A DNA stretch of 36,662 nt from an uncultured Acidobacterium sp. Its GTDB lineage: Bacteria; Acidobacteriota; Vicinamibacteria; Vicinamibacterales; UBA2999. Where the stretch lies: positions 1 to 36,662 of the forward strand of contig CAZBYY010000002.1 in NCBI GenBank assembly GCA_964495855.1. The letters run 5' to 3'. This document shows, piece after piece, positions 1 through 36,662 of the stretch (position 1 is the stretch's first letter; the number at the start of each line of letters is the position of its first letter). The notes beneath the pieces were generated by a model, which worked only from the letters and a program-made list of their open reading frames with translations, ran no database searches and was not told where the DNA came from. Made by a program: the position numbers and the translations under genes.

Positions 1-417
1 GTCCGCCATGCGCTTCACGCGAGTGGCCGTATGCTGCGTCGGCGTGCACTGGTAGTGGAGGTAGCCATCCGGCACCGCCCTGGCGTCGCGCGGCAGCGCA
101 CGCTCGAGCCGAAAGGTCTGCGCCGGCACGGCGAAGGGCGTGCCGAGCCGCTCGCACGTGGCGATCGCCCCCTGCAACACGGCAAAGTGCGGCGCGACGG
201 TGGTGGCCATGTAGACCTCGTCTACCGGCGTTGCCTGCAGGAAGGCAGGGAGCGCAGCGATGTCGCCGAGATACGGGATGCTCAATTCCTGGCGAAGGTG
301 TTCATCAGGAAGCGAGAAGGCGCCGAGCACGCGGTGACGGCGGGCCAGGTCCTTCGCGGTCTCACGTGCGAGCGGGCCGCAGCCCACGATCACGACGTCA
401 GGTGTGCGTGTAAACAT
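1..417 (-). CDS. EPS-type polyprenyl-phosphate sugar-phosphate transferase, N-terminal 139 codons only (gene continues past the left edge)
   Basis: Absent from the ORF track because it is truncated. Minus-strand translation from ATG at 417-415 (GGAG at 427-424) reads MFTRTPDVVIVGCGPLARETAKDLARRHRVLGAFSLPDEHL...IPYLGDIAALPAFLQATPVDEVYMA...TRVKRMAD. This is the Rossmann/CoA-binding-like module that precedes the bacterial sugar-transferase domain in EPS initiating enzymes. The frame is open to base 1 and starts 12 nt after the stop of the WecB/TagA gene. Confidence 0.6.
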   Translation of the reverse strand, partial: MFTRTPDVVIVGCGPLARETAKDLARRHRVLGAFSLPDEHLRQELSIPYLGDIAALPAFLQATPVDEVYMATTVAPHFAVLQGAIATCERLGTPFAVPAQTFRLERALPRDARAVPDGYLHYQCTPTQHTATRVKRMAD

Positions 418-429
418 CGAAGTCTCCAG

Positions 430-1197
430 TCAATTCGCGGCCGCAGCCGCGCCGCGCCTCCAGGCGCGAAGAAAGATCGGCACGATCTGCGGGTCGCGCA
501 CCAGGTAGCGATGCGCCAGCCGTCGCGGCTCTCGCCAGAGGCGATACGACCATTCGAGTCCCGCGTCCGACATCCATGCCGGCGCGCGCTTCACGTGCCC
601 GGCGGCGAAGTCGAGCGCGGCACCAAGGCCAATGCACACGGCCGGGGCGACGGCGTCGCGATAGCGGGCCATCCACCATTCCTGCCGGGGACATCCGAGC
701 GCGAGGATGACCAGTTGCGCTCCTGATTCGCGGATCGCGCGCACCGTCGCCGACTGGCTCGGTAACGCCGTGTCGTCTGGCGACCACCACGAGGTATCGC
801 GGCCGACGATGCGGAGGCCGGGGTGAGCGGCGGTGAGGCGCGCGGCCGCGTCGCGCGACGCAGCCTCCGACGCGCCGAAGAAGAACACGCCCCACTCGCG
901 GTCGGCGGCCCGCTGCATCAGCGGACCGAGCAGGTCGGAACCGCTGACGCGCGCCGGCAGCGGCGAGCCGAGCAGCCGTGACATCCACAGCAGCGGCTGG
1001 CCATCGGCGAGCGAGAGCGTGGCCTCGTTGTAGATGCGACGCAGCTTCTCGTCGCGCGACGCGAGGACGATGTGATCGACATTCGGCGTGACGATGTAGC
1101 CGCCGCGTCGTGCGTCGATCGCGGATTCGATCGCGCGCAACGCACCGTCGCGATCGAGCGGGTCGATCCCAAGTGGACCGATCTGGATTCGTGTCAT
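430..1197 (-). CDS. WecB/TagA/CpsF-family glycosyltransferase (GT26)
   Basis: The 255-aa ORF reads MTRIQIGPLGIDPLDRDGALRAIESAI...GGYIVTPNVDHIVLA...LADGQPLLW...VFFFGASEAA...LALGCPRQEWW...IGLGAALDFAAG..KRAP.WM...GLEW.YRL..EP.RL..RY. These are the typical WecG/TagA family blocks. Confidence 0.85.
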   Translation of the reverse strand: MTRIQIGPLGIDPLDRDGALRAIESAIDARRGGYIVTPNVDHIVLASRDEKLRRIYNEATLSLADGQPLLWMSRLLGSPLPARVSGSDLLGPLMQRAADREWGVFFFGASEAASRDAAARLTAAHPGLRIVGRDTSWWSPDDTALPSQSATVRAIRESGAQLVILALGCPRQEWWMARYRDAVAPAVCIGLGAALDFAAGHVKRAPAWMSDAGLEWSYRLWREPRRLAHRYLVRDPQIVPIFLRAWRRGAAAAAN

Positions 1198-1260
1198 GCC
1201 CCCGCCTACAGCAATTCGGTTGCCATCGCGATTTCGCTCGAAATGCGAAAAACAGGCCTG

Positions 1261-1314
1261 AATTCGTCTCGAATTGAGCCAGCCAGGCTCGTCTCAAAAC
1301 GAGACCGCAGAGAC
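1261..1314. promoter_or_regulatory. Cluster of inverted/direct repeats (candidate enhancer-binding-protein UAS or operator) in the divergent EPS intergenic region
   Basis: There is a perfect palindrome aattcg-tct-cgaatt at 1261-1275. TCGTCTC is repeated at 1264-1270 and 1289-1295. GTCTC(1291-1295)-aaaac-GAGAC(1301-1305) forms an inverted repeat, and a further GAGAC lies at 1310-1314. The cluster lies about 45-110 bp upstream of the -24/-12 element at 1358-1373. Confidence 0.3.
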
Positions 1315-1357
1315 GGCGCGCGAGCGCATTTCCCCCTGAAACCGGGCGGAACAGATG

Positions 1358-1373
1358 CGGCATGGAAGATGCA
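1358..1373 (+). promoter_or_regulatory. Candidate sigma-54 (-24/-12) promoter for the plus-strand EPS operon
   Basis: CGGCATGgaagATGCA against consensus TGGCACG-N4-TTGCA. The invariant GG (1359-1360) and GC (1371-1372) have the exact spacing, and C4, A5, G7, T13 and A16 also match. It is intergenic, correctly oriented, and 15 nt upstream of the first plus-strand start (1388). Confidence 0.45.
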
Positions 1374-1387
1374 CGACGAGGCCGCGA

Positions 1388-1564
1388 ATGCAGCAACTGA
1401 TCTTGAACTCGGTGTTGATTGCCGCCTTCGCGATTCCCGCGATGGTGTTGCGTGACAGCGGCGATGACGGCAACGCCGACTACGCGCGCGTCCTGCGCCG
1501 CGTCGTGATCTTCGCCGGCGTGTACGTGCCGCTGTTGCTGTTCGTTTATCCCAGGTTGTTTTAG
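1388..1564 (+). CDS. Hypothetical 58-aa two-helix membrane micro-protein
   Basis: MQQLILNSVLIAAFAIPAMVLRDSGDDGNADYARVLRRVVIFAGVYVPLLLFVYPRLF has two hydrophobic helices joined by an acidic loop. It ends 9 nt before the receiver gene. I recognise no family. The start is chosen at the internal ATG of track ORF 1355..1564. Confidence 0.35.
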   Translation: MQQLILNSVLIAAFAIPAMVLRDSGDDGNADYARVLRRVVIFAGVYVPLLLFVYPRLF

Positions 1565-1573
1565 GAGAGCCCC

Positions 1574-1978
1574 GTGACGAGTCCGATGAATCGACGTATC
1601 GCGCTGGTGGTGGACGACTCGCCCGACATGCGCATGCAGATGTCGGCGATCTGCCGCCGCGAAGGTCTCGACGTCGTGGAAGTGCGCGATGGTGAGACGG
1701 CGTTGACGGAAGCGCGTGAGCGCCGCCCCGACATCATTTGCCTCGACCTGATGTTGCCGACGCTGTCGGGATTCGAAGTGTGCGAGCGGCTGAAAGGCCA
1801 GCCGGAAACGGCCGACATCCCGGTGTTGATCGCGTCGGCCCGGTCGTATCCGCAGGATCGCGCCGAGGCCGAAATGGCCGGTGCCGATGCCTACGCGATG
1901 AAGCCGCTGGACGTGGATGCGTTTGCCACGCAGGTGCGCACGCTCCTGTGGCAGCGCAGGAAGGACGCGCGCGCGTGA
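1574..1978 (+). CDS. Single-domain response regulator (CheY-like receiver)
   Basis: The receiver signature is complete: ALVVDDSPD, phospho-acceptor context IICLDLMLP, VLIASA and AYAMKPLD. AGGAG lies at 1563-1567, upstream of GTG 1574. An alternative ATG start is at 1586. Confidence 0.9.
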   Translation: MTSPMNRRIALVVDDSPDMRMQMSAICRREGLDVVEVRDGETALTEARERRPDIICLDLMLPTLSGFEVCERLKGQPETADIPVLIASARSYPQDRAEAEMAGADAYAMKPLDVDAFATQVRTLLWQRRKDARA

Positions 1979-3471
1979 GCAGCGGCGCGGATTCGTTGAT
2001 GTCGTTCGGGACCCTGGCGCAGTGGCAGGCGGCCGGCCGGCTGATCGCCGGCGGCATTCGCCGATGGCGGGCGCGCATCGTGCTGGTCACGCTGGTATTC
2101 AGCGTCACCGGCGCGATCGCGGCCGCCGTCTTGCCGCGCACCTACTCGGCTGAAGCGCGCCTGCTGGTCCGCAAGAACTACGTCATGCCCGCGCTCGCCT
2201 CGCCGCGCCGCGCCGTGCCGATCAATTCCGAAATGCCGCTGCAGTCGGCAGGCGTGATGATCCTGAGCCGGCCGTCGCTCGAATCGATCATTCGCGAGCG
2301 TCATCTCCTCGAGCGATGGGAGCGCGATCGCGCACCGATGCTGCGGGCGAAGGATCGCATCACCGAGTGGATCAAGGGTCCGGTGTCCGAAGACGACAAG
2401 ATCGACGCGCTCGTCGACCTGCTCGAAACGCGCATCCGGGTCGGCGTCGAGGATGAGGTGTTGAAGATCAGCGCCAAGTGGTCCGATCGCGACACCGTCG
2501 TCGAGATCGTGGACGGCGCGATCGATTCGTTCCTGGCGGCGCGGCGGAAGATCGACGTGCAGACGGTGGCGGACACGAATGCGATCCTGAGCGAGTTCGC
2601 CGGTCGAGCGCGCCAGCAGGTTGACGAGCAGCTGGCCGCAGTCGCGCGACGGACGGTGCGGCCTGTGCGCGTGGCCGTCGAACCCGCGCGGTCCACGACC
2701 GCATCCGCGATCGTCGCCAGTTCACCGTCCCAGCTGCGCCGCGCCATCGATGCCGCGCGAGTGCGCGTCGAGGCGCTCGAAAAGCAGCACGCCGACGCAC
2801 GCGCGGCGCTCGAAGCGCGCATCGCCGAACGGCGGAGTGTGATCACAGAAAGGCACCCGGAGATGCTGGCCCTGCGCCGCAACCTTGCGCAGCTTGCGGA
2901 CGATCCCGCCGCGCTGATCGACGCGCGCCGGGAGCTCAGTGACCTGCTCGCCGCTGACGAGACGACCGCGCCTGTGCCGTCATCACCAGCTGTGCAAGAT
3001 CAGTCTCCGCGTAAGAGGATGGTCTTGAGCTCGAATACCCAGCGAATCGAGCAGCGCCGCGACGAGGCCTACGCCAAGCTCGCCGCCGGCGCCACCGACG
3101 AGGTCACCGAACGGCTCGCCGTCGCAGACCTGCTCGAGCCGCCCGCGCCGAATGAGGATGCGGTCGAGGCCGACCGGGCGATCCTGAAATCGTCGATCGA
3201 GTCCTACCAGGACCTGCGCACGCGGCTCGACAACGTGCAGATCGAGCTGCAGACCGCCGAAGCCGCGTTCAGCCACAAGTATTCGACGACGGTGCCGCCG
3301 CAGCGGCCGCGCAAGGCCACCAGTCCAAATGTGCCGCTCGTGATCGGGGGCGCCGCCCTGGCGGGTCTCCTCGCAGGCATCGCGCTCGCGATCAGCGCCG
3401 AGCTGAAGGCGCGGTCGTTGTGGTCGCTGCCGGCGCTGCGCCAGTTCATCGCCGCGGAAGGGCGCGCGTGA
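1975..3471 (+). CDS. Polysaccharide co-polymerase / chain-length determinant (Wzz/GumC-like, no kinase domain)
   Basis: GTG 1975 overlaps the receiver stop (GTGA); an alternative ATG is at 1999. The N-terminal TM is IVLVTLVFSVTGAIAAAV, followed by LPRTYSAEARLLV. A long Ala/Arg/Glu-rich coiled-coil periplasmic region precedes the C-terminal TM VIGGAALAGLLAGIALAISA. The first 79 codons of track ORF 1738..3471 overlap the receiver gene and are rejected. Confidence 0.7.
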   Translation: MSSGADSLMSFGTLAQWQAAGRLIAGGIRRWRARIVLVTLVFSVTGAIAAAVLPRTYSAEARLLVRKNYVMPALASPRRAVPINSEMPLQSAGVMILSRPSLESIIRERHLLERWERDRAPMLRAKDRITEWIKGPVSEDDKIDALVDLLETRIRVGVEDEVLKISAKWSDRDTVVEIVDGAIDSFLAARRKIDVQTVADTNAILSEFAGRARQQVDEQLAAVARRTVRPVRVAVEPARSTTASAIVASSPSQLRRAIDAARVRVEALEKQHADARAALEARIAERRSVITERHPEMLALRRNLAQLADDPAALIDARRELSDLLAADETTAPVPSSPAVQDQSPRKRMVLSSNTQRIEQRRDEAYAKLAAGATDEVTERLAVADLLEPPAPNEDAVEADRAILKSSIESYQDLRTRLDNVQIELQTAEAAFSHKYSTTVPPQRPRKATSPNVPLVIGGAALAGLLAGIALAISAELKARSLWSLPALRQFIAAEGRA

Positions 3472-4946
3472 TGCGCACCGCCGATCGCATCGCGCCGGCG
3501 CTCGCGCTGGTCGCTCCAGCGACCGCGGCGTCGTGGGTGCTTGCGGCCGTCGGCGGCGGCGTGGCCGCCGCCGTGCCGACGATCGCTGTGGCCGCGCTGG
3601 CATTGGTGTTCGCGATGCCGATGCAATGGACGGCGCTGTCGATGCTGGGCGCCGCGTTGCTCGTCGACAATCCGGGCGAACGTCCCTCGGATGGCCGGTG
3701 GCAGTCGCCGCTCTTCGGTCCCGGCGAGTTCATTTACGAGAATCTGCACAAGCACACCGGCATCGACGCGCTGCGCTTTTCCGCCATCGAACTCGTGTTC
3801 GCGGTGTTGATCCTGATCGTGGTGGTGCGCAAGCTCCGGCGCGATCCGCTCGACGATCCGCGCGGCCTCGGCGCCTTGCCGAACCCGATGAAGCACGCGT
3901 TTGCCGGCTTCTTTGCCGTGATCGTCGGCCTCGAGATCTACGGTCTCGCGCGCGGCGGCGATTTCAAGAATTCACTCTGGCAGCTGCGCCAGATGTTCTG
4001 GCTGCCGGTGCTCGGCGTGTTGTTCGGCCACGCGATCAAGAGCCAGGCGGCGCGCCGGACGTTGCTGCGGCTGCTGCTCGCGGTCGCATTCGTGCGCTGT
4101 CTCTTCGGCGTCTACTTTTACGCTGCGATCGCGCGTCCCCAACAGATGGACATCGAGTACGCGATGACCCACTCCGACTCGATCCTCATCGTCGTCGCGG
4201 TGTTGATCGCCGTGACGATGCTCGTGGAGCGGCCGACGTGGCCGCACCTGGCGCTCAACGCGATCGTGCAGCCGGTGTATGCGGCCGGGTTGATCGTCAA
4301 CGACCGCCGCGTCGCCTACATCACGCTGGCCGCCGGCGTGCTGTCGCTGATCCTGCTCGGCCCCGCGCACCTCCGCGTGTGGACCCGCCGCGCGCTGCTC
4401 GTCGCGATTCCGCTGGGTCTGCTCTATTTGGCCGCCGGCTGGAACTCCAACGCCGCCATCTTCAAGCCGGTGCAGACGGTCCGCTCGCTGTCGTCGCGCG
4501 ACGATGCGTCGAGCCAGACGCGCGACATCGAGAACTACAACCTCACGCTGACGCTGAAGCGCAATCCCGTGTTCGGATCGGGCTTCGGCCACGAGTACGT
4601 CGAGTTCGTGCAGGCCAACCGCGTCGACCAGATCTTCGCGCAGTACCGCTACATCGCGCACAACGGCGTGTTGTGGGTGCTGTCGATTGCCGGGTGGTTG
4701 CCGTTCTCGCTGCTGTGGGCACTGTTTCCGACCGCCGTGCTGATGGCGCGGCGGGCCTACGACAGCAGCCGCGCGGCGATCGATCGCACGACGGCGTTTG
4801 CGGCGTTCGCCGCGGTGTTGTGTTTCGTCGTCCAGGCGTGGGCGGACATGGGCCTGCAAAGCTGGATGGGAACGCTGGTGTTGACGAGTCTGACGGGAGC
4901 GGCAGGGGCGCTGTGGACGGCGCGCGATGCCGAGGCGAGGGCGTGA
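3471..4946 (+). CDS. O-antigen ligase / Wzy-type polymerase family membrane protein
   Basis: ATG 3471 overlaps the upstream stop (TGATG). It is a multi-spanning membrane protein with a large loop and a Wzy_C-like block: NPVFGSGFGHEYVEFV...YRYIAHNGVLWVLSIAGWL. Confidence 0.7.
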   Translation: MRTADRIAPALALVAPATAASWVLAAVGGGVAAAVPTIAVAALALVFAMPMQWTALSMLGAALLVDNPGERPSDGRWQSPLFGPGEFIYENLHKHTGIDALRFSAIELVFAVLILIVVVRKLRRDPLDDPRGLGALPNPMKHAFAGFFAVIVGLEIYGLARGGDFKNSLWQLRQMFWLPVLGVLFGHAIKSQAARRTLLRLLLAVAFVRCLFGVYFYAAIARPQQMDIEYAMTHSDSILIVVAVLIAVTMLVERPTWPHLALNAIVQPVYAAGLIVNDRRVAYITLAAGVLSLILLGPAHLRVWTRRALLVAIPLGLLYLAAGWNSNAAIFKPVQTVRSLSSRDDASSQTRDIENYNLTLTLKRNPVFGSGFGHEYVEFVQANRVDQIFAQYRYIAHNGVLWVLSIAGWLPFSLLWALFPTAVLMARRAYDSSRAAIDRTTAFAAFAAVLCFVVQAWADMGLQSWMGTLVLTSLTGAAGALWTARDAEARA

Positions 4947-6130
4947 GCGTGGTGTCGATGGTGTTGGTAATGCTCGGAGTGGCGCCGCTGGCGATGGCCG
5001 CCTATTTGTTCATGTTGACGATGGCCTGGAAGCGGCCGCAGCCGATGCCGCGCCGCCACGAGGCGCGCCGCATCGTCGTCGTCGTGCCGGCGCACAACGA
5101 AGAGCTCGGTATCGCGGCGACTGTCCGCAGCCTGTTGGCGACTGATTACCCGCGCGATCGTCGACGCGTCGTGGTCGTGGCCGACAACTGCACCGACACG
5201 ACCGCGCTCGTGTCGCTTGCCGCCGGCGCCGAGGTGATCGTCAGGAATGATGCGGATCGGCGCGGCAAGGGATTCGCGCTGGCATTCGCGTTCGATCGAC
5301 TGCGCGAGCGCAACGACTGGGATGCGGTGGTGGTCGTCGACGCCGACAGCGACGTCACGCCGAACCTGCTCTGGTCATTCTCGGACCGGATCGCGATGGG
5401 GGAGCAAGCCGTTCAGGCGCTCTATCTTCCGCGTTGTGGAGAGGCCGCGGTCAGCGTGATCACCGACATTGCGTTTGCAGCGATCCACCTGGTGAGATCG
5501 GCGGCTCGCGAGCGGTTCGGCCTGTCGTGCGGGTTGCGCGGCAACGGCATGGCGTTTACGCGCGAGGTGCTCGCGCGCGTGCCGCACGAAGCGTTCTCGC
5601 GCACCGAGGATCTCGAGTTCGGGATCCAGCTGGGACTCTCCGGTATCCGCGTGGCGTTTGTGGGTGACGCCGTCGTGCGCGGCGACATGCCCGAAGCGTC
5701 GACCGCGGTCACGCAACAGCGCGAACGATGGATCGGCGGCCGGATTGAAATGGCGCGCCGTCACGCGGGCGGATTGATCCGTGAAGCGATGGGCCGCCGC
5801 AGCTGGATGCTCGCCGATCTCGCCGCCGACCTGATGGTGCCGCCCCTGTCGATCCTGGCTGCGATGCTCACGGCGGGAACGGCGATCGCTGCCGTCGTCG
5901 CCGCCAACGGTGATGGGGTTGCACCACTTGGAATCTGGGCCGCTGCGTTCGCGGCGCTGTTCGTGCACGTCGCTCACGCGGCGCGGCTGTCGGGCGCATC
6001 GCTGAGCCGGCTGCATCGCGCGGCGATCGCGCTGCCGGAATACGTGGCGCGCAAGTGCGCCATCGCAAGCCGCGCGCTGGTCACCGACGACCAGCGCTGG
6101 GTGCGCACGCCGCGCAAGGGAGAACTGTGA
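4943..6130 (+). CDS. Membrane-embedded family-2 glycosyltransferase, synthase-like (QxxRW type)
   Basis: GTG 4943 overlaps the upstream stop (GTGA). An N-terminal TM is followed by [49 protein letters not shown] and QRERW, with C-terminal TM helices. The upstream 470 codons of track ORF 3533..6130 are an off-frame shadow of the Wzy gene. Confidence 0.85.
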
Positions 6131-6684
6131 TGAAGAGCGGTCTGTGGGAAGACGCGCTGCACCTCGCCGCCGCGGCGCGCCTGGCGCGCACGCCGCGCAA
6201 CGCGTGGCGGATGATCCGCACCGACGCGTACTGGCTGCTGTTGCTGTTCCGGATGCGCAGCATCGTGCTGGCGTGGCGGATTCCGATCGTCAATCGCGTG
6301 CTGCGCATGATGCAGATGGTGTTTGGCGGCGTCGAGCTCGGCAACGACATCACGCTTGGCCGCGGCGTCTACTTCATTCATTCGCTCGGCACGGTGGTCG
6401 GCGGCACGGCGCGCATCGGTGATCGCGTGCGTTTCCTCGGGTGCAACACCGTGGGCACCGCGAGCGACAACGGCTACCCCGTGATCGAAGACGACGTGGA
6501 GATCGGCTGCGGCGCTCGCGTGCTCGGTCCCGTCCGTGTGGGCGCAGGCGCGGTGATCGGCGCCAACGCCGTGGTGTTGTCCGACGTGCCGGCCGGTGCC
6601 GTGGTCGTCGGCGCGCCGGCGCGCGTCGTGAAAATGCGTGCGACGCAACCGTCGCATTTGACCTTGTTGGAGAGTTCCCGATGA
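6130..6684 (+). CDS. Hexapeptide-repeat O-acetyltransferase (serine acetyltransferase/CysE-like, EPS-modifying type)
   Basis: ATG 6130 overlaps the upstream stop (TGATG). The left-handed beta-helix repeats are evident: [36 protein letters not shown]...[50 protein letters not shown]. Confidence 0.8.
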
Positions 6685-8276
6685 ATCCGATGGTGAGTGT
6701 GGTGATCGCGGCCCGCGGCCGCAGTGCGTCGGCCGCCAGGCTGCTGCGGCAGTTGTCGCAGCAGACGATTGGCGCCGATCGATTCGAAGTCGTGGTCGTC
6801 GACGATGGCTCGCCGGAACCGCTGGCGCCGCAGCTTGCGGTTCTCGACACGCCGTTTCCGCTGCGATGCGTGCGCATCGAGTGGAGCGGGCCGGCGGCGG
6901 CGCGTCATCATGGTGCCAGGCTGGCCACCGGCGATGTGCTCGTCTTCATCGACGACGACATGCAAGTGGCGCCGGAATTCCTGGCGGCGCACGTGCGGCA
7001 CCACGAGGAGCACCCGCGCACCGTCGTGCTCGGCCGCATCGATCCGGACGCGTCGATCGAAGAGATGCCACTGTTCGAGCGGTACCACGCGCGCCAGCTG
7101 GCGCGGTGGCAGGATGCGGTGGCCCGCGGGGCGCTGCGGCCGCGCGGCATGCATCTTTGCACCGGCAATGTCTCGATGCGCCGCCGCGATTACTTCGAGG
7201 TCGGCGGATTCAATTCGGCGCTGCAGCGCTCCGAGGACCGTGAGCTCGGCATCCGTCTCGAGGATGCTGGATGCCTGATCGTGTACGGTGCGGATGCGGT
7301 GTCGGTCCATTCGTCGGATCACACCGATCTCGAGAGATGGTTGTCGCGCGCCGACCTGTACGGCCGCATCGACCGCCGGATTGCGGACATGCATCCCGAT
7401 GCGGGTGCGCATCCGCTGAACTTCTGGCCGCTCATCCATCCGCTGTCGCGGCCGATCGTGGCACTGGTGCTCGTTGCTCCGGCGCTCGGCGGCGTGTTGT
7501 CGCGCGCGGCATTCCGGCTGGCGGCCGCGCTCGATCGCCTTGGCGCGGGATCGGCGGCGGTCACGAGCGCCGCGCTCGCGTACGCGCTGCAGTACTTCGC
7601 CGGCTATCGCGCGGCGTGCGGCAGCATCGCGCAGGTGCGCCGCGAGTGGCGCGCCGCGCGCGCGAATGGGGAGCGTGGCGCGTTGCATCGTTGCCTCGCC
7701 GCGATCCGTGCCGATCACAACATGATGCGGCACCACCGCCTGAAGTACCACGGTGACGTGATCCGTTCGGCGCGATTGCCGATCGATCTGGTCTCGAGGG
7801 TCGGGCTGCAGATGCTTGCGGTGTACCGCGTGATGCGGCTGTTTGCCGAGTGGCGCGTGCCGCTCGTGCCGCTCGTGCTGTCGCGGCTGATCCGGCATCT
7901 CTACGGCGCCGAGATCCATTGGAACGCGAAGATCGCGCCCGGCGTGTCGATCGTCCACGGCACGGGCCTCGTGCTCAGCCACGCTGCCGAGGTCGAACGC
8001 GGCTGCATCCTGTTCCAGAGCGTGACGCTCGGAGAAAGCATCGACGCCGAAACCGGCCGTATCGGCGCGCCGCGGCTGGCCGCCGGCGTGCACGTCGGCC
8101 CCGGCGCGACGCTCCTCGGACCGATCGAGATCGGCGCGTCGAGCAAGATCGCTGCTGGTGTGGTGTTGATGACGAGCGTGCCGCAGGGCACGCTGGTGAT
8201 GCCGCCGCAGCCGGTGATCAGCCGGAGGCGCGTGGGCGCGCCGCGCGCCGCGATGCGCGCCGCGTCAGCGGCCTGA
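6681..8276 (+). CDS. Fusion protein: N-terminal GT2 glycosyltransferase, hydrophobic linker, C-terminal CysE-like hexapeptide acetyltransferase
   Basis: ATG 6681 overlaps the upstream stop (ATGA). The GT2 blocks are [28 protein letters not shown] and EDRELGIRL. The hydrophobic segment is [15 protein letters not shown]. The acetyltransferase module is [31 protein letters not shown]...[40 protein letters not shown]. Confidence 0.8.
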
Positions 8277-9050
8277 CTCGTGCTTGCCGATCAGGTAGCC
8301 GCGCTCGACGCGCAAGGCGGCGAGAGTCGGCGCAAGCTGTTCGCGAATTGCGTCGAGGTGCGGACGCACGTTGATCGCCACACCGTCGCGCGCGGCATGT
8401 TCGATCGTGCGCGCGACGTCGGCGATCGCCACCGCGCCGAGCGTGGCCGCCCCCGCCTTCAAGGTGTGGGCCGCGCGCTCGACCTCGCCCGAAGCGCCGG
8501 CAGTGGTCATCGACTCGATGCGCGCGATCAGGTCCGGCGTGTTGGTTTCAAACAGGTCGATCAGCGATCCGATCAGATCCGTGCCTCGATCCGTCGACAA
8601 GCCGACCAGTTGGCGCATCGCGCGTTGATCGACACGGACGCCACCCTGGGCAGGAGCGCCAGGCGCCGCCGGACCAGGCGCGGGCTCGCGCGTCAACAGG
8701 CCGCGCATCGCCGATGCGAATTCGGCCGGATCAAACGGCTTGGTGTAAATGCCGGCGGCGCCGAGTTTCTGCAATCGCGCCACTTCATCAGGCATGGCTT
8801 TCGCGGTCAGGAACACGATCGGCGTCGTTGCCGTCTCCGGCCGCTGGCGCAAGGCCTCGAACACCGTCGGGCCGTCCATGTCCGGCATCATCACGTCGAG
8901 GACGATGGCGTCGAACGGCTGGGAGGCGGCGAGCCGTAGCGCCTCGCTGCCGTTGGCCGCTTCGACGACCTCGAAGCCCGCCAGCTGCCGCAGCGACAAT
9001 CGCGCCACCGTGCGCGCGTCGATTTCATCGTCTACAAGAAGTATCTTCAC
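8265..9050 (-). CDS. Response-regulator receiver fused to a histidine phosphotransfer (Hpt) domain
   Basis: From GTG 9050 (alternative GTG 9059) the product starts VKILLVDDEID. Receiver motifs are AIVLDVMMPDMDG, IVFLTAK and IYTKPFD. A Pro/Ala linker is followed by the Hpt motif RAAHTLKAGAATLGA. The N-terminal 125 codons of track ORF 8265..9425 overlap the H-NOX gene and are rejected. Confidence 0.85.
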   Translation of the reverse strand: MKILLVDDEIDARTVARLSLRQLAGFEVVEAANGSEALRLAASQPFDAIVLDVMMPDMDGPTVFEALRQRPETATTPIVFLTAKAMPDEVARLQKLGAAGIYTKPFDPAEFASAMRGLLTREPAPGPAAPGAPAQGGVRVDQRAMRQLVGLSTDRGTDLIGSLIDLFETNTPDLIARIESMTTAGASGEVERAAHTLKAGAATLGAVAIADVARTIEHAARDGVAINVRPHLDAIREQLAPTLAALRVERGYLIGKHESGR

Positions 9051-9086
9051 TGCCGTCACTCGGGTGTGAAAGGTAGGATAAGTCAG

Positions 9087-9644
9087 ATGTACGGTCTGGT
9101 AAACCGTGCCATCGAACAGATGGTGCGATCGGAACACGGCGACGAGACGTGGCAGCGCATCAAGGAGCGCGCCGGCGTGACGGTCGAAGTGTTCATCAGC
9201 ATGGACAGCTATCCCGATGCGACTTCGTACGCGCTGGTCGGCGCGGCCAGCGAGATCCTCGGGCAGCCCGCCGATGCCCTGCTGGAGGCGTTCGGCGAGT
9301 ACTGGACGCTCTACACAGCGGAGCAGGGATACGGGGACCTGTTTCGGAAGGGCGGCACGTCGTTTCCGAGCTTCATGCAGAACCTGCATTCGCTCCACAC
9401 GAACGTGGGCCACTTGTTTCCGCACCTGCAGCCGCCCTCGTTCTGGTGCACGGATGTGACCAGCACGTCGATGCGCTTACACTACCAGTCGACCCGACAC
9501 GGGTTTACCCCGATGGTCGTGGGTCTCGTGCGCGGCCTTGGCCGCATGTTCGACACCGACGTCACGATCACCGTCGAACGCACGCGCGAACACGGCGCGC
9601 CGCATGACGAATTCCTGATCGAGTATCGCGCGCGTACTGCCTGA
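9087..9644 (+). CDS. Stand-alone H-NOX (heme nitric oxide/oxygen binding) sensor protein
   Basis: MYGLVNRAIEQMVRSEHGDETWQRIKERAG is a canonical H-NOX N-terminus. The proximal His context is NLHSLHTNV (His104, nt 9396-9398). The heme-propionate motif Y-x-S-x-R is HYQSTR (Tyr133 at nt 9483). AGG-rich RBS aaaggtagga lies upstream. Confidence 0.9.
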   Translation: MYGLVNRAIEQMVRSEHGDETWQRIKERAGVTVEVFISMDSYPDATSYALVGAASEILGQPADALLEAFGEYWTLYTAEQGYGDLFRKGGTSFPSFMQNLHSLHTNVGHLFPHLQPPSFWCTDVTSTSMRLHYQSTRHGFTPMVVGLVRGLGRMFDTDVTITVERTREHGAPHDEFLIEYRARTA

Positions 9645-12085
9645 TGGCCGTCAGCCTCTCCTCCTCGTCGGTGAGCGATCTGTTCCCCTTCCACGTCGCG
9701 TGCGACGGGGAGCTGCGGATCGTCCAAGCCGGCAGGAACTGGCCGAGCGTCAGCCCGGCCGTCGCGGTTGGTGCACGCATGGACGAGTGCTTCGAGCTCG
9801 TGCGGCCGCACCTGCCGCTGGCGGTCGAGACCTTCCGCAAGCTGCGCGGCACGGCGATCACGCTCCGCTGCCGTTCGAACAACCTTCGGCTCAAGGGACA
9901 GATGATCGCCGCGGAGGGCAGCGGCCAGTGGCTGTTCGTCGGCAGTCCGGCGATCGGCAGCATCGACGACCTCGCGACGTTCGGACTCACGCTCGATCAG
10001 TGGCCGGCGCATGAATCGGCGCCTGATTTCCTGTTCGTGCTCCAGGCCAAGGACGCCGCACTCGCCGATGCGCGGGCGCTGTCGGAGCGGCTCGACTGGC
10101 AGCGGGCCGAGCTCGAGCGCGCGACGGCGGCGCTGTCGGACGCGATGGCCCAGCGCGAATCGGCGCGCAGCGCCGCCGCCAATCGCGAGGCCTGGATTCG
10201 GGCCGTGGTCGATTCCGCCCTCGATGCGGTGATCGCCATCGACAGGCATGGAGTGGTCACGCTGTGGAGCGCGCAGGCCGAAGCGATCTTCGGCTGGAGT
10301 TCGGCCGAGTCGATCGGCCGCCGGCTCGACGAATTGATCGTGCCGCCGCAATACCGAGAGGCGCATCGGATCGGGCTGGCGCGCTACCTGGACACGGGCG
10401 AGGCGCACGTGCTCAATCGCCGCATCGAGTTGCTCGCGCTGCGCAAGAGCGGCGAAGAATTTCCGGTCGAGCTCGCGATCGCGCCGATTGATGACCGCGG
10501 GCACCTCGGCTTCAGCGCGTTCGTCAGCGACATCACCACTCGCCGCAGCAGCGAGCAACTGCTCCACCTGCAGCGCACAGTACCGCAGATCCTGGCCGGG
10601 GCGGCCACGATACACGATGCGGCGCGGCCGCTCCTCGAGGTGGTGTGCCGCTCGATGGGATGGGACGCCGGCGCGCTCTGGCTTGAACCAACGCAGGGCG
10701 AGGCCGCGGAGTGCGTGGGCACGTGGACCGGCGACCGCCAGCTGGAGGCCTTTGCCGCCGCACTCCAATCGCAGGATGCAGACGCCGCCGTTGACGCCGT
10801 TCCGCTCGCCCTCGCTGTGCCGATTGTCACGTCGCACGGCCTGCCCGCATGGGGCGATCACGGTGGCGGCCGATCGATCGGCGCGATGCGCTTCTACTCG
10901 CGCCGCGCCGCGCCGGTCGCGACCGACGTGGTCGCCGCCCTCGCCGGTGTCGCGAGCCAGCTCGGCCAGTTCATCGAACGCAGCCGCGCCCAACAGGACA
11001 GCGCACAGGCCGCACAGCGTCTCCGCTCCGTCGTCGACAACATGCTCGAAGGGCTCGTGCTCGTCGATGATCAGTTGCGCATCGTCGAGGCCAACCCGGC
11101 GTTCGCGAAGATGTTTGGTTACGAGCCGTTCGACCTGGTCGGGCGCTCGATCATCGAGATGATGCCGGACCGTCCCGAGTACCGCGATCAGGAAAACCTG
11201 ACCATGATGTACCGGCAGTCGCTCGGGCGAGTGTCGGAACACGAGGGCCGGCGGCGCAACGGCGCGGAGTTCCCGATCCAGCTGCAGGTGTACGAAGTCA
11301 CCACCGCCGATGGCGTGTTGATCGCCGGTCACGTGCGCGACCTGTCGCAGGAACGGCAGGCCGATCGATTGAAGAAGCAGTTCGTCGCGTCGGTCAGTCA
11401 CGAACTGCGCACGCCGCTGACGGCGATTCGCGGCTCGCTTGGCCTGCTGGCGCTCGGCGCCCTTGGTCCGCTCGAAGATGAGGCGAGGGAAGTCGTGAAC
11501 ATGGCCGAGCGCAATACCACGCGCCTCGTCGGCATCATCAACGACCTGCTCGACATCGAGCGTTTGCAGGCCGGCATGTTCACGCTGAGCCGGGCGGCAT
11601 TTCCTATCGATCGTGCCATCACCCGCGCGCGTGAAGCGATCGCCGCCATTGCCAGCGAGCAGGACATCACCATTGTCGAACCGCAGAGCGGCATCGAGGC
11701 GTGGGGCGACGAGTCGCGTGTCGTGCAGGTGCTCGTCAACTTGATCGGCAATGCGATCAAGTTCTCGCCGCGCGGATCGAGCATCGAGATCCACGTGACG
11801 CAACGCAAATCGGAGATCCGCGTCCAGGTGCGCGACCACGGCCGGGGGATCCCCGAGGAAATGCTGGCCGTCGTGTTCGAGCCGTTCCGCCAGGTGGAAG
11901 CATCCGACGCTCGCACCAAGGGTGGATCCGGCGTCGGCCTGGCCATCTGCCGCGGCATCATCGAGCAGCACGGCGGCACGATCGGTGTCGACAGTCGTCT
12001 TGGCGACGGCGCGACGTTCTGGTTCACCCTGCCGTCGAAACCCATTTCCGCAGCCGCGGCGACAGCGCCGGCTGTAGTAGCCTGA
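9644..12085 (+). CDS. Sensor histidine kinase: HNOBA (H-NOX-associated) - coiled coil - PAS - GAF - PAS - HisKA - HATPase_c, no receiver
   Basis: ATG 9644 overlaps the H-NOX stop (TGATG). The N-terminus LFPFHVACDGELRIVQAG...LVRPH...LRLKGQMI...WLFVGSPAIGSIDDL..FGLTLDQWPAH closely parallels the H-NOXA/PAS-like domain of soluble guanylate cyclase. The H-box is SVSHELRTPLTAI, the N-box NLIGNAIKFSP, G1 DHGRGIP and G2 GGSGVGLAICRGI. Confidence 0.9.
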   Translation: MAVSLSSSSVSDLFPFHVACDGELRIVQAGRNWPSVSPAVAVGARMDECFELVRPHLPLAVETFRKLRGTAITLRCRSNNLRLKGQMIAAEGSGQWLFVGSPAIGSIDDLATFGLTLDQWPAHESAPDFLFVLQAKDAALADARALSERLDWQRAELERATAALSDAMAQRESARSAAANREAWIRAVVDSALDAVIAIDRHGVVTLWSAQAEAIFGWSSAESIGRRLDELIVPPQYREAHRIGLARYLDTGEAHVLNRRIELLALRKSGEEFPVELAIAPIDDRGHLGFSAFVSDITTRRSSEQLLHLQRTVPQILAGAATIHDAARPLLEVVCRSMGWDAGALWLEPTQGEAAECVGTWTGDRQLEAFAAALQSQDADAAVDAVPLALAVPIVTSHGLPAWGDHGGGRSIGAMRFYSRRAAPVATDVVAALAGVASQLGQFIERSRAQQDSAQAAQRLRSVVDNMLEGLVLVDDQLRIVEANPAFAKMFGYEPFDLVGRSIIEMMPDRPEYRDQENLTMMYRQSLGRVSEHEGRRRNGAEFPIQLQVYEVTTADGVLIAGHVRDLSQERQADRLKKQFVASVSHELRTPLTAIRGSLGLLALGALGPLEDEAREVVNMAERNTTRLVGIINDLLDIERLQAGMFTLSRAAFPIDRAITRAREAIAAIASEQDITIVEPQSGIEAWGDESRVVQVLVNLIGNAIKFSPRGSSIEIHVTQRKSEIRVQVRDHGRGIPEEMLAVVFEPFRQVEASDARTKGGSGVGLAICRGIIEQHGGTIGVDSRLGDGATFWFTLPSKPISAAAATAPAVVA

Positions 12086-12090
12086 GGCGC

Positions 12091-13469
<1,379 letters not shown>

Positions 13470-13476
<7 letters not shown>

Positions 13477-15209
13477 GACGTCGATCGCCAGTTGGCGACG
13501 AGCGTGACGGGAGCGGCGTGATCCTGCTGGGCAGGCACGTTGATCACGAATCGCCCGTCGCTCGACACGTCGTAGGCGCGGATGGATGCGCCCGCATCGA
13601 AGAGCCGCGTCAATGAGCGCACGTCCGATCCATTGATCACCGCCGCATGCATCTCGCTGCCGCGGCGGAAGTAGAGTTCCCGGCCGTCGTGGCTCCAGCG
13701 CGGCTCGGTTCCACCCGCGGTGGTCACGCGCATGCGCGCCCCCGGTTTCGGAAACGTGTCCACGTAAATGTCGAACTGCCCTGACTCATCGGACGCGTAG
13801 GCGAGCGTGCGGCCATCCGGCGAGATCGCGCCGTAGACCTGGTTGAACGCGCCGGTGAAGTAGGGGCGTGCGTGTTCGCCCTCGACGGGAGGCTGCAGCC
13901 ACAAATCGTCGCCGGTGTCTGCGTTGCGACGCCCGATGACGAGCGTGTTGCCATCGCGAGACCAATCCCAGACCTGCAACGGCGCATCGAACGTCGCGAT
14001 CGTTTGCTCGGGCAACACCGCCCCGGCGCCGCGAATCATCACCTTGCTGCGTTGTGCCGCCCACGCGATCCGCAATCCATCTGGTGACCACACGCCGCTC
14101 TCGTCCGCATCCGTCGAAAGCGAGAGGCGTGTCGGCGCCGGCTGGGTTGGCGTGCGAATGACGACATCGAGCGTCCGAAACTGGCGGTCGACCTCGGTGA
14201 CGACGAGTCGACGTCCGTCGGGGGCGATGCGCAGGTCCCACGCGTCGAGGGGCTCGCTCGCCCAGCCATCGAGCGTGCCTTCTCGGGTCACACGTTTCAA
14301 CTGCCGCAGCATCGTGGAAGGGGCGCCGTAGATCAGCGCATCCGCCGACACGGTTGCGAAGATCTGGCCGAGCGGGCCTCGGCCGACCCGCAGTGCGGCC
14401 ACGCGAGCGGTGCCCGTGGGCTCGAGCGTCGCCGGATCAATCCGCTGCGCCATCAGTGCGAGATCCTTCAGGTAGAACATCGTCTCGCCCCAGACGAGGG
14501 CTTGTGAATCCGTGCCGGCGATCCTCCGACGCGTCGATGGCTCCGCAAGGGAGGCGATCCACACACCCGCGCGCGATGCCTCTGACGCCGTCACCAGAAA
14601 CAGGACGTGTACGCCGTCCGAAAGAAACGCCGGCCACGCATGCGCGATCTCGCCGTTGGCGCGATCGACGGTGGTCAGCGGCGTGATCGATCCATCCGGC
14701 GCCCGATGCATCAGCCCACTGTTGGCGTTCGGCGCAAAGACCATGTCGCCGGCGGCGTTCCACGCGCCGCCGCGACCCGACGGTGCCTCGGCGACGTCAC
14801 TCACGTGGCCGCCCGACAGGTCGATGGTTTTCAGGCGATTCTCGGTGAAGTAGCCAACACGCGATCCATCCGCGGACCAGAACGGCGCCGCGGCGCCGTC
14901 GGTTCCTGCGACCATTCGCGACTCGCCCCGGCGAAGGTCCTCCAGCCACAGCGCGACCAGGCCGTCCTGCGCTGCCGGATAGACGAGCTTCCGACCATCC
15001 GGCGCCAGCGCAAGTCCAAAGGGATAGTCACCGCCGCTGCCGACGTTCACTGAGTCTGGGGGAGACCACTTGCTCTGCAGTGGTTCAGGTGGGCGCGGCG
15101 GCGGTGGTGGCTGTTCCCGCCAATGGCGGATCGCCGGCACCGCCAGCGCGGCTGCCAGCGCAAGCGCAACGACGGCGAGAGTTGATCGATTGCGCATCTG
15201 TTGGGCCAT
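13470..15209 (-). CDS. Membrane-anchored TolB-like beta-propeller (PD40/WD40-like repeat) protein
   Basis: The N-terminal anchor is STLAVVALALAAALAVPAI, followed by a Pro-rich linker PPPPPRPPEP. Repeated PD40-type motifs follow: APDGRKLVY, WSADGSRVGY, IAPDGRRLVV, WSPDGLRIAW, ISPDGTLAY-like and WSHDGRELYF. The start is taken at ATG 15209; the track start is 15230. Confidence 0.75.
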
Positions 15210-15287
15210 GACCGCATCGCGAGGTCGCAACGGCCCCGCCGACTCGAATGGTATCCTGTCCCTCAGTCCTTCAGGAGGTTACTGCGA

Positions 15288-15842
15288 ATGCGCACACGTC
15301 TTCTCGCCGCGATCGTGACGATCCTGGCCGTTGCTGCACCCGGCGCCACGGCGGCGTTTGCGCAAGCGGCTGCGCCCTCGCGACGTCCCGACGTGATCTA
15401 CGTGCCGACCCCACAGCCCGTCGTCGAGGCGATGTTGCAGGTGGCCAACGTGACCAGCAAGGACGTGGTCTACGATCTCGGCTGCGGTGACGGTCGCATT
15501 CCGGTGACGGCGGCCCGCAAGTACGGCGCGCACGGCGTCTGCTTCGACATCGATCCGGAGCGCATCAAGGAAGCCACGGCCAACGTGGCCACCAACAACG
15601 TCGGCAACCTCGTGAAGGTCGTGCAAGGCGACCTGTTCGAGCAGGACCTGAGCGGCGCGTCGGTCGTCACGCTCTACCTGCTGCCGTCGCTCAACGTGAA
15701 GCTGATGCCGAAGCTGATGAAGGAATTGAAGCCCGGCACGCGCATCGTGTCGCACGCGTTCGACATGGGCGACTGGAAGCCCGAGAAGGAACTCGACGTC
15801 GAGGGCCGCAAGGTTTACTACTGGACCATCCCGAAGAAGTAG
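15288..15842 (+). CDS. Class I SAM-dependent methyltransferase with an N-terminal signal peptide
   Basis: AGGAGG lies 8 nt upstream of ATG 15288. The signal peptide is MRTRLLAAIVTILAVAAPGATAAFA/QA. SAM motif I is VVYDLGCGDGRI, followed by the acidic post-I residue in CFDIDP. Confidence 0.8.
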   Translation: MRTRLLAAIVTILAVAAPGATAAFAQAAAPSRRPDVIYVPTPQPVVEAMLQVANVTSKDVVYDLGCGDGRIPVTAARKYGAHGVCFDIDPERIKEATANVATNNVGNLVKVVQGDLFEQDLSGASVVTLYLLPSLNVKLMPKLMKELKPGTRIVSHAFDMGDWKPEKELDVEGRKVYYWTIPKK

Positions 15843-15909
15843 GCACGAGGCCGCGGCACTGACTCGACGCGCCTTCCTGTCTCTCGCTGCGGTCCTGGCC
15901 GCAGGCGCC

Positions 15910-17550
15910 TTGCTGCTCGCTGCCAGCGGCGGGTTTCGCACCACCGTTGGCGGCATCCGTCTTTCAGCGCGGTCGCCCGTTCCCGTCGCCGCCGTAGCCG
16001 TCGCCTACGGCGCTGCGTGGTTGGCCGCCGCGCGCAGACGCAACGCGGTTGCGAGCGATCTCGAATGGGCGTGGGCCGCGACCGAGCGCCGGTCGCGGGT
16101 GATCATCATCACCATCACGCTCAGTAGCGCCTTGCTGTCCGCGGTGTTCGAGACGAGGTCGGCTGCCGGCGCCGACGCGTCGGGCTACCTCAGCGAAGCG
16201 GCGATGCTGGCGCGTGGCGAGCTCTTTCATCAGGATGATCTCTTCGAGATCGTCGCCGGCCACGATCCCTTCCTCACCTCGCCGCTTGGGTGGCGGCCGT
16301 CGCCGGGTGGCGCGCGCCAATCGCCGACGTATCCGCCAGGGCTGCCGATGCTCATGGCCGTGCCGCACGCGATGGCCGGCATTGATGGCGCGTCGATCCT
16401 CGTCGTGGTGTCGGGGATGGTCGCCGTCGCTGCCACCGCGGCGATCGCCTTCCGTCTCGCGGGCGCAACCGCCGCGATCCTTGCCGCGATGCTGATCGCG
16501 TTCGCGCCGATCTTCATCCACCAGTCGATTCAACCGATGAGCGACGTGCCGGTCACCGCCGCGTGGATGCTGTGCTTCTTCTGCGCGATGACGAACCGCT
16601 CGCTCTCGGCCGGCGTCGCGTGCGCATTCGCGGTGTTGATTCGCCCCAACCTCGCGCCGCTGGCAATCGTGCCGCTCGTCGTCGTCGAGCGACGCGTCGC
16701 ATTCGCGATTCCCGTGGCGATCGCTGCGGCCGTGCTTGCTGCCCTGCAGTCCGCGTGGTACGGATCGCCCTTGCGGTCCGGCTATGGATCGACCGATGAA
16801 CTCTTCGCCTGGTCGAACATCGCGGGCAATGTTCCTCGCTACGCGTCGTGGTTTCTTTCGACGGCGCCGGCGCTGGCGATGGGCCTGCTGGGCAGCGTGC
16901 GACTCCGTACAAATCGCAGCGCCCAGGCCCTCGCCGTGTTTGCGGCGATGGTGATTGCCGCGTACCTCGTCTACGCCGTGTTCGATGACTGGTCGTACTT
17001 ACGATTCCTCCTGCCGGCGTTGGGCGCATTCGCGGTGCTGGCGGCAGTCGAATTGGCGGCGTGGATCGATCGATCGCCGATCGTGATGCGACCGCTGCTG
17101 CTGTTCGCCGTGGTCGCCGCGGTCACGACGCACGCGATGTGGTGGATGCAGCGCGCGGGCACCTTCGACCTGGCCGATCAACTTCGTCGCGTCTCCCAAG
17201 TGGCTGCCGTGATCAGTGATCGCACTCCAGCGCAGTCGGCCATCGTGTCGGGCGAGCAGAGCGGAGCGATGCGCTACTACACGCATCGGCCGATCATTCG
17301 ATGGGAGGCCGCCACGGCGTCGGCGTTGACCGATGCGGTCGCCTTCCTCCGCAAAACGAACCGTCCCGTTTTCGTCGTCCTCGATGCGTGGGAAGAAGGT
17401 CCCTTCCGCACCAAGCTCGGTGACGCACTGCCGTTGAACTGGCCTCCGATGCTCGACGCAGGAACGTCACACCGCACGCGGGTGTGGGCGCTCGCCGACC
17501 GCGATCGTTTTCGTAATGGCGAGCACGTCGACACCGTCCGAATCCCCTGA
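15910..17550 (+). CDS. GT-C fold integral-membrane glycosyltransferase (ArnT/PMT_2-like; family assignment tentative)
   Basis: It has about 12 hydrophobic segments. The first loop, ADASGYLSEAAMLARGE, resembles the D/E-x-x-x-Y-x-E-x-A-x-x-M loop of ArnT/PMT-like enzymes. A C-terminal soluble domain of about 120 aa follows. TTG 15910 is the first start in the frame, so the true start is uncertain. Confidence 0.5.
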   Translation: MLLAASGGFRTTVGGIRLSARSPVPVAAVAVAYGAAWLAAARRRNAVASDLEWAWAATERRSRVIIITITLSSALLSAVFETRSAAGADASGYLSEAAMLARGELFHQDDLFEIVAGHDPFLTSPLGWRPSPGGARQSPTYPPGLPMLMAVPHAMAGIDGASILVVVSGMVAVAATAAIAFRLAGATAAILAAMLIAFAPIFIHQSIQPMSDVPVTAAWMLCFFCAMTNRSLSAGVACAFAVLIRPNLAPLAIVPLVVVERRVAFAIPVAIAAAVLAALQSAWYGSPLRSGYGSTDELFAWSNIAGNVPRYASWFLSTAPALAMGLLGSVRLRTNRSAQALAVFAAMVIAAYLVYAVFDDWSYLRFLLPALGAFAVLAAVELAAWIDRSPIVMRPLLLFAVVAAVTTHAMWWMQRAGTFDLADQLRRVSQVAAVISDRTPAQSAIVSGEQSGAMRYYTHRPIIRWEAATASALTDAVAFLRKTNRPVFVVLDAWEEGPFRTKLGDALPLNWPPMLDAGTSHRTRVWALADRDRFRNGEHVDTVRIP

Positions 17551-17574
17551 CGACGGTCTACAATCGTCTTTCAA

Positions 17575-19728
17575 GTGCGAAAGTTCGATGTCGTAATGCT
17601 GCTCGCCATCCTGGCGTTGGCAGCCGGCCTGCGCGTGTGGGCGCCCTGGGACGATGTGTTGAGCGGCCCGCGCGTGAACTTCCTCGAAACCGACGCGTGG
17701 TATCACGTGCGTCTCGCCGAAAGCCAGGTGCGCAATTTCCCGTATCGCATCACGGTCGACCCGTACGTTGCGCCCGACGGCGAGTACGTGCCCGTCGCGC
17801 CGCTGCTCGATGCCACGATTGCGTCCGTCGCGTTCCTGACGAAGGGCCGTGACGCCTCAACCGACTACATCGAGCGTGTCGCCGCGTTCGTGCCGGCGAT
17901 CGCCGGCGTGTTGTCGGTGCTGGCGGTGTGGGCGCTGGCGACCATTGCCTTCGATCGCCGCGCGGGACTCATCGCCGGCCTGCTGGCCGCGATCCTGCCC
18001 GGGCATTTCCTCGATCGCACGTTGATCGGCTTCGTCGACCATCACGCGCTCGAAGTGTTGTTTTCGTTCGCGACACTGGCGTGCATCGCCTACGGCACGG
18101 CGATCGGCGCCGGTGTGTGCCTGGGCTTGTATTTGCTGACCTGGGCGAGCGGCGCGTACTTCGTCTTCATCCTTGCCGCGTGGGTCGTGCTCACCGCGAT
18201 CGTAGCGCCAAAGTATCGCGACACCGCGAACCGGTTCACGGCGATCACCGCAGCGGTCGCGCTGGCGATGGTGCTCGTGTTCCAGAACCCCGCGTTGTAC
18301 CGCTACAACACGCAGGTGGCGTCACTGGCCGGACTGCTGCTCCTCGCTGTTGCGTTGATGTACCTCGGCGGCCGCGTCGTTCGCGCGATGGGAGTGATCG
18401 CGCTCCTCGCGATCGCGTTCGTCGCCGTCGCCTGGCTGGTCACGCCGACGCTCGTGCAGCAGGTGATCGCGGATGTTGGCCGCTTCCGTCCAGACCCGTC
18501 CCGAATGGCCGTGCTCGAAGCGCGCCCGTTGTTCCTCTACTCGGGCAACTGGGATTGGCGGCAGCCGTGGATCTTCTTTCGCAGCGGTTTCTACGTGGGC
18601 ATCGTGGCTGTCATGGCCCTGGCTGTCTCCGCGCTGCGATCGAGGCGCGTCGATCACCCCCTGATCGTCAGCTTCACGATTGCGAATTACCTGTCGACGC
18701 TCGGCCAGAACCGGTTCGGCTACTACCTCGTGCCGTCCACGGCCGTGGTGATCGGATGGCTGGCGACCCAGGTGCTCGACTGGGGCGGCGTCCCGCACGC
18801 GGACAACCCCTCCCCGAAGATCCGTCCGCGCATTGTCTTCCAGCGCGAGATCGCGGTGATTGCGGTCGCCGGCCTCGCGATCGCGCCCAACATCGTCCCG
18901 GCGGCGATCACGACCACTCGTGTGGGTGGCATGCCCGACTACTGGTTCCAGGCGATGCAGTGGCTGCGCGCGCACACGCCGGAGCCGTTCGGATCGGCGG
19001 ATTACTACTACACGCATTACGGCACCGAGATCACGCGGGCGTCGTTCACCGTCATGAACTGGTGGGACCAGGGCTACTGGATCGCGCAAACGGCGAGACG
19101 CGTGCCGGTCAGCAACCCCACGCAGACCGGCGCCGATACGGCGGCCATGCTGCTCACCGCGACGGACGAAGGCGACGCGCTCGCCAGGCTGTCGGCTACG
19201 CGATCAAAGTATGTGATCGTCGATTTCGAGCTGCCGTTTCGCGAGCAGGCCGACGGCTCGCTCGCGGGCCGTTTTCAAAATCTCGCTGACTGGGCGCGCA
19301 TCCCCACCGAGAAGTTCTACCAATTGTGTTTCGCGCGCCGGAATGACGCCGAGCCGTGGCAGCCGACGTGGATCTACCGCGAGGCGTACTACAGGACGAT
19401 GGCGTATCGACTGATGGTGCTCGGCGGACAGGTTGCTGAACCCGTTAACAACACCTACGTCGTCGAAACGCGCGAGCGCGTGGATTCGACCGGCCGCCGC
19501 TTTTGCGAAGTGGCGAACCGCTGGCAATACGCGCGTCCCGAGGATGCGAAGACCACGGCCGCACAACGCGGCCGCAACTTCGAAGCGGTGGGACTCACGC
19601 CGTGGCAGCCCGCGTTCTCGGTACCTGCGATCACGCGTCTGAAAGTCGCGGCCGAGTTCCGTGATCCCGGACAGAAGGCGAACGAGACTCCGATGGTGAG
19701 GATCTTCGAAGTCACGGATTCGCGCTGA
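17575..19728 (+). CDS. Oligosaccharyltransferase of the STT3/AglB/PglB family (archaeal AglB-like)
   Basis: The N-terminal ~460 aa are multi-spanning membrane. Motifs appear in canonical order: FLETDAWYHVR (D40, nt 17692), GFVDHHALE (D155, nt 18037), MAVLEARP (E315, nt 18517) and NWWDQGYWI (nt 19060-19074, the WWDYG motif). These are followed by NPTQ and KYVIVDFE. The start is GTG 17575 or ATG 17596. Confidence 0.8.
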   Translation: MRKFDVVMLLAILALAAGLRVWAPWDDVLSGPRVNFLETDAWYHVRLAESQVRNFPYRITVDPYVAPDGEYVPVAPLLDATIASVAFLTKGRDASTDYIERVAAFVPAIAGVLSVLAVWALATIAFDRRAGLIAGLLAAILPGHFLDRTLIGFVDHHALEVLFSFATLACIAYGTAIGAGVCLGLYLLTWASGAYFVFILAAWVVLTAIVAPKYRDTANRFTAITAAVALAMVLVFQNPALYRYNTQVASLAGLLLLAVALMYLGGRVVRAMGVIALLAIAFVAVAWLVTPTLVQQVIADVGRFRPDPSRMAVLEARPLFLYSGNWDWRQPWIFFRSGFYVGIVAVMALAVSALRSRRVDHPLIVSFTIANYLSTLGQNRFGYYLVPSTAVVIGWLATQVLDWGGVPHADNPSPKIRPRIVFQREIAVIAVAGLAIAPNIVPAAITTTRVGGMPDYWFQAMQWLRAHTPEPFGSADYYYTHYGTEITRASFTVMNWWDQGYWIAQTARRVPVSNPTQTGADTAAMLLTATDEGDALARLSATRSKYVIVDFELPFREQADGSLAGRFQNLADWARIPTEKFYQLCFARRNDAEPWQPTWIYREAYYRTMAYRLMVLGGQVAEPVNNTYVVETRERVDSTGRRFCEVANRWQYARPEDAKTTAAQRGRNFEAVGLTPWQPAFSVPAITRLKVAAEFRDPGQKANETPMVRIFEVTDSR

Positions 19729-19858
19729 TCGTCGATCGATCACAAGAGGCGTGCGCTAGTCTCATGAGAACGTCTCGCGACCGGCGCCCGGGGGCAGCCA
19801 CCCCGCGATCCTGCTGTCCTGCTAGCCCGCGAGCGTGCGGGCCTGATAGCCTGTAAGC

Positions 19859-20752
19859 GTGAGGCTGTCCTCCTTCCAGCGTCTTGCGATCTGGACGACT
19901 GCGACCACCTATCTGCTGATCCTCGTCGGCGGACTCGTCCGCGCATCGGGCGCAGGACTCGGATGCCCCGACTGGCCGCGCTGTTTCGGATCGTGGATCC
20001 CGCCCTCGTCTGCCGCGGCCTTGCCGCCGCAGTTCGATCCGTCGCAGTTCAATCCAACGCTGATGTGGACGGAGTACCTCAATCGGCTGCTGGGCGTGAC
20101 GGTCGGGTTCCTGATCTTTGCGACCGCAGTCTCCGCCTGGCGTCATCACCGCCGGGAGCCGCGCATCCTGTGGACGACGATCGCCGCGTTCCTGCTCGTG
20201 GGGTACGAAGGTTGGCTTGGCGGCCGTGTCGTGGCGCACCAGCTGGCCCCGTGGATCGTCACGGCGCATCTGATCGTTGCCATCGTGATCGTGCAGCTGC
20301 TGCTGTATGCGACGTTCGTCGCCGGCGCGCCGCGTGCGACGCATGCGACGGGCGCCACGTGGGGGGCCACCGTCCTCATCGCCCTTACGCTGCTGCAGGC
20401 CGGCGTCGGCACGCAGGTGCGCGGTGACATCGATGACGCGGTCGCCGCCGGCACCGAACGCCTCCACGCGCTCGCGACCGTCGGCCGCACCGATGTTCTG
20501 CACCGCGATCTCGCCTTCATCGTGCTGATCGTGACGACCCTGGTGGTGTTGCGGCTGCTGTCGCGCAGGTCGCCGCTGGTTCGCTGGGGCGTGGCGATTC
20601 TGGCGCTGGTGCTGGGGCAGATTGCCATCGGCGTGTTCATGGCGTATGGTGCGCTGGTCCCGCCCGCGCAGGTGGCGCATTTGACGATGGCGAGCCTGCT
20701 GCTTGGAGCGGAGACCGTGTTATGGCTGCTTAGTTGGAGGCAAAGCACATGA
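19859..20752 (+). CDS. ctaA: Heme A synthase (COX15/CtaA family)
   Basis: It contains the GLGCPDWPRCFG motif, eight hydrophobic helices and conserved His residues in the helices (RHH, VAHQL/TAHLIV, LHRDL, VAHLT). The start is GTG 19859. Confidence 0.85.
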   Translation: MRLSSFQRLAIWTTATTYLLILVGGLVRASGAGLGCPDWPRCFGSWIPPSSAAALPPQFDPSQFNPTLMWTEYLNRLLGVTVGFLIFATAVSAWRHHRREPRILWTTIAAFLLVGYEGWLGGRVVAHQLAPWIVTAHLIVAIVIVQLLLYATFVAGAPRATHATGATWGATVLIALTLLQAGVGTQVRGDIDDAVAAGTERLHALATVGRTDVLHRDLAFIVLIVTTLVVLRLLSRRSPLVRWGVAILALVLGQIAIGVFMAYGALVPPAQVAHLTMASLLLGAETVLWLLSWRQST

Positions 20753-22434
20753 CGGCTCGACGATCGATCGCCGCGCTCCTCGCACTGTTCGCATGCGGCT
20801 GCTCGCAGCCTTCGCCCCCCACGCCAACCAATCAAACGTCACACGCTGCGGATCATGCCGCGACCCCGGCTCCGCGGGCGGCGTTGCTCGGCAACCTTGG
20901 CTCGTATCATCGGGAGATCAAGACCGGCAATGCGGACGCACAGCGGTTCTTCGATGAAGGCCTGACGCTGTTGTACGGCTTCAATCACGAGGAGTCGTTC
21001 AGGTCGTTTGAGCTGGCGGCCGGGAAAGACGCCGCATCGCCAATGCCGCACTGGGGCATGGCGCTCGCGTTGGGCACGAACATCAACGACATCGCGCCCG
21101 CCGAGCGATTGAAGCAGGCCTACGCGCATCTCGCAGAGGCGCAGAAGCGAAAGGCGAATGGCAGCGCCGTCGAGCAGGGACTGGTCGATGCGCTCGCGAA
21201 GCGCTACGTCGCGGATCCAACCGGCGACCAATCCGCTCGTGAGCGCGACTACGCCAATGCGATGGCGGCCTTGTCGAAGACGTTCCCCGAGGATCTCGAT
21301 GTCGCGACGCTGTATGCGGAAAGCATGATGAACCTGCGTCCGTGGCAGCTCTACGCAGCCGATGGGACGCCGGCGCCGGGCACGGCGGAAATCGTCGCTG
21401 CGCTCGAAGGCGTGATGCGTCGAAATCCGAATCATCCCGGCGCCAATCACTACTACATCCACGCGGTCGAGGCGTCGAAGTCTCCCGATCGCGCGACCGT
21501 GCAGGCCGAGCGCCTCGAAACGCTCGTGCCTGGCGCTGGTCACCTGGTCCACATGCCGGCCCACATCTACATCCGCACGGGGCAGTACGCGAAATCGGCG
21601 AAGAGCAATGCCGATGCGGCGGCGGTTGACGAACGCTACTTCAAGGCCACGGGCACGAGCGGCATGTACGCGACGATGTACTACACGCACAACCTGCAGT
21701 TCGAATCGGCGGCCGCGATGTTCGCCGGGCACCTGGCCGAAGCGAAAGATGCCGCGCGCCGCACGGTGTCGTTTGCGGATCCGATCGCCGACCAGATGAT
21801 CATGATCGAGCCGTTCGCGGCGCAGGAGCTGATCGTGCTGGTCCGCTTCGGGCAGTGGGCCGACATTCTCTCCGCAAAGGCGCCGCCGGCATCGCGTACG
21901 CTGCAGAGCGTGATCTATTACTTCGCGCACGGCGCGGCCCTTGCCGCGACGGGCAAGGTCGGCGAGGCGGAAAGTGATCTCGCCGCGTTGAAGGCCGCTG
22001 CCGCGAAGATTCCCAAGGACGGCATGGTCGGACCGGCGAACTCGGCGGCACAGGTGGCGGCTGTCGCGAGCGCGGATCTGACGGCACGCATCGCCGATGC
22101 GAAGGGCAACGTCAACGCCGCCGTCGCCGGATTCACCGCCGCCGTCGCTGCCGAGGACGCGCTTGGCTACAACGAGCCGCCTGACTGGCTGAACCCGGAG
22201 CGCGAGCGATTGGGAGCCGTTCTCCTCAAGGCGAAGAGATACGCGGATGCCGAACGCGTGTTCCGCGCCGACCTCGAGAAGAATCCGGGTAACCCGCGAT
22301 CGCTCTACGGCCTCTTCCGCGCGTTGGACGGGCAGAAGAAGTACGCAGCCACTGACACCAAAACGCAGTTTGAGAAGGCCTGGGCCGGCGCCGACGTCAC
22401 ACTCAGCGACGACCTCTACGGTCAGAAAAAGTGA
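20749..22434 (+). CDS. Conserved lipoprotein with TPR-like helical repeats (function unknown)
   Basis: ATG 20749 overlaps the ctaA stop (ATGA). The signal and lipobox are RRSIAALLALFACGCS. Conserved blocks HPGANHYYIHAVE and HMPAHIYIRTGQY match a widespread uncharacterised TPR family. Confidence 0.7.
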   Translation: MTARRSIAALLALFACGCSQPSPPTPTNQTSHAADHAATPAPRAALLGNLGSYHREIKTGNADAQRFFDEGLTLLYGFNHEESFRSFELAAGKDAASPMPHWGMALALGTNINDIAPAERLKQAYAHLAEAQKRKANGSAVEQGLVDALAKRYVADPTGDQSARERDYANAMAALSKTFPEDLDVATLYAESMMNLRPWQLYAADGTPAPGTAEIVAALEGVMRRNPNHPGANHYYIHAVEASKSPDRATVQAERLETLVPGAGHLVHMPAHIYIRTGQYAKSAKSNADAAAVDERYFKATGTSGMYATMYYTHNLQFESAAAMFAGHLAEAKDAARRTVSFADPIADQMIMIEPFAAQELIVLVRFGQWADILSAKAPPASRTLQSVIYYFAHGAALAATGKVGEAESDLAALKAAAAKIPKDGMVGPANSAAQVAAVASADLTARIADAKGNVNAAVAGFTAAVAAEDALGYNEPPDWLNPERERLGAVLLKAKRYADAERVFRADLEKNPGNPRSLYGLFRALDGQKKYAATDTKTQFEKAWAGADVTLSDDLYGQKK

Positions 22435-22493
22435 ACCTGCTACACTTTTACGGTTTTCGTAAATGCGAGCAAAAATGAAGCAGGTTCGTTTTT
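22433..22493 (+). terminator. Intrinsic-terminator-like structured element downstream of the lipoprotein gene
   Basis: There is a perfect 9-bp outer stem gaacctgct (22433-22441) / agcaggttc (22479-22487), followed by cgttttt. An inner hairpin is tttacg (22447-22452) - gtttt - cgtaaa (22458-22463). The stretch is AT-rich compared with its flanks. Confidence 0.5.
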
Positions 22494-22506
22494 CAGGGAG
22501 AGCGGC

Positions 22507-23412
22507 ATGAAACGCTTGGGATTGCTGGTGATGTTGGCCGTGTTCGCGACGAACGCAGCGGCGCAAGGCGGATACGACGTCGCTGCGCTCAACGCGTTTC
22601 ACGCCGAACGCGAACAGATCCTGCTCGCCGACGACGGGTGGTTCACCGTGGCCGGGCTGCACTTCCTGAATCCCGGCGACAACAAATTCGGATCGGATCC
22701 GCTCAACGACGTCGTGCTCGATTATCCAGACGTGCCCAAGCAGGCGGGCGTCATCAGCATGAACGGCACCACCGTCACGATCAAGGCCGCCGCCGGACAG
22801 ACGCTGACCTACAACGGCAAGCCCGCGAAGGAAGGCGTGCTGCGCCTCGCCGCGAACGGCCAGCCCGCCGACACGATCACCTACAAGACGACATCGTTCT
22901 TCCTGCACTACAGCGGGCCGCGGCTGGCGATTCGCGTGCGCGATCAGAACGCGCCGCTGCGCAAGAACTTCTCGGGCCTGAAGTGGTACCCGGCGAACCC
23001 GTCGGTGAAAGTCGTCGGCCAGTTTACGAAGCTCGCCAAACCGAAAACCGTCCAGGCGCCGAATATCCTCGGCGACCTCGAGCCGTTTGACGTGGCCGGC
23101 ACCGTGGCGGTAACGATCGGCGGCAAGCCGGCGAACATGGAAGCGTGGAAGTCCGGCGACCAGTTATGGTTCGTGTTCCGCGACCTGACGAGCGCCGACA
23201 CCACGTATCCGTCCGCGCGCTTCCTGTACACCGACATGCCCGGCCCCGACGGCAAGCTGGTCATGGACTTCAACCGCGCGCGCAATCCGCCGTGCGCCTA
23301 CAACCAGTGGACCACGTGCCCGCTGCCGCCGGCGGCCAACAAGCTCGCGGTGCGCATCGAGGCGGGCGAAAAGCGCTACCACGGCGACTCTCCGAGCGCC
23401 GACAAGAAGTAG
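22507..23412 (+). CDS. DUF1684 domain-containing secreted protein
   Basis: The signal peptide is MKRLGLLVMLAVFATNAAAQ. The C-terminal DUF1684 hallmarks are FVFRDLTS..TTYPSARFLY, DFNRARNPPCAYN, TCPLPP.AN.L and IEAGEKRY. Confidence 0.85.
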   Translation: MKRLGLLVMLAVFATNAAAQGGYDVAALNAFHAEREQILLADDGWFTVAGLHFLNPGDNKFGSDPLNDVVLDYPDVPKQAGVISMNGTTVTIKAAAGQTLTYNGKPAKEGVLRLAANGQPADTITYKTTSFFLHYSGPRLAIRVRDQNAPLRKNFSGLKWYPANPSVKVVGQFTKLAKPKTVQAPNILGDLEPFDVAGTVAVTIGGKPANMEAWKSGDQLWFVFRDLTSADTTYPSARFLYTDMPGPDGKLVMDFNRARNPPCAYNQWTTCPLPPAANKLAVRIEAGEKRYHGDSPSADKK

Positions 23413-23425
23413 GACGCAAACGGCG

Positions 23426-24775
23426 ATCGACTCCAGCTACGCCGCCTTCGTCACCTTCACGTTCGTTCTCGTCGTCACTCCCGGATCGACGACGGCAGTC
23501 GTCGTCCGCAACACGCTTGAATGCGGCCGCCGCGCGGGATACCTCACGGCGTTCGGCGCCGCGCTCGCCAATGCCACGATCGCGATCGCGTGCGGCCTCG
23601 GGCTCTCGGTGTTGATGACGGTGTGGCCGGGATCGCTCGAGGTGATTCGCATCGCCGGGGCGACGTTCCTCGCCTGGCTCGGTCTTTCGAGCCTCTACCG
23701 CGCGATGCGCATGCACGACGGCGGCATCAGCATGACGCTCGATCCCGACGCCGCGCCGGCCCGATCGCATGCCGGTGCGTATGTGGGGGACGGTCTCGCG
23801 ATCAACCTGCTGAGCCCGGTGATCATCAGTTTTTACCTGTCCGTCGTCCCGACCTTTATTCCGGTGGCCGCGTCGCGTTTCTATTATTCTGGTCTCGCGG
23901 CAACGCACGTAAGCATGGCGATGGCTTGTCATTCGATGTGGGCGACGGCGCTCGACCTGATGCGACGCTGGTTCGTGGCGCCGTGGACGAGGCGCGCCCT
24001 CCAGGCCGGCACCGGACTCGCGTTGATCGCCCTCGCGTTGCGCGTGCTCGGCGGCAGCGTGATCGCACCGGTGCATGCCCAAGCGCATGCGCGCGTGCCG
24101 GTCCTCGCCGAGCTGTTTACGTCTGAAGGCTGCAACAGTTGCCCGCCGGCCGATCGCCTGCTCGAAACGCTGCTGCGCGAACAGCCGATCGATGGCGTCG
24201 AGGTCGTGCCGCTCAGCGAGCACGTGACCTACTGGGACCACCAGGGGTGGCGCGATCCGTTTGACTCGCAGCAGTTCACGCAGCGCCAGCAGCAATACGG
24301 CCTGCGATTCAACCTCGATTCGATCTACACGCCGCAACTCGTGGTCGACGGCAGCCGCGAGATGATCGGCAGCGATCGACAGGCGGTGGAGAAGTCGCTG
24401 CGCGAGGCGGCCGCCGCAATCAAGACGCCACTGCAGGTGCACGTCGATGCGAACACGGCCGCGAGCGTGGATGTGTCCGCACGCGTGACGGCGCCGCCAG
24501 ACGAACGCTCCGCCGAGCTGTGGTTTGCGCTGACCGAAGATCATCTCGTCGTGCAGGTCACCCGCGGCGAGAACGCAGACAAGACGCTGACGCATTCGGG
24601 TGTCGTGCGCGTGCTGCTCAGTGCCGGCTCCGCGGATGTCAGCTCGAAAAAGGTGTCGTTCAAGTACCTGCCGGACTGGAAGCGCGAGAACCTGCGCGTC
24701 GTCTCGTTCCTCCAGTCGCGCAAGACACGCCGGGTACTGGCGGTCGGAACCACGTCGATTGGATCCCCGAAGTAA
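23426..24775 (+). CDS. LysE/RhtB-family translocator fused in frame to a DUF1223 domain (start codon uncertain)
   Basis: The frame is open from before 23414. From 23426 it reads IDSSYAAFVTFTFVLVVTPGSTTAVVVRNTLECGRRAGYLTAFGAALAN..., which is a LysE N-terminus. The first ATG/GTG/TTG in frame is only at 23609, after the first two helices. The C-terminal half, VPVLAELFTSEGCNSCPPADRLL...HVTYWDHQGWRDPF, is DUF1223. Confidence 0.5.
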   Translation: MDSSYAAFVTFTFVLVVTPGSTTAVVVRNTLECGRRAGYLTAFGAALANATIAIACGLGLSVLMTVWPGSLEVIRIAGATFLAWLGLSSLYRAMRMHDGGISMTLDPDAAPARSHAGAYVGDGLAINLLSPVIISFYLSVVPTFIPVAASRFYYSGLAATHVSMAMACHSMWATALDLMRRWFVAPWTRRALQAGTGLALIALALRVLGGSVIAPVHAQAHARVPVLAELFTSEGCNSCPPADRLLETLLREQPIDGVEVVPLSEHVTYWDHQGWRDPFDSQQFTQRQQQYGLRFNLDSIYTPQLVVDGSREMIGSDRQAVEKSLREAAAAIKTPLQVHVDANTAASVDVSARVTAPPDERSAELWFALTEDHLVVQVTRGENADKTLTHSGVVRVLLSAGSADVSSKKVSFKYLPDWKRENLRVVSFLQSRKTRRVLAVGTTSIGSPK

Positions 24776-24800
24776 ACGCATCCCGACGCGGCCGCCGTCG

Positions 24801-26357
24801 ATGCAGCCGGCACCCGTCGCCGATCCCGATGCCGCCTCCTTCCTCGACGATGGGGCGCACTATCCGGGTGGACATGCGCGCGGCGTCGTGCGCGTGCGTG
24901 ACGCTGCAGAAGTCTCCGCACTCCTGAGAGAAGGGAGGCGCATCCTCCCGATCGGCGCGCAGTCATCGCTGACCGGCGGCGCGACGCCGTTCGGTGAAGT
25001 GGTGCTCAGCACGGAACGATTGACGCAGGTCGCACGGCAGGGTGATCGCGTGCGCGTGGGCGCCGGAGTGACGTTGCAGGCGTTGCAGGACGACCTTGCG
25101 CCGGCAGGCCGATGGCTGCCGCCGGTGCCGACGTACCTCGGTGCGTTTGCAGGCGGCGCCGTGGCGACATGCGCAGCGGGCGCGGCGACGTTCAAGTACG
25201 GCACGATGCGCGACTGGGTCGACGGCCTCACGATCGTGCTTCCCGGCGGCGACGTGCTCGAGATCGAAAGGGGGGACTACCACGCCGATGCGGACGGCAG
25301 GTTCGTGATCGCCACCGCAACCGGCGATCGCATCGTCCAGGTGCCGCGCCTCCACATGCCGGACGTACCCAAGCGATCCGCCGGCTACCACTGCGCTCCG
25401 GGCATGGACCTCGTCGATCTGTTCATCGGCTCGGAAGGAACGCTCGGCGTCGTGACCGACGTCGTGTTTCGAACCGCGCCGCGACCTGCGGGCGTCTGCC
25501 GCGCGATGGTGCCGGTATCGACGGAGCAGGCCGCCATCGACCTCGTCGCCGACTTGCGCGAGGCATCGATCCGCACGTGGCGCAGTGGTGATCCGCTCGG
25601 CGTCGACATCTCGGCCATCGAGCACATGGATGCGCGCTCGATCCAGGTCGTCCGTGAGGACGGCATCGATCGAAAACTCGACCTGGTCCTTCCTGTCGGC
25701 GCCGCCGTCGTGCTCTTGATCGACCTGGAGTTGCCGGCCGTCATGGCGTCCGCCGACCTGTGGTCCCAGCTGGAGTCGATCCGCGACGCATCGGCAATGG
25801 ACTCACCATTGACGCGCTTCTGCCGCATGCTCGATCGACGGCAGGCGCTCGACGATGCGGAGATCGCGCTGCCGAAGGACCGCGCCCGCGCGGCGGCGTT
25901 TGCCGAGCTGCGCGAGGCCGTGCCTGCCGGCGTCAACCGCCGCGTCGCGCGGGCGAAACAGATCGACCCGCAGATCTCGAAGACCGCCGCCGACATGATC
26001 GTGCCCTTCGACCGCTTCGGCGACATGATGCGGGAGTGCCGCCGCGTCTTCGACGAACGCGATCTCGATCTCGCGGTGTGGGGGCACATCTCGGACGGCA
26101 ACGTGCATCCCAACGTGATTCCCCGCAGCGCCGACGATGTGACGAAGGGGCGGGACGCGATTGTCGAGCTCGGCCGCGCGGTGATCGCGGTGGGTGGGTG
26201 CCCGCTCGCCGAGCACGGTGTGGGACGGAACCTCGTCAAGCAGCAGCTGCTCGAATTGCTTTACGGTCGAGACGGAGTTGCGGCGATGCGCGCCATCAAG
26301 CTGAGCCTTGATCCGAATGGCTCACTCGCATCAGGAGTGATCTTCCCGCCACGATAA
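24801..26357 (+). CDS. FAD-binding oxidoreductase (GlcD / D-lactate dehydrogenase-like, FAD_binding_4 family)
   Basis: From ATG 24801 the product contains ILPIGAQSSLTGGA, the FAD-binding core DLFIGSEGTLGVVT, and a C-terminal GHISDGNVHPN...GGCPLAEHGVGR block. The upstream part of track ORF 24600..26357 overlaps the previous gene. Confidence 0.8.
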   Translation: MQPAPVADPDAASFLDDGAHYPGGHARGVVRVRDAAEVSALLREGRRILPIGAQSSLTGGATPFGEVVLSTERLTQVARQGDRVRVGAGVTLQALQDDLAPAGRWLPPVPTYLGAFAGGAVATCAAGAATFKYGTMRDWVDGLTIVLPGGDVLEIERGDYHADADGRFVIATATGDRIVQVPRLHMPDVPKRSAGYHCAPGMDLVDLFIGSEGTLGVVTDVVFRTAPRPAGVCRAMVPVSTEQAAIDLVADLREASIRTWRSGDPLGVDISAIEHMDARSIQVVREDGIDRKLDLVLPVGAAVVLLIDLELPAVMASADLWSQLESIRDASAMDSPLTRFCRMLDRRQALDDAEIALPKDRARAAAFAELREAVPAGVNRRVARAKQIDPQISKTAADMIVPFDRFGDMMRECRRVFDERDLDLAVWGHISDGNVHPNVIPRSADDVTKGRDAIVELGRAVIAVGGCPLAEHGVGRNLVKQQLLELLYGRDGVAAMRAIKLSLDPNGSLASGVIFPPR

Positions 26358-26383
26358 CAGCCGCATCCTGTCGGGGGTGCTGA

Positions 26384-26415
26384 GTGCCGGGTGCCGAGTG
26401 CCGGTGCGCGTGCCG
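26384..26415. repeat. Four copies of GTGCCG, three of them as tandem heptamers
   Basis: GTGCCGg GTGCCGa GTGCCGg tgcgc GTGCCGg, at 26384, 26391, 26398 and 26410. The repeat is intergenic, between the FAD oxidase stop (26357) and the outer-membrane protein start (26465). Confidence 0.6.
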
Positions 26416-26464
26416 GTCACAACATTGGTCCCGCGGCGCCAATCGCTGATACGTTTAAGTGTTG

Positions 26465-28804
26465 ATGAAGTTGCTGTTGCTCGCCGCGCTGATGAGCGCG
26501 GCGCCGACCGTGTACGACGGACGGTCGGGATCGATCGACGTCGCGCCTCCTCGGATCGATCAAGCCATCGAGATCGACGGCAAGCTCGATGAGGCCGTCT
26601 GGTCGCAGGCCGCGGTGCTCTCCGGCTTCTCGCGCTACGCGCCGCTTGATGGCGCGCCGGCGGAGAACGCGACAGAAGTGCTCGTCTGGTATTCGCCGAC
26701 CGCCATCCATTTCGGCATTCGCGCCTCCGCGCCGGCCGGATCAGTGCGCGCGACGCTTGCCGACCGCGATCACCTGCAGTCGGACGATCACATCCTGATT
26801 TTTCTCAGCACCTACAACGACGGCCGCCAGGCGCTGGTGTTCGGCGTGAACCCGCTCGGCGTGCAGCTCGATGGCTCGCTCGCAGAGGGCATGCGCGGCA
26901 GTGGCGGCGGGTTCGGCGGCCTGGTGAGCGGGCGAGAAGCGCCGGACCTGAATCCGGATTACGTGTTCCAGTCGAAGGGCCGCATCACGGAATCGGGATA
27001 CGAGGTGGAGGTCCGCATTCCGTTCAAGAGCCTTCGCTACCAGTCGCAGCCCGAACAGGACTGGGGCATTCACATCACTCGCGTGGTGCCGTACCAAGGC
27101 ATTGAAGACACGTGGGCGCCGGCCAAGCGCGATGCCGCGTCGTTCCTCTCGCAAGCGGGGCATTTGAAGAACCTCCGCGACCTCCGCCGTGGACTCGTGC
27201 TCGACGTGAACCCCGTCACGACCGCGAAGCTCGATGGCCGGGAAGGATCGTCTGGATGGGCGTACGACGGCAGCCGCCCGGAATTTGGCGTCAACCTGCG
27301 ATGGGGCATCACGCCGAACCTGACGATGAACGGGACGATCAATCCCGACTTCTCGCAGGTGGAGTCTGATGCCGGCCAGTTCACCTACGATCCCCGCCAG
27401 GCGCTGTTCTTCCCGGAGAAGCGGCCGTTCTTCCTCGACGGCAGCGAACAATTCGCAACGCCCAACAACCTGATTTACACCCGCCGCGTCGTCTCGCCGA
27501 TTGCGGCAACGAAAGTCACCGGCAAGGTCACGGGCCGCACGAGCCTCGCGTATCTGGCCGCCGTGGACGACGCGTCGCTGTCGGCGAGCGGGCACGATCA
27601 TCCGGTGTTCAACATTCTCCGCCTGCAGCAGGACCTCGGCGCGAAGTCGCGTGCCGCGCTGGTCTATACCGATCGCATCGACGGCGATCGTTCGAATCGC
27701 GTCATTGGGTCGGACGCGCGATTCGTGTGGGGCGACATCTACAGCCTCACCGCGCAGGGCGCGCTGAGCCGCACTGCGGTCAACGGGGCGGTGACGACGG
27801 CGCCGCTATGGCAGAGTGTGCTGGCGCGCACGGGCCGGCGGTTCCAGTTCCGCTACACGGTGCGCGGCATAGATCCAGATTTTCGCGCGGCCGCGGGATT
27901 CATCTCGCGCACGGGTGTGGCCTCCGGCAACTTCAACCACACGCTCGTGACCTACGGCAGGCCGGGCAGTCCGATCGAGCGCTGGTCAAGCGACGTGGTC
28001 GTCGATGGCTCCTGGGTCTACGAGGACCTCATGGCCGGCCGCCCGTCGCAGGATCGCAAGCTGCACTTCAACAACAACGTGACGTTCAAGGGCGGGTGGC
28101 GCGTCGGCGGCTCGGTGCTGTTCGAGTCGTTCGGCTTCGACCAGCGGTTGTATTCGAACTATTACCGCGCGCGTCCGGGGGCGAGCGGGATCGAGCACGT
28201 GCCGTATCCGGCGGGGCCGCGGCTGCCGAATCGCGATTACGTGTTGTCGGCCACGACGCCGCAACGCGCCGGCGTCGAGTTCGACGGCCAGATCGTGTGG
28301 GGGCAGGACGAAAATTTCTACGAATGGTCGTCCGCTGACATCGGCTTCGTGAACCTCGGCTTCGCGTGGAAGCCGACCGACAAGCTGCGCGTCGAGCCGC
28401 GCTACCAGATGCAATCGTTCCGGCGACGGAGCGATGGGACCATCGTGGGCGTGCGCAGGATCCCGCGCGTCAAGACCGAGTATCAGATCTCCCGGCCGAT
28501 CTTCATCCGCTTCGTCGGCGAGTACAGCAGCGACTGGCAGGACGACCTGCGCGACGATTCGCGCTCGAACGCGCCGATCTACATCCTGAATCGCGCCACC
28601 GGCCAGTACGATCGCGCCGCGGGGACGTCCGTGCGGTCGTTCCGTGCCGACGTGCTGTTCTCGTACCAGCCGACGCCGGGCACCGTGCTGTTTGCGGGGT
28701 ACGGCAACACGCTCGCCGACGTGAACGACGACTTCAAGACGCGCGCCTTGAAACGCGCGAGAGACGGGTTCTTCTTGAAGTTTAGTTACCTGTTTCGACT
28801 GTGA
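26465..28804 (+). CDS. Outer-membrane protein with N-terminal CBM9-like domain and DUF5916-type beta-barrel
   Basis: The signal peptide is MKLLLLAALMSAAPT. The CBM9-like block is IDGKLDEAVWSQAAVLSGF....P......TEV.VWYS..A...G. A long region of alternating beta-strand character ends in an aromatic-rich C-terminus, FFLKFSYLFRL. Confidence 0.7.
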   Translation: MKLLLLAALMSAAPTVYDGRSGSIDVAPPRIDQAIEIDGKLDEAVWSQAAVLSGFSRYAPLDGAPAENATEVLVWYSPTAIHFGIRASAPAGSVRATLADRDHLQSDDHILIFLSTYNDGRQALVFGVNPLGVQLDGSLAEGMRGSGGGFGGLVSGREAPDLNPDYVFQSKGRITESGYEVEVRIPFKSLRYQSQPEQDWGIHITRVVPYQGIEDTWAPAKRDAASFLSQAGHLKNLRDLRRGLVLDVNPVTTAKLDGREGSSGWAYDGSRPEFGVNLRWGITPNLTMNGTINPDFSQVESDAGQFTYDPRQALFFPEKRPFFLDGSEQFATPNNLIYTRRVVSPIAATKVTGKVTGRTSLAYLAAVDDASLSASGHDHPVFNILRLQQDLGAKSRAALVYTDRIDGDRSNRVIGSDARFVWGDIYSLTAQGALSRTAVNGAVTTAPLWQSVLARTGRRFQFRYTVRGIDPDFRAAAGFISRTGVASGNFNHTLVTYGRPGSPIERWSSDVVVDGSWVYEDLMAGRPSQDRKLHFNNNVTFKGGWRVGGSVLFESFGFDQRLYSNYYRARPGASGIEHVPYPAGPRLPNRDYVLSATTPQRAGVEFDGQIVWGQDENFYEWSSADIGFVNLGFAWKPTDKLRVEPRYQMQSFRRRSDGTIVGVRRIPRVKTEYQISRPIFIRFVGEYSSDWQDDLRDDSRSNAPIYILNRATGQYDRAAGTSVRSFRADVLFSYQPTPGTVLFAGYGNTLADVNDDFKTRALKRARDGFFLKFSYLFRL

Positions 28805-28938
28805 AATTGACGATTGGGAGATTCCTTGATTCCTTGATTGTTGGGTGATGTGAAATTGTCGATCGCCGAATCATTCAGCGATTTCACATCGACATTCACC
28901 CAGCAATCGTCAATCAAGGAATCTTCAATCACCCAATG
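28805..28938. repeat. AT-rich ~134-nt composite palindromic element between convergent genes (bidirectional terminator or REP/MITE-like element)
   Basis: Four block pairs are perfectly complementary. gatgtgaaat 28847-28856 pairs with atttcacatc 28881-28890. tgggtga 28842-28848 pairs with tcaccca 28896-28902. gattccttgatt 28820-28831 pairs with aatcaaggaatc 28912-28923. attgacgatt 28806-28815 pairs with aatcgtcaat 28905-28914. The left arm contains the direct repeat attccttg attccttg. My hand count is 57 G+C in 134 nt. Confidence 0.6.
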
Positions 28939-29216
28939 TCCTCAGGCTTGGGCCGCCAGAGCACCACCACCTTGCCGACGCCGTAGACGAGCGCGGCATC
29001 GGTGCGTGCGGCGATCGCGTCCGCGCTGTCGCGGCGCGCCTCGCGGTCATCGCCGACGATCTTGACCTTGATGAGCTCGTGGGCGGTGAGCGCGCGATCG
29101 ACTTCCTTGACCACCGCATCGGTGACGCCGCCGTGACCCACCTGGACGCTGGGTTCGAGGGAGTGGGCGCGGGCCTTGAGGTGCGCACGTTCGCGGGGCG
29201 TCAATGAGACCGGCAT
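28929..29216 (-). CDS. yhbY: YhbY-family (CRM domain) RNA-binding ribosome-assembly protein
   Basis: The 95-aa product reads [49 protein letters not shown]...[13 protein letters not shown], the typical YhbY pattern. Confidence 0.85.
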
Positions 29217-29282
29217 GACTCGATTGTATTCCCGGCGGGAACTCGGCTCCCAACGGGAGTAGAATCCCGACGGGAGTCAGTC

Positions 29283-29636
29283 ATGCTGAGTGAATTCAAG
29301 GAATTCATCGCCAAGGGCAACGTGATGGATCTCGCCGTCGGCGTGATCATCGGCGCCGCGTTCCAGAAGATCGTGGACTCGCTGGTGAACGACATCGTGA
29401 TGCCGGTCGTCGGACTCGTTACCGGCGGCACTGACTTCACCAATCAATGTGTCGTGCTGCATGCCGGCGCCAAGGCGGCGCCGCCGTACGCCTCACTGGC
29501 GGAGGCGAAGGCGGCCGGCGCGACCATGCTGGCCTACGGCGCTTTCATCACGCAGGTGCTGCAGTTCCTGATCCTCGCGTGGATCGTGTTCCTGATGGTG
29601 AAGGCAGTCAACCGGATCAGGCGGCAGTCAGCCTGA
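29283..29636 (+). CDS. mscL: Large-conductance mechanosensitive channel
   Basis: [44 protein letters not shown]...[26 protein letters not shown] is a near-textbook MscL. GGGAG RBS lies upstream. A TAGAAT hexamer at 29261-29266 is a possible -10. Confidence 0.95.
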
Positions 29637-30114
29637 CGTGGCCGATGTGATGGCGTCCGTGCCACGCATACAGCTGTAAGTACCAGTCGAGCGCGCGCGG
29701 GCCGTGCTCAGGATGCACCGCTTCGCGCGCGAAGTCGGCGTCGCGCATCGACTGCAGCAGCGCGTGCCAGCGCGCATGCAGCCCCTCGAGGATCTGGATC
29801 GACAACTGTGGATCCAGCGTCATGTCGGCCAGCTTGGCCCACTCCACTTCGTTGTACGGCTTGATCGTCGGCCTGTCTTCCGTGAGCGCGAGGCGGAAGC
29901 GGATGAACGCATTCATGTGGCTGTCGGCGATGTGATGCACCACCTGCCTCGTCGTCCAGCCACCCTCACGATACGGCTGATCGAGGCGGGCGCCCGGCAT
30001 GGCGGCCTTGAGCTCGGCCGGCAACGCGCCGATCGCGGCCATGCAGTCGCGACGCGTCTGCGGCGTGGGGTTCGGGTCGAACGCAAATTTTCCGGTCGGG
30101 AATCGTGGATCCAT
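29617..30114 (-). CDS. DinB/YfiT-family metal-dependent hydrolase or thiol transferase
   Basis: From ATG 30114 the product reads [17 protein letters not shown]......[39 protein letters not shown]......L..LH.RW.......D.......HPE.G....[15 protein letters not shown]. The His triad pattern of the YfiT family is present. Confidence 0.8.
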
Positions 30115-30152
30115 CCGCCGATGATAGCGCACGCGCGCGGTGCGCTCTCCCG

Positions 30153-32249
30153 CTAGAACGTCTTCCTCGCTTCGAGGTGCGCTTCGATGTCCTTGCGATC
30201 TTTCCAGATCGGGCGCATCTCCTTGCGCGACATCAGCTTGATCTGGTCTTCGACGTGCGGCGATCCCTTCTTCGACCAGTTGCCGTAGCTGAGCAGGCCT
30301 TCGGCGTGGATCGGCGTCGAGAATTCGACGACCGCGAAGAACGTATCGCCTTGAATGCCTTCGATCTTGCCGTCCTTGAACGGTGAGACACCGACAGTGC
30401 GGATCGCACCGAGCTGCGATGGCGCGCCGTTGCCCGGCAGATCGACGTTGCCGCGGCGGAAGCGCAGCACCTCGCCCCACGGCACGTTCAACTTGCCGTA
30501 CTCCTTCTCCACATCACCCGCGACCTTGTCGAGTGCGGTCATCGCCTTGGCCGCATCCGCGAACCCTCGCGGCGTGTCGAGCGGCCTGCGATCGTCGCGC
30601 GCCACGGCAAAGCCGCCGATGCACTCGAAGTCGTTGCCGGTTTCGGTCATGAACTTGTAAAAGAGCAGCGTGCCGTCGCTCGTCGTCTCGGACTGCCGAT
30701 CCCAATGCGCGAGCACATCCGCAGCGCGCTTGGCGCGATTGGTGCCGATCCTCTTCGCGGTCGCAACGATGTCGTCGACGAACTGGTCGGCGGTCTCGAG
30801 CCGCGTCGACAGCTTGCCGGCTTTGACGTCGGCGAACGTCATCTTCTTGCCCGTGAAACCGCTGAGGATGCGCGTGCCGCGCTGCGCGCGCTGCGTGATG
30901 CCCTGCGGCGCGGCGAAGCCGGCGGCGAACGTCGTTGAATCGAGCATCGGCGGATAGACCGACGTCCACGGCATGTCGTTCGAGTTCTGGACCCAGCCGG
31001 TAGGCGGATCGAAGACCTGCGGCACCTGGTCGAACGGCACGATCGTCGTCGCGATCAGATCAGAGCGATCGCCGGGGACGACGCCCTGCCAGTAGCGGTA
31101 GTCGCCGGTCGGATGCACGGGCAGCGTCGCGTTGTAGACGTAGCCGATGTGGCCGTCGCGATCCGCATATGCGGTGTTGAACAACGGCAGTTGCTGCATC
31201 CGCATCGCCTCTTTCCACTCGGCGAGGTTGTGGGCGAGGCCCATGCGCCAGAACTGCTCGAACAGGCGCGGACGATCGATGGCGGCGACGCGCATGGCGA
31301 TCGTCGCGCCGTTGCGCTCGGCGACGACCGGCCCATGGACGGTGCGGCGGATCGTCAGCGTCTCCTGCCGCATCTGTCCGTCCTTGCCCTTGATCTTGAT
31401 CACTTCGGTGGACGTATCGAACGGCTTGACCGCGCCGTCGAGCACGTAGCCGCCATCCTTCAGCGTCAGGCGATACAGGTCGGACTCGGCAGGATTGTTG
31501 GTCGTCTGCGTCCAGCCAACGAAGTCAGTGAAGCACTGGCGGAGCACGGGGAAGCCGACCCAGACCGCGCCGTACGACGTCACGCCCGGCGCCGTCAGCT
31601 GCACCTCGAAGTAGGTGTGCATGTCGCCCCATTGCAGGTGCGAGTTGCTGAGCAGCATCGCGTGGCCGTTGGCCGAGTACGACGGCGCAATCGCCCATTC
31701 GTTCGAGCCATGCGTGTCGAGATCGGCGCGCCGCAGGCGGCCGTCGAGCTTCGACGGGTTGATGATCCAGTCGTAATGAATCACGCGCAGGCAATGCGCG
31801 TAGACATCGTCGACCGTCACCGGCAGCACCTGCCTGGCTTCGGCGCTGAGATCGGACGGATGCTCCTTGGCCCACGCGTTGAGACCATCGACGAACGAGG
31901 CGATCAGCGGTCCGAACTGCGGTGTCTGCCCCTTCGCCCATTCCTTTGCGCGCGCGGGAAGGCCGTTGGTGCGGACCCAGCGATCGGCCTCGAGATACTG
32001 CTCGCCGTAGATCTCGGCGCCGCGGCCGCGCGCCTGCGCGTAGAGTCGCAGCAGAAGTTCGGAGTGCGCCTCCATCTGTGCATAGCCGTAGGCGTAGAAC
32101 AGGCTTGGATGATCGGGCGCGAAGATGTGGGCGATGCCCCAGGTGTCCCAGAGGATCTCGGTGCCCTTGACCGGGGTGGCGGCGCTCAGCCGAGCGGGCT
32201 GCGAAGCGACGGTGAGCGTCAGTGCAAGCGCGGCGGCGAACAAACGCAT
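30153..32249 (-). CDS. Penicillin/AHL acylase-family Ntn hydrolase (peptidase S45; PvdQ/QuiP-like)
   Basis: GGGAGG RBS precedes ATG 32249. The signal peptide is MRLFAAALALTLTVASQPARLSA. The alpha subunit contains ILWDTWGIAHIFA..YAYGYAQ. The autoproteolytic site and nucleophile are THGSNEWAIAP. Confidence 0.85.
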   Translation of the reverse strand: MRLFAAALALTLTVASQPARLSAATPVKGTEILWDTWGIAHIFAPDHPSLFYAYGYAQMEAHSELLLRLYAQARGRGAEIYGEQYLEADRWVRTNGLPARAKEWAKGQTPQFGPLIASFVDGLNAWAKEHPSDLSAEARQVLPVTVDDVYAHCLRVIHYDWIINPSKLDGRLRRADLDTHGSNEWAIAPSYSANGHAMLLSNSHLQWGDMHTYFEVQLTAPGVTSYGAVWVGFPVLRQCFTDFVGWTQTTNNPAESDLYRLTLKDGGYVLDGAVKPFDTSTEVIKIKGKDGQMRQETLTIRRTVHGPVVAERNGATIAMRVAAIDRPRLFEQFWRMGLAHNLAEWKEAMRMQQLPLFNTAYADRDGHIGYVYNATLPVHPTGDYRYWQGVVPGDRSDLIATTIVPFDQVPQVFDPPTGWVQNSNDMPWTSVYPPMLDSTTFAAGFAAPQGITQRAQRGTRILSGFTGKKMTFADVKAGKLSTRLETADQFVDDIVATAKRIGTNRAKRAADVLAHWDRQSETTSDGTLLFYKFMTETGNDFECIGGFAVARDDRRPLDTPRGFADAAKAMTALDKVAGDVEKEYGKLNVPWGEVLRFRRGNVDLPGNGAPSQLGAIRTVGVSPFKDGKIEGIQGDTFFAVVEFSTPIHAEGLLSYGNWSKKGSPHVEDQIKLMSRKEMRPIWKDRKDIEAHLEARKTF

Positions 32250-32297
32250 GGAACCTCCCGTGTGGTTCGCCACCTTATCACGATCGTGGCAGCCCGC

Positions 32298-32321
32298 AGC
32301 GGGCGGGGTTTACCGCCCGCT
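32298..32321 (-). terminator. GC-rich hairpin overlapping the RND pump stop codon (possible terminator or attenuator; no U-tract)
   Basis: agcgggcgg (32298-32306) - ggttta - ccgcccgct (32313-32321) forms a 9-bp perfect stem. It lies between the RND gene (stop 32320-32322) and the acylase start (32249). Confidence 0.3.
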
Positions 32322-35300
32322 ACTCAGGAATCTTCGTGGGTTCGGCGTTGGGCCGCAGCCAGTGTCCGAAGCGCCGCGCCCAGTAATACGACACGGGCAG
32401 CACGATCAGCGTCAGCGCGGCGGCCGAAATCGTGCCGGCGACCACCACCACTGCGATCGGACGCTGCGTTTCACTGCCGATCTCGTGCGACAAGGCCGCG
32501 GGGAGCAGACCAAGCGCGGCCAGCAGGCCCGTCATCAGCACCGCACGGAGGCGATCGCGTGCGCCGTTGAACACCGCGCCGAACAGGTCCTCGCCCGCGG
32601 TTTCCCTCGTGCGAATTGCCGACACCATCAGCACGCCGTTAAGCACGGCCTGGCCGAGCAGCGCGATGAAGCCCACCGCCGCGGCCACCGACAGCGACAT
32701 GCCGGCCATCGCCAGTCCGGCGACGCCGCCAACGAGCGCGAGCGGCACGTTGAACATGATGAGCAGCGAATCGAACAGCGACTGGAACTGCGAGAAGAGC
32801 AGCACGAACGTAATCACCAGTGCCGCGGGAATCACCAGCTGCAGGCGCGCCATCGCGCGCTGCTGATTCTCGAACTCGCCGCCCCAGATCACCGAGTAGC
32901 CCGCCGGCAATTTCACCTGCTCGGCCACCTTCCGCTGCGCCTCGGCCACGAAGCTGCCCATGTCGCGATTGCGGACGTTCATGCGCACGCCGACGTAGCG
33001 GCGGCCATTTTCGCGCGTGATCGCCGCGCGGCCGGTCTTCATGCTGACGTCTGCGACCGTCGACAACGGGATCAGCGCGCCGCTCTTGAGCGGCAGCATG
33101 AGGTTGCGAATCGCGCCCGCGTCTTCGCGCGTCGCCTGCGGCATGCGCACGGTGACGTCAAATCGCCGCTCGCCCTCGAAGATGTCCGTGGCGGTGTGAC
33201 CGGCCATCGCGGTTTCGAGAAAGTCCTGCACGTCCTCCAGGTCGAGGTTGTATCGCGCGAGCGCCGGCCGATTGAGGAGGACCGACAACTGCGGCATTTC
33301 GCCGGCTTTCACGATGCCGACATCCGAAGCGCCGGGCACGGCGGCAATCGTGTCGTTGGCCGCCTCGGCCGCCTTCTGCAGTTCCACGAGATCGTCGCCG
33401 TAAATCTTCAGCGCGATCTGCCCGAACTGGCCGGCGATGTTCTCGTTGACGTTGTCGCGAATCGGCTGCGAGAAGTTGTACTCGGGGCCCGGAATCTCCT
33501 GGAGGCTCTTTTCCATCTCTGGCACGAGGTCGTACGGCGAGTGCGCTCCCGCCCGCCACTCGTGGAGCGGCCGTAGCTTCAAGAAGAACTCGAGGTTGTT
33601 CGGGAGCGTCGGGTCCGTGCCATCCTCGGGTCGGCCGAGCTGCGACAGCACGTCGGCGACTTCGTGCGTACGAAGCAGCCGCTCGCGGATCTGTGGCACG
33701 AGGCGTCGAGCCTCAGTGAGCGACACGTTCCCCGGTAACGAGAACGTGACATACAACGATCCCTCGTTCAGTTCCGGCAGGAACTCTGAACCGAGCTTCG
33801 GCAACAGCACAATGGCTGCGGCAAGTGCGCACGCGGCAATGCCCATCACAGGGCCCGGGTTGGCGAGCGCGAGCCGCAGCGTCGGGTCATACGCCGTGCG
33901 CAACCAGCGCAGCACCGGCGAGTCGGGCAATGGCTTGCGCGACTTGCGAAGCGCCACCCACACCAACACGGGAACGAGCGTGAAGCTGAAGATCAGCGCG
34001 CCAACGAGCGCGCTCACCACCGTGTGGGCCATCGGTCCGAAAATGCGGCCCTCGACGCGCTGCAGCGAGAAGATCGGAATGTACGCCGCGATGATGATCA
34101 GCAGCGAAAACAGCGTCGGCCGCGCCACCTCCTGGGCCGCGTGCAGGATGCGCGATTTCAGCGTTTCGGGATGGTCGCCGGCATCAACCTTGTGGAACAG
34201 GTGTTCGACGAGGATCACCGCGCCATCGACGATGATGCCGAAGTCGACCGCGCCCATCGACAGCAGGTTCGCCGACATGCCGCGCAGGTGCAGGTAGAGG
34301 AACGATGCGAGCAGCGACAACGGGATGATTGCCGCCACGATCAACGACGCACGCAGGCTCATCAGGAAGACGAACAGCACGGCGATCACCAGCACCGCGC
34401 CTTCGGTGAGGTTTCGGAAGACCGTCTTCAGCGTTGAATCGACCAGCTCGGTGCGGTCGTAGAACGCCTTGATGCGCACGCCCGCCGGCAGTTGTCCGCC
34501 GTTCAGATCGTTGACCACCGTTCGCATGGCGGCGAGCACCTGCGACGGGTTCTCGCCGCGCCGCATCAGCACGATGCCTTCGACGGCGTCTTCTTCCTTG
34601 CCGCGGCTGACAATGCCCTGCCGCGGCGCGTAGCCGACGCGCACGGCCGCCACGTCCTTGACGGTGACCGGAACGTCGCCGTGGAAGGCCACGCGCACCT
34701 GCTCGATGTCCTTGACGTCGCTGAAGATGCCCATGCTGCGGATCACGAACATCTCCGAGCCGCGCTCGACGTAGCCGCCGCTTGCGTTGTGGCTGGCCTT
34801 CTGCAGCGCCTCGAACAGCTCCGACAAGTCGACGTGAAGCGTCGCCATGCGCGCCGGGTCGGGCTCGACGTGCACTTCCTTGATCAAGCCGCCGTAGGAC
34901 ACGACGTCGGCGACGCCGGGCACCTGCAGCAGCCGCGGACGCACGTTCCATTCCTGCAGCGTGCGCAGTTCCATCAGGTCCGTCGTGTCGCTCTCGAGTG
35001 AGTAGCGGAACACTTCGCCGATCGGGGTGGCCAGCGGGCCGAGTGACGGCTTGACGCCGTCGGGGAGATCGGCCTGCGAGGCGCGCTCGAGGACCTGCTG
35101 GCGCGCAATCAACGGATCGACGCCTTCGTTGAAGGTCAGCGTGACGTTCGACAGCCCGAACAGCGAGATGCTGCGCAGCCGGAACAGCCCGGGCGTGCCA
35201 TTCAACGCGCGTTCGAGCGGAATGGAGACGCGACGCTCGACTTCCTCTGTCGGCTGGCCCGGCATGAGCGTGATCACCGAGACCTGCGTATCCGTGGGGT

Positions 35301-35421
35301 CTGGAAACGCCTCGACCGTCAGACTGCGGAAGCCGTAGTAGCCCCAGCCCGCCACGATAGCGGCGAGGACGAACGGGGCGACCGTGTTCCGGAGCGAATA
35401 CTTGAGGAGCGCGTCGATCAT
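32320..35421 (-). CDS. czcA: Heavy-metal efflux RND transporter, CzcA/CusA (HME) family
   Basis: The 1033-aa product starts MIDALLKYSLRN..., which is typical of the family. The TM4 proton-relay block is VDFGIIVDGAVILVEH (CzcA-type DFG-DGA-VEN). Twelve TM helices and two large periplasmic loops can be inferred. Confidence 0.85.
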   Translation of the reverse strand: MIDALLKYSLRNTVAPFVLAAIVAGWGYYGFRSLTVEAFPDPTDTQVSVITLMPGQPTEEVERRVSIPLERALNGTPGLFRLRSISLFGLSNVTLTFNEGVDPLIARQQVLERASQADLPDGVKPSLGPLATPIGEVFRYSLESDTTDLMELRTLQEWNVRPRLLQVPGVADVVSYGGLIKEVHVEPDPARMATLHVDLSELFEALQKASHNASGGYVERGSEMFVIRSMGIFSDVKDIEQVRVAFHGDVPVTVKDVAAVRVGYAPRQGIVSRGKEEDAVEGIVLMRRGENPSQVLAAMRTVVNDLNGGQLPAGVRIKAFYDRTELVDSTLKTVFRNLTEGAVLVIAVLFVFLMSLRASLIVAAIIPLSLLASFLYLHLRGMSANLLSMGAVDFGIIVDGAVILVEHLFHKVDAGDHPETLKSRILHAAQEVARPTLFSLLIIIAAYIPIFSLQRVEGRIFGPMAHTVVSALVGALIFSFTLVPVLVWVALRKSRKPLPDSPVLRWLRTAYDPTLRLALANPGPVMGIAACALAAAIVLLPKLGSEFLPELNEGSLYVTFSLPGNVSLTEARRLVPQIRERLLRTHEVADVLSQLGRPEDGTDPTLPNNLEFFLKLRPLHEWRAGAHSPYDLVPEMEKSLQEIPGPEYNFSQPIRDNVNENIAGQFGQIALKIYGDDLVELQKAAEAANDTIAAVPGASDVGIVKAGEMPQLSVLLNRPALARYNLDLEDVQDFLETAMAGHTATDIFEGERRFDVTVRMPQATREDAGAIRNLMLPLKSGALIPLSTVADVSMKTGRAAITRENGRRYVGVRMNVRNRDMGSFVAEAQRKVAEQVKLPAGYSVIWGGEFENQQRAMARLQLVIPAALVITFVLLFSQFQSLFDSLLIMFNVPLALVGGVAGLAMAGMSLSVAAAVGFIALLGQAVLNGVLMVSAIRTRETAGEDLFGAVFNGARDRLRAVLMTGLLAALGLLPAALSHEIGSETQRPIAVVVVAGTISAAALTLIVLPVSYYWARRFGHWLRPNAEPTKIPE

Positions 35422-35433
35422 GGGACGTCCGGC

Positions 35434-36642
35434 CTACTGCGAAATTTCAATCTGGTTGTCGAGCAGGATGGCGCCTTCCTGCACGATCGTTTCGCCGGGC
35501 TGCAGGCCCTTCATGATCGGCATGCGGCCTTCATGGGCCGAGCCGGCGACGACTTCGCGGCGGACGAAATGCCCAGGCTTGTCCTGGACGTAGACGTACT
35601 GGTGCTCGCCGTCCGACACGATGGCGCTCGCGGGGATCTCCAGCGCCGGCTGTGGCTGCTGCACGCTGAAGCGCACGCGCGCGTAGACGTTCGGACGCAG
35701 CCGGCGATCGGCATTCGCCAGGCGCACGCGCACGGGCAGCGTGTGACGCTCCGGATCACCGATCGACGACAGCATCAACACGCGGCCCGTGAGCGTCGCG
35801 CCCGGCAGCGACGGCGTCGTCACTTCGGCGACGTCGCCCGGCCGCAGGTCGATGGCCTGGTTTTCAAACACGTCGGCGATCACCCACACCGACGACAGAT
35901 CCGCGACGACCATCAGCGACGGTGAATCTGACGACACCTGCTGGTTGACGACCACGCTCTTCTCGACCACCACGCCGTTTCTCGGCGCCGGGATCACCAG
36001 CTCGCGGCCTTCCGGTGTTGCGCGGATCGACGCGATCTTGGCGTCGGCGAGGCGCAGTGCCACTTCCGCCGTGCGCACGCGTTCACGCGCGACTTCCGCT
36101 TCCTTGGCGGCCAGCGCGCGCGACGCAACGGTGGCCTCGACGCGCGCCAGCGCGCTCTTCGCCGTGTCGAGTTCCACCTGGGCCTGTTGCCTCGCTGCCT
36201 GCATCTCGTCGACCACGGGACTGTCGATTGCGAAGAGCGACTGGCCTTCACGCACGGTTTCGCCGAGCTCCACCATCAGTCGAGTGACCCGGCCGTCGAC
36301 CGGCACGCCGACGCGCGAGCTCAGCGACTCGTCGATGCTGATGCGAGCCGGGACCGTATCGGTCCAGTGCGACCCCGCTGCCGTCACCGTGGCGAGTTTC
36401 AGGAACTTCCACTGCGGCGCGCCTTCACGCACGGTGATGTCGGTCTTGCCGGCCGTCATGTCCGGCGATTTGCTGTCCGGTGCCGGCTCGGCAGGTTTCT
36501 TCAAGAGCGCGAAGGCGATGAGCGCGGCGCCGGCCACGGCCGCGAGCACCCACCAAAGCGGCCGGCCCCCGCCGTGTGCCGGTGGTTCGGCCGGGGGCGT
36601 GCCCCCGTCGGCAGAGTGATGGGCGTTTACGGTGTCGGCCAT
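35434..36642 (-). CDS. RND efflux periplasmic adaptor (membrane fusion protein, CzcB/HlyD-like)
   Basis: The N-terminal anchor is WWVLAAVAGAALIAFALL. A lipoyl/coiled-coil hairpin region (EMQAARQQAQVELDTAKSALARVEA...) and beta-barrel blocks (GDVAEVT, RPNVYARVRF) follow. The gene ends 12 nt upstream of the RND pump gene. Confidence 0.85.
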   Translation of the reverse strand: MADTVNAHHSADGGTPPAEPPAHGGGRPLWWVLAAVAGAALIAFALLKKPAEPAPDSKSPDMTAGKTDITVREGAPQWKFLKLATVTAAGSHWTDTVPARISIDESLSSRVGVPVDGRVTRLMVELGETVREGQSLFAIDSPVVDEMQAARQQAQVELDTAKSALARVEATVASRALAAKEAEVARERVRTAEVALRLADAKIASIRATPEGRELVIPAPRNGVVVEKSVVVNQQVSSDSPSLMVVADLSSVWVIADVFENQAIDLRPGDVAEVTTPSLPGATLTGRVLMLSSIGDPERHTLPVRVRLANADRRLRPNVYARVRFSVQQPQPALEIPASAIVSDGEHQYVYVQDKPGHFVRREVVAGSAHEGRMPIMKGLQPGETIVQEGAILLDNQIEISQ

Positions 36643-36662
36643 GTAGCTCCTCGAATCTGTTG

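Follow-up and report, generated by a model that had tools for sequence, protein, structure and literature searches.

A predicted bidirectional sigma-54 control region with one shared enhancer at an exopolysaccharide locus of the Acidobacteriota

Organization of the locus

The window, i.e., the whole stretch of 36,662 nucleotides from an uncultured Acidobacterium sp. that was analysed here, contains two divergent sets of exopolysaccharide (EPS) genes that face away from a 190-bp intergenic gap. The plus-strand operon begins with a small ORF (1388..1564, +) coding for a 58-aa two-helix membrane peptide that ends in VYPRLF; this product had no match in Pfam or NCBIfam and is conserved at the protein level, in the corresponding place, in each of the 11 orthologous loci considered below, with N-termini of the form MQ(K/Q)L... 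or (M)RPLLLL.... It is followed by a stand-alone EpsW-like receiver (1574..1978, +; PF00072; NF041866 EpsW, 105 bits against a cut-off of 200) and by plus-strand structural genes (1975..8276) whose calls overlap at the junctions. By Pfam and NCBIfam matches these encode an EpsV-like chain-length protein (1975-3471), a Wzy-type polymerase (3468-4946), an EpsU-like GT2 glycosyltransferase (4913-6130), an EpsC-like acetyltransferase (6127-6684), and an EpsD-like GT2 fused to an EpsC-like domain (6681-8276). The first divergent gene codes for an EpsA-like glycosyltransferase of the WecG/TagA/CpsF family (430..1197, -; PF03808; NF041872 EpsA) and the next one for an EpsZ-like priming transferase (4-417, -; NF041877 EpsZ, 1-417), which is cut by the contig end. 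The best family matches are thus those named after the Myxococcus xanthus eps locus (EpsA, EpsZ, EpsW, EpsV, Wzy_EPS, EpsU, EpsC, and EpsD). All of them fall below the NCBIfam equivalog cut-offs (e.g., EpsA 223/500, EpsV 169/800, Wzy_EPS 356/670, EpsD 336/370), and we accordingly treat these proteins as homologs of the M. xanthus ones rather than as equivalogs.

Next to the EPS genes lies a contiguous regulatory cluster (8265-13476), whose Pfam-defined components are a REC-Hpt protein (8265-9059, -), an H-NOX protein (9087-9644, +), a histidine kinase with HNOBA, PAS, and PAS domains (9644-12085, +), and an NtrC-type response regulator of the enhancer-binding protein class (12091..13476, +). 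The last combines a REC domain, an AAA+ domain with the GAFTGA motif, and a Fis-type HTH (PF00072, PF00158, and PF02954); D52, G(A/S)FTGA, and the HTH signature GRATLYRK are invariant in its seven orthologs. Its score against TIGR01818 (NtrC) of 434 bits lies under the equivalog cut-off of 559, which indicates that it is not NtrC itself.

For comparison we assembled 11 orthologous loci, namely those of seven genomes and four metagenome contigs, whose EpsV-like marker proteins are 35-60% identical; three of the genomes (G189, G264, and G136) are congeneric, so that the loci are partly non-independent, and most of the intergenic sequences from the other genomes were transcribed by hand for the promoter and enhancer comparison. 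None of the 24 same-genus genomes carries the operon, which marks it as an accessory locus, and footprinting was therefore done on more distant loci (31-60% protein identity). A scan of the genome collection for EpsV-like proteins from a single protein, with over-specific patterns, found none, and an alignment-based EpsV-like search of the same collection recovered only six genomes that were already known.

Two predicted divergent sigma-54 promoters in one intergenic gap

The original prediction placed a sigma-54 promoter upstream of the EPS operon. The -24/-12 element CGGCATGgaagATGCA (1358..1373, +) is present there with exact GG/GC geometry: in CGGCATGGAAGATGCA the GG occupies 1359-1360 and the GC 1371-1372, leaving the canonical 10 nt between them, and the ATG at 1388 follows exactly 15 nt after the C at 1372. 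With a sigma-54 matrix that approximates the published consensus, the element scores 12.9 bits (matrix maximum 21.8), the second-best value in the window. It departs from the consensus at -26 (C), -21 (T), and -15 (A), of which the C at -26 is frequent in the best sigma-54 sites of the same genome. The earlier estimate of about one chance match per window was accurate: 96 of 8.0 million genome positions reach or exceed the score of the element, i.e., 0.88 expected per window. The gene for sigma-54 itself (rpoN), on which the prediction depends, is present in the genome, where an open frame of 481 aa on contig C519 matches Sigma54_DBD with E = 8.5e-66.

The top-scoring match of the window (13.8 bits) is a second -24/-12 element, TGGCAACcgaaTTGCT (1225-1210, -; GG at 1224-1223 and GC at 1212-1211), which faces the genes for the EpsA-like (WecG family) and EpsZ-like proteins; 13 nt separate its C(-12) from their first start codon, the ATG at 1197. 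This divergent, better-matching promoter had been overlooked in the original prediction; the same enhancer is common to both. The two best sigma-54 matches of the 36.6-kb window hence lie in the same 190-bp gap, both facing outward, where only ~0.0045 matches of such score are expected on both strands. Genome-wide, 30 of the 79 matches in the score band of the plus-strand element and 26 of the 37 scoring 14 or more are intergenic, against ~9% of the genome that is non-coding; this strong enrichment of high-scoring sites in intergenic DNA indicates that the matrix detects real promoters.

Comparative evidence strongly supports the sigma-54 reading. Both promoters and the enhancer between them are kept in 11/11 orthologous loci, whose intergenic DNA is otherwise unalignable: counterparts of the plus-strand element have canonical spacing throughout, and the minus-strand element is kept as TGGC[AC]NN-N4-TTGCN, at a distance from the start codon of 13 nt in eight loci, 14 nt in one, and 16 nt in two. 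A ~92%-identical strain shows 12 changes within 1315-1387, but the enhancer and the 16-mer are free of them, an outcome with a chance of ~0.005-0.008 under an even spread. A search of 1100-1650 for a sigma-70-like promoter found none, and an Rfam search of 1100-1700 returned no credible match. RNA-seq and metatranscriptome runs were searched for the locus, and none contained it. In G025, CGGCACcagaatATGCA was considered as the counterpart of the plus-strand site and rejected, as its GG-GC spacing is 11 nt and its ATG is the small ORF's own start; the true site there, TGGCATCggacGTGCA, is further upstream, 50 nt 5' of the small ORF start codon.

A conserved, helically phased candidate enhancer

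Between the promoters lies the predicted core enhancer (UAS), GTCTC-aaaac-GAGAC-cgca-GAGAC (1291..1314), singled out by its conservation, rarity, and phasing. It consists of a 15-bp palindrome (1291-1305) followed by a third half-site, GAGAC (1310-1314). From the centre of the palindrome it is 74 nt to the C(-12) of the plus-strand promoter and 87 nt to that of the minus-strand promoter. The form GTYTC-N5-GARAC-N4-GAGAC occurs between both promoters in all 11 loci, four of which have one-base deviations in the third half-site. A distal GTCTC half-site (1266..1270) precedes the GTCTC of the palindrome by 25 bp; it recurs 23-25 bp upstream of the core in nine of the 11 loci, and in one metagenome locus (L050) it is extended to a full GTCTC-N5-GAGAC palindrome, the second of that locus, at a distance of 23 bp. 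The distal half-site thus probably belongs to a second binding site for an activator dimer. Across the 11 loci the distance from the enhancer centre to the plus-type C(-12) is 72-74, 83-85, or 92-95 nt and that to the minus-type C(-12) 85-87, 95-98, 107-108, or 172 nt. At a 10.5-bp period this corresponds to a Rayleigh R of 0.85 for the plus and 0.81 for the minus promoters (p ~8e-5 for the latter), values to be read with the partial non-independence of the loci. As judged from these distances, the enhancer keeps to one and the same side of the helix with respect to each promoter.

The repeats listed in the original prediction are all where it had put them, including the AATTCGTCTCGAATT palindrome (AATTCG-TCT-CGAATT, 1261-1275) and the two copies of TCGTCTC (1264-1270 and 1289-1295). 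Their proposed role as an enhancer is strongly supported for the GTCTC/GAGAC half-sites, which are conserved across loci. The AATTCG...CGAATT palindrome is specific to this genome; other loci lack it and keep only the embedded GTCTC. A "terminator-like" hairpin at 1317-1304 is merely part of the enhancer.

The 4.0-Mb genome has two copies of the full motif, both in intergenic DNA, where 0.1 would be expected. The second copy (contig C137, 1770-1815) is 84 nt from a sigma-54-like CGGTACGgatcGTGCC, with an ATG following after 15 nt, and precedes a gene for a secreted protein, for which a Pfam search found no family, and then one for a 1425-aa repeat protein. In G025 and G235, two additional promoters at other places among the eps genes repeat this arrangement of enhancer and promoter. 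Within the window no further copy was found with up to three mismatches allowed, including near the H-NOX operon, and there is hence no sign of autoregulation of that operon. The motif is likewise absent from the loci of distant EpsV homologs in genomes without an ortholog of the activator.

The linked NtrC-type protein as the probable activator

The original prediction took the NtrC-type regulator 10 kb away as the activator because it was the only one in the window. The count is right (a single gene, with the PF00158 match at 12514-13014), but it is a weak argument by itself, given ~20 enhancer-binding proteins encoded genome-wide. What favors the assignment is phyletic distribution and linkage. 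Orthologs of the protein, which are 64-70% identical to it as against at most 44% for paralogs, occur in exactly the seven operon-bearing genomes among 401 of the same order and in none of the 394 others, a co-occurrence test that covered this one activator (12091-13476). In six of the seven its gene is on the operon's contig, 6-13 kb away, despite rearrangements, and in three genomes (G189, G136, and G264) it appears to come at the end of the divergent operon that begins with the epsA-like gene. These patterns suggest that the 12091-13476 protein is most likely the activator of both promoters. We therefore consider it probable that the gap between the epsA-like gene and the small ORF is a bidirectional sigma-54 control region with one shared enhancer and with both of its promoters under this activator.

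The sensory input, as distinct from this output stage, varies between genomes. An H-NOX gene accompanies the activator in four of the seven: in G000 and G235 H-NOX and the HNOBA kinase adjoin the activator as the same module, in G264 the H-NOX gene follows the eps genes, and in G189, where it is apparently linked to the locus, it resides on a separate contig, downstream of a GH44 gene, together with an HNOBA hybrid kinase bearing a fused REC-Hpt module. In G025, G199, and G136 H-NOX is absent, and the activator, enhancer, and promoters are kept; in G199 the activator is paired with a GAF-PAS-GAF-PAS kinase, and in G025 a hemerythrin-domain gene adjoins it. The earlier proposal of NO-dependent EPS control thus remains plausible for the present genome, where H-NOX is linked to the activator gene, but does not generalize. 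Since three of the seven genomes retain the output stage without H-NOX, NO appears to be one interchangeable input rather than the defining signal.

Proposed mechanism and alternative explanations

We propose that the phosphorylated 12091-13476 regulator would bind the enhancer as dimers, assemble into an active ring, and spend ATP to open both sigma-54 closed complexes, and that the whole Wzx/Wzy-type exopolysaccharide pathway would thereby be switched on together, with at least one distant promoter (that on contig C137) responding too. In the present genome the phosphoryl input would probably come from the adjacent H-NOX, HNOBA-PAS kinase, and REC-Hpt relay, such that nitric oxide or another haem ligand would tune polysaccharide production, while relatives would have kept the activator, enhancer, and promoters with other sensor modules attached.

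That the match at 1358-1373 is fortuitous, with the operon transcribed from an unrecognized promoter of another type, is very improbable: about 0.9 matches of such quality are expected per window, the element has three mismatches to the consensus, and the ATG is just 15 nt away, but a canonically spaced element recurs at the same place in 11/11 loci amid unalignable flanking DNA, at a phased distance from a conserved enhancer and opposite a twin divergent promoter, while the search for a sigma-70-like site found none and 10 of the 73 strong intergenic sigma-54 sites of the genome likewise have their start codon 13-16 nt away. Rather more room, though still little, is left for both promoters and the enhancer being real with GTCTC/GAGAC recognized by another enhancer-binding or DNA-binding protein, and the H-NOX-linked activator controlling something else. 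The ~20 sigma-54 activator genes of the genome would allow this, GRATLYRK is a common family type of HTH and so does not by its sequence tie the protein to GTCTC, and the window has no enhancer copy near the H-NOX operon; we nonetheless think it unlikely in view of the perfect co-occurrence (7/7 operon-bearing genomes against 0/394), a linkage that holds across three different gene arrangements, and the apparent placement of the activator gene inside the divergent eps operon in three genomes.

There is a sizeable possibility, clearly short of an even one, that the activator drives the EPS promoters and NO is not the relevant signal, with H-NOX sensing O2 or redox state instead, or with other kinases or the PAS domains being dominant, and with the EpsW-like receiver and the REC-Hpt protein integrating several inputs. 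The two PAS domains that the kinase carries besides HNOBA are consistent with this, as are the three genomes that keep the output stage without H-NOX and the GAF-PAS-GAF-PAS kinase paired with the activator in G199 and the hemerythrin-domain gene adjoining it in G025. Against it stand the H-NOX and HNOBA kinase genes beside the activator in G000 and G235, the further H-NOX genes of G264 and G189, and the precedent of Vibrio fischeri, in which NO/HnoX controls the sigma-54 activator of a polysaccharide locus (PMC12369376). NO control of the activator in the present genome is, on the gene content, a plausible reading.

Relation to known systems

The nearest analogs are the HnoX-HahK-SypG-syp pathway of V. 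fischeri and EpsI/Nla24 of Myxococcus. In V. fischeri the signal passes from NO/HnoX through the HahK kinase and SypF (Hpt) or LuxU to the SypG activator and the syp polysaccharide locus (PMC12369376), for which sigma-54 promoters with "syp enhancer" sequences are reported (PMC12369376, citing Ray et al. 2013, PMC3837961). The present locus is similar in that H-NOX adjoins a histidine kinase, with an Hpt relay, an NtrC-type activator, and a polysaccharide locus as further components, and in having several promoters, each with a sigma-54 element and a common upstream enhancer motif. However, it belongs to the Acidobacteriota rather than the Gammaproteobacteria, and its structural genes match Myxococcus-type Eps families and not syp. 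Its enhancer is GTCTC-N5-GAGAC-N4-GAGAC, a single one that would serve two divergent promoters, its predicted leaders are very short, and the genes for H-NOX and the activator lie together next to the target locus. The locus hence resembles syp regulation in its working and is not a member of the syp pathway. In a comparable chain of H-NOX, kinase, Hpt, and sigma-54-dependent NtrC-type activator, NO-bound H-NOX of Vibrio harveyi and Vibrio parahaemolyticus controls HqsK, and thereby LuxU (Hpt) and LuxO, with an effect on biofilm (PMC3759921, PMC6759604); there, unlike in the present locus, LuxO activates small-RNA genes rather than polysaccharide operons directly, and several quorum-sensing kinases converge on it.

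The M. xanthus eps locus encodes the NtrC-like regulator EpsI/Nla24, a c-di-GMP receptor (PMC4877007; PMC7484181). Besides the family matches given above, the two loci share an NtrC-type activator genetically tied to the EPS genes and a stand-alone EpsW-like receiver; in the literature consulted on Myxococcus eps we came across neither a defined binding site for EpsI nor sigma-54 promoters of the eps genes. To our knowledge H-NOX is not part of the Myxococcus eps locus. In Escherichia coli, zraP/zraSR and hyc/hyp each have two sigma-54 promoters that diverge from a common intergenic stretch containing the activator sites, and the zraSR activator gene is within one of the two divergent operons, as the activator gene apparently is in G189, G136, and G264; these systems are unrelated to the present one in their regulators, signals, binding motifs, and target functions.

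Acidobacteriota are abundant in soil and water and barely tractable genetically, and our search of the literature on this phylum found no defined promoter, enhancer, or regulon. The population studied here occurs at freshwater and groundwater sites. The locus offers a complete, testable regulatory unit, with a dedicated activator fed by a sensor relay and a 24-bp enhancer motif between a pair of divergent sigma-54 promoters, which would control matrix polysaccharide production through a small regulon identifiable by its motif, and whose parts are compact enough for reconstitution in E. coli. It also presents a clear natural case of sensor swapping, with one conserved output stage joined to H-NOX and an HNOBA kinase in some genomes, to a GAF-PAS kinase in another, and perhaps to a hemerythrin-domain protein in a third.

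Predicted short leaders

The predicted plus-strand transcription start is near 1384, 4 nt 5' of the ATG at 1388, that of the minus strand is near 1199, and both transcripts would begin 2-4 nt 5' of their start codons, i.e., be essentially leaderless. A leader of ~4 nt has no room for a Shine-Dalgarno sequence, so that translation would have to be leaderless-like, and the conserved 13-nt gap between promoter and start codon raises the general question of leaderless translation from sigma-54 promoters. We tentatively suggest, as an idea a little short of evenly balanced, that this lineage routinely sets the start codon 13-16 nt after the -12 C, giving leaderless mRNAs or mRNAs with 2-5-nt leaders that lack a Shine-Dalgarno sequence. 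If so, activator-dependent sigma-54 transcription would be directly coupled to the initiation of leaderless translation as a conserved design, standing beside a route by which, in Acidobacteriota, the gas sensor H-NOX would act through an enhancer-binding protein on biofilm matrix genes; we know of no earlier description of such a coupling. Genome-wide, the 10 strong sigma-54 sites with a promoter-to-start spacing of 13-16 nt are among 73 that are intergenic.

Locus organization and predicted sigma-54 promoters

Both candidate sigma-54 promoters lie in a 190-bp gap between two divergent gene sets of this metagenome-assembled genome (4.0 Mb in 597 contigs, 65% G+C). On the minus strand are a gene for a WecG-family glycosyltransferase (epsA-like, 430-1197, from a domain match) and, behind it, a fragment of a priming-transferase gene (EpsZ-like, 1-417, from a family match). 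Since the window starts inside the latter, the rest of this divergent operon is missing from it; in relatives, the corresponding stretch encodes Wzx, an outer-membrane export protein, and, in some, the activator. The plus-strand set opens with a small ORF for a 58-aa membrane peptide (1388-1564), followed by genes for a stand-alone receiver (1574-1978), an EpsV-like chain-length protein (1975-3471), and a Wzy-type polymerase, and then by glycosyl- and acetyl-transferase genes up to 8276. Downstream of this eps operon are a minus-strand REC-Hpt gene, genes for H-NOX and then an HNOBA-PAS-PAS histidine kinase, and, downstream of these two, the gene for the NtrC-type activator (12091-13476). The best NCBIfam matches for nearly all the EPS genes are the Myxococcus xanthus families EpsZ, EpsA, EpsW, EpsV, Wzy_EPS, EpsU, EpsC, and EpsD, with all Eps family scores in the window falling below the NCBIfam equivalog cut-offs.

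The original prediction of a sigma-54 promoter with a cluster of repeats upstream of the EPS operon holds at the positions it gave: the plus element CGGCATGgaagATGCA spans 1358-1373 and has the canonical GG-N10-GC spacing, and 15 nt separate the C of its GC dinucleotide, C(-12), from the ATG at 1388. When run against the genome background, an approximate sigma-54 matrix based on the published consensus ranked this element second in the window at 12.9 bits. As 96 of the 8.0 million positions in the genome equal or exceed this score (0.88 per window), the original estimate of about one chance match in a window of this size was sound. The top match on either strand, overlooked at first, is TGGCAACcgaaTTGCT (1225-1210, minus strand, 13.8 bits), which precedes the start codon of the epsA-like gene by 13 nt, and the third-ranked match reaches 10.9 bits as against 13.8 and 12.9 for these two. 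The two highest matches in the window thus share the 190-bp gap and both point outward toward the flanking genes.

With genes called by a simple codon-position model (91% coding, 9% non-coding), 26 of the 37 matrix sites of at least 14 bits fall in the non-coding 9% of the genome, as do 30 of 79 in the 12-13 bit band to which the plus element belongs; this strong enrichment shows that the matrix detects real promoters. CGGCA opens many strong sites in this genome, so that a C at -26 is normal there, and the rpoN gene presupposed by the original prediction is present. Neither a sigma-70-like promoter nor an Rfam family fits the promoter region. We consider it very probable that the two predicted sigma-54 promoters are real, with start sites, rpoN dependence, and activator binding all being predictions from sequence.

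Conservation of the promoters and a putative shared enhancer

The operon is absent from the 24 same-genus genomes in which it was looked for and occurs in six further genomes of the order, with the EpsV-like protein 39-44% identical. When 185,579 species genomes were scanned on the basis of the alignment, using a single short peptide pattern that is conserved, the same six genomes alone were returned, and four independent contigs with sufficient upstream sequence came from a scan of metagenomes (L044, L048, L049, and L050). The submitter labels of the records behind loci L040, L041, and L043 (Solibacteraceae; Acidimicrobiia twice) conflict with their placement in one order with genomes labelled Acidobacteriota, and these are probably mislabelled bins.

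All 11 loci keep the epsA-like gene divergent from the small ORF, the receiver gene, and the EpsV-like gene. The small ORF is invariably preceded by a canonical-spacing element, (C/T)GG(C/T)A(C/T)N-N4-NTGCN, and epsA, again in 11 of 11, by the near-consensus TGGC(A/C)NN-N4-TTGCN. Between the two elements, every locus holds GT(C/T)TC-N5-GA(G/A)AC-N4-GAGAC, with the third half-site deviating by one base in four loci and an additional GTCTC 23-25 bp upstream of this core in nine; the remaining intergenic DNA is unalignable. The distal element of metagenome contig L050 forms a second, complete palindrome at a distance of 23 bp, and the pair would represent the classic two-dimer arrangement. Shared activator sites between divergent sigma-54 promoters have precedents, e.g., zraP/zraSR. 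In the window itself, the repeats noted originally are all present: AATTCGTCTCGAATT at 1261-1275, TCGTCTC at 1264 and at 1289, GTCTC-N5-GAGAC at 1291-1305, and a further GAGAC at 1310-1314.

The full enhancer motif occurs twice in the genome, versus 0.1 copies expected per genome in simulations under a first-order Markov model. Its sole other full copy is intergenic on another contig (C137:1785-1808) and lies 84 nt from the sigma-54-like element CGGTACGgatcGTGCC (~1862-1877), which is followed after 15 nt by the ATG (1892) of a gene for a secreted protein of 170 aa that matches no family and, after that gene, by one for a 1425-aa protein with many repeats (ORF C137:2438-6715). These genes would likely constitute a second target of the enhancer system, and their products are perhaps matrix or adhesin proteins. 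Extra enhancer and sigma-54 promoter combinations also occur at other places among the eps genes of two related genomes, before an EpsC-like acetyltransferase gene in G025 (L007 1538-1439, minus strand) and after a stop codon in G235 (L033 9496-9612), the latter again with a 13-nt gap between C(-12) and the ATG. The motif is absent from the distant EpsV-homologue loci of five genomes (G216, G339, G373, G234, and G402). A further G025 sequence, CGGCACcagaatATGCA (L007 ~7467-7451, minus strand), resembles the window promoter and was rejected as a decoy, since 11 nt lie between its GG and GC and it runs into the start codon of the small ORF itself.

With the centre of the 15-bp palindrome and C(-12) as end points, the enhancer-promoter distances are 72, 74, 83, 83, 84, 85, 92, 93, 93, 94, 94, 94, and 95 nt for plus-type promoters, and 85, 87, 87, 95, 96, 96, 97, 98, 107, 108, and 172 nt for minus-type ones. 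They cluster at one-helical-turn steps (Rayleigh R for 10.5 bp of 0.85 and 0.81, respectively; minus-type p ~8e-5, such phasing p-values being overly favorable, as three of the loci come from a single genus). This phasing is what a looping activator facing the closed complex would require. In a drinking-water metagenome (run X12), a contig from a second strain, ~92% identical to the window, shows 12 differences within 1267-1387, all between 1315 and 1387, with none in the enhancer (1291-1314) or in the 16-mer 1358-1373; the probability of this pattern, if changes fell evenly, is roughly 0.005-0.008. This strain also has a 1-nt deletion at 1355, which alters the enhancer-promoter distance by one, and coding changes at 1414-1522.

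With gaps of 15 nt (plus) and 13 nt (minus) between C(-12) and the start codon, transcripts would begin 2-4 nt before the latter. So short a leader could be held against the promoters, an argument that we set aside because the pattern is conserved across loci: at epsA, eight of the 11 have a gap of 13 nt, one of 14 nt, and two of 16 nt, and the small-ORF gap is 13-17 nt in seven and 48-53 nt in the other four. Genome-wide, with start codons taken from our own gene calls, the gap measures 13-16 nt at 10 of 73 strong intergenic sigma-54 sites, and exactly 13 nt at five of these 10, without a Shine-Dalgarno (e.g., the matrix matches C49:6852-6867(+), C101:393-408(-), C317:2116-2131(-), and C80:4741-4756(+) on other contigs). 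This suggests that leaderless or near-leaderless translation from sigma-54 promoters may be a lineage habit, common in this genome.

The linked activator and its apparently exchangeable sensors

The original interpretation, NO-dependent control of exopolysaccharide synthesis through the NtrC-type activator, is supported and needs correction for the overlooked minus promoter, the argument for the activator, and the generality of NO. With ~20 sigma-54 activator genes in the genome, the lack of another one in the window carries little weight; the proposal is favored instead by co-occurrence, linkage, and operon position. Orthologs of the 12091-13476 product (64-70% identical, next-best paralogs at most 44%) occur in exactly seven of the 401 genomes sampled in the order, namely those with the close operon. 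Co-occurrence was computed for this orthogroup alone among the ~20 activators, and a second regulator might also co-occur with the operon. The gene for the linked activator lies on the operon's contig, 6-13 kb away, in six of the seven genomes, in three arrangements; in G264, a contig end intervenes. In G189, domain searches identify behind the divergent sigma-54 promoter epsA, epsZ, Wzx, the outer-membrane export protein, an unknown gene, and the activator, closely spaced on the same strand, and the ORF layouts of G136 and G264 match this order. Should they belong to a single operon, the activator would enhance its own expression. Its orthologs keep the receiver acceptor Asp, GAFTGA, and the invariant HTH, and the linked activator is, in our assessment, probably the cognate one.

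By gene content, the closest relatives of the locus are the M. xanthus eps genes, and the association of sigma-54 with exopolysaccharide genes is of long standing (PMC3162934). By function, the closest system is syp regulation in Vibrio fischeri, where HnoX in its NO-bound form inhibits HahK, a kinase that signals via the Hpt domain of SypF, or via LuxU, to the sigma-54 activator SypG, which in turn activates the syp polysaccharide operons via 'syp enhancer' sequences (PMC12369376 and references therein). Our literature search found no paper linking H-NOX, sigma-54, and EPS in Acidobacteriota; the locus is a further case of a known kind of system rather than a new kind.

NO-dependent control is reasonable for the window's own genome but not in general, with H-NOX found in four of the seven operon genomes. 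The H-NOX and HNOBA kinase genes are directly upstream of the activator gene in the window's genome and in G235. In G264, the H-NOX gene (L035 2693-3259, minus strand) comes after a GH44 glycosidase gene (3281-5653, minus strand) at the downstream end of the eps genes. A separate G189 contig (L037) bears GH44 (1-1452), then H-NOX and an HNOBA-GAF-PAS hybrid kinase with a fused REC-Hpt (1482-4977), suggesting the same arrangement as in G264. H-NOX is absent from G025, G199, and G136; the activator is paired in G199 (L030 11360-14344) with a GAF-PAS-GAF-PAS kinase that, in its C-terminal half, shares 52% identity with the window's kinase, and is adjoined in G025 by a divergent hemerythrin-domain gene (L031 2161-2958, minus strand). 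Given this distribution of H-NOX and other modules, the conserved unit is the activator with the enhancer and promoters, and the sensor is exchangeable; differing sensor modules on a fixed output look like sensor swapping. NO control is not a property of the whole system, and in the window's own genome NO is, by a modest margin, the favored candidate signal. The GH44 gene just upstream of H-NOX in G264 and G189 has no counterpart in the window's operon.

Follow-up and report, generated by a model that had tools for sequence, protein, structure and literature searches.

A soil bacterium of the order Vicinamibacterales (Acidobacteriota) carries an apparently functional oligosaccharyltransferase (OST) of the archaeal AglB type beside a second GT-C fold enzyme and an exported methyltransferase, an arrangement that hints at a previously undescribed bacterial protein-glycosylation system. 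The three genes lie on the plus strand of the window, that is, the whole 36,662-nucleotide stretch of DNA analyzed here. They comprise gene 1 (15288..15842; 184 aa), predicted to encode an exported class I SAM-dependent methyltransferase, gene 2 (15910-17550, probably from 15859), a membrane glycosyltransferase that has a GT-C fold and belongs to no classified family, and gene 3 (17575..19728; 717 aa), the AglB-type OST; the families assigned in an earlier note on this DNA (methyltransferase, ArnT/PMT-like GT-C enzyme, and AglB-like OST) hold at the fold or superfamily level. The joint explanation that we favor, with slightly better than an even chance of being right, is that the OST and the GT-C enzyme, probably made from a single transcript with the exported methyltransferase, act on a glycan supplied from outside the window. 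We regard this as a well-founded lead, and not a discovery, as it is read from sequence and predicted structure. What is new is the presence of an OST beside unrelated GT-C genes elsewhere, a divergent glycosylasparaginase homologue in related loci, and the finding that the exopolysaccharide (EPS) locus is not a conserved neighbor.

The OST is the best-characterized member of the trio and belongs with the STT3/AglB/PglB oligosaccharyltransferases (GT66). In Pfam it matched the STT3 N-terminal domain (PF02516; 50.1 bits, cutoff 24.5) and the AglB core domain (PF22627; 69.9 bits, cutoff 27), and it scored 375.9 bits, below the cutoff of 450, against the archaeosortase A-associated OST model TIGR04154. 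Its closest solved relative was AglB-L of Archaeoglobus fulgidus (AfAglB-L; PDB 3WAJ/5GMY), with OST residues 9-554 aligned to AfAglB-L residues 16-615 at an E value of 1e-51, whereas PglB chains were absent from the sequence matches at E <= 1e-3. No AglB_L1 peripheral domain was detected in the OST by Pfam, and no archaeosortase or exosortase was matched among the window proteins scanned. The 501 homologues bore the source names Vicinamibacterales or Acidobacteriota, and databases already annotate proteins of this group as “STT3 domain-containing”; our literature searches turned up no description of an acidobacterial OST of this kind, and nothing relevant on “AglB-like” or “bacterial STT3”.

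Motif conservation was scored on 37 OST sequences of 43-100% identity. In the first external loop, E38-T39-D40 (17686..17694, plus strand) aligns D40 with the catalytic D47 of AfAglB-L, and in all 37 sequences D40 was invariant and position 38 was E or D. D155-H156-H157 (18037..18045, plus strand), which aligns with the metal-binding D161/H163, was also invariant (37/37), as were the Glu of A-V-L-E315 in external loop 5 (18508..18519, plus strand; aligned with the TIXE motif, T-I-A-E360) and R380, the equivalent of R426 in AfAglB-L. The segment W496-W497-D498-Q499-G500 (19060..19074, plus strand), invariant in 37/37, is a variant of the sequon-binding WWDYG motif with Q instead of Y as its fourth residue. 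Aligned by eye past the point where the HMMER alignment ends, the DK/MI region, the part that in this family forms the Ser/Thr pocket, reads (L/I/V)-x-x-R566-x-x-x-(L/V/I)570, with Arg replacing Lys at the DK position and no Asp there. Taken together, the invariant motifs indicate purifying selection on the predicted catalysis and sequon binding, and gene 3 probably encodes a catalytically intact, single-subunit AglB-type OST.

For gene 2, the Pfam matches were to PMT_2 (PF13231; 20.1 bits, below the cutoff of 26.1) and GT87 (PF09594; 18.4 bits, below the cutoff of 25), a precomputed match to either family was present in a minority of its homologues, and a sequence-profile search of the PDB gave no match. 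Its AlphaFold2 model (pLDDT 86.3, pTM 0.86) was matched best by Foldseek to ArnT (5EZM/5F15; E 5e-8, TM 0.55-0.56, sequence identity 13-14%) and, below it, to STT3, PglB, AglB, ALG12, and ALG9, with AftA also among the matches; all 24 matches at E <= 1e-3 were GT-C enzymes. The predicted structure, which includes a C-terminal soluble domain, thus identifies the product as a GT-C fold enzyme whose family is unclassified. The family appears to be confined to Vicinamibacterales. D89 (codon 16174-16176, in “GADASGY”) was invariant in 35 of 35 aligned sequences, and its loop was placed as the first external one by helix order and the positive-inside rule, without structural residue superposition. 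With conserved acidic residues of both GT-C enzymes positioned in the first external loop, for gene 2 a putative assignment, the proposal that both act extracytoplasmically gains support.

Gene 1 is, by sequence, a homologue of the archaeal lysine methyltransferase aKMT4 with a predicted Sec-type signal peptide. It matched Methyltransf_25 and PrmA in Pfam, NCBIfam NF041081 (archaeal protein-lysine N-methyltransferase) at 151.5 bits, below the cutoff of 200, and, in the PDB, both 5BXY (“RNA methyltransferase”; E 3e-52) and Sulfolobus aKMT4 (5FA8/5JWJ; E about 1e-42). The catalytic domain covers approximately residues 33-184, the GxGxG SAM-binding motif is conserved, and identity to Vicinamibacterales orthologues is 72-90%. 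The signal-peptide-like N-terminus, read from the sequence at 15288..15362 (plus strand), is MRTRLLAAIVTILAVAAPGATAAFA, followed by Q, which combines a basic n-region with a hydrophobic core ~20 residues long and an A-x-A site (A-F-A), in keeping with the earlier claim that the product faces the periplasm. The wider methyltransferase family is very large (12,817 representative clusters), and at least 115 of its 150 top representatives have a hydrophobic N-terminal segment, the N-termini including lipoprotein-like and Tat-like variants. So large an exported family of SAM-type methyltransferases raises a biochemical question of its own. We know of no SAM source for such an enzyme and no SAM pool outside the cytoplasm; a literature search on periplasmic methyltransferases found nothing relevant. 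Domain fusions, considered as a clue to function, were mostly tandem methyltransferase repeats; in one case the partner was a DNA/RNA non-specific endonuclease domain, and in none was it GT-C. The pairing of gene 1 with the GT-C gene is tight across Vicinamibacterales, and the link of gene 1 to glycosylation is putative.

All three same-strand ORFs are present with canonical starts and with gaps of 67 and 24 nt, as first annotated, and their GC3 of 0.81-0.86 is a typical coding value for a window of 67% GC. The ATG of gene 1 (15288) is fixed as its start because GGAGG lies 9 nt upstream. For gene 2, the in-frame translation 5' of TTG 15910, LTRRAFLSLAAVLAAGALLLAASGGFRTT, corresponds to the transmembrane helix at the N-terminus of full-length homologues (MNRRFLLFIAA...AVSGGFRTTVGG), and the true start is therefore probably CTG 15859, which has GAGG 8 nt upstream, rather than TTG 15910; the product would then be 563 instead of 546 aa, and the gap from the gene 1 stop would shrink to only 16 nt. 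No promoter-like sites were found in 15000-20100, and the two terminator-like sites in that interval, a total below the shuffle expectation, both lie within gene 2. Because the gaps are short (16 or 67 nt, and 24 nt), which bears out the tight spacing reported earlier, and hold no terminator-like sites, the three genes probably form one transcript in this genome, beginning 5' of 15288. Predicted RNA structure or terminators in 17551-17574 and 19729-19858 were no more stable than in shuffled sequence, and tRNA and Rfam searches across the window gave no matches. The adjoining NtrC-type regulator had prompted a search for a sigma-54 promoter 5' of the trio; none was found, and matches in the window were fewer than in shuffled sequence.

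In Vicinamibacterales, the gene order methyltransferase-GT-C-OST persists even at loci with OST identity as low as 43%, and the methyltransferase-to-GT-C gap is 69-136 nt in nearly all of the loci. The GT-C and OST genes are contiguous (same strand, at most about 210 nt apart) in 11 loci, namely this genome and 10 others, and in 20 of 31 they are separated by intervening genes, which often run on the opposite strand; in four loci (L011, L021, L033, and L037) the GT-C gene is missing while the methyltransferase and OST genes are kept, with 60 nt from methyltransferase stop to OST start in L021. The three-gene module proposed in the earlier note is thus conserved in its order but is not obligate. 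In the survey of relatives suggested there, the surrounding backbone (PD40, CtaA, TPR protein, and DUF1684) proved just as collinear, and at 76 methyltransferase loci outside Vicinamibacterales (<= 67% identity) GT-C or OST genes never adjoined the methyltransferase, whose homologues elsewhere sit beside APC permeases, FTR1, and TldD/PmbA. With the whole neighborhood collinear, synteny alone is weak evidence for function, and the order in relatives may reflect shared ancestry. The genes that separate GT-C from OST include glycosylasparaginase-like genes, duplicated MacB/FtsX-type permeases, and an RND pump. When the insertions at the GT-C/OST and OST/CtaA junctions were considered as missing pathway genes, most proved to be duplicated MacB/FtsX-type permeases, RND pumps, ABC transporters, and a DUF2062 protein, without obvious link to glycosylation.

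The exception among these insertions is a glycosylasparaginase homologue with a Tat signal, absent from the window, that is transcribed divergently from the OST gene in 19 related loci. Its strongest match in the PDB was the Flavobacterium glycosylasparaginase at E 3e-51, versus 1e-26 for isoaspartyl peptidases, and its presence speaks for Asn-linked glycan biology at these loci. Like the Flavobacterium/Elizabethkingia enzyme (PDB 9GAF/1P4K), it has both the aligned Thr at the nucleophile position and the RxGD stretch, which we take to be, as in that family, the autoprocessing nucleophile and the substrate-binding stretch, respectively; unlike that enzyme, it has a twin-arginine signal, an insertion of ~35 residues, and an OST gene alongside.

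Pairing of an OST with a second GT-C enzyme was also found in other bacteria. In locus L038, an OST with the WWDQG motif lies in a different genomic context, with a gene that has a TMEM260-like match 6 nt upstream, and in a divergent bacterial AglB-like clade, above-cutoff PMT_2 genes lie less than 5 kb away in L045, L053, L046 (two genes), and L054, with weaker matches in L048 and L050. An hhalign comparison of the gene 2 family with the PMT_2 partner from L045 found nothing, and the partner GT-C genes of different lineages are therefore not orthologues. These loci point to a recurring pairing in bacteria that draws on unrelated GT-C genes, and they give independent support to the idea that the OST cooperates with a second GT-C enzyme. 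The WWD motif is wholly lost in a related bacterial clade.

The neighbors of the trio are a divergent PD40/TolB-like gene, a sigma-54 response regulator, CtaA, a TPR protein, and DUF1684, and, as the earlier note had stated, no cytoplasmic glycosyltransferase, flippase, or sugar-nucleotide genes are among them; glycan-assembly genes (priming phosphoglycosyltransferase and flippase) were found neither in the window nor in related loci. The same note had named the EPS locus at 1-8276 as a candidate glycan source, and this proposal found no support: in 54 related loci, the OST never had a gene of that locus at a distance of 10 kb or less, and the locus does not count among its conserved neighbors. 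The genes for H-NOX, the kinase, and the sigma-54 regulator were likewise absent at that distance in the 54 loci. Conserved N-x-S/T sequons in neighboring exported proteins, considered as acceptor sites, showed no excess over a reversed-motif control.

Mechanistically, the OST would, as its family suggests, take a preassembled glycan from a polyprenyl-phosphate carrier at the periplasmic face of the inner membrane and transfer it to Asn in the N-x-S/T sequons of exported proteins. The gene 2 enzyme would use a polyprenyl-phosphate-monosaccharide donor on the same membrane face and attach a sugar to the glycan, either while this is still lipid-linked or after its transfer, as AglS does in Haloferax, or, less probably, might glycosylate the client proteins of the OST directly in a PMT-like manner. 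The glycan itself would have to be assembled by genes outside the window, with the adjoining EPS locus not implicated. Weighing against this reading, besides the collinear backbone, the split or GT-C-less loci, and the unrelated settings of the methyltransferase elsewhere, are the lack of a known SAM source, of glycan-assembly genes in the window and related loci, and of a sequon excess in neighboring proteins, as well as the Arg at the DK position and the TIGR04154 score below cutoff.

A possible alternative, which we consider clearly less than probable, is that the three genes are neighbors by descent and form no module, with the OST acting alone on a glycan whose genes are elsewhere, and the methyltransferase-GT-C pair forming a separate envelope-modifying unit, for example for ArnT-like lipid A/LPS decoration or PMT-like O-glycosylation. 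Collinearity of the entire region from PD40 to DUF1684, genes, often of opposite orientation, between GT-C and OST in 20 of 31 loci, and retention of the OST after GT-C loss in four loci, including the 60-nt methyltransferase-OST distance in L021, are all consistent with it, as are the lipid A-modifying role of ArnT, the best structural match, and the unrelated neighbors (APC permeases, FTR1, and TldD/PmbA) of methyltransferase homologues elsewhere. Against it stand the same-strand GT-C and OST genes within about 210 nt in this genome and 10 others, and the non-orthologous GT-C genes beside AglB-like genes in L038 and in a Myxococcota/Planctomycetota clade; such pairing is unlikely by chance if GT-C genes make up a small share of a genome, a background frequency that we assume.

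The remaining alternatives concern single members of the trio. It is highly unlikely that the methyltransferase is cytoplasmic, through a miscalled start or an uncleaved inward anchor, and unrelated to periplasmic chemistry: its aKMT4 relatives are cytoplasmic and a SAM pool beyond the cytoplasm is not known to us, but the strong, optimally spaced GGAGG fixes the ATG, the N-terminus has the basic n-region, hydrophobic core, and A-F-A site, and at least 115 of 150 family representatives begin similarly. Most unlikely of all, in our judgment, is that the AglB-like protein does not glycosylate proteins, whether by using a non-protein acceptor or as a non-catalytic relic. No acidobacterial glycoprotein was reported in the literature searched, the protein has Q at position four of WWDYG and R at the DK position, and a related bacterial clade is without the WWD motif; set against this, the metal-binding and catalytic residues and the WWD triad, which binds the +2 Ser/Thr of the sequon, are all invariant, and a homologue of glycosylasparaginase, a family that cleaves the sugar-Asn bond, lies beside the OST in 19 loci.

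More ambitiously, and very unlikely to be correct in all its parts jointly, Vicinamibacterales might possess an N-glycosylation pathway of archaeal descent in which, besides the OST, a lineage-specific GT-C enzyme would complete the glycan outside the cytoplasm, the Tat-exported glycosylasparaginase would recycle glycopeptides, and the exported aKMT-like enzyme would methylate glycoproteins or their glycans in the periplasm. Such methylation, if true, would be the first SAM-dependent methylation outside the cytoplasm and would provide a function for a very large exported methyltransferase family. To our knowledge, OST-dependent N-glycosylation in bacteria is experimentally documented only for PglB-type systems, in Campylobacterota and some Desulfobacterota. 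If the AglB-type enzyme works, protein N-glycosylation would extend to Acidobacteria, in a dominant soil order (Vicinamibacterales), and would represent a second, independently acquired bacterial OST lineage of possible use in glycoengineering; in an AglB-type lineage, the acidic residue that PglB needs at sequon position -2 is not expected as a requirement. Lombard (2016; PMC4973528) reported only “a few” Stt3 homologues from bacteria, which were nested within sequences of Euryarchaeota.

Compared with known systems, gene 1 is homologous to aKMT4 (PDB 5FA8/5JWJ) and 5BXY over the whole catalytic domain, and differs from crenarchaeal aKMT4 in its predicted Sec-type signal peptide and in scoring below the NF041081 equivalog cutoff; these closest characterized relatives (aKMT4) are cytoplasmic enzymes. 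Gene 2, like ArnT (GT83) and PMT_2-type enzymes, is multi-pass with a C-terminal soluble domain, and is set apart from them by its 13-14% identity to ArnT, below-cutoff PMT_2 and GT87 scores, and lack of a PDB profile match. Campylobacter PglB, a single-subunit enzyme that transfers a glycan en bloc to Asn in the periplasm, belongs with its pgl locus to the only well-studied bacterial N-glycosylation system that we know of; gene 3 probably shares its reaction class, but its host belongs to another phylum and adjacent pgl-type cytoplasmic glycosyltransferases, a PglK flippase, and sugar-modifying genes are absent. In Haloferax volcanii, once AglB has transferred the glycan, the final sugar is added by AglS, a dolichol-phosphate-mannose GT-C enzyme, and the likeness here is one of arrangement, an OST paired with an outer-face GT-C enzyme in the same gene neighborhood, although in many relatives the two are not co-transcribed. 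Finally, gene 3 differs from A. fulgidus AglB-L (PDB 3WAJ/5GMY/7E9S) in its bacterial host, in WWDQG in place of WWDYG, and in Arg for the Lys of the DK motif, and from both AglB-L and TIGR04154 proteins in having no nearby archaeosortase or agl gene cluster; it nonetheless shares with AglB-L the STT3-type transmembrane and AglB core domains, together with an aligned loop-1 Asp, D-x-H metal site, loop-5 Glu (TIXE), Arg, and WWD triad.

The third gene of the trio (OST; 17575-19728, + strand) looks, from its sequence, like a functional archaeal-type oligosaccharyltransferase. Its STT3 N-terminal domain and AglB core domain both exceeded the Pfam thresholds, it scored 376 bits against the NCBIfam archaeal model TIGR04154 (below the cutoff of 450), and its best PDB sequence matches were to Archaeoglobus fulgidus AglB-L (AfAglB-L; 3WAJ/5GMY, E 1e-51, residues 9-554), with no PglB chain matched at E <= 1e-3 among all PDB sequences. 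In the alignment to AfAglB-L, D47 corresponds to D40 of the OST (within E38-T-D40), D161/H163 to D155/H157, E360 of TIXE to AVLE315, R426 to R380, and WWDYG to WWDQG (496-500). These counterparts of catalytic and substrate-binding residues were invariant in 37 of 37 aligned family members from genome loci (43-100% identity), except that position 38 is D rather than E in one sequence. To judge from the alignment, this invariance bears the mark of selection both for catalysis and for binding the sequon +2 Ser/Thr. The region at the putative DK/MI motif reads (L/I/V)xxRxxx(L/V/I), and the N-terminus, MRKFDVVM, is kept in relatives.

The middle gene (15910-17550) had sub-threshold Pfam matches to PMT_2 and GT87 and one weak NCBIfam match, a 35-sequence profile of its family found no PDB match, and its homologues are nearly all labelled "hypothetical protein" and lie on Vicinamibacterales-type contigs. 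Its AlphaFold2 model, built from the family alignment (pLDDT 86.3, pTM 0.86), matched GT-C enzymes in 24 of 24 Foldseek matches against the PDB at E <= 1e-3, with ArnT first (E 5e-8, TM 0.55-0.56), followed by STT3, PglB, AglB, ALG12, ALG9, AftA, and AftB. In the family alignment, an Asp that follows the first long transmembrane helix (D89, "GADASGY") is invariant, as are the loops QPMSDVPVTAAW, RPNL, and YGS...SGYG. The GT-C matches thus argue, at fold level, against a non-glycosyltransferase membrane protein and bear out the glycosyltransferase-type assignment of the earlier note. The modelled product is a GT-C fold enzyme as far as its fold is concerned, and membership in GT83, GT39, or GT87 is not established.

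An ORF listing (15201/15288-15842, 15910-17550, and 17575-19728, all + strand) and third-position GC confirmed three genes on one strand with short gaps; GC was 64-70% throughout the window and 0.81-0.86 at third positions in the trio ORFs, typical of real genes in the window. A GGAGG motif precedes the methyltransferase ATG (15288) by 9 nt. For the GT-C gene, TTG 15910 is the first canonical start, and the in-frame sequence 5' of it, LTRRAFLSLAAVLAAGALLLAASGGFRTT, agrees with the transmembrane helix that opens full-length homologues (MNRRFLLFIAA...AVSGGFRTTVGG), so translation probably starts at CTG 15859, which has GAGG 8 nt upstream and would lie 16 nt past the methyltransferase stop. From this probable start, 15859-15909 would add a further transmembrane helix, bearing an RRxFL-like motif, at the N-terminus; it is missed when starts are restricted to ATG, GTG, and TTG. 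The GT-C stop and the OST start (GTG 17575) are separated by 24 nt. No promoter-like sites were found in 15000-20100; two terminator-like sites, fewer than expected from shuffling, were both within the GT-C gene and none in the gaps, which folded no more stably than shuffled sequence.

The first gene (15288-15842) is, on sequence grounds, an aKMT-like methyltransferase-fold protein that is predicted to be exported. It matched PDB 5BXY (E 3e-52) and Sulfolobus aKMT4 (5FA8/5JWJ, ~1e-42) from about residue 33 onward, matched the NCBIfam archaeal protein-lysine methyltransferase model below its cutoff, and begins with a classic predicted signal peptide (residues 1-25, ending in A-F-A). The family is very large. 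When 1.84 billion representative proteins were searched exhaustively, 12,817 clusters matched at E <= 1e-3, of which 1,238 also passed E <= 1e-30, and an N-terminal hydrophobic segment was detected by a strict hydrophobicity rule in 115 of the 150 best representatives (P0361-P0510), many of the rest being fragments or carrying weaker lipoprotein-like or Tat-like signals. Because predicted Sec, lipoprotein, or Tat-like signals are so widespread in the family, we take the signal peptide to be real and a family-wide trait. Longer members consist of tandem methyltransferase domains, with repeats of 2-3 common, and one member carries a fused DNA/RNA non-specific endonuclease domain, of a type that is typically secreted. 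The phrase "periplasmic methyltransferase" was not found in the searchable literature.

The earlier note had read the three genes as a glycosylation module. In relatives the gene order was kept, and the genes were not always adjacent. Scanning one genome for each GTDB species yielded 54 OST loci, 44 of them of Vicinamibacterales type, where the order is PD40(-), methyltransferase, GT-C, OST, ..., CtaA, TPR, DUF1684, and the methyltransferase-GT-C-OST order holds down to 43% OST identity. Source names of the OST homologues include Vicinamibacterales and Acidobacteriota; some MAG records are named Acidimicrobiia or Cyanobacteria, yet their synteny is identical. Across relatives, the methyltransferase is the most conserved (72-90% identity to the window), followed by the OST (43-73%) and the GT-C enzyme (35-61%), and nearly all loci have 69-136 nt between the methyltransferase and GT-C genes. 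The GT-C and OST genes adjoin each other in 11 loci (gap 0-210 nt) and lie 1.2-9 kb apart in 20, and in four loci (L011, L021, L033, L037) the GT-C gene is absent while the methyltransferase and OST genes are present. In L021 (9426-12154), the methyltransferase stop is 60 nt from the OST start. Inserts beside the OST gene are mostly duplicated MacB/FtsX-type permeases (~23 copies, L003-L044), RND pumps, and similar genes, and since opposite-strand genes often intervene, the GT-C and OST genes cannot form one transcript in many relatives. The permease genes are large, with two MacB_PCD and two FtsX domains each (e.g., L055 7577-9973 and 12165-14618), and such inserts explain most of the variation in gene spacing near the OST gene.

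Methyltransferase homologues were also examined in independent contexts. When metagenomes were scanned with a diverse methyltransferase alignment (80 loci), the GT-C family adjoined the homologue only in the four loci at >= 73% identity, and no GT-C or OST genes were near it in 76 of 76 loci at <= 67% identity; therefore, the methyltransferase family as a whole is not a glycosylation component. Neighbours there include APC amino-acid permeases, FTR1 permeases, and TldD/PmbA. APC-family permease genes adjoin the homologue in four unrelated loci with GC of 37-69% (L064 4526-5905, L075 4524-5909, L106 4486-5865, L134 3487-4911), Pfam confirmed FTR1 iron permeases in two loci (L066, L105), neighbours of similar size occurring in L083 and L093, and a TldD/PmbA gene was confirmed in L081, with neighbours of similar size in L085, L092, and L101.

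The EPS locus had been put forward as the candidate glycan source. The window carries a Myxococcus-type EPS locus upstream of the trio (EpsA-, EpsV-, Wzy-, EpsC-, and EpsD-like genes, 430-8276, with a further GT2 gene at ~4950-6130), followed by a signalling unit in which an H-NOX (heme NO/O2-binding) gene comes directly before those for an HNOBA-PAS histidine kinase and an NtrC-type sigma-54 response regulator (9066-13476), and by a PD40/TolB-like gene divergent from the trio (13470-15230); CtaA (heme A synthase), a TPR protein, and DUF1684 lie downstream. The neighbours so identified bear out the earlier note's remark that the trio is flanked by no cytoplasmic glycosyltransferase, flippase, or sugar-nucleotide gene. 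Homologues of the EPS, H-NOX, kinase, and regulator genes were absent within 10 kb of the OST in all 54 loci; the EPS adjacency is peculiar to the window's genome and lends no support to the EPS locus as donor. A sigma-54 promoter-like site (TGGCAACCGAATTGCT, one mismatch, 1210-1225, - strand) lies just 5' of the EpsA-like gene, with an NtrC-type regulator encoded nearby, and such matches were not commoner in the window than in shuffled sequence.

Three products are encoded at tight spacing in the window: an AglB-type OST that is intact, a partner of GT-C fold, and a predicted exported methyltransferase-fold protein. We somewhat favor the reading that the OST N-glycosylates exported proteins and the GT-C enzyme extends the glycan. 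From family knowledge, the OST would move a polyprenyl-phosphate-linked glycan onto N-x-S/T of exported proteins, and the GT-C enzyme would draw on a polyprenyl-phosphate sugar at the same membrane face. By analogy with Haloferax AglS, it would most plausibly lengthen the glycan before or after its transfer. The rival explanation, that these are conserved neighbours with separate functions, appears doubtful though not negligible. Unrelated flanking genes are equally collinear, and conserved order alone is therefore no proof of a functional link. The strongest argument for cooperation between an AglB-type OST and a second GT-C enzyme is recurrent pairing with non-orthologous GT-C genes. In an acidobacterial MAG (L038), a WWDQG OST (47% identity) in an unrelated genomic context is preceded by a gene with a TMEM260-like match that stops 6 nt before it; TMEM260 is a protein O-mannosyltransferase family. 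Bacterial AglB-like proteins also form a second, divergent clade, represented in MAGs of Myxococcota, "Deltaproteobacteria", and Planctomycetota (L045-L054; e.g., L045 9902-12163, L046 9905-12289), with STT3, AglB core, and AglB_L1 domains in most members scanned, 344 bits on TIGR04154, and the first-loop Asp, GFVDHH, loop 5 Glu, and Arg retained, WWDxG being degenerate (xW(D/P/G/T)xGH). PMT_2 genes above the Pfam cutoff lie within 5 kb of the AglB-like gene in L045, L053, L046 (two genes), and L054, with weaker matches in L048 and L050, and these partners are not orthologues of the GT-C gene in the trio.

N-linked glycosylation is also suggested by a ~371-aa gene directly upstream of the OST and divergently transcribed in 19 loci (L014 8819-9934, - strand; L007, L008, L011, L013, L016-L019, L025, L029, L032, L034-L036, L039, L041-L043), with intergenic distances of ~60-150 nt in most; in L044 it occurs as fragments farther from the OST. 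Its product carries a twin-arginine (Tat) signal, matches Pfam Asparaginase_2 (E 6e-53) and Flavobacterium glycosylasparaginase (E 3e-51, vs 1e-26 for isoaspartyl peptidases), and has both a Thr aligned with the nucleophile and the RxGD stretch. Glycosylasparaginases cut the sugar-Asn bond in N-glycopeptides, and a gene of this kind next to an N-OST suggests that Asn-linked glycans are turned over; alternatively, the enzyme may scavenge plant or fungal glycopeptides. Neither the window nor its closest relatives carry the gene.

Overall, a three-gene module is only partly supported, and the region offers a well-supported lead towards archaeal-type N-glycosylation in bacteria. No paper on an OST in Acidobacteria or on this gene arrangement was found in the searchable literature; database labels on OST homologues already include "STT3 domain-containing" and "oligosaccharyl transferase (archaeosortase A-associated)". 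The single-subunit bacterial OSTs named in a 2025 Nat Commun study are all PglB homologues, several from Desulfobacterota (PMC12229607). Lombard (2016) described a small number of bacterial Stt3 homologues lying within the euryarchaeal clade and concluded that transfer from archaea to bacteria had happened at least twice (PMC4973528).

Follow-up and report, generated by a model that had tools for sequence, protein, structure and literature searches.

The window analysed here, a 36.7 kb stretch of DNA from an uncultured, soil-type member of the Vicinamibacterales (Acidobacteriota), encodes at positions 17575-19728 on the plus strand an aglB-type oligosaccharyltransferase (OST), identified from its open reading frame, Pfam matches, a match to Archaeoglobus fulgidus AglB-L (AfAglB-L) and Foldseek. 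The 717 aa product is read from a GTG start; the ATG at 17596 may represent an alternative start, as the database copy of the protein (P0001) is 710 aa in length, and no clear ribosome-binding site was seen upstream of either codon. The GC contents of the three codon positions (0.63/0.48/0.84) are like those of the adjoining genes. Two genes precede aglB on the same strand. The nearer (15910-17550; 546 aa) codes for an ArnT-like GT-C glycosyltransferase, while the more distant (15288-15842; 184 aa) codes for a small class I methyltransferase-like protein recognised by Pfam methyltransferase families, with an N-terminal signal-peptide-like segment and an ATG at 15288 that is preceded by a GGAGG site. 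Bacterial genes, coding for a sigma-54 activator, AcrB/HlyD, MscL and CtaA, flank the locus, and a Wzy-type polysaccharide cluster comprising WecG, Wzz-like, Wzy_C, GT2 and acetyltransferase genes is found at 430-8276. No archaeosortase, exosortase or PGF-CTERM protein gene is encoded in the window, Rfam and tRNA scans of its entire length returned no matches, and a promoter and terminator scan of positions 13000-23500 gave counts not above those obtained from shuffled sequence.

The original prediction described the product as an AglB-like STT3 homologue in a bacterial chromosome, and the Pfam matches, the match to AfAglB-L and the ranking of predicted folds agree on this assignment. The Pfam STT3 profile (PF02516), a search of the kind proposed as a check, matches the product with 50.1 bits (cut-off 24.5), and the AglB_core-like profile (PF22627) with 69.9 bits (cut-off 27). 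The sole NCBIfam match is to TIGR04154 (oligosaccharyl transferase, archaeosortase A system-associated), a euryarchaeal AglB subfamily, and spans residues 175-712 (E = 4.5e-112), so that the C-terminal domain is also common to both; the score of 375.9 bits lies below the curated cut-off of 450 bits and the product is thus not placed in this subfamily. Residues 9-554 match AfAglB-L (3waj) in a phmmer comparison (E = 1.2e-51), and when a family profile was compared with solved structures AfAglB-L was the best match (E = 7.8e-70) and STT3A a marginal one (E = 0.013). PglB was not matched at E <= 10 by either the single sequence or the family profile. The AF2 model of the product is of moderate quality (pLDDT 73.4, pTM 0.71), and it is poor precisely in EL1, in EL5 and across residues 469-519, which surround the WWDQG motif. 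In this moderately confident model a GT-C membrane core is followed by an external alpha/beta domain, in keeping with the fold that had been anticipated. OST structures rank first in the Foldseek search of the model, with a probability of 1.00 for the AfAglB-L, STT3 and PglB matches and TM-scores falling from 0.69 for AfAglB-L (7e9s) to approximately 0.56 for eukaryotic STT3 and 0.47 for PglB. By profile matches and modelled fold, the product is confirmed as a full-length GT66 oligosaccharyltransferase, which is assigned to the AglB rather than the PglB or STT3 type because the AglB enzymes are its nearest relatives in both sequence and fold. A neighbour-joining tree of 147 sequences, most of them without taxon labels, was star-like.

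The motifs FLETDAWYHVR, GFVDHH, MAVLEARP, WWDQG, NPTQ (residues 514-517) and KYVIVDFE (residues 545-552) were each found where the original prediction had placed them. FLETDAWYHVR (residues 36-46; 17680-17712) is the motif of the first external loop; its D40 (17692-17694) aligns with the catalytic, metal-binding D47 of AfAglB-L and is kept in 139 of 141 family sequences, while R46 is kept in all 141. D155 and H157 of the second metal-site motif, GFVDHH (residues 152-157; 18028-18045), align with D161 and H163 of AfAglB-L, and both are present in 141/141 family sequences. The D-H-H arrangement had been recognised as the archaeal AglB form, and the same arrangement occurs in AfAglB-L (NDHH, residues 160-163). 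The EL5 motif MAVLEARP (residues 311-318; 18505-18528) lies in a low-confidence part of the model and was placed by alignment, with E315 (18517-18519; 140/141 sequences) opposite E360 of the AfAglB-L TIAE motif. R380, in the GQNRF motif (18703-18717), is kept throughout the family (141/141) and aligns with AfAglB-L R426, a position which we take to bind the donor phosphate. The WWDxG motif, which binds the sequon Ser/Thr, is represented by WWDQG (residues 496-500; 19060-19074), aligned with WWDYG at residues 550-554 of AfAglB-L. Among the 141 sequences of the wider family the fourth residue of this motif is Y in 75, Q in 12, H in 11 and F in 10, and on these counts the Gln is ordinary variation within the family. 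This position is also variable in the Euryarchaeota (review, PMC11407970). D40, D155/H157, E315, R380 and WWDQG are invariant in 34 related Vicinamibacteria sequences, and the catalytic residues are unchanged across sequences of 43-89% identity. The alignment thus shows that the metal, acceptor-Asn and donor-phosphate residues of AfAglB-L are all present, and the enzyme is predicted to be catalytically intact.

No clear DK or MI motif had been recognised after WWDQG in the original prediction. Alignment and family counts argue instead for a probable DK-motif variant, D550-F-E-L553 ... G565-R566-F567-Q-N-L570 (19222-19284). In the alignments this stretch is paired with DISMATGKFWAM from an AglB of the Methanosarcinales (P0237) and also with the first part of the DIEME motif in AfAglB-L. 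Across the 141 family sequences, the corresponding positions are occupied by D in 103, G in 121, K in 62 or R in 21, F in 100 and L/M/I/V in 134. A DK-type motif is thus probably present, as a variant with a longer insertion in which Arg (R566) replaces the key Lys.

Among characterised enzymes, AfAglB-L (3waj, 3wak, 5gmy, 7e9s) provides the best match in sequence and fold, shares the D...DHH...E...R...WWDxG layout and is likewise a single-subunit enzyme. Its DK motif is reportedly of the insertion type in the Kohda-lab classification, as would be the probable variant found here, although the latter has some nine extra residues and Arg for Lys. The product further differs from AfAglB-L in its length (717 aa, against 875 aa for the deposited chain), in the absence of a Pfam AglB_L1 domain match, in the WWDQG in place of WWDYG and in the lack of conservation of H81, which is replaced by P73. 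The host is bacterial, and the carrier lipid would therefore not be archaeal dolichol phosphate. With the PglB enzymes of C. lari and C. jejuni (3rce, 5ogl, 6gxc) the product shares a bacterial host, single-subunit GT66 organisation, a GT-C core with a periplasmic domain and WWDYG-type recognition, but PglB shows no detectable sequence match and the weakest fold match among the OSTs, and no pgl cluster is present here. PglB carries a D-x-D and an MI motif, as opposed to the D-H-H and probable DK-type motif of the aglB product. Eukaryotic STT3 (6s7o, 6ezn, 8agc) has the same fold and order of catalytic motifs, but matches marginally in sequence, functions in a multi-subunit complex and uses dolichol-diphosphate donors.

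The aglB locus is syntenic in approximately 40 Vicinamibacterales/Acidobacteriota genome bins, including a closed chromosome of 5.35 Mb, and the gene is therefore an old resident rather than a contaminant; its host is clearly bacterial. That the gene might be an inactive relic, part of an archaeal contaminant contig or a very recent transfer is suggested by the archaeal origin of its nearest solved relative and by frameshifted aglB copies in some bins (L009, L039, L040, L041 and L044). Against this stand the intact reading frame and its invariant catalytic residues, the bacteria-specific genes on both flanks, the third-position GC content, which is like that of the neighbours, and the synteny, and on these grounds such an origin is effectively refuted and extremely improbable. 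The reading we consider likely is that of a predicted catalytically intact AglB-type (CAZy GT66) OST, encoded by a gene long established in the chromosomes of the Vicinamibacterales.

The genes upstream of aglB are conserved to differing degrees. Homologues of the methyltransferase-like gene are 65-90% identical among the syntenic loci; it is a syntenic neighbour of aglB. The GT-C product has Pfam PMT_2 and GT87 matches, both below threshold, and resembles none of the solved structures significantly in sequence, while its AF2 model (pLDDT 87.6) has ArnT (5ezm/5f15) as its best fold match (TM 0.54). ArnT, which uses an undecaprenyl-phosphate sugar, is likewise a GT-C enzyme of similar size. No homologues of either gene were found in the Methylomirabilota-type locus L057 or in L058. 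About 30 of the approximately 40 syntenic loci have the GT-C gene upstream of aglB, and it is a possible partner of aglB. This arrangement bears on the alternative that the enzyme, although folded as an OST and active at its metal site, uses an acceptor other than protein Asn (a lipid, an envelope polysaccharide or a hydroxyl) and works with the ArnT-like GT-C in modifying the envelope. Such a role would fit the absence of an adjoining N-glycan pathway, and in L038, a non-syntenic locus, the gene immediately preceding aglB codes for a different GT-C, which shows no detectable homology to the GT-C in the window (hhalign probability 0.2%). In a related bacterial clade, represented by Myxococcota-type bins, the metal-site residues are kept and WWDxG is lost, so that not all bacterial AglB homologues need be sequon-reading OSTs and the OST scaffold is able to drift in function. 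However, WWDxG and the probable DK-type motif, which bind the +2 Ser/Thr in solved OSTs, are invariant in the present clade, the GT-C gene is missing from several syntenic loci (L011, L021, L033, L037 and L062), and in sister lineages the aglB-type gene lies inside a classical lipid-linked-oligosaccharide and flippase cluster. An acceptor other than protein Asn is accordingly considered unlikely.

The Wzy-type cluster, 9-17 kb upstream in the same window, raises the further prospect that the enzyme serves this cluster, with its undecaprenyl-linked repeat unit as the donor. PglB-type enzymes accept O-antigen-type undecaprenyl-diphosphate glycans, which would be in line with such a donor. Between the cluster and aglB, however, lie an H-NOX/histidine-kinase/sigma-54 regulator unit and a gene on the opposite strand, and the cluster is found beside aglB in none of the approximately 40 syntenic loci, making this association very unlikely.

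The absence of a pgl-type pathway beside the gene, as given in the original prediction, holds for the window, in which no lipid-linked-glycan or pgl-like genes adjoin aglB, but not for related bacteria, where a glycan gene set adjoins the orthologues. Most of the syntenic loci likewise lack lipid-linked-glycan genes beside aglB. The variable inserts at these loci were considered as hidden glycan-pathway genes and rejected, consisting mostly of MacB/FtsX permeases and unrelated enzymes; the exceptions are two Vicinamibacterales loci, L033, with a GT2 and an ABC exporter, and L037, with an ABC exporter, where an orthologue (45% identity) of the ABC exporter from the glycan set described next is located directly upstream of aglB. 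Five related bacterial loci (L059, L060, L061, L063 and L064) encode beside the aglB homologue a WecA-like, MurG-like, GT4 and ABC-exporter set which is orthologous among them. The GT4 gene of L063 (8793-9986), the last of its set, returned no matches in PDB or NCBIfam. The glycan set beside the orthologues speaks for a genuine function of the family in N-glycosylation.

From these features we infer the activity of the aglB product, its glycan donor and its acceptor proteins. The OST would be an inner-membrane protein whose C-terminal domain extends into the periplasm. The carrier on which its donor glycan is assembled would be a polyprenyl phosphate or diphosphate of the bacterial kind. After an ABC exporter had flipped this glycan across the membrane, the OST would transfer it en bloc to the Asn of N-x-S/T sequons in exported proteins. 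The pocket for the +2 Ser/Thr would consist of WWDQG together with the DK-type motif (D550...R566), while binding of the divalent cation and activation of the amide would fall to D40, D155, H157 and E315. Genes for assembling the glycan do not adjoin aglB in this lineage and would have to be located in another part of the genome. Sister lineages among the Acidobacteriota have them adjacent to aglB, where they code for an initiating transferase (WecA/Alg7-like), a second transferase (MurG/Alg13-14-like), GT4 enzymes and an exporter (MsbA/PglK-like). The first two transferase steps might, speculatively, build a GlcNAc-GlcNAc core. Whether such an archaeal/eukaryote-style N-glycosylation pathway, made up of the AglB-type OST and these components, operates in the Vicinamibacterales and many other Acidobacteriota is, in our estimation, evenly poised.

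To our knowledge, the experimentally characterised bacterial N-OSTs are the PglB enzymes of the Campylobacterota and a few Desulfobacterota. The aglB-type gene is not a rarity: it has more than 500 close homologues, there are 2079 clusters at 50% identity, many of the sequences derive from Acidobacteriota bins, and the family is common in metagenomes. Its relatives have already been named automatically as STT3 domain-containing protein or 'archaeosortase A-associated oligosaccharyl transferase', the latter name being given by PGAP and IMG to some acidobacterial relatives. A few bacterial homologues have been reported nested among the euryarchaeal AglBs (Lombard 2016, PMC4973528), and GT66 reads were assigned to the Acidobacteria and other phyla in a soil CAZy survey (PMC13087260). 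No paper on an AglB/STT3-type oligosaccharyltransferase from the Acidobacteriota was found, and there appears to be no experimental test of such an enzyme in the literature. The conserved set beside the sister-lineage orthologues offers a concrete cluster for heterologous expression.

The aglB-type gene represents a lineage separate from PglB that is passed on stably within an abundant phylum of soil bacteria. If the enzyme is active, N-glycosylation in bacteria would be wider than the PglB paradigm implies, and the family would present a testable case of an archaeal-type OST adapting to bacterial polyprenol carriers. It would also supply single-subunit OSTs for glycoengineering, which, judging from AglB biology, would probably be free of the acidic -2 requirement of PglB. 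Should N-glycosylation in the Acidobacteriota prove true, a major soil phylum would join the few bacteria that have general N-glycosylation.

The aglB ORF of the window (positions 17575-19728, + strand) encodes 717 aa from a GTG start, while the database copy of the protein (P0001, 710 aa) begins seven codons downstream at ATG 17596; no obvious ribosome-binding site precedes either start. Its GC content by codon position (0.63/0.48/0.84) is typical for the real genes of the window, where GC content is 65-69%. In a Pfam scan the product matched AglB_core-like (69.9 bits, cut-off 27) and STT3 (50.1 bits, cut-off 24.5). Its sole NCBIfam match was TIGR04154, 'oligosaccharyl transferase, archaeosortase A system-associated' (E = 4.5e-112, residues 175-712), whose score of 375.9 bits is short of the 450-bit cut-off. 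Among all PDB sequences, Archaeoglobus fulgidus AglB-L (AfAglB-L; 3waj/5gmy) was the top match (E = 1.2e-51, residues 9-554), with the short AglBs of A. fulgidus ranking next through their C-terminal domains. A profile built from 39 homologues improved the AfAglB-L match to E = 7.8e-70, reached human STT3A only at E = 0.013 and did not detect PglB among the PDB sequences. The AlphaFold2 model derived from the same alignment (pLDDT 73.4, pTM 0.71) is weak in EL1, EL5 and residues 469-519. Foldseek against the PDB placed AfAglB-L first (E = 1e-23, TM 0.69), followed by eukaryotic STT3 (TM ~0.56), PglB (0.47) and other GT-C enzymes, e.g. DPY19, PMT and ArnT. The Pfam STT3 match and the Foldseek result both bear out the oligosaccharyltransferase (OST) identity of the original prediction, and profile and predicted fold assign the enzyme to the AglB type; a PglB identity was rejected on the lack of a profile match and the TM of 0.47.

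The motifs previously read in this ORF were all recovered at the same residues and nucleotides. HMMER alignment to AfAglB-L gave back the literature numbering of that enzyme's catalytic residues (D47, D161/H163, E360, R426 and WWDYG 550-554), pairing these with D40, D155/H157, E315, R380 and WWDQG 496-500, respectively, and W190 with W215, while H81 is not conserved (P73). The active site is intact and constrained: all of the mapped positions, including the Gln of WWDQG, are invariant in 34/34 Vicinamibacteria sequences from genome loci, and among 141 family sequences (30-100% identity) R46, D155, H157 and R380 are conserved in 141, E315 in 140, D40 and G500 in 139, W497 in 136 and D498 in 128. 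The fourth position of WWDxG is unconstrained (Y 75, Q 12, H 11, F 10, others), as likewise described for Euryarchaeota (PMC11407970).

All testable hallmarks of GT66 and AglB enzymes were found, apart from the canonical DK motif, for which alignment located only a variant with Arg for Lys and a longer insertion. The conserved strand KYVIVD is followed by D550-F-E-L553-P-F-R and, 12 residues on, by G565-R566-F567-Q-N-L570. This segment aligns with DISMATGKFWAM of P0237, a Methanosarcinales AglB that groups as sister to AfAglB-L in the NJ tree, and with the beginning of the AfAglB-L DIEME motif. The family pattern (n=141) is D 103 ... G 121, K 62 or R 21, F 100, two further residues and L/M/I/V 134. 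Judged against the insertion-type motif, DxxMxxxKxxx[M/I] in the Kohda-lab classification, D550...L570 is probably a DK motif of this type, where neither a DK nor an MI motif had been recognised originally. The enzyme is very probably a catalytically competent AglB-type GT66 enzyme, predicted to work like AfAglB-L.

The gene content of the window is bacterial and also includes CtaA, MscL, penicillin amidase and AcrB/HlyD. Scanning a single genome from each GTDB species yielded 54 aglB loci, of which ~44 come from Vicinamibacterales/Acidobacteriota bins (36-73% identity; one lies on a closed 5.35 Mb chromosome) and ~10 are distant copies. Tblastn with the window proteins showed a conserved order of PD40 protein (- strand), methyltransferase, GT-C, a variable insert and aglB, followed by a further variable insert, ctaA, TPR protein, DUF1684, DUF1223/LysE and FAD oxidase, the inserts being mostly MacB/FtsX permeases and unrelated enzymes. 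Given this order and the identities across syntenic loci (AglB 43-73%, methyltransferase 65-90%), the window's aglB is an old, vertically inherited resident. The conserved order across Acidobacteriota loci led us to reject a contaminant or recent transfer. That the gene is a relic or contaminant is highly improbable.

Seven bins labelled Acidimicrobiia, Cyanobacteria/Cyanobacteriota or Bifidobacteriaceae encode AglBs 59-73% identical to the window's; five (L003, L007, L009, L020 and L021) share the syntenic locus; L002 and L019, both short contigs, contain aglB alone. Their submitter taxonomy is probably wrong. Two bins hold two syntenic copies each (L030+L040 and L041+L044), which suggests mixed strains rather than paralogues. 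The reading frame is interrupted in L009, L039, L040, L041 and L044, by either assembly error or pseudogenisation. A single ORF in the window (23609-24775, +) joins a LysE-type translocator part (residues 7-147) to DUF1223 (167-369), whereas related loci have LysE as a separately called gene (182-214 aa). H-NOX (HNOB), an HNOBA-PAS-PAS histidine kinase and a sigma-54-dependent response regulator are consecutive at 9066-13476 (+), apparently forming an NO/O2 gas-sensing two-component system, for which tblastn showed no synteny with aglB elsewhere.

A Wzy-type polysaccharide cluster (430-8276) encodes WecG/TagA (- strand), a Wzz-like protein, Wzy_C, a GT2 (domain at residues 514-789) concealed in the long ORF 3533-6130, a hexapeptide acetyltransferase and a fusion of GT2 with a hexapeptide part. 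That the OST serves this upstream cluster is improbable, the cluster not being syntenic with aglB elsewhere. Directly upstream of aglB, a 546-aa protein (15910..17550, +) has sub-threshold Pfam matches to PMT_2 and GT87 and no sequence match in the PDB. Its model (pLDDT 87.6) is nearest in fold to ArnT (TM 0.54), then OSTs and ALG12/ALG9, identifying it by predicted structure as a GT-C enzyme, which presumably uses a polyprenyl-phosphate sugar. Since this GT-C is missing between methyltransferase and aglB in L011, L021, L033, L037 and L062, a functional tie to aglB is suggestive only. Action of the OST on another acceptor together with this neighbour is unlikely. In the non-syntenic L038, the gene immediately before aglB encodes a different, non-homologous GT-C (TMEM260-like). 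An intein-containing, probably archaeal cluster (L066) likewise has AglB together with a PMT_2 GT-C and several methyltransferases. The highly conserved 184-aa class I methyltransferase-like protein (15288-15842, +; ATG 15288 preceded by GGAGG) has an N-terminus resembling a signal peptide (MRTRLLAAIVTILAVAAPGATAAFA/QA, the segment ending AFA/QA); periplasmic export would be odd for such a SAM-dependent enzyme.

When 1.84 billion cluster representatives were searched exhaustively, 2079 aglB-family clusters reached E <= 1e-3 and 494 reached E <= 1e-30; many are full-length at 30-40% identity, and the taxa named include Acidobacteriota, Methylomirabilota, a Dehalococcoidia bin (bacterial neighbours) and Methanosarcinales. 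In a profile search, NCBI organism names in the nearest clades were all Acidobacteria, Acidobacteriota or Vicinamibacterales except P0009, a bin labelled Cyanobacteria from syntenic locus L020/L055. In sister lineages, five loci with bacterial neighbourhoods (L059, L060, L061, L063 and L064) share orthologous genes adjoining aglB, 40-54% identical between loci. These encode a WecA-like PF00953 polyprenyl-phosphate GlcNAc-1-P transferase (TIGR02380 115.6 bits, below cut-off 326.05), a MurG-like GT28 (TIGR01133 229.9 bits, just below cut-off 250.25), two or three GT4 enzymes and an MsbA/PglK-like ABC exporter. L059 lacks the GT28 and L060 the exporter; in L059 the WecA-like part, more divergent at 35% identity, is fused to the exporter. 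Such an arrangement would be expected of a pathway that assembles, flips and transfers a lipid-linked oligosaccharide. Two Vicinamibacterales loci, L033 and L037, carry an orthologue of the exporter (45% identity) immediately upstream of aglB in divergent orientation, which ties the window's clade to the same pathway. None of the WecA-like, MurG-like, GT4 or exporter genes adjoins aglB in the window itself, in agreement with the original prediction that no such pathway lies beside the gene. One GT4 (L063 8793-9986), which had no PDB or NCBIfam match, has an N-terminus (...VLGDLARSPRMVNHAESLA...) reminiscent of eukaryotic ALG1.

Large repeat proteins (thrombospondin type 3, collagen triple-helix, CarboxypepD_reg/CLIPPER) are encoded next to or near aglB homologues in L063 (12253-14760), L033 (12269-13498) and L060 (17170-21003) and could be acceptor glycoproteins. 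The distant AglB-like clade of Myxococcota, 'Deltaproteobacteria' and Planctomycetota bins (L045-L054, 24-32% identity; STT3, AglB_core-like and AglB_L1 Pfam domains in the three scanned, L045, L048 and L052) retains the catalytic D, DHH, E and R but has lost WWDxG (SWDYGH, PWPIGH, AWGDGH or the like), and its acceptor may have changed.

Lombard 2016 (PMC4973528) had earlier pointed out that a small number of bacterial Stt3/AglB homologues nest within euryarchaeal sequences, and the GT66 reads of soil CAZy surveys include some from Acidobacteria (PMC13087260). Annotation pipelines already name the acidobacterial genes ('STT3 domain-containing protein [Vicinamibacterales bacterium]' at NCBI; 'oligosaccharyl transferase (archaeosortase A-associated)' or similar in IMG); their rarity had originally been overstated. 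A literature search, with most subscription journals outside its reach, found no publication analysing or testing an acidobacterial AglB. We therefore rate the enzyme as an uncharacterised acidobacterial newcomer to a known enzyme kind. It probably performs protein N-glycosylation: with donor-pathway genes sited elsewhere in the genome, it would transfer a glycan linked to polyprenyl-(di)phosphate en bloc, in the periplasm, to the Asn of N-x-S/T.
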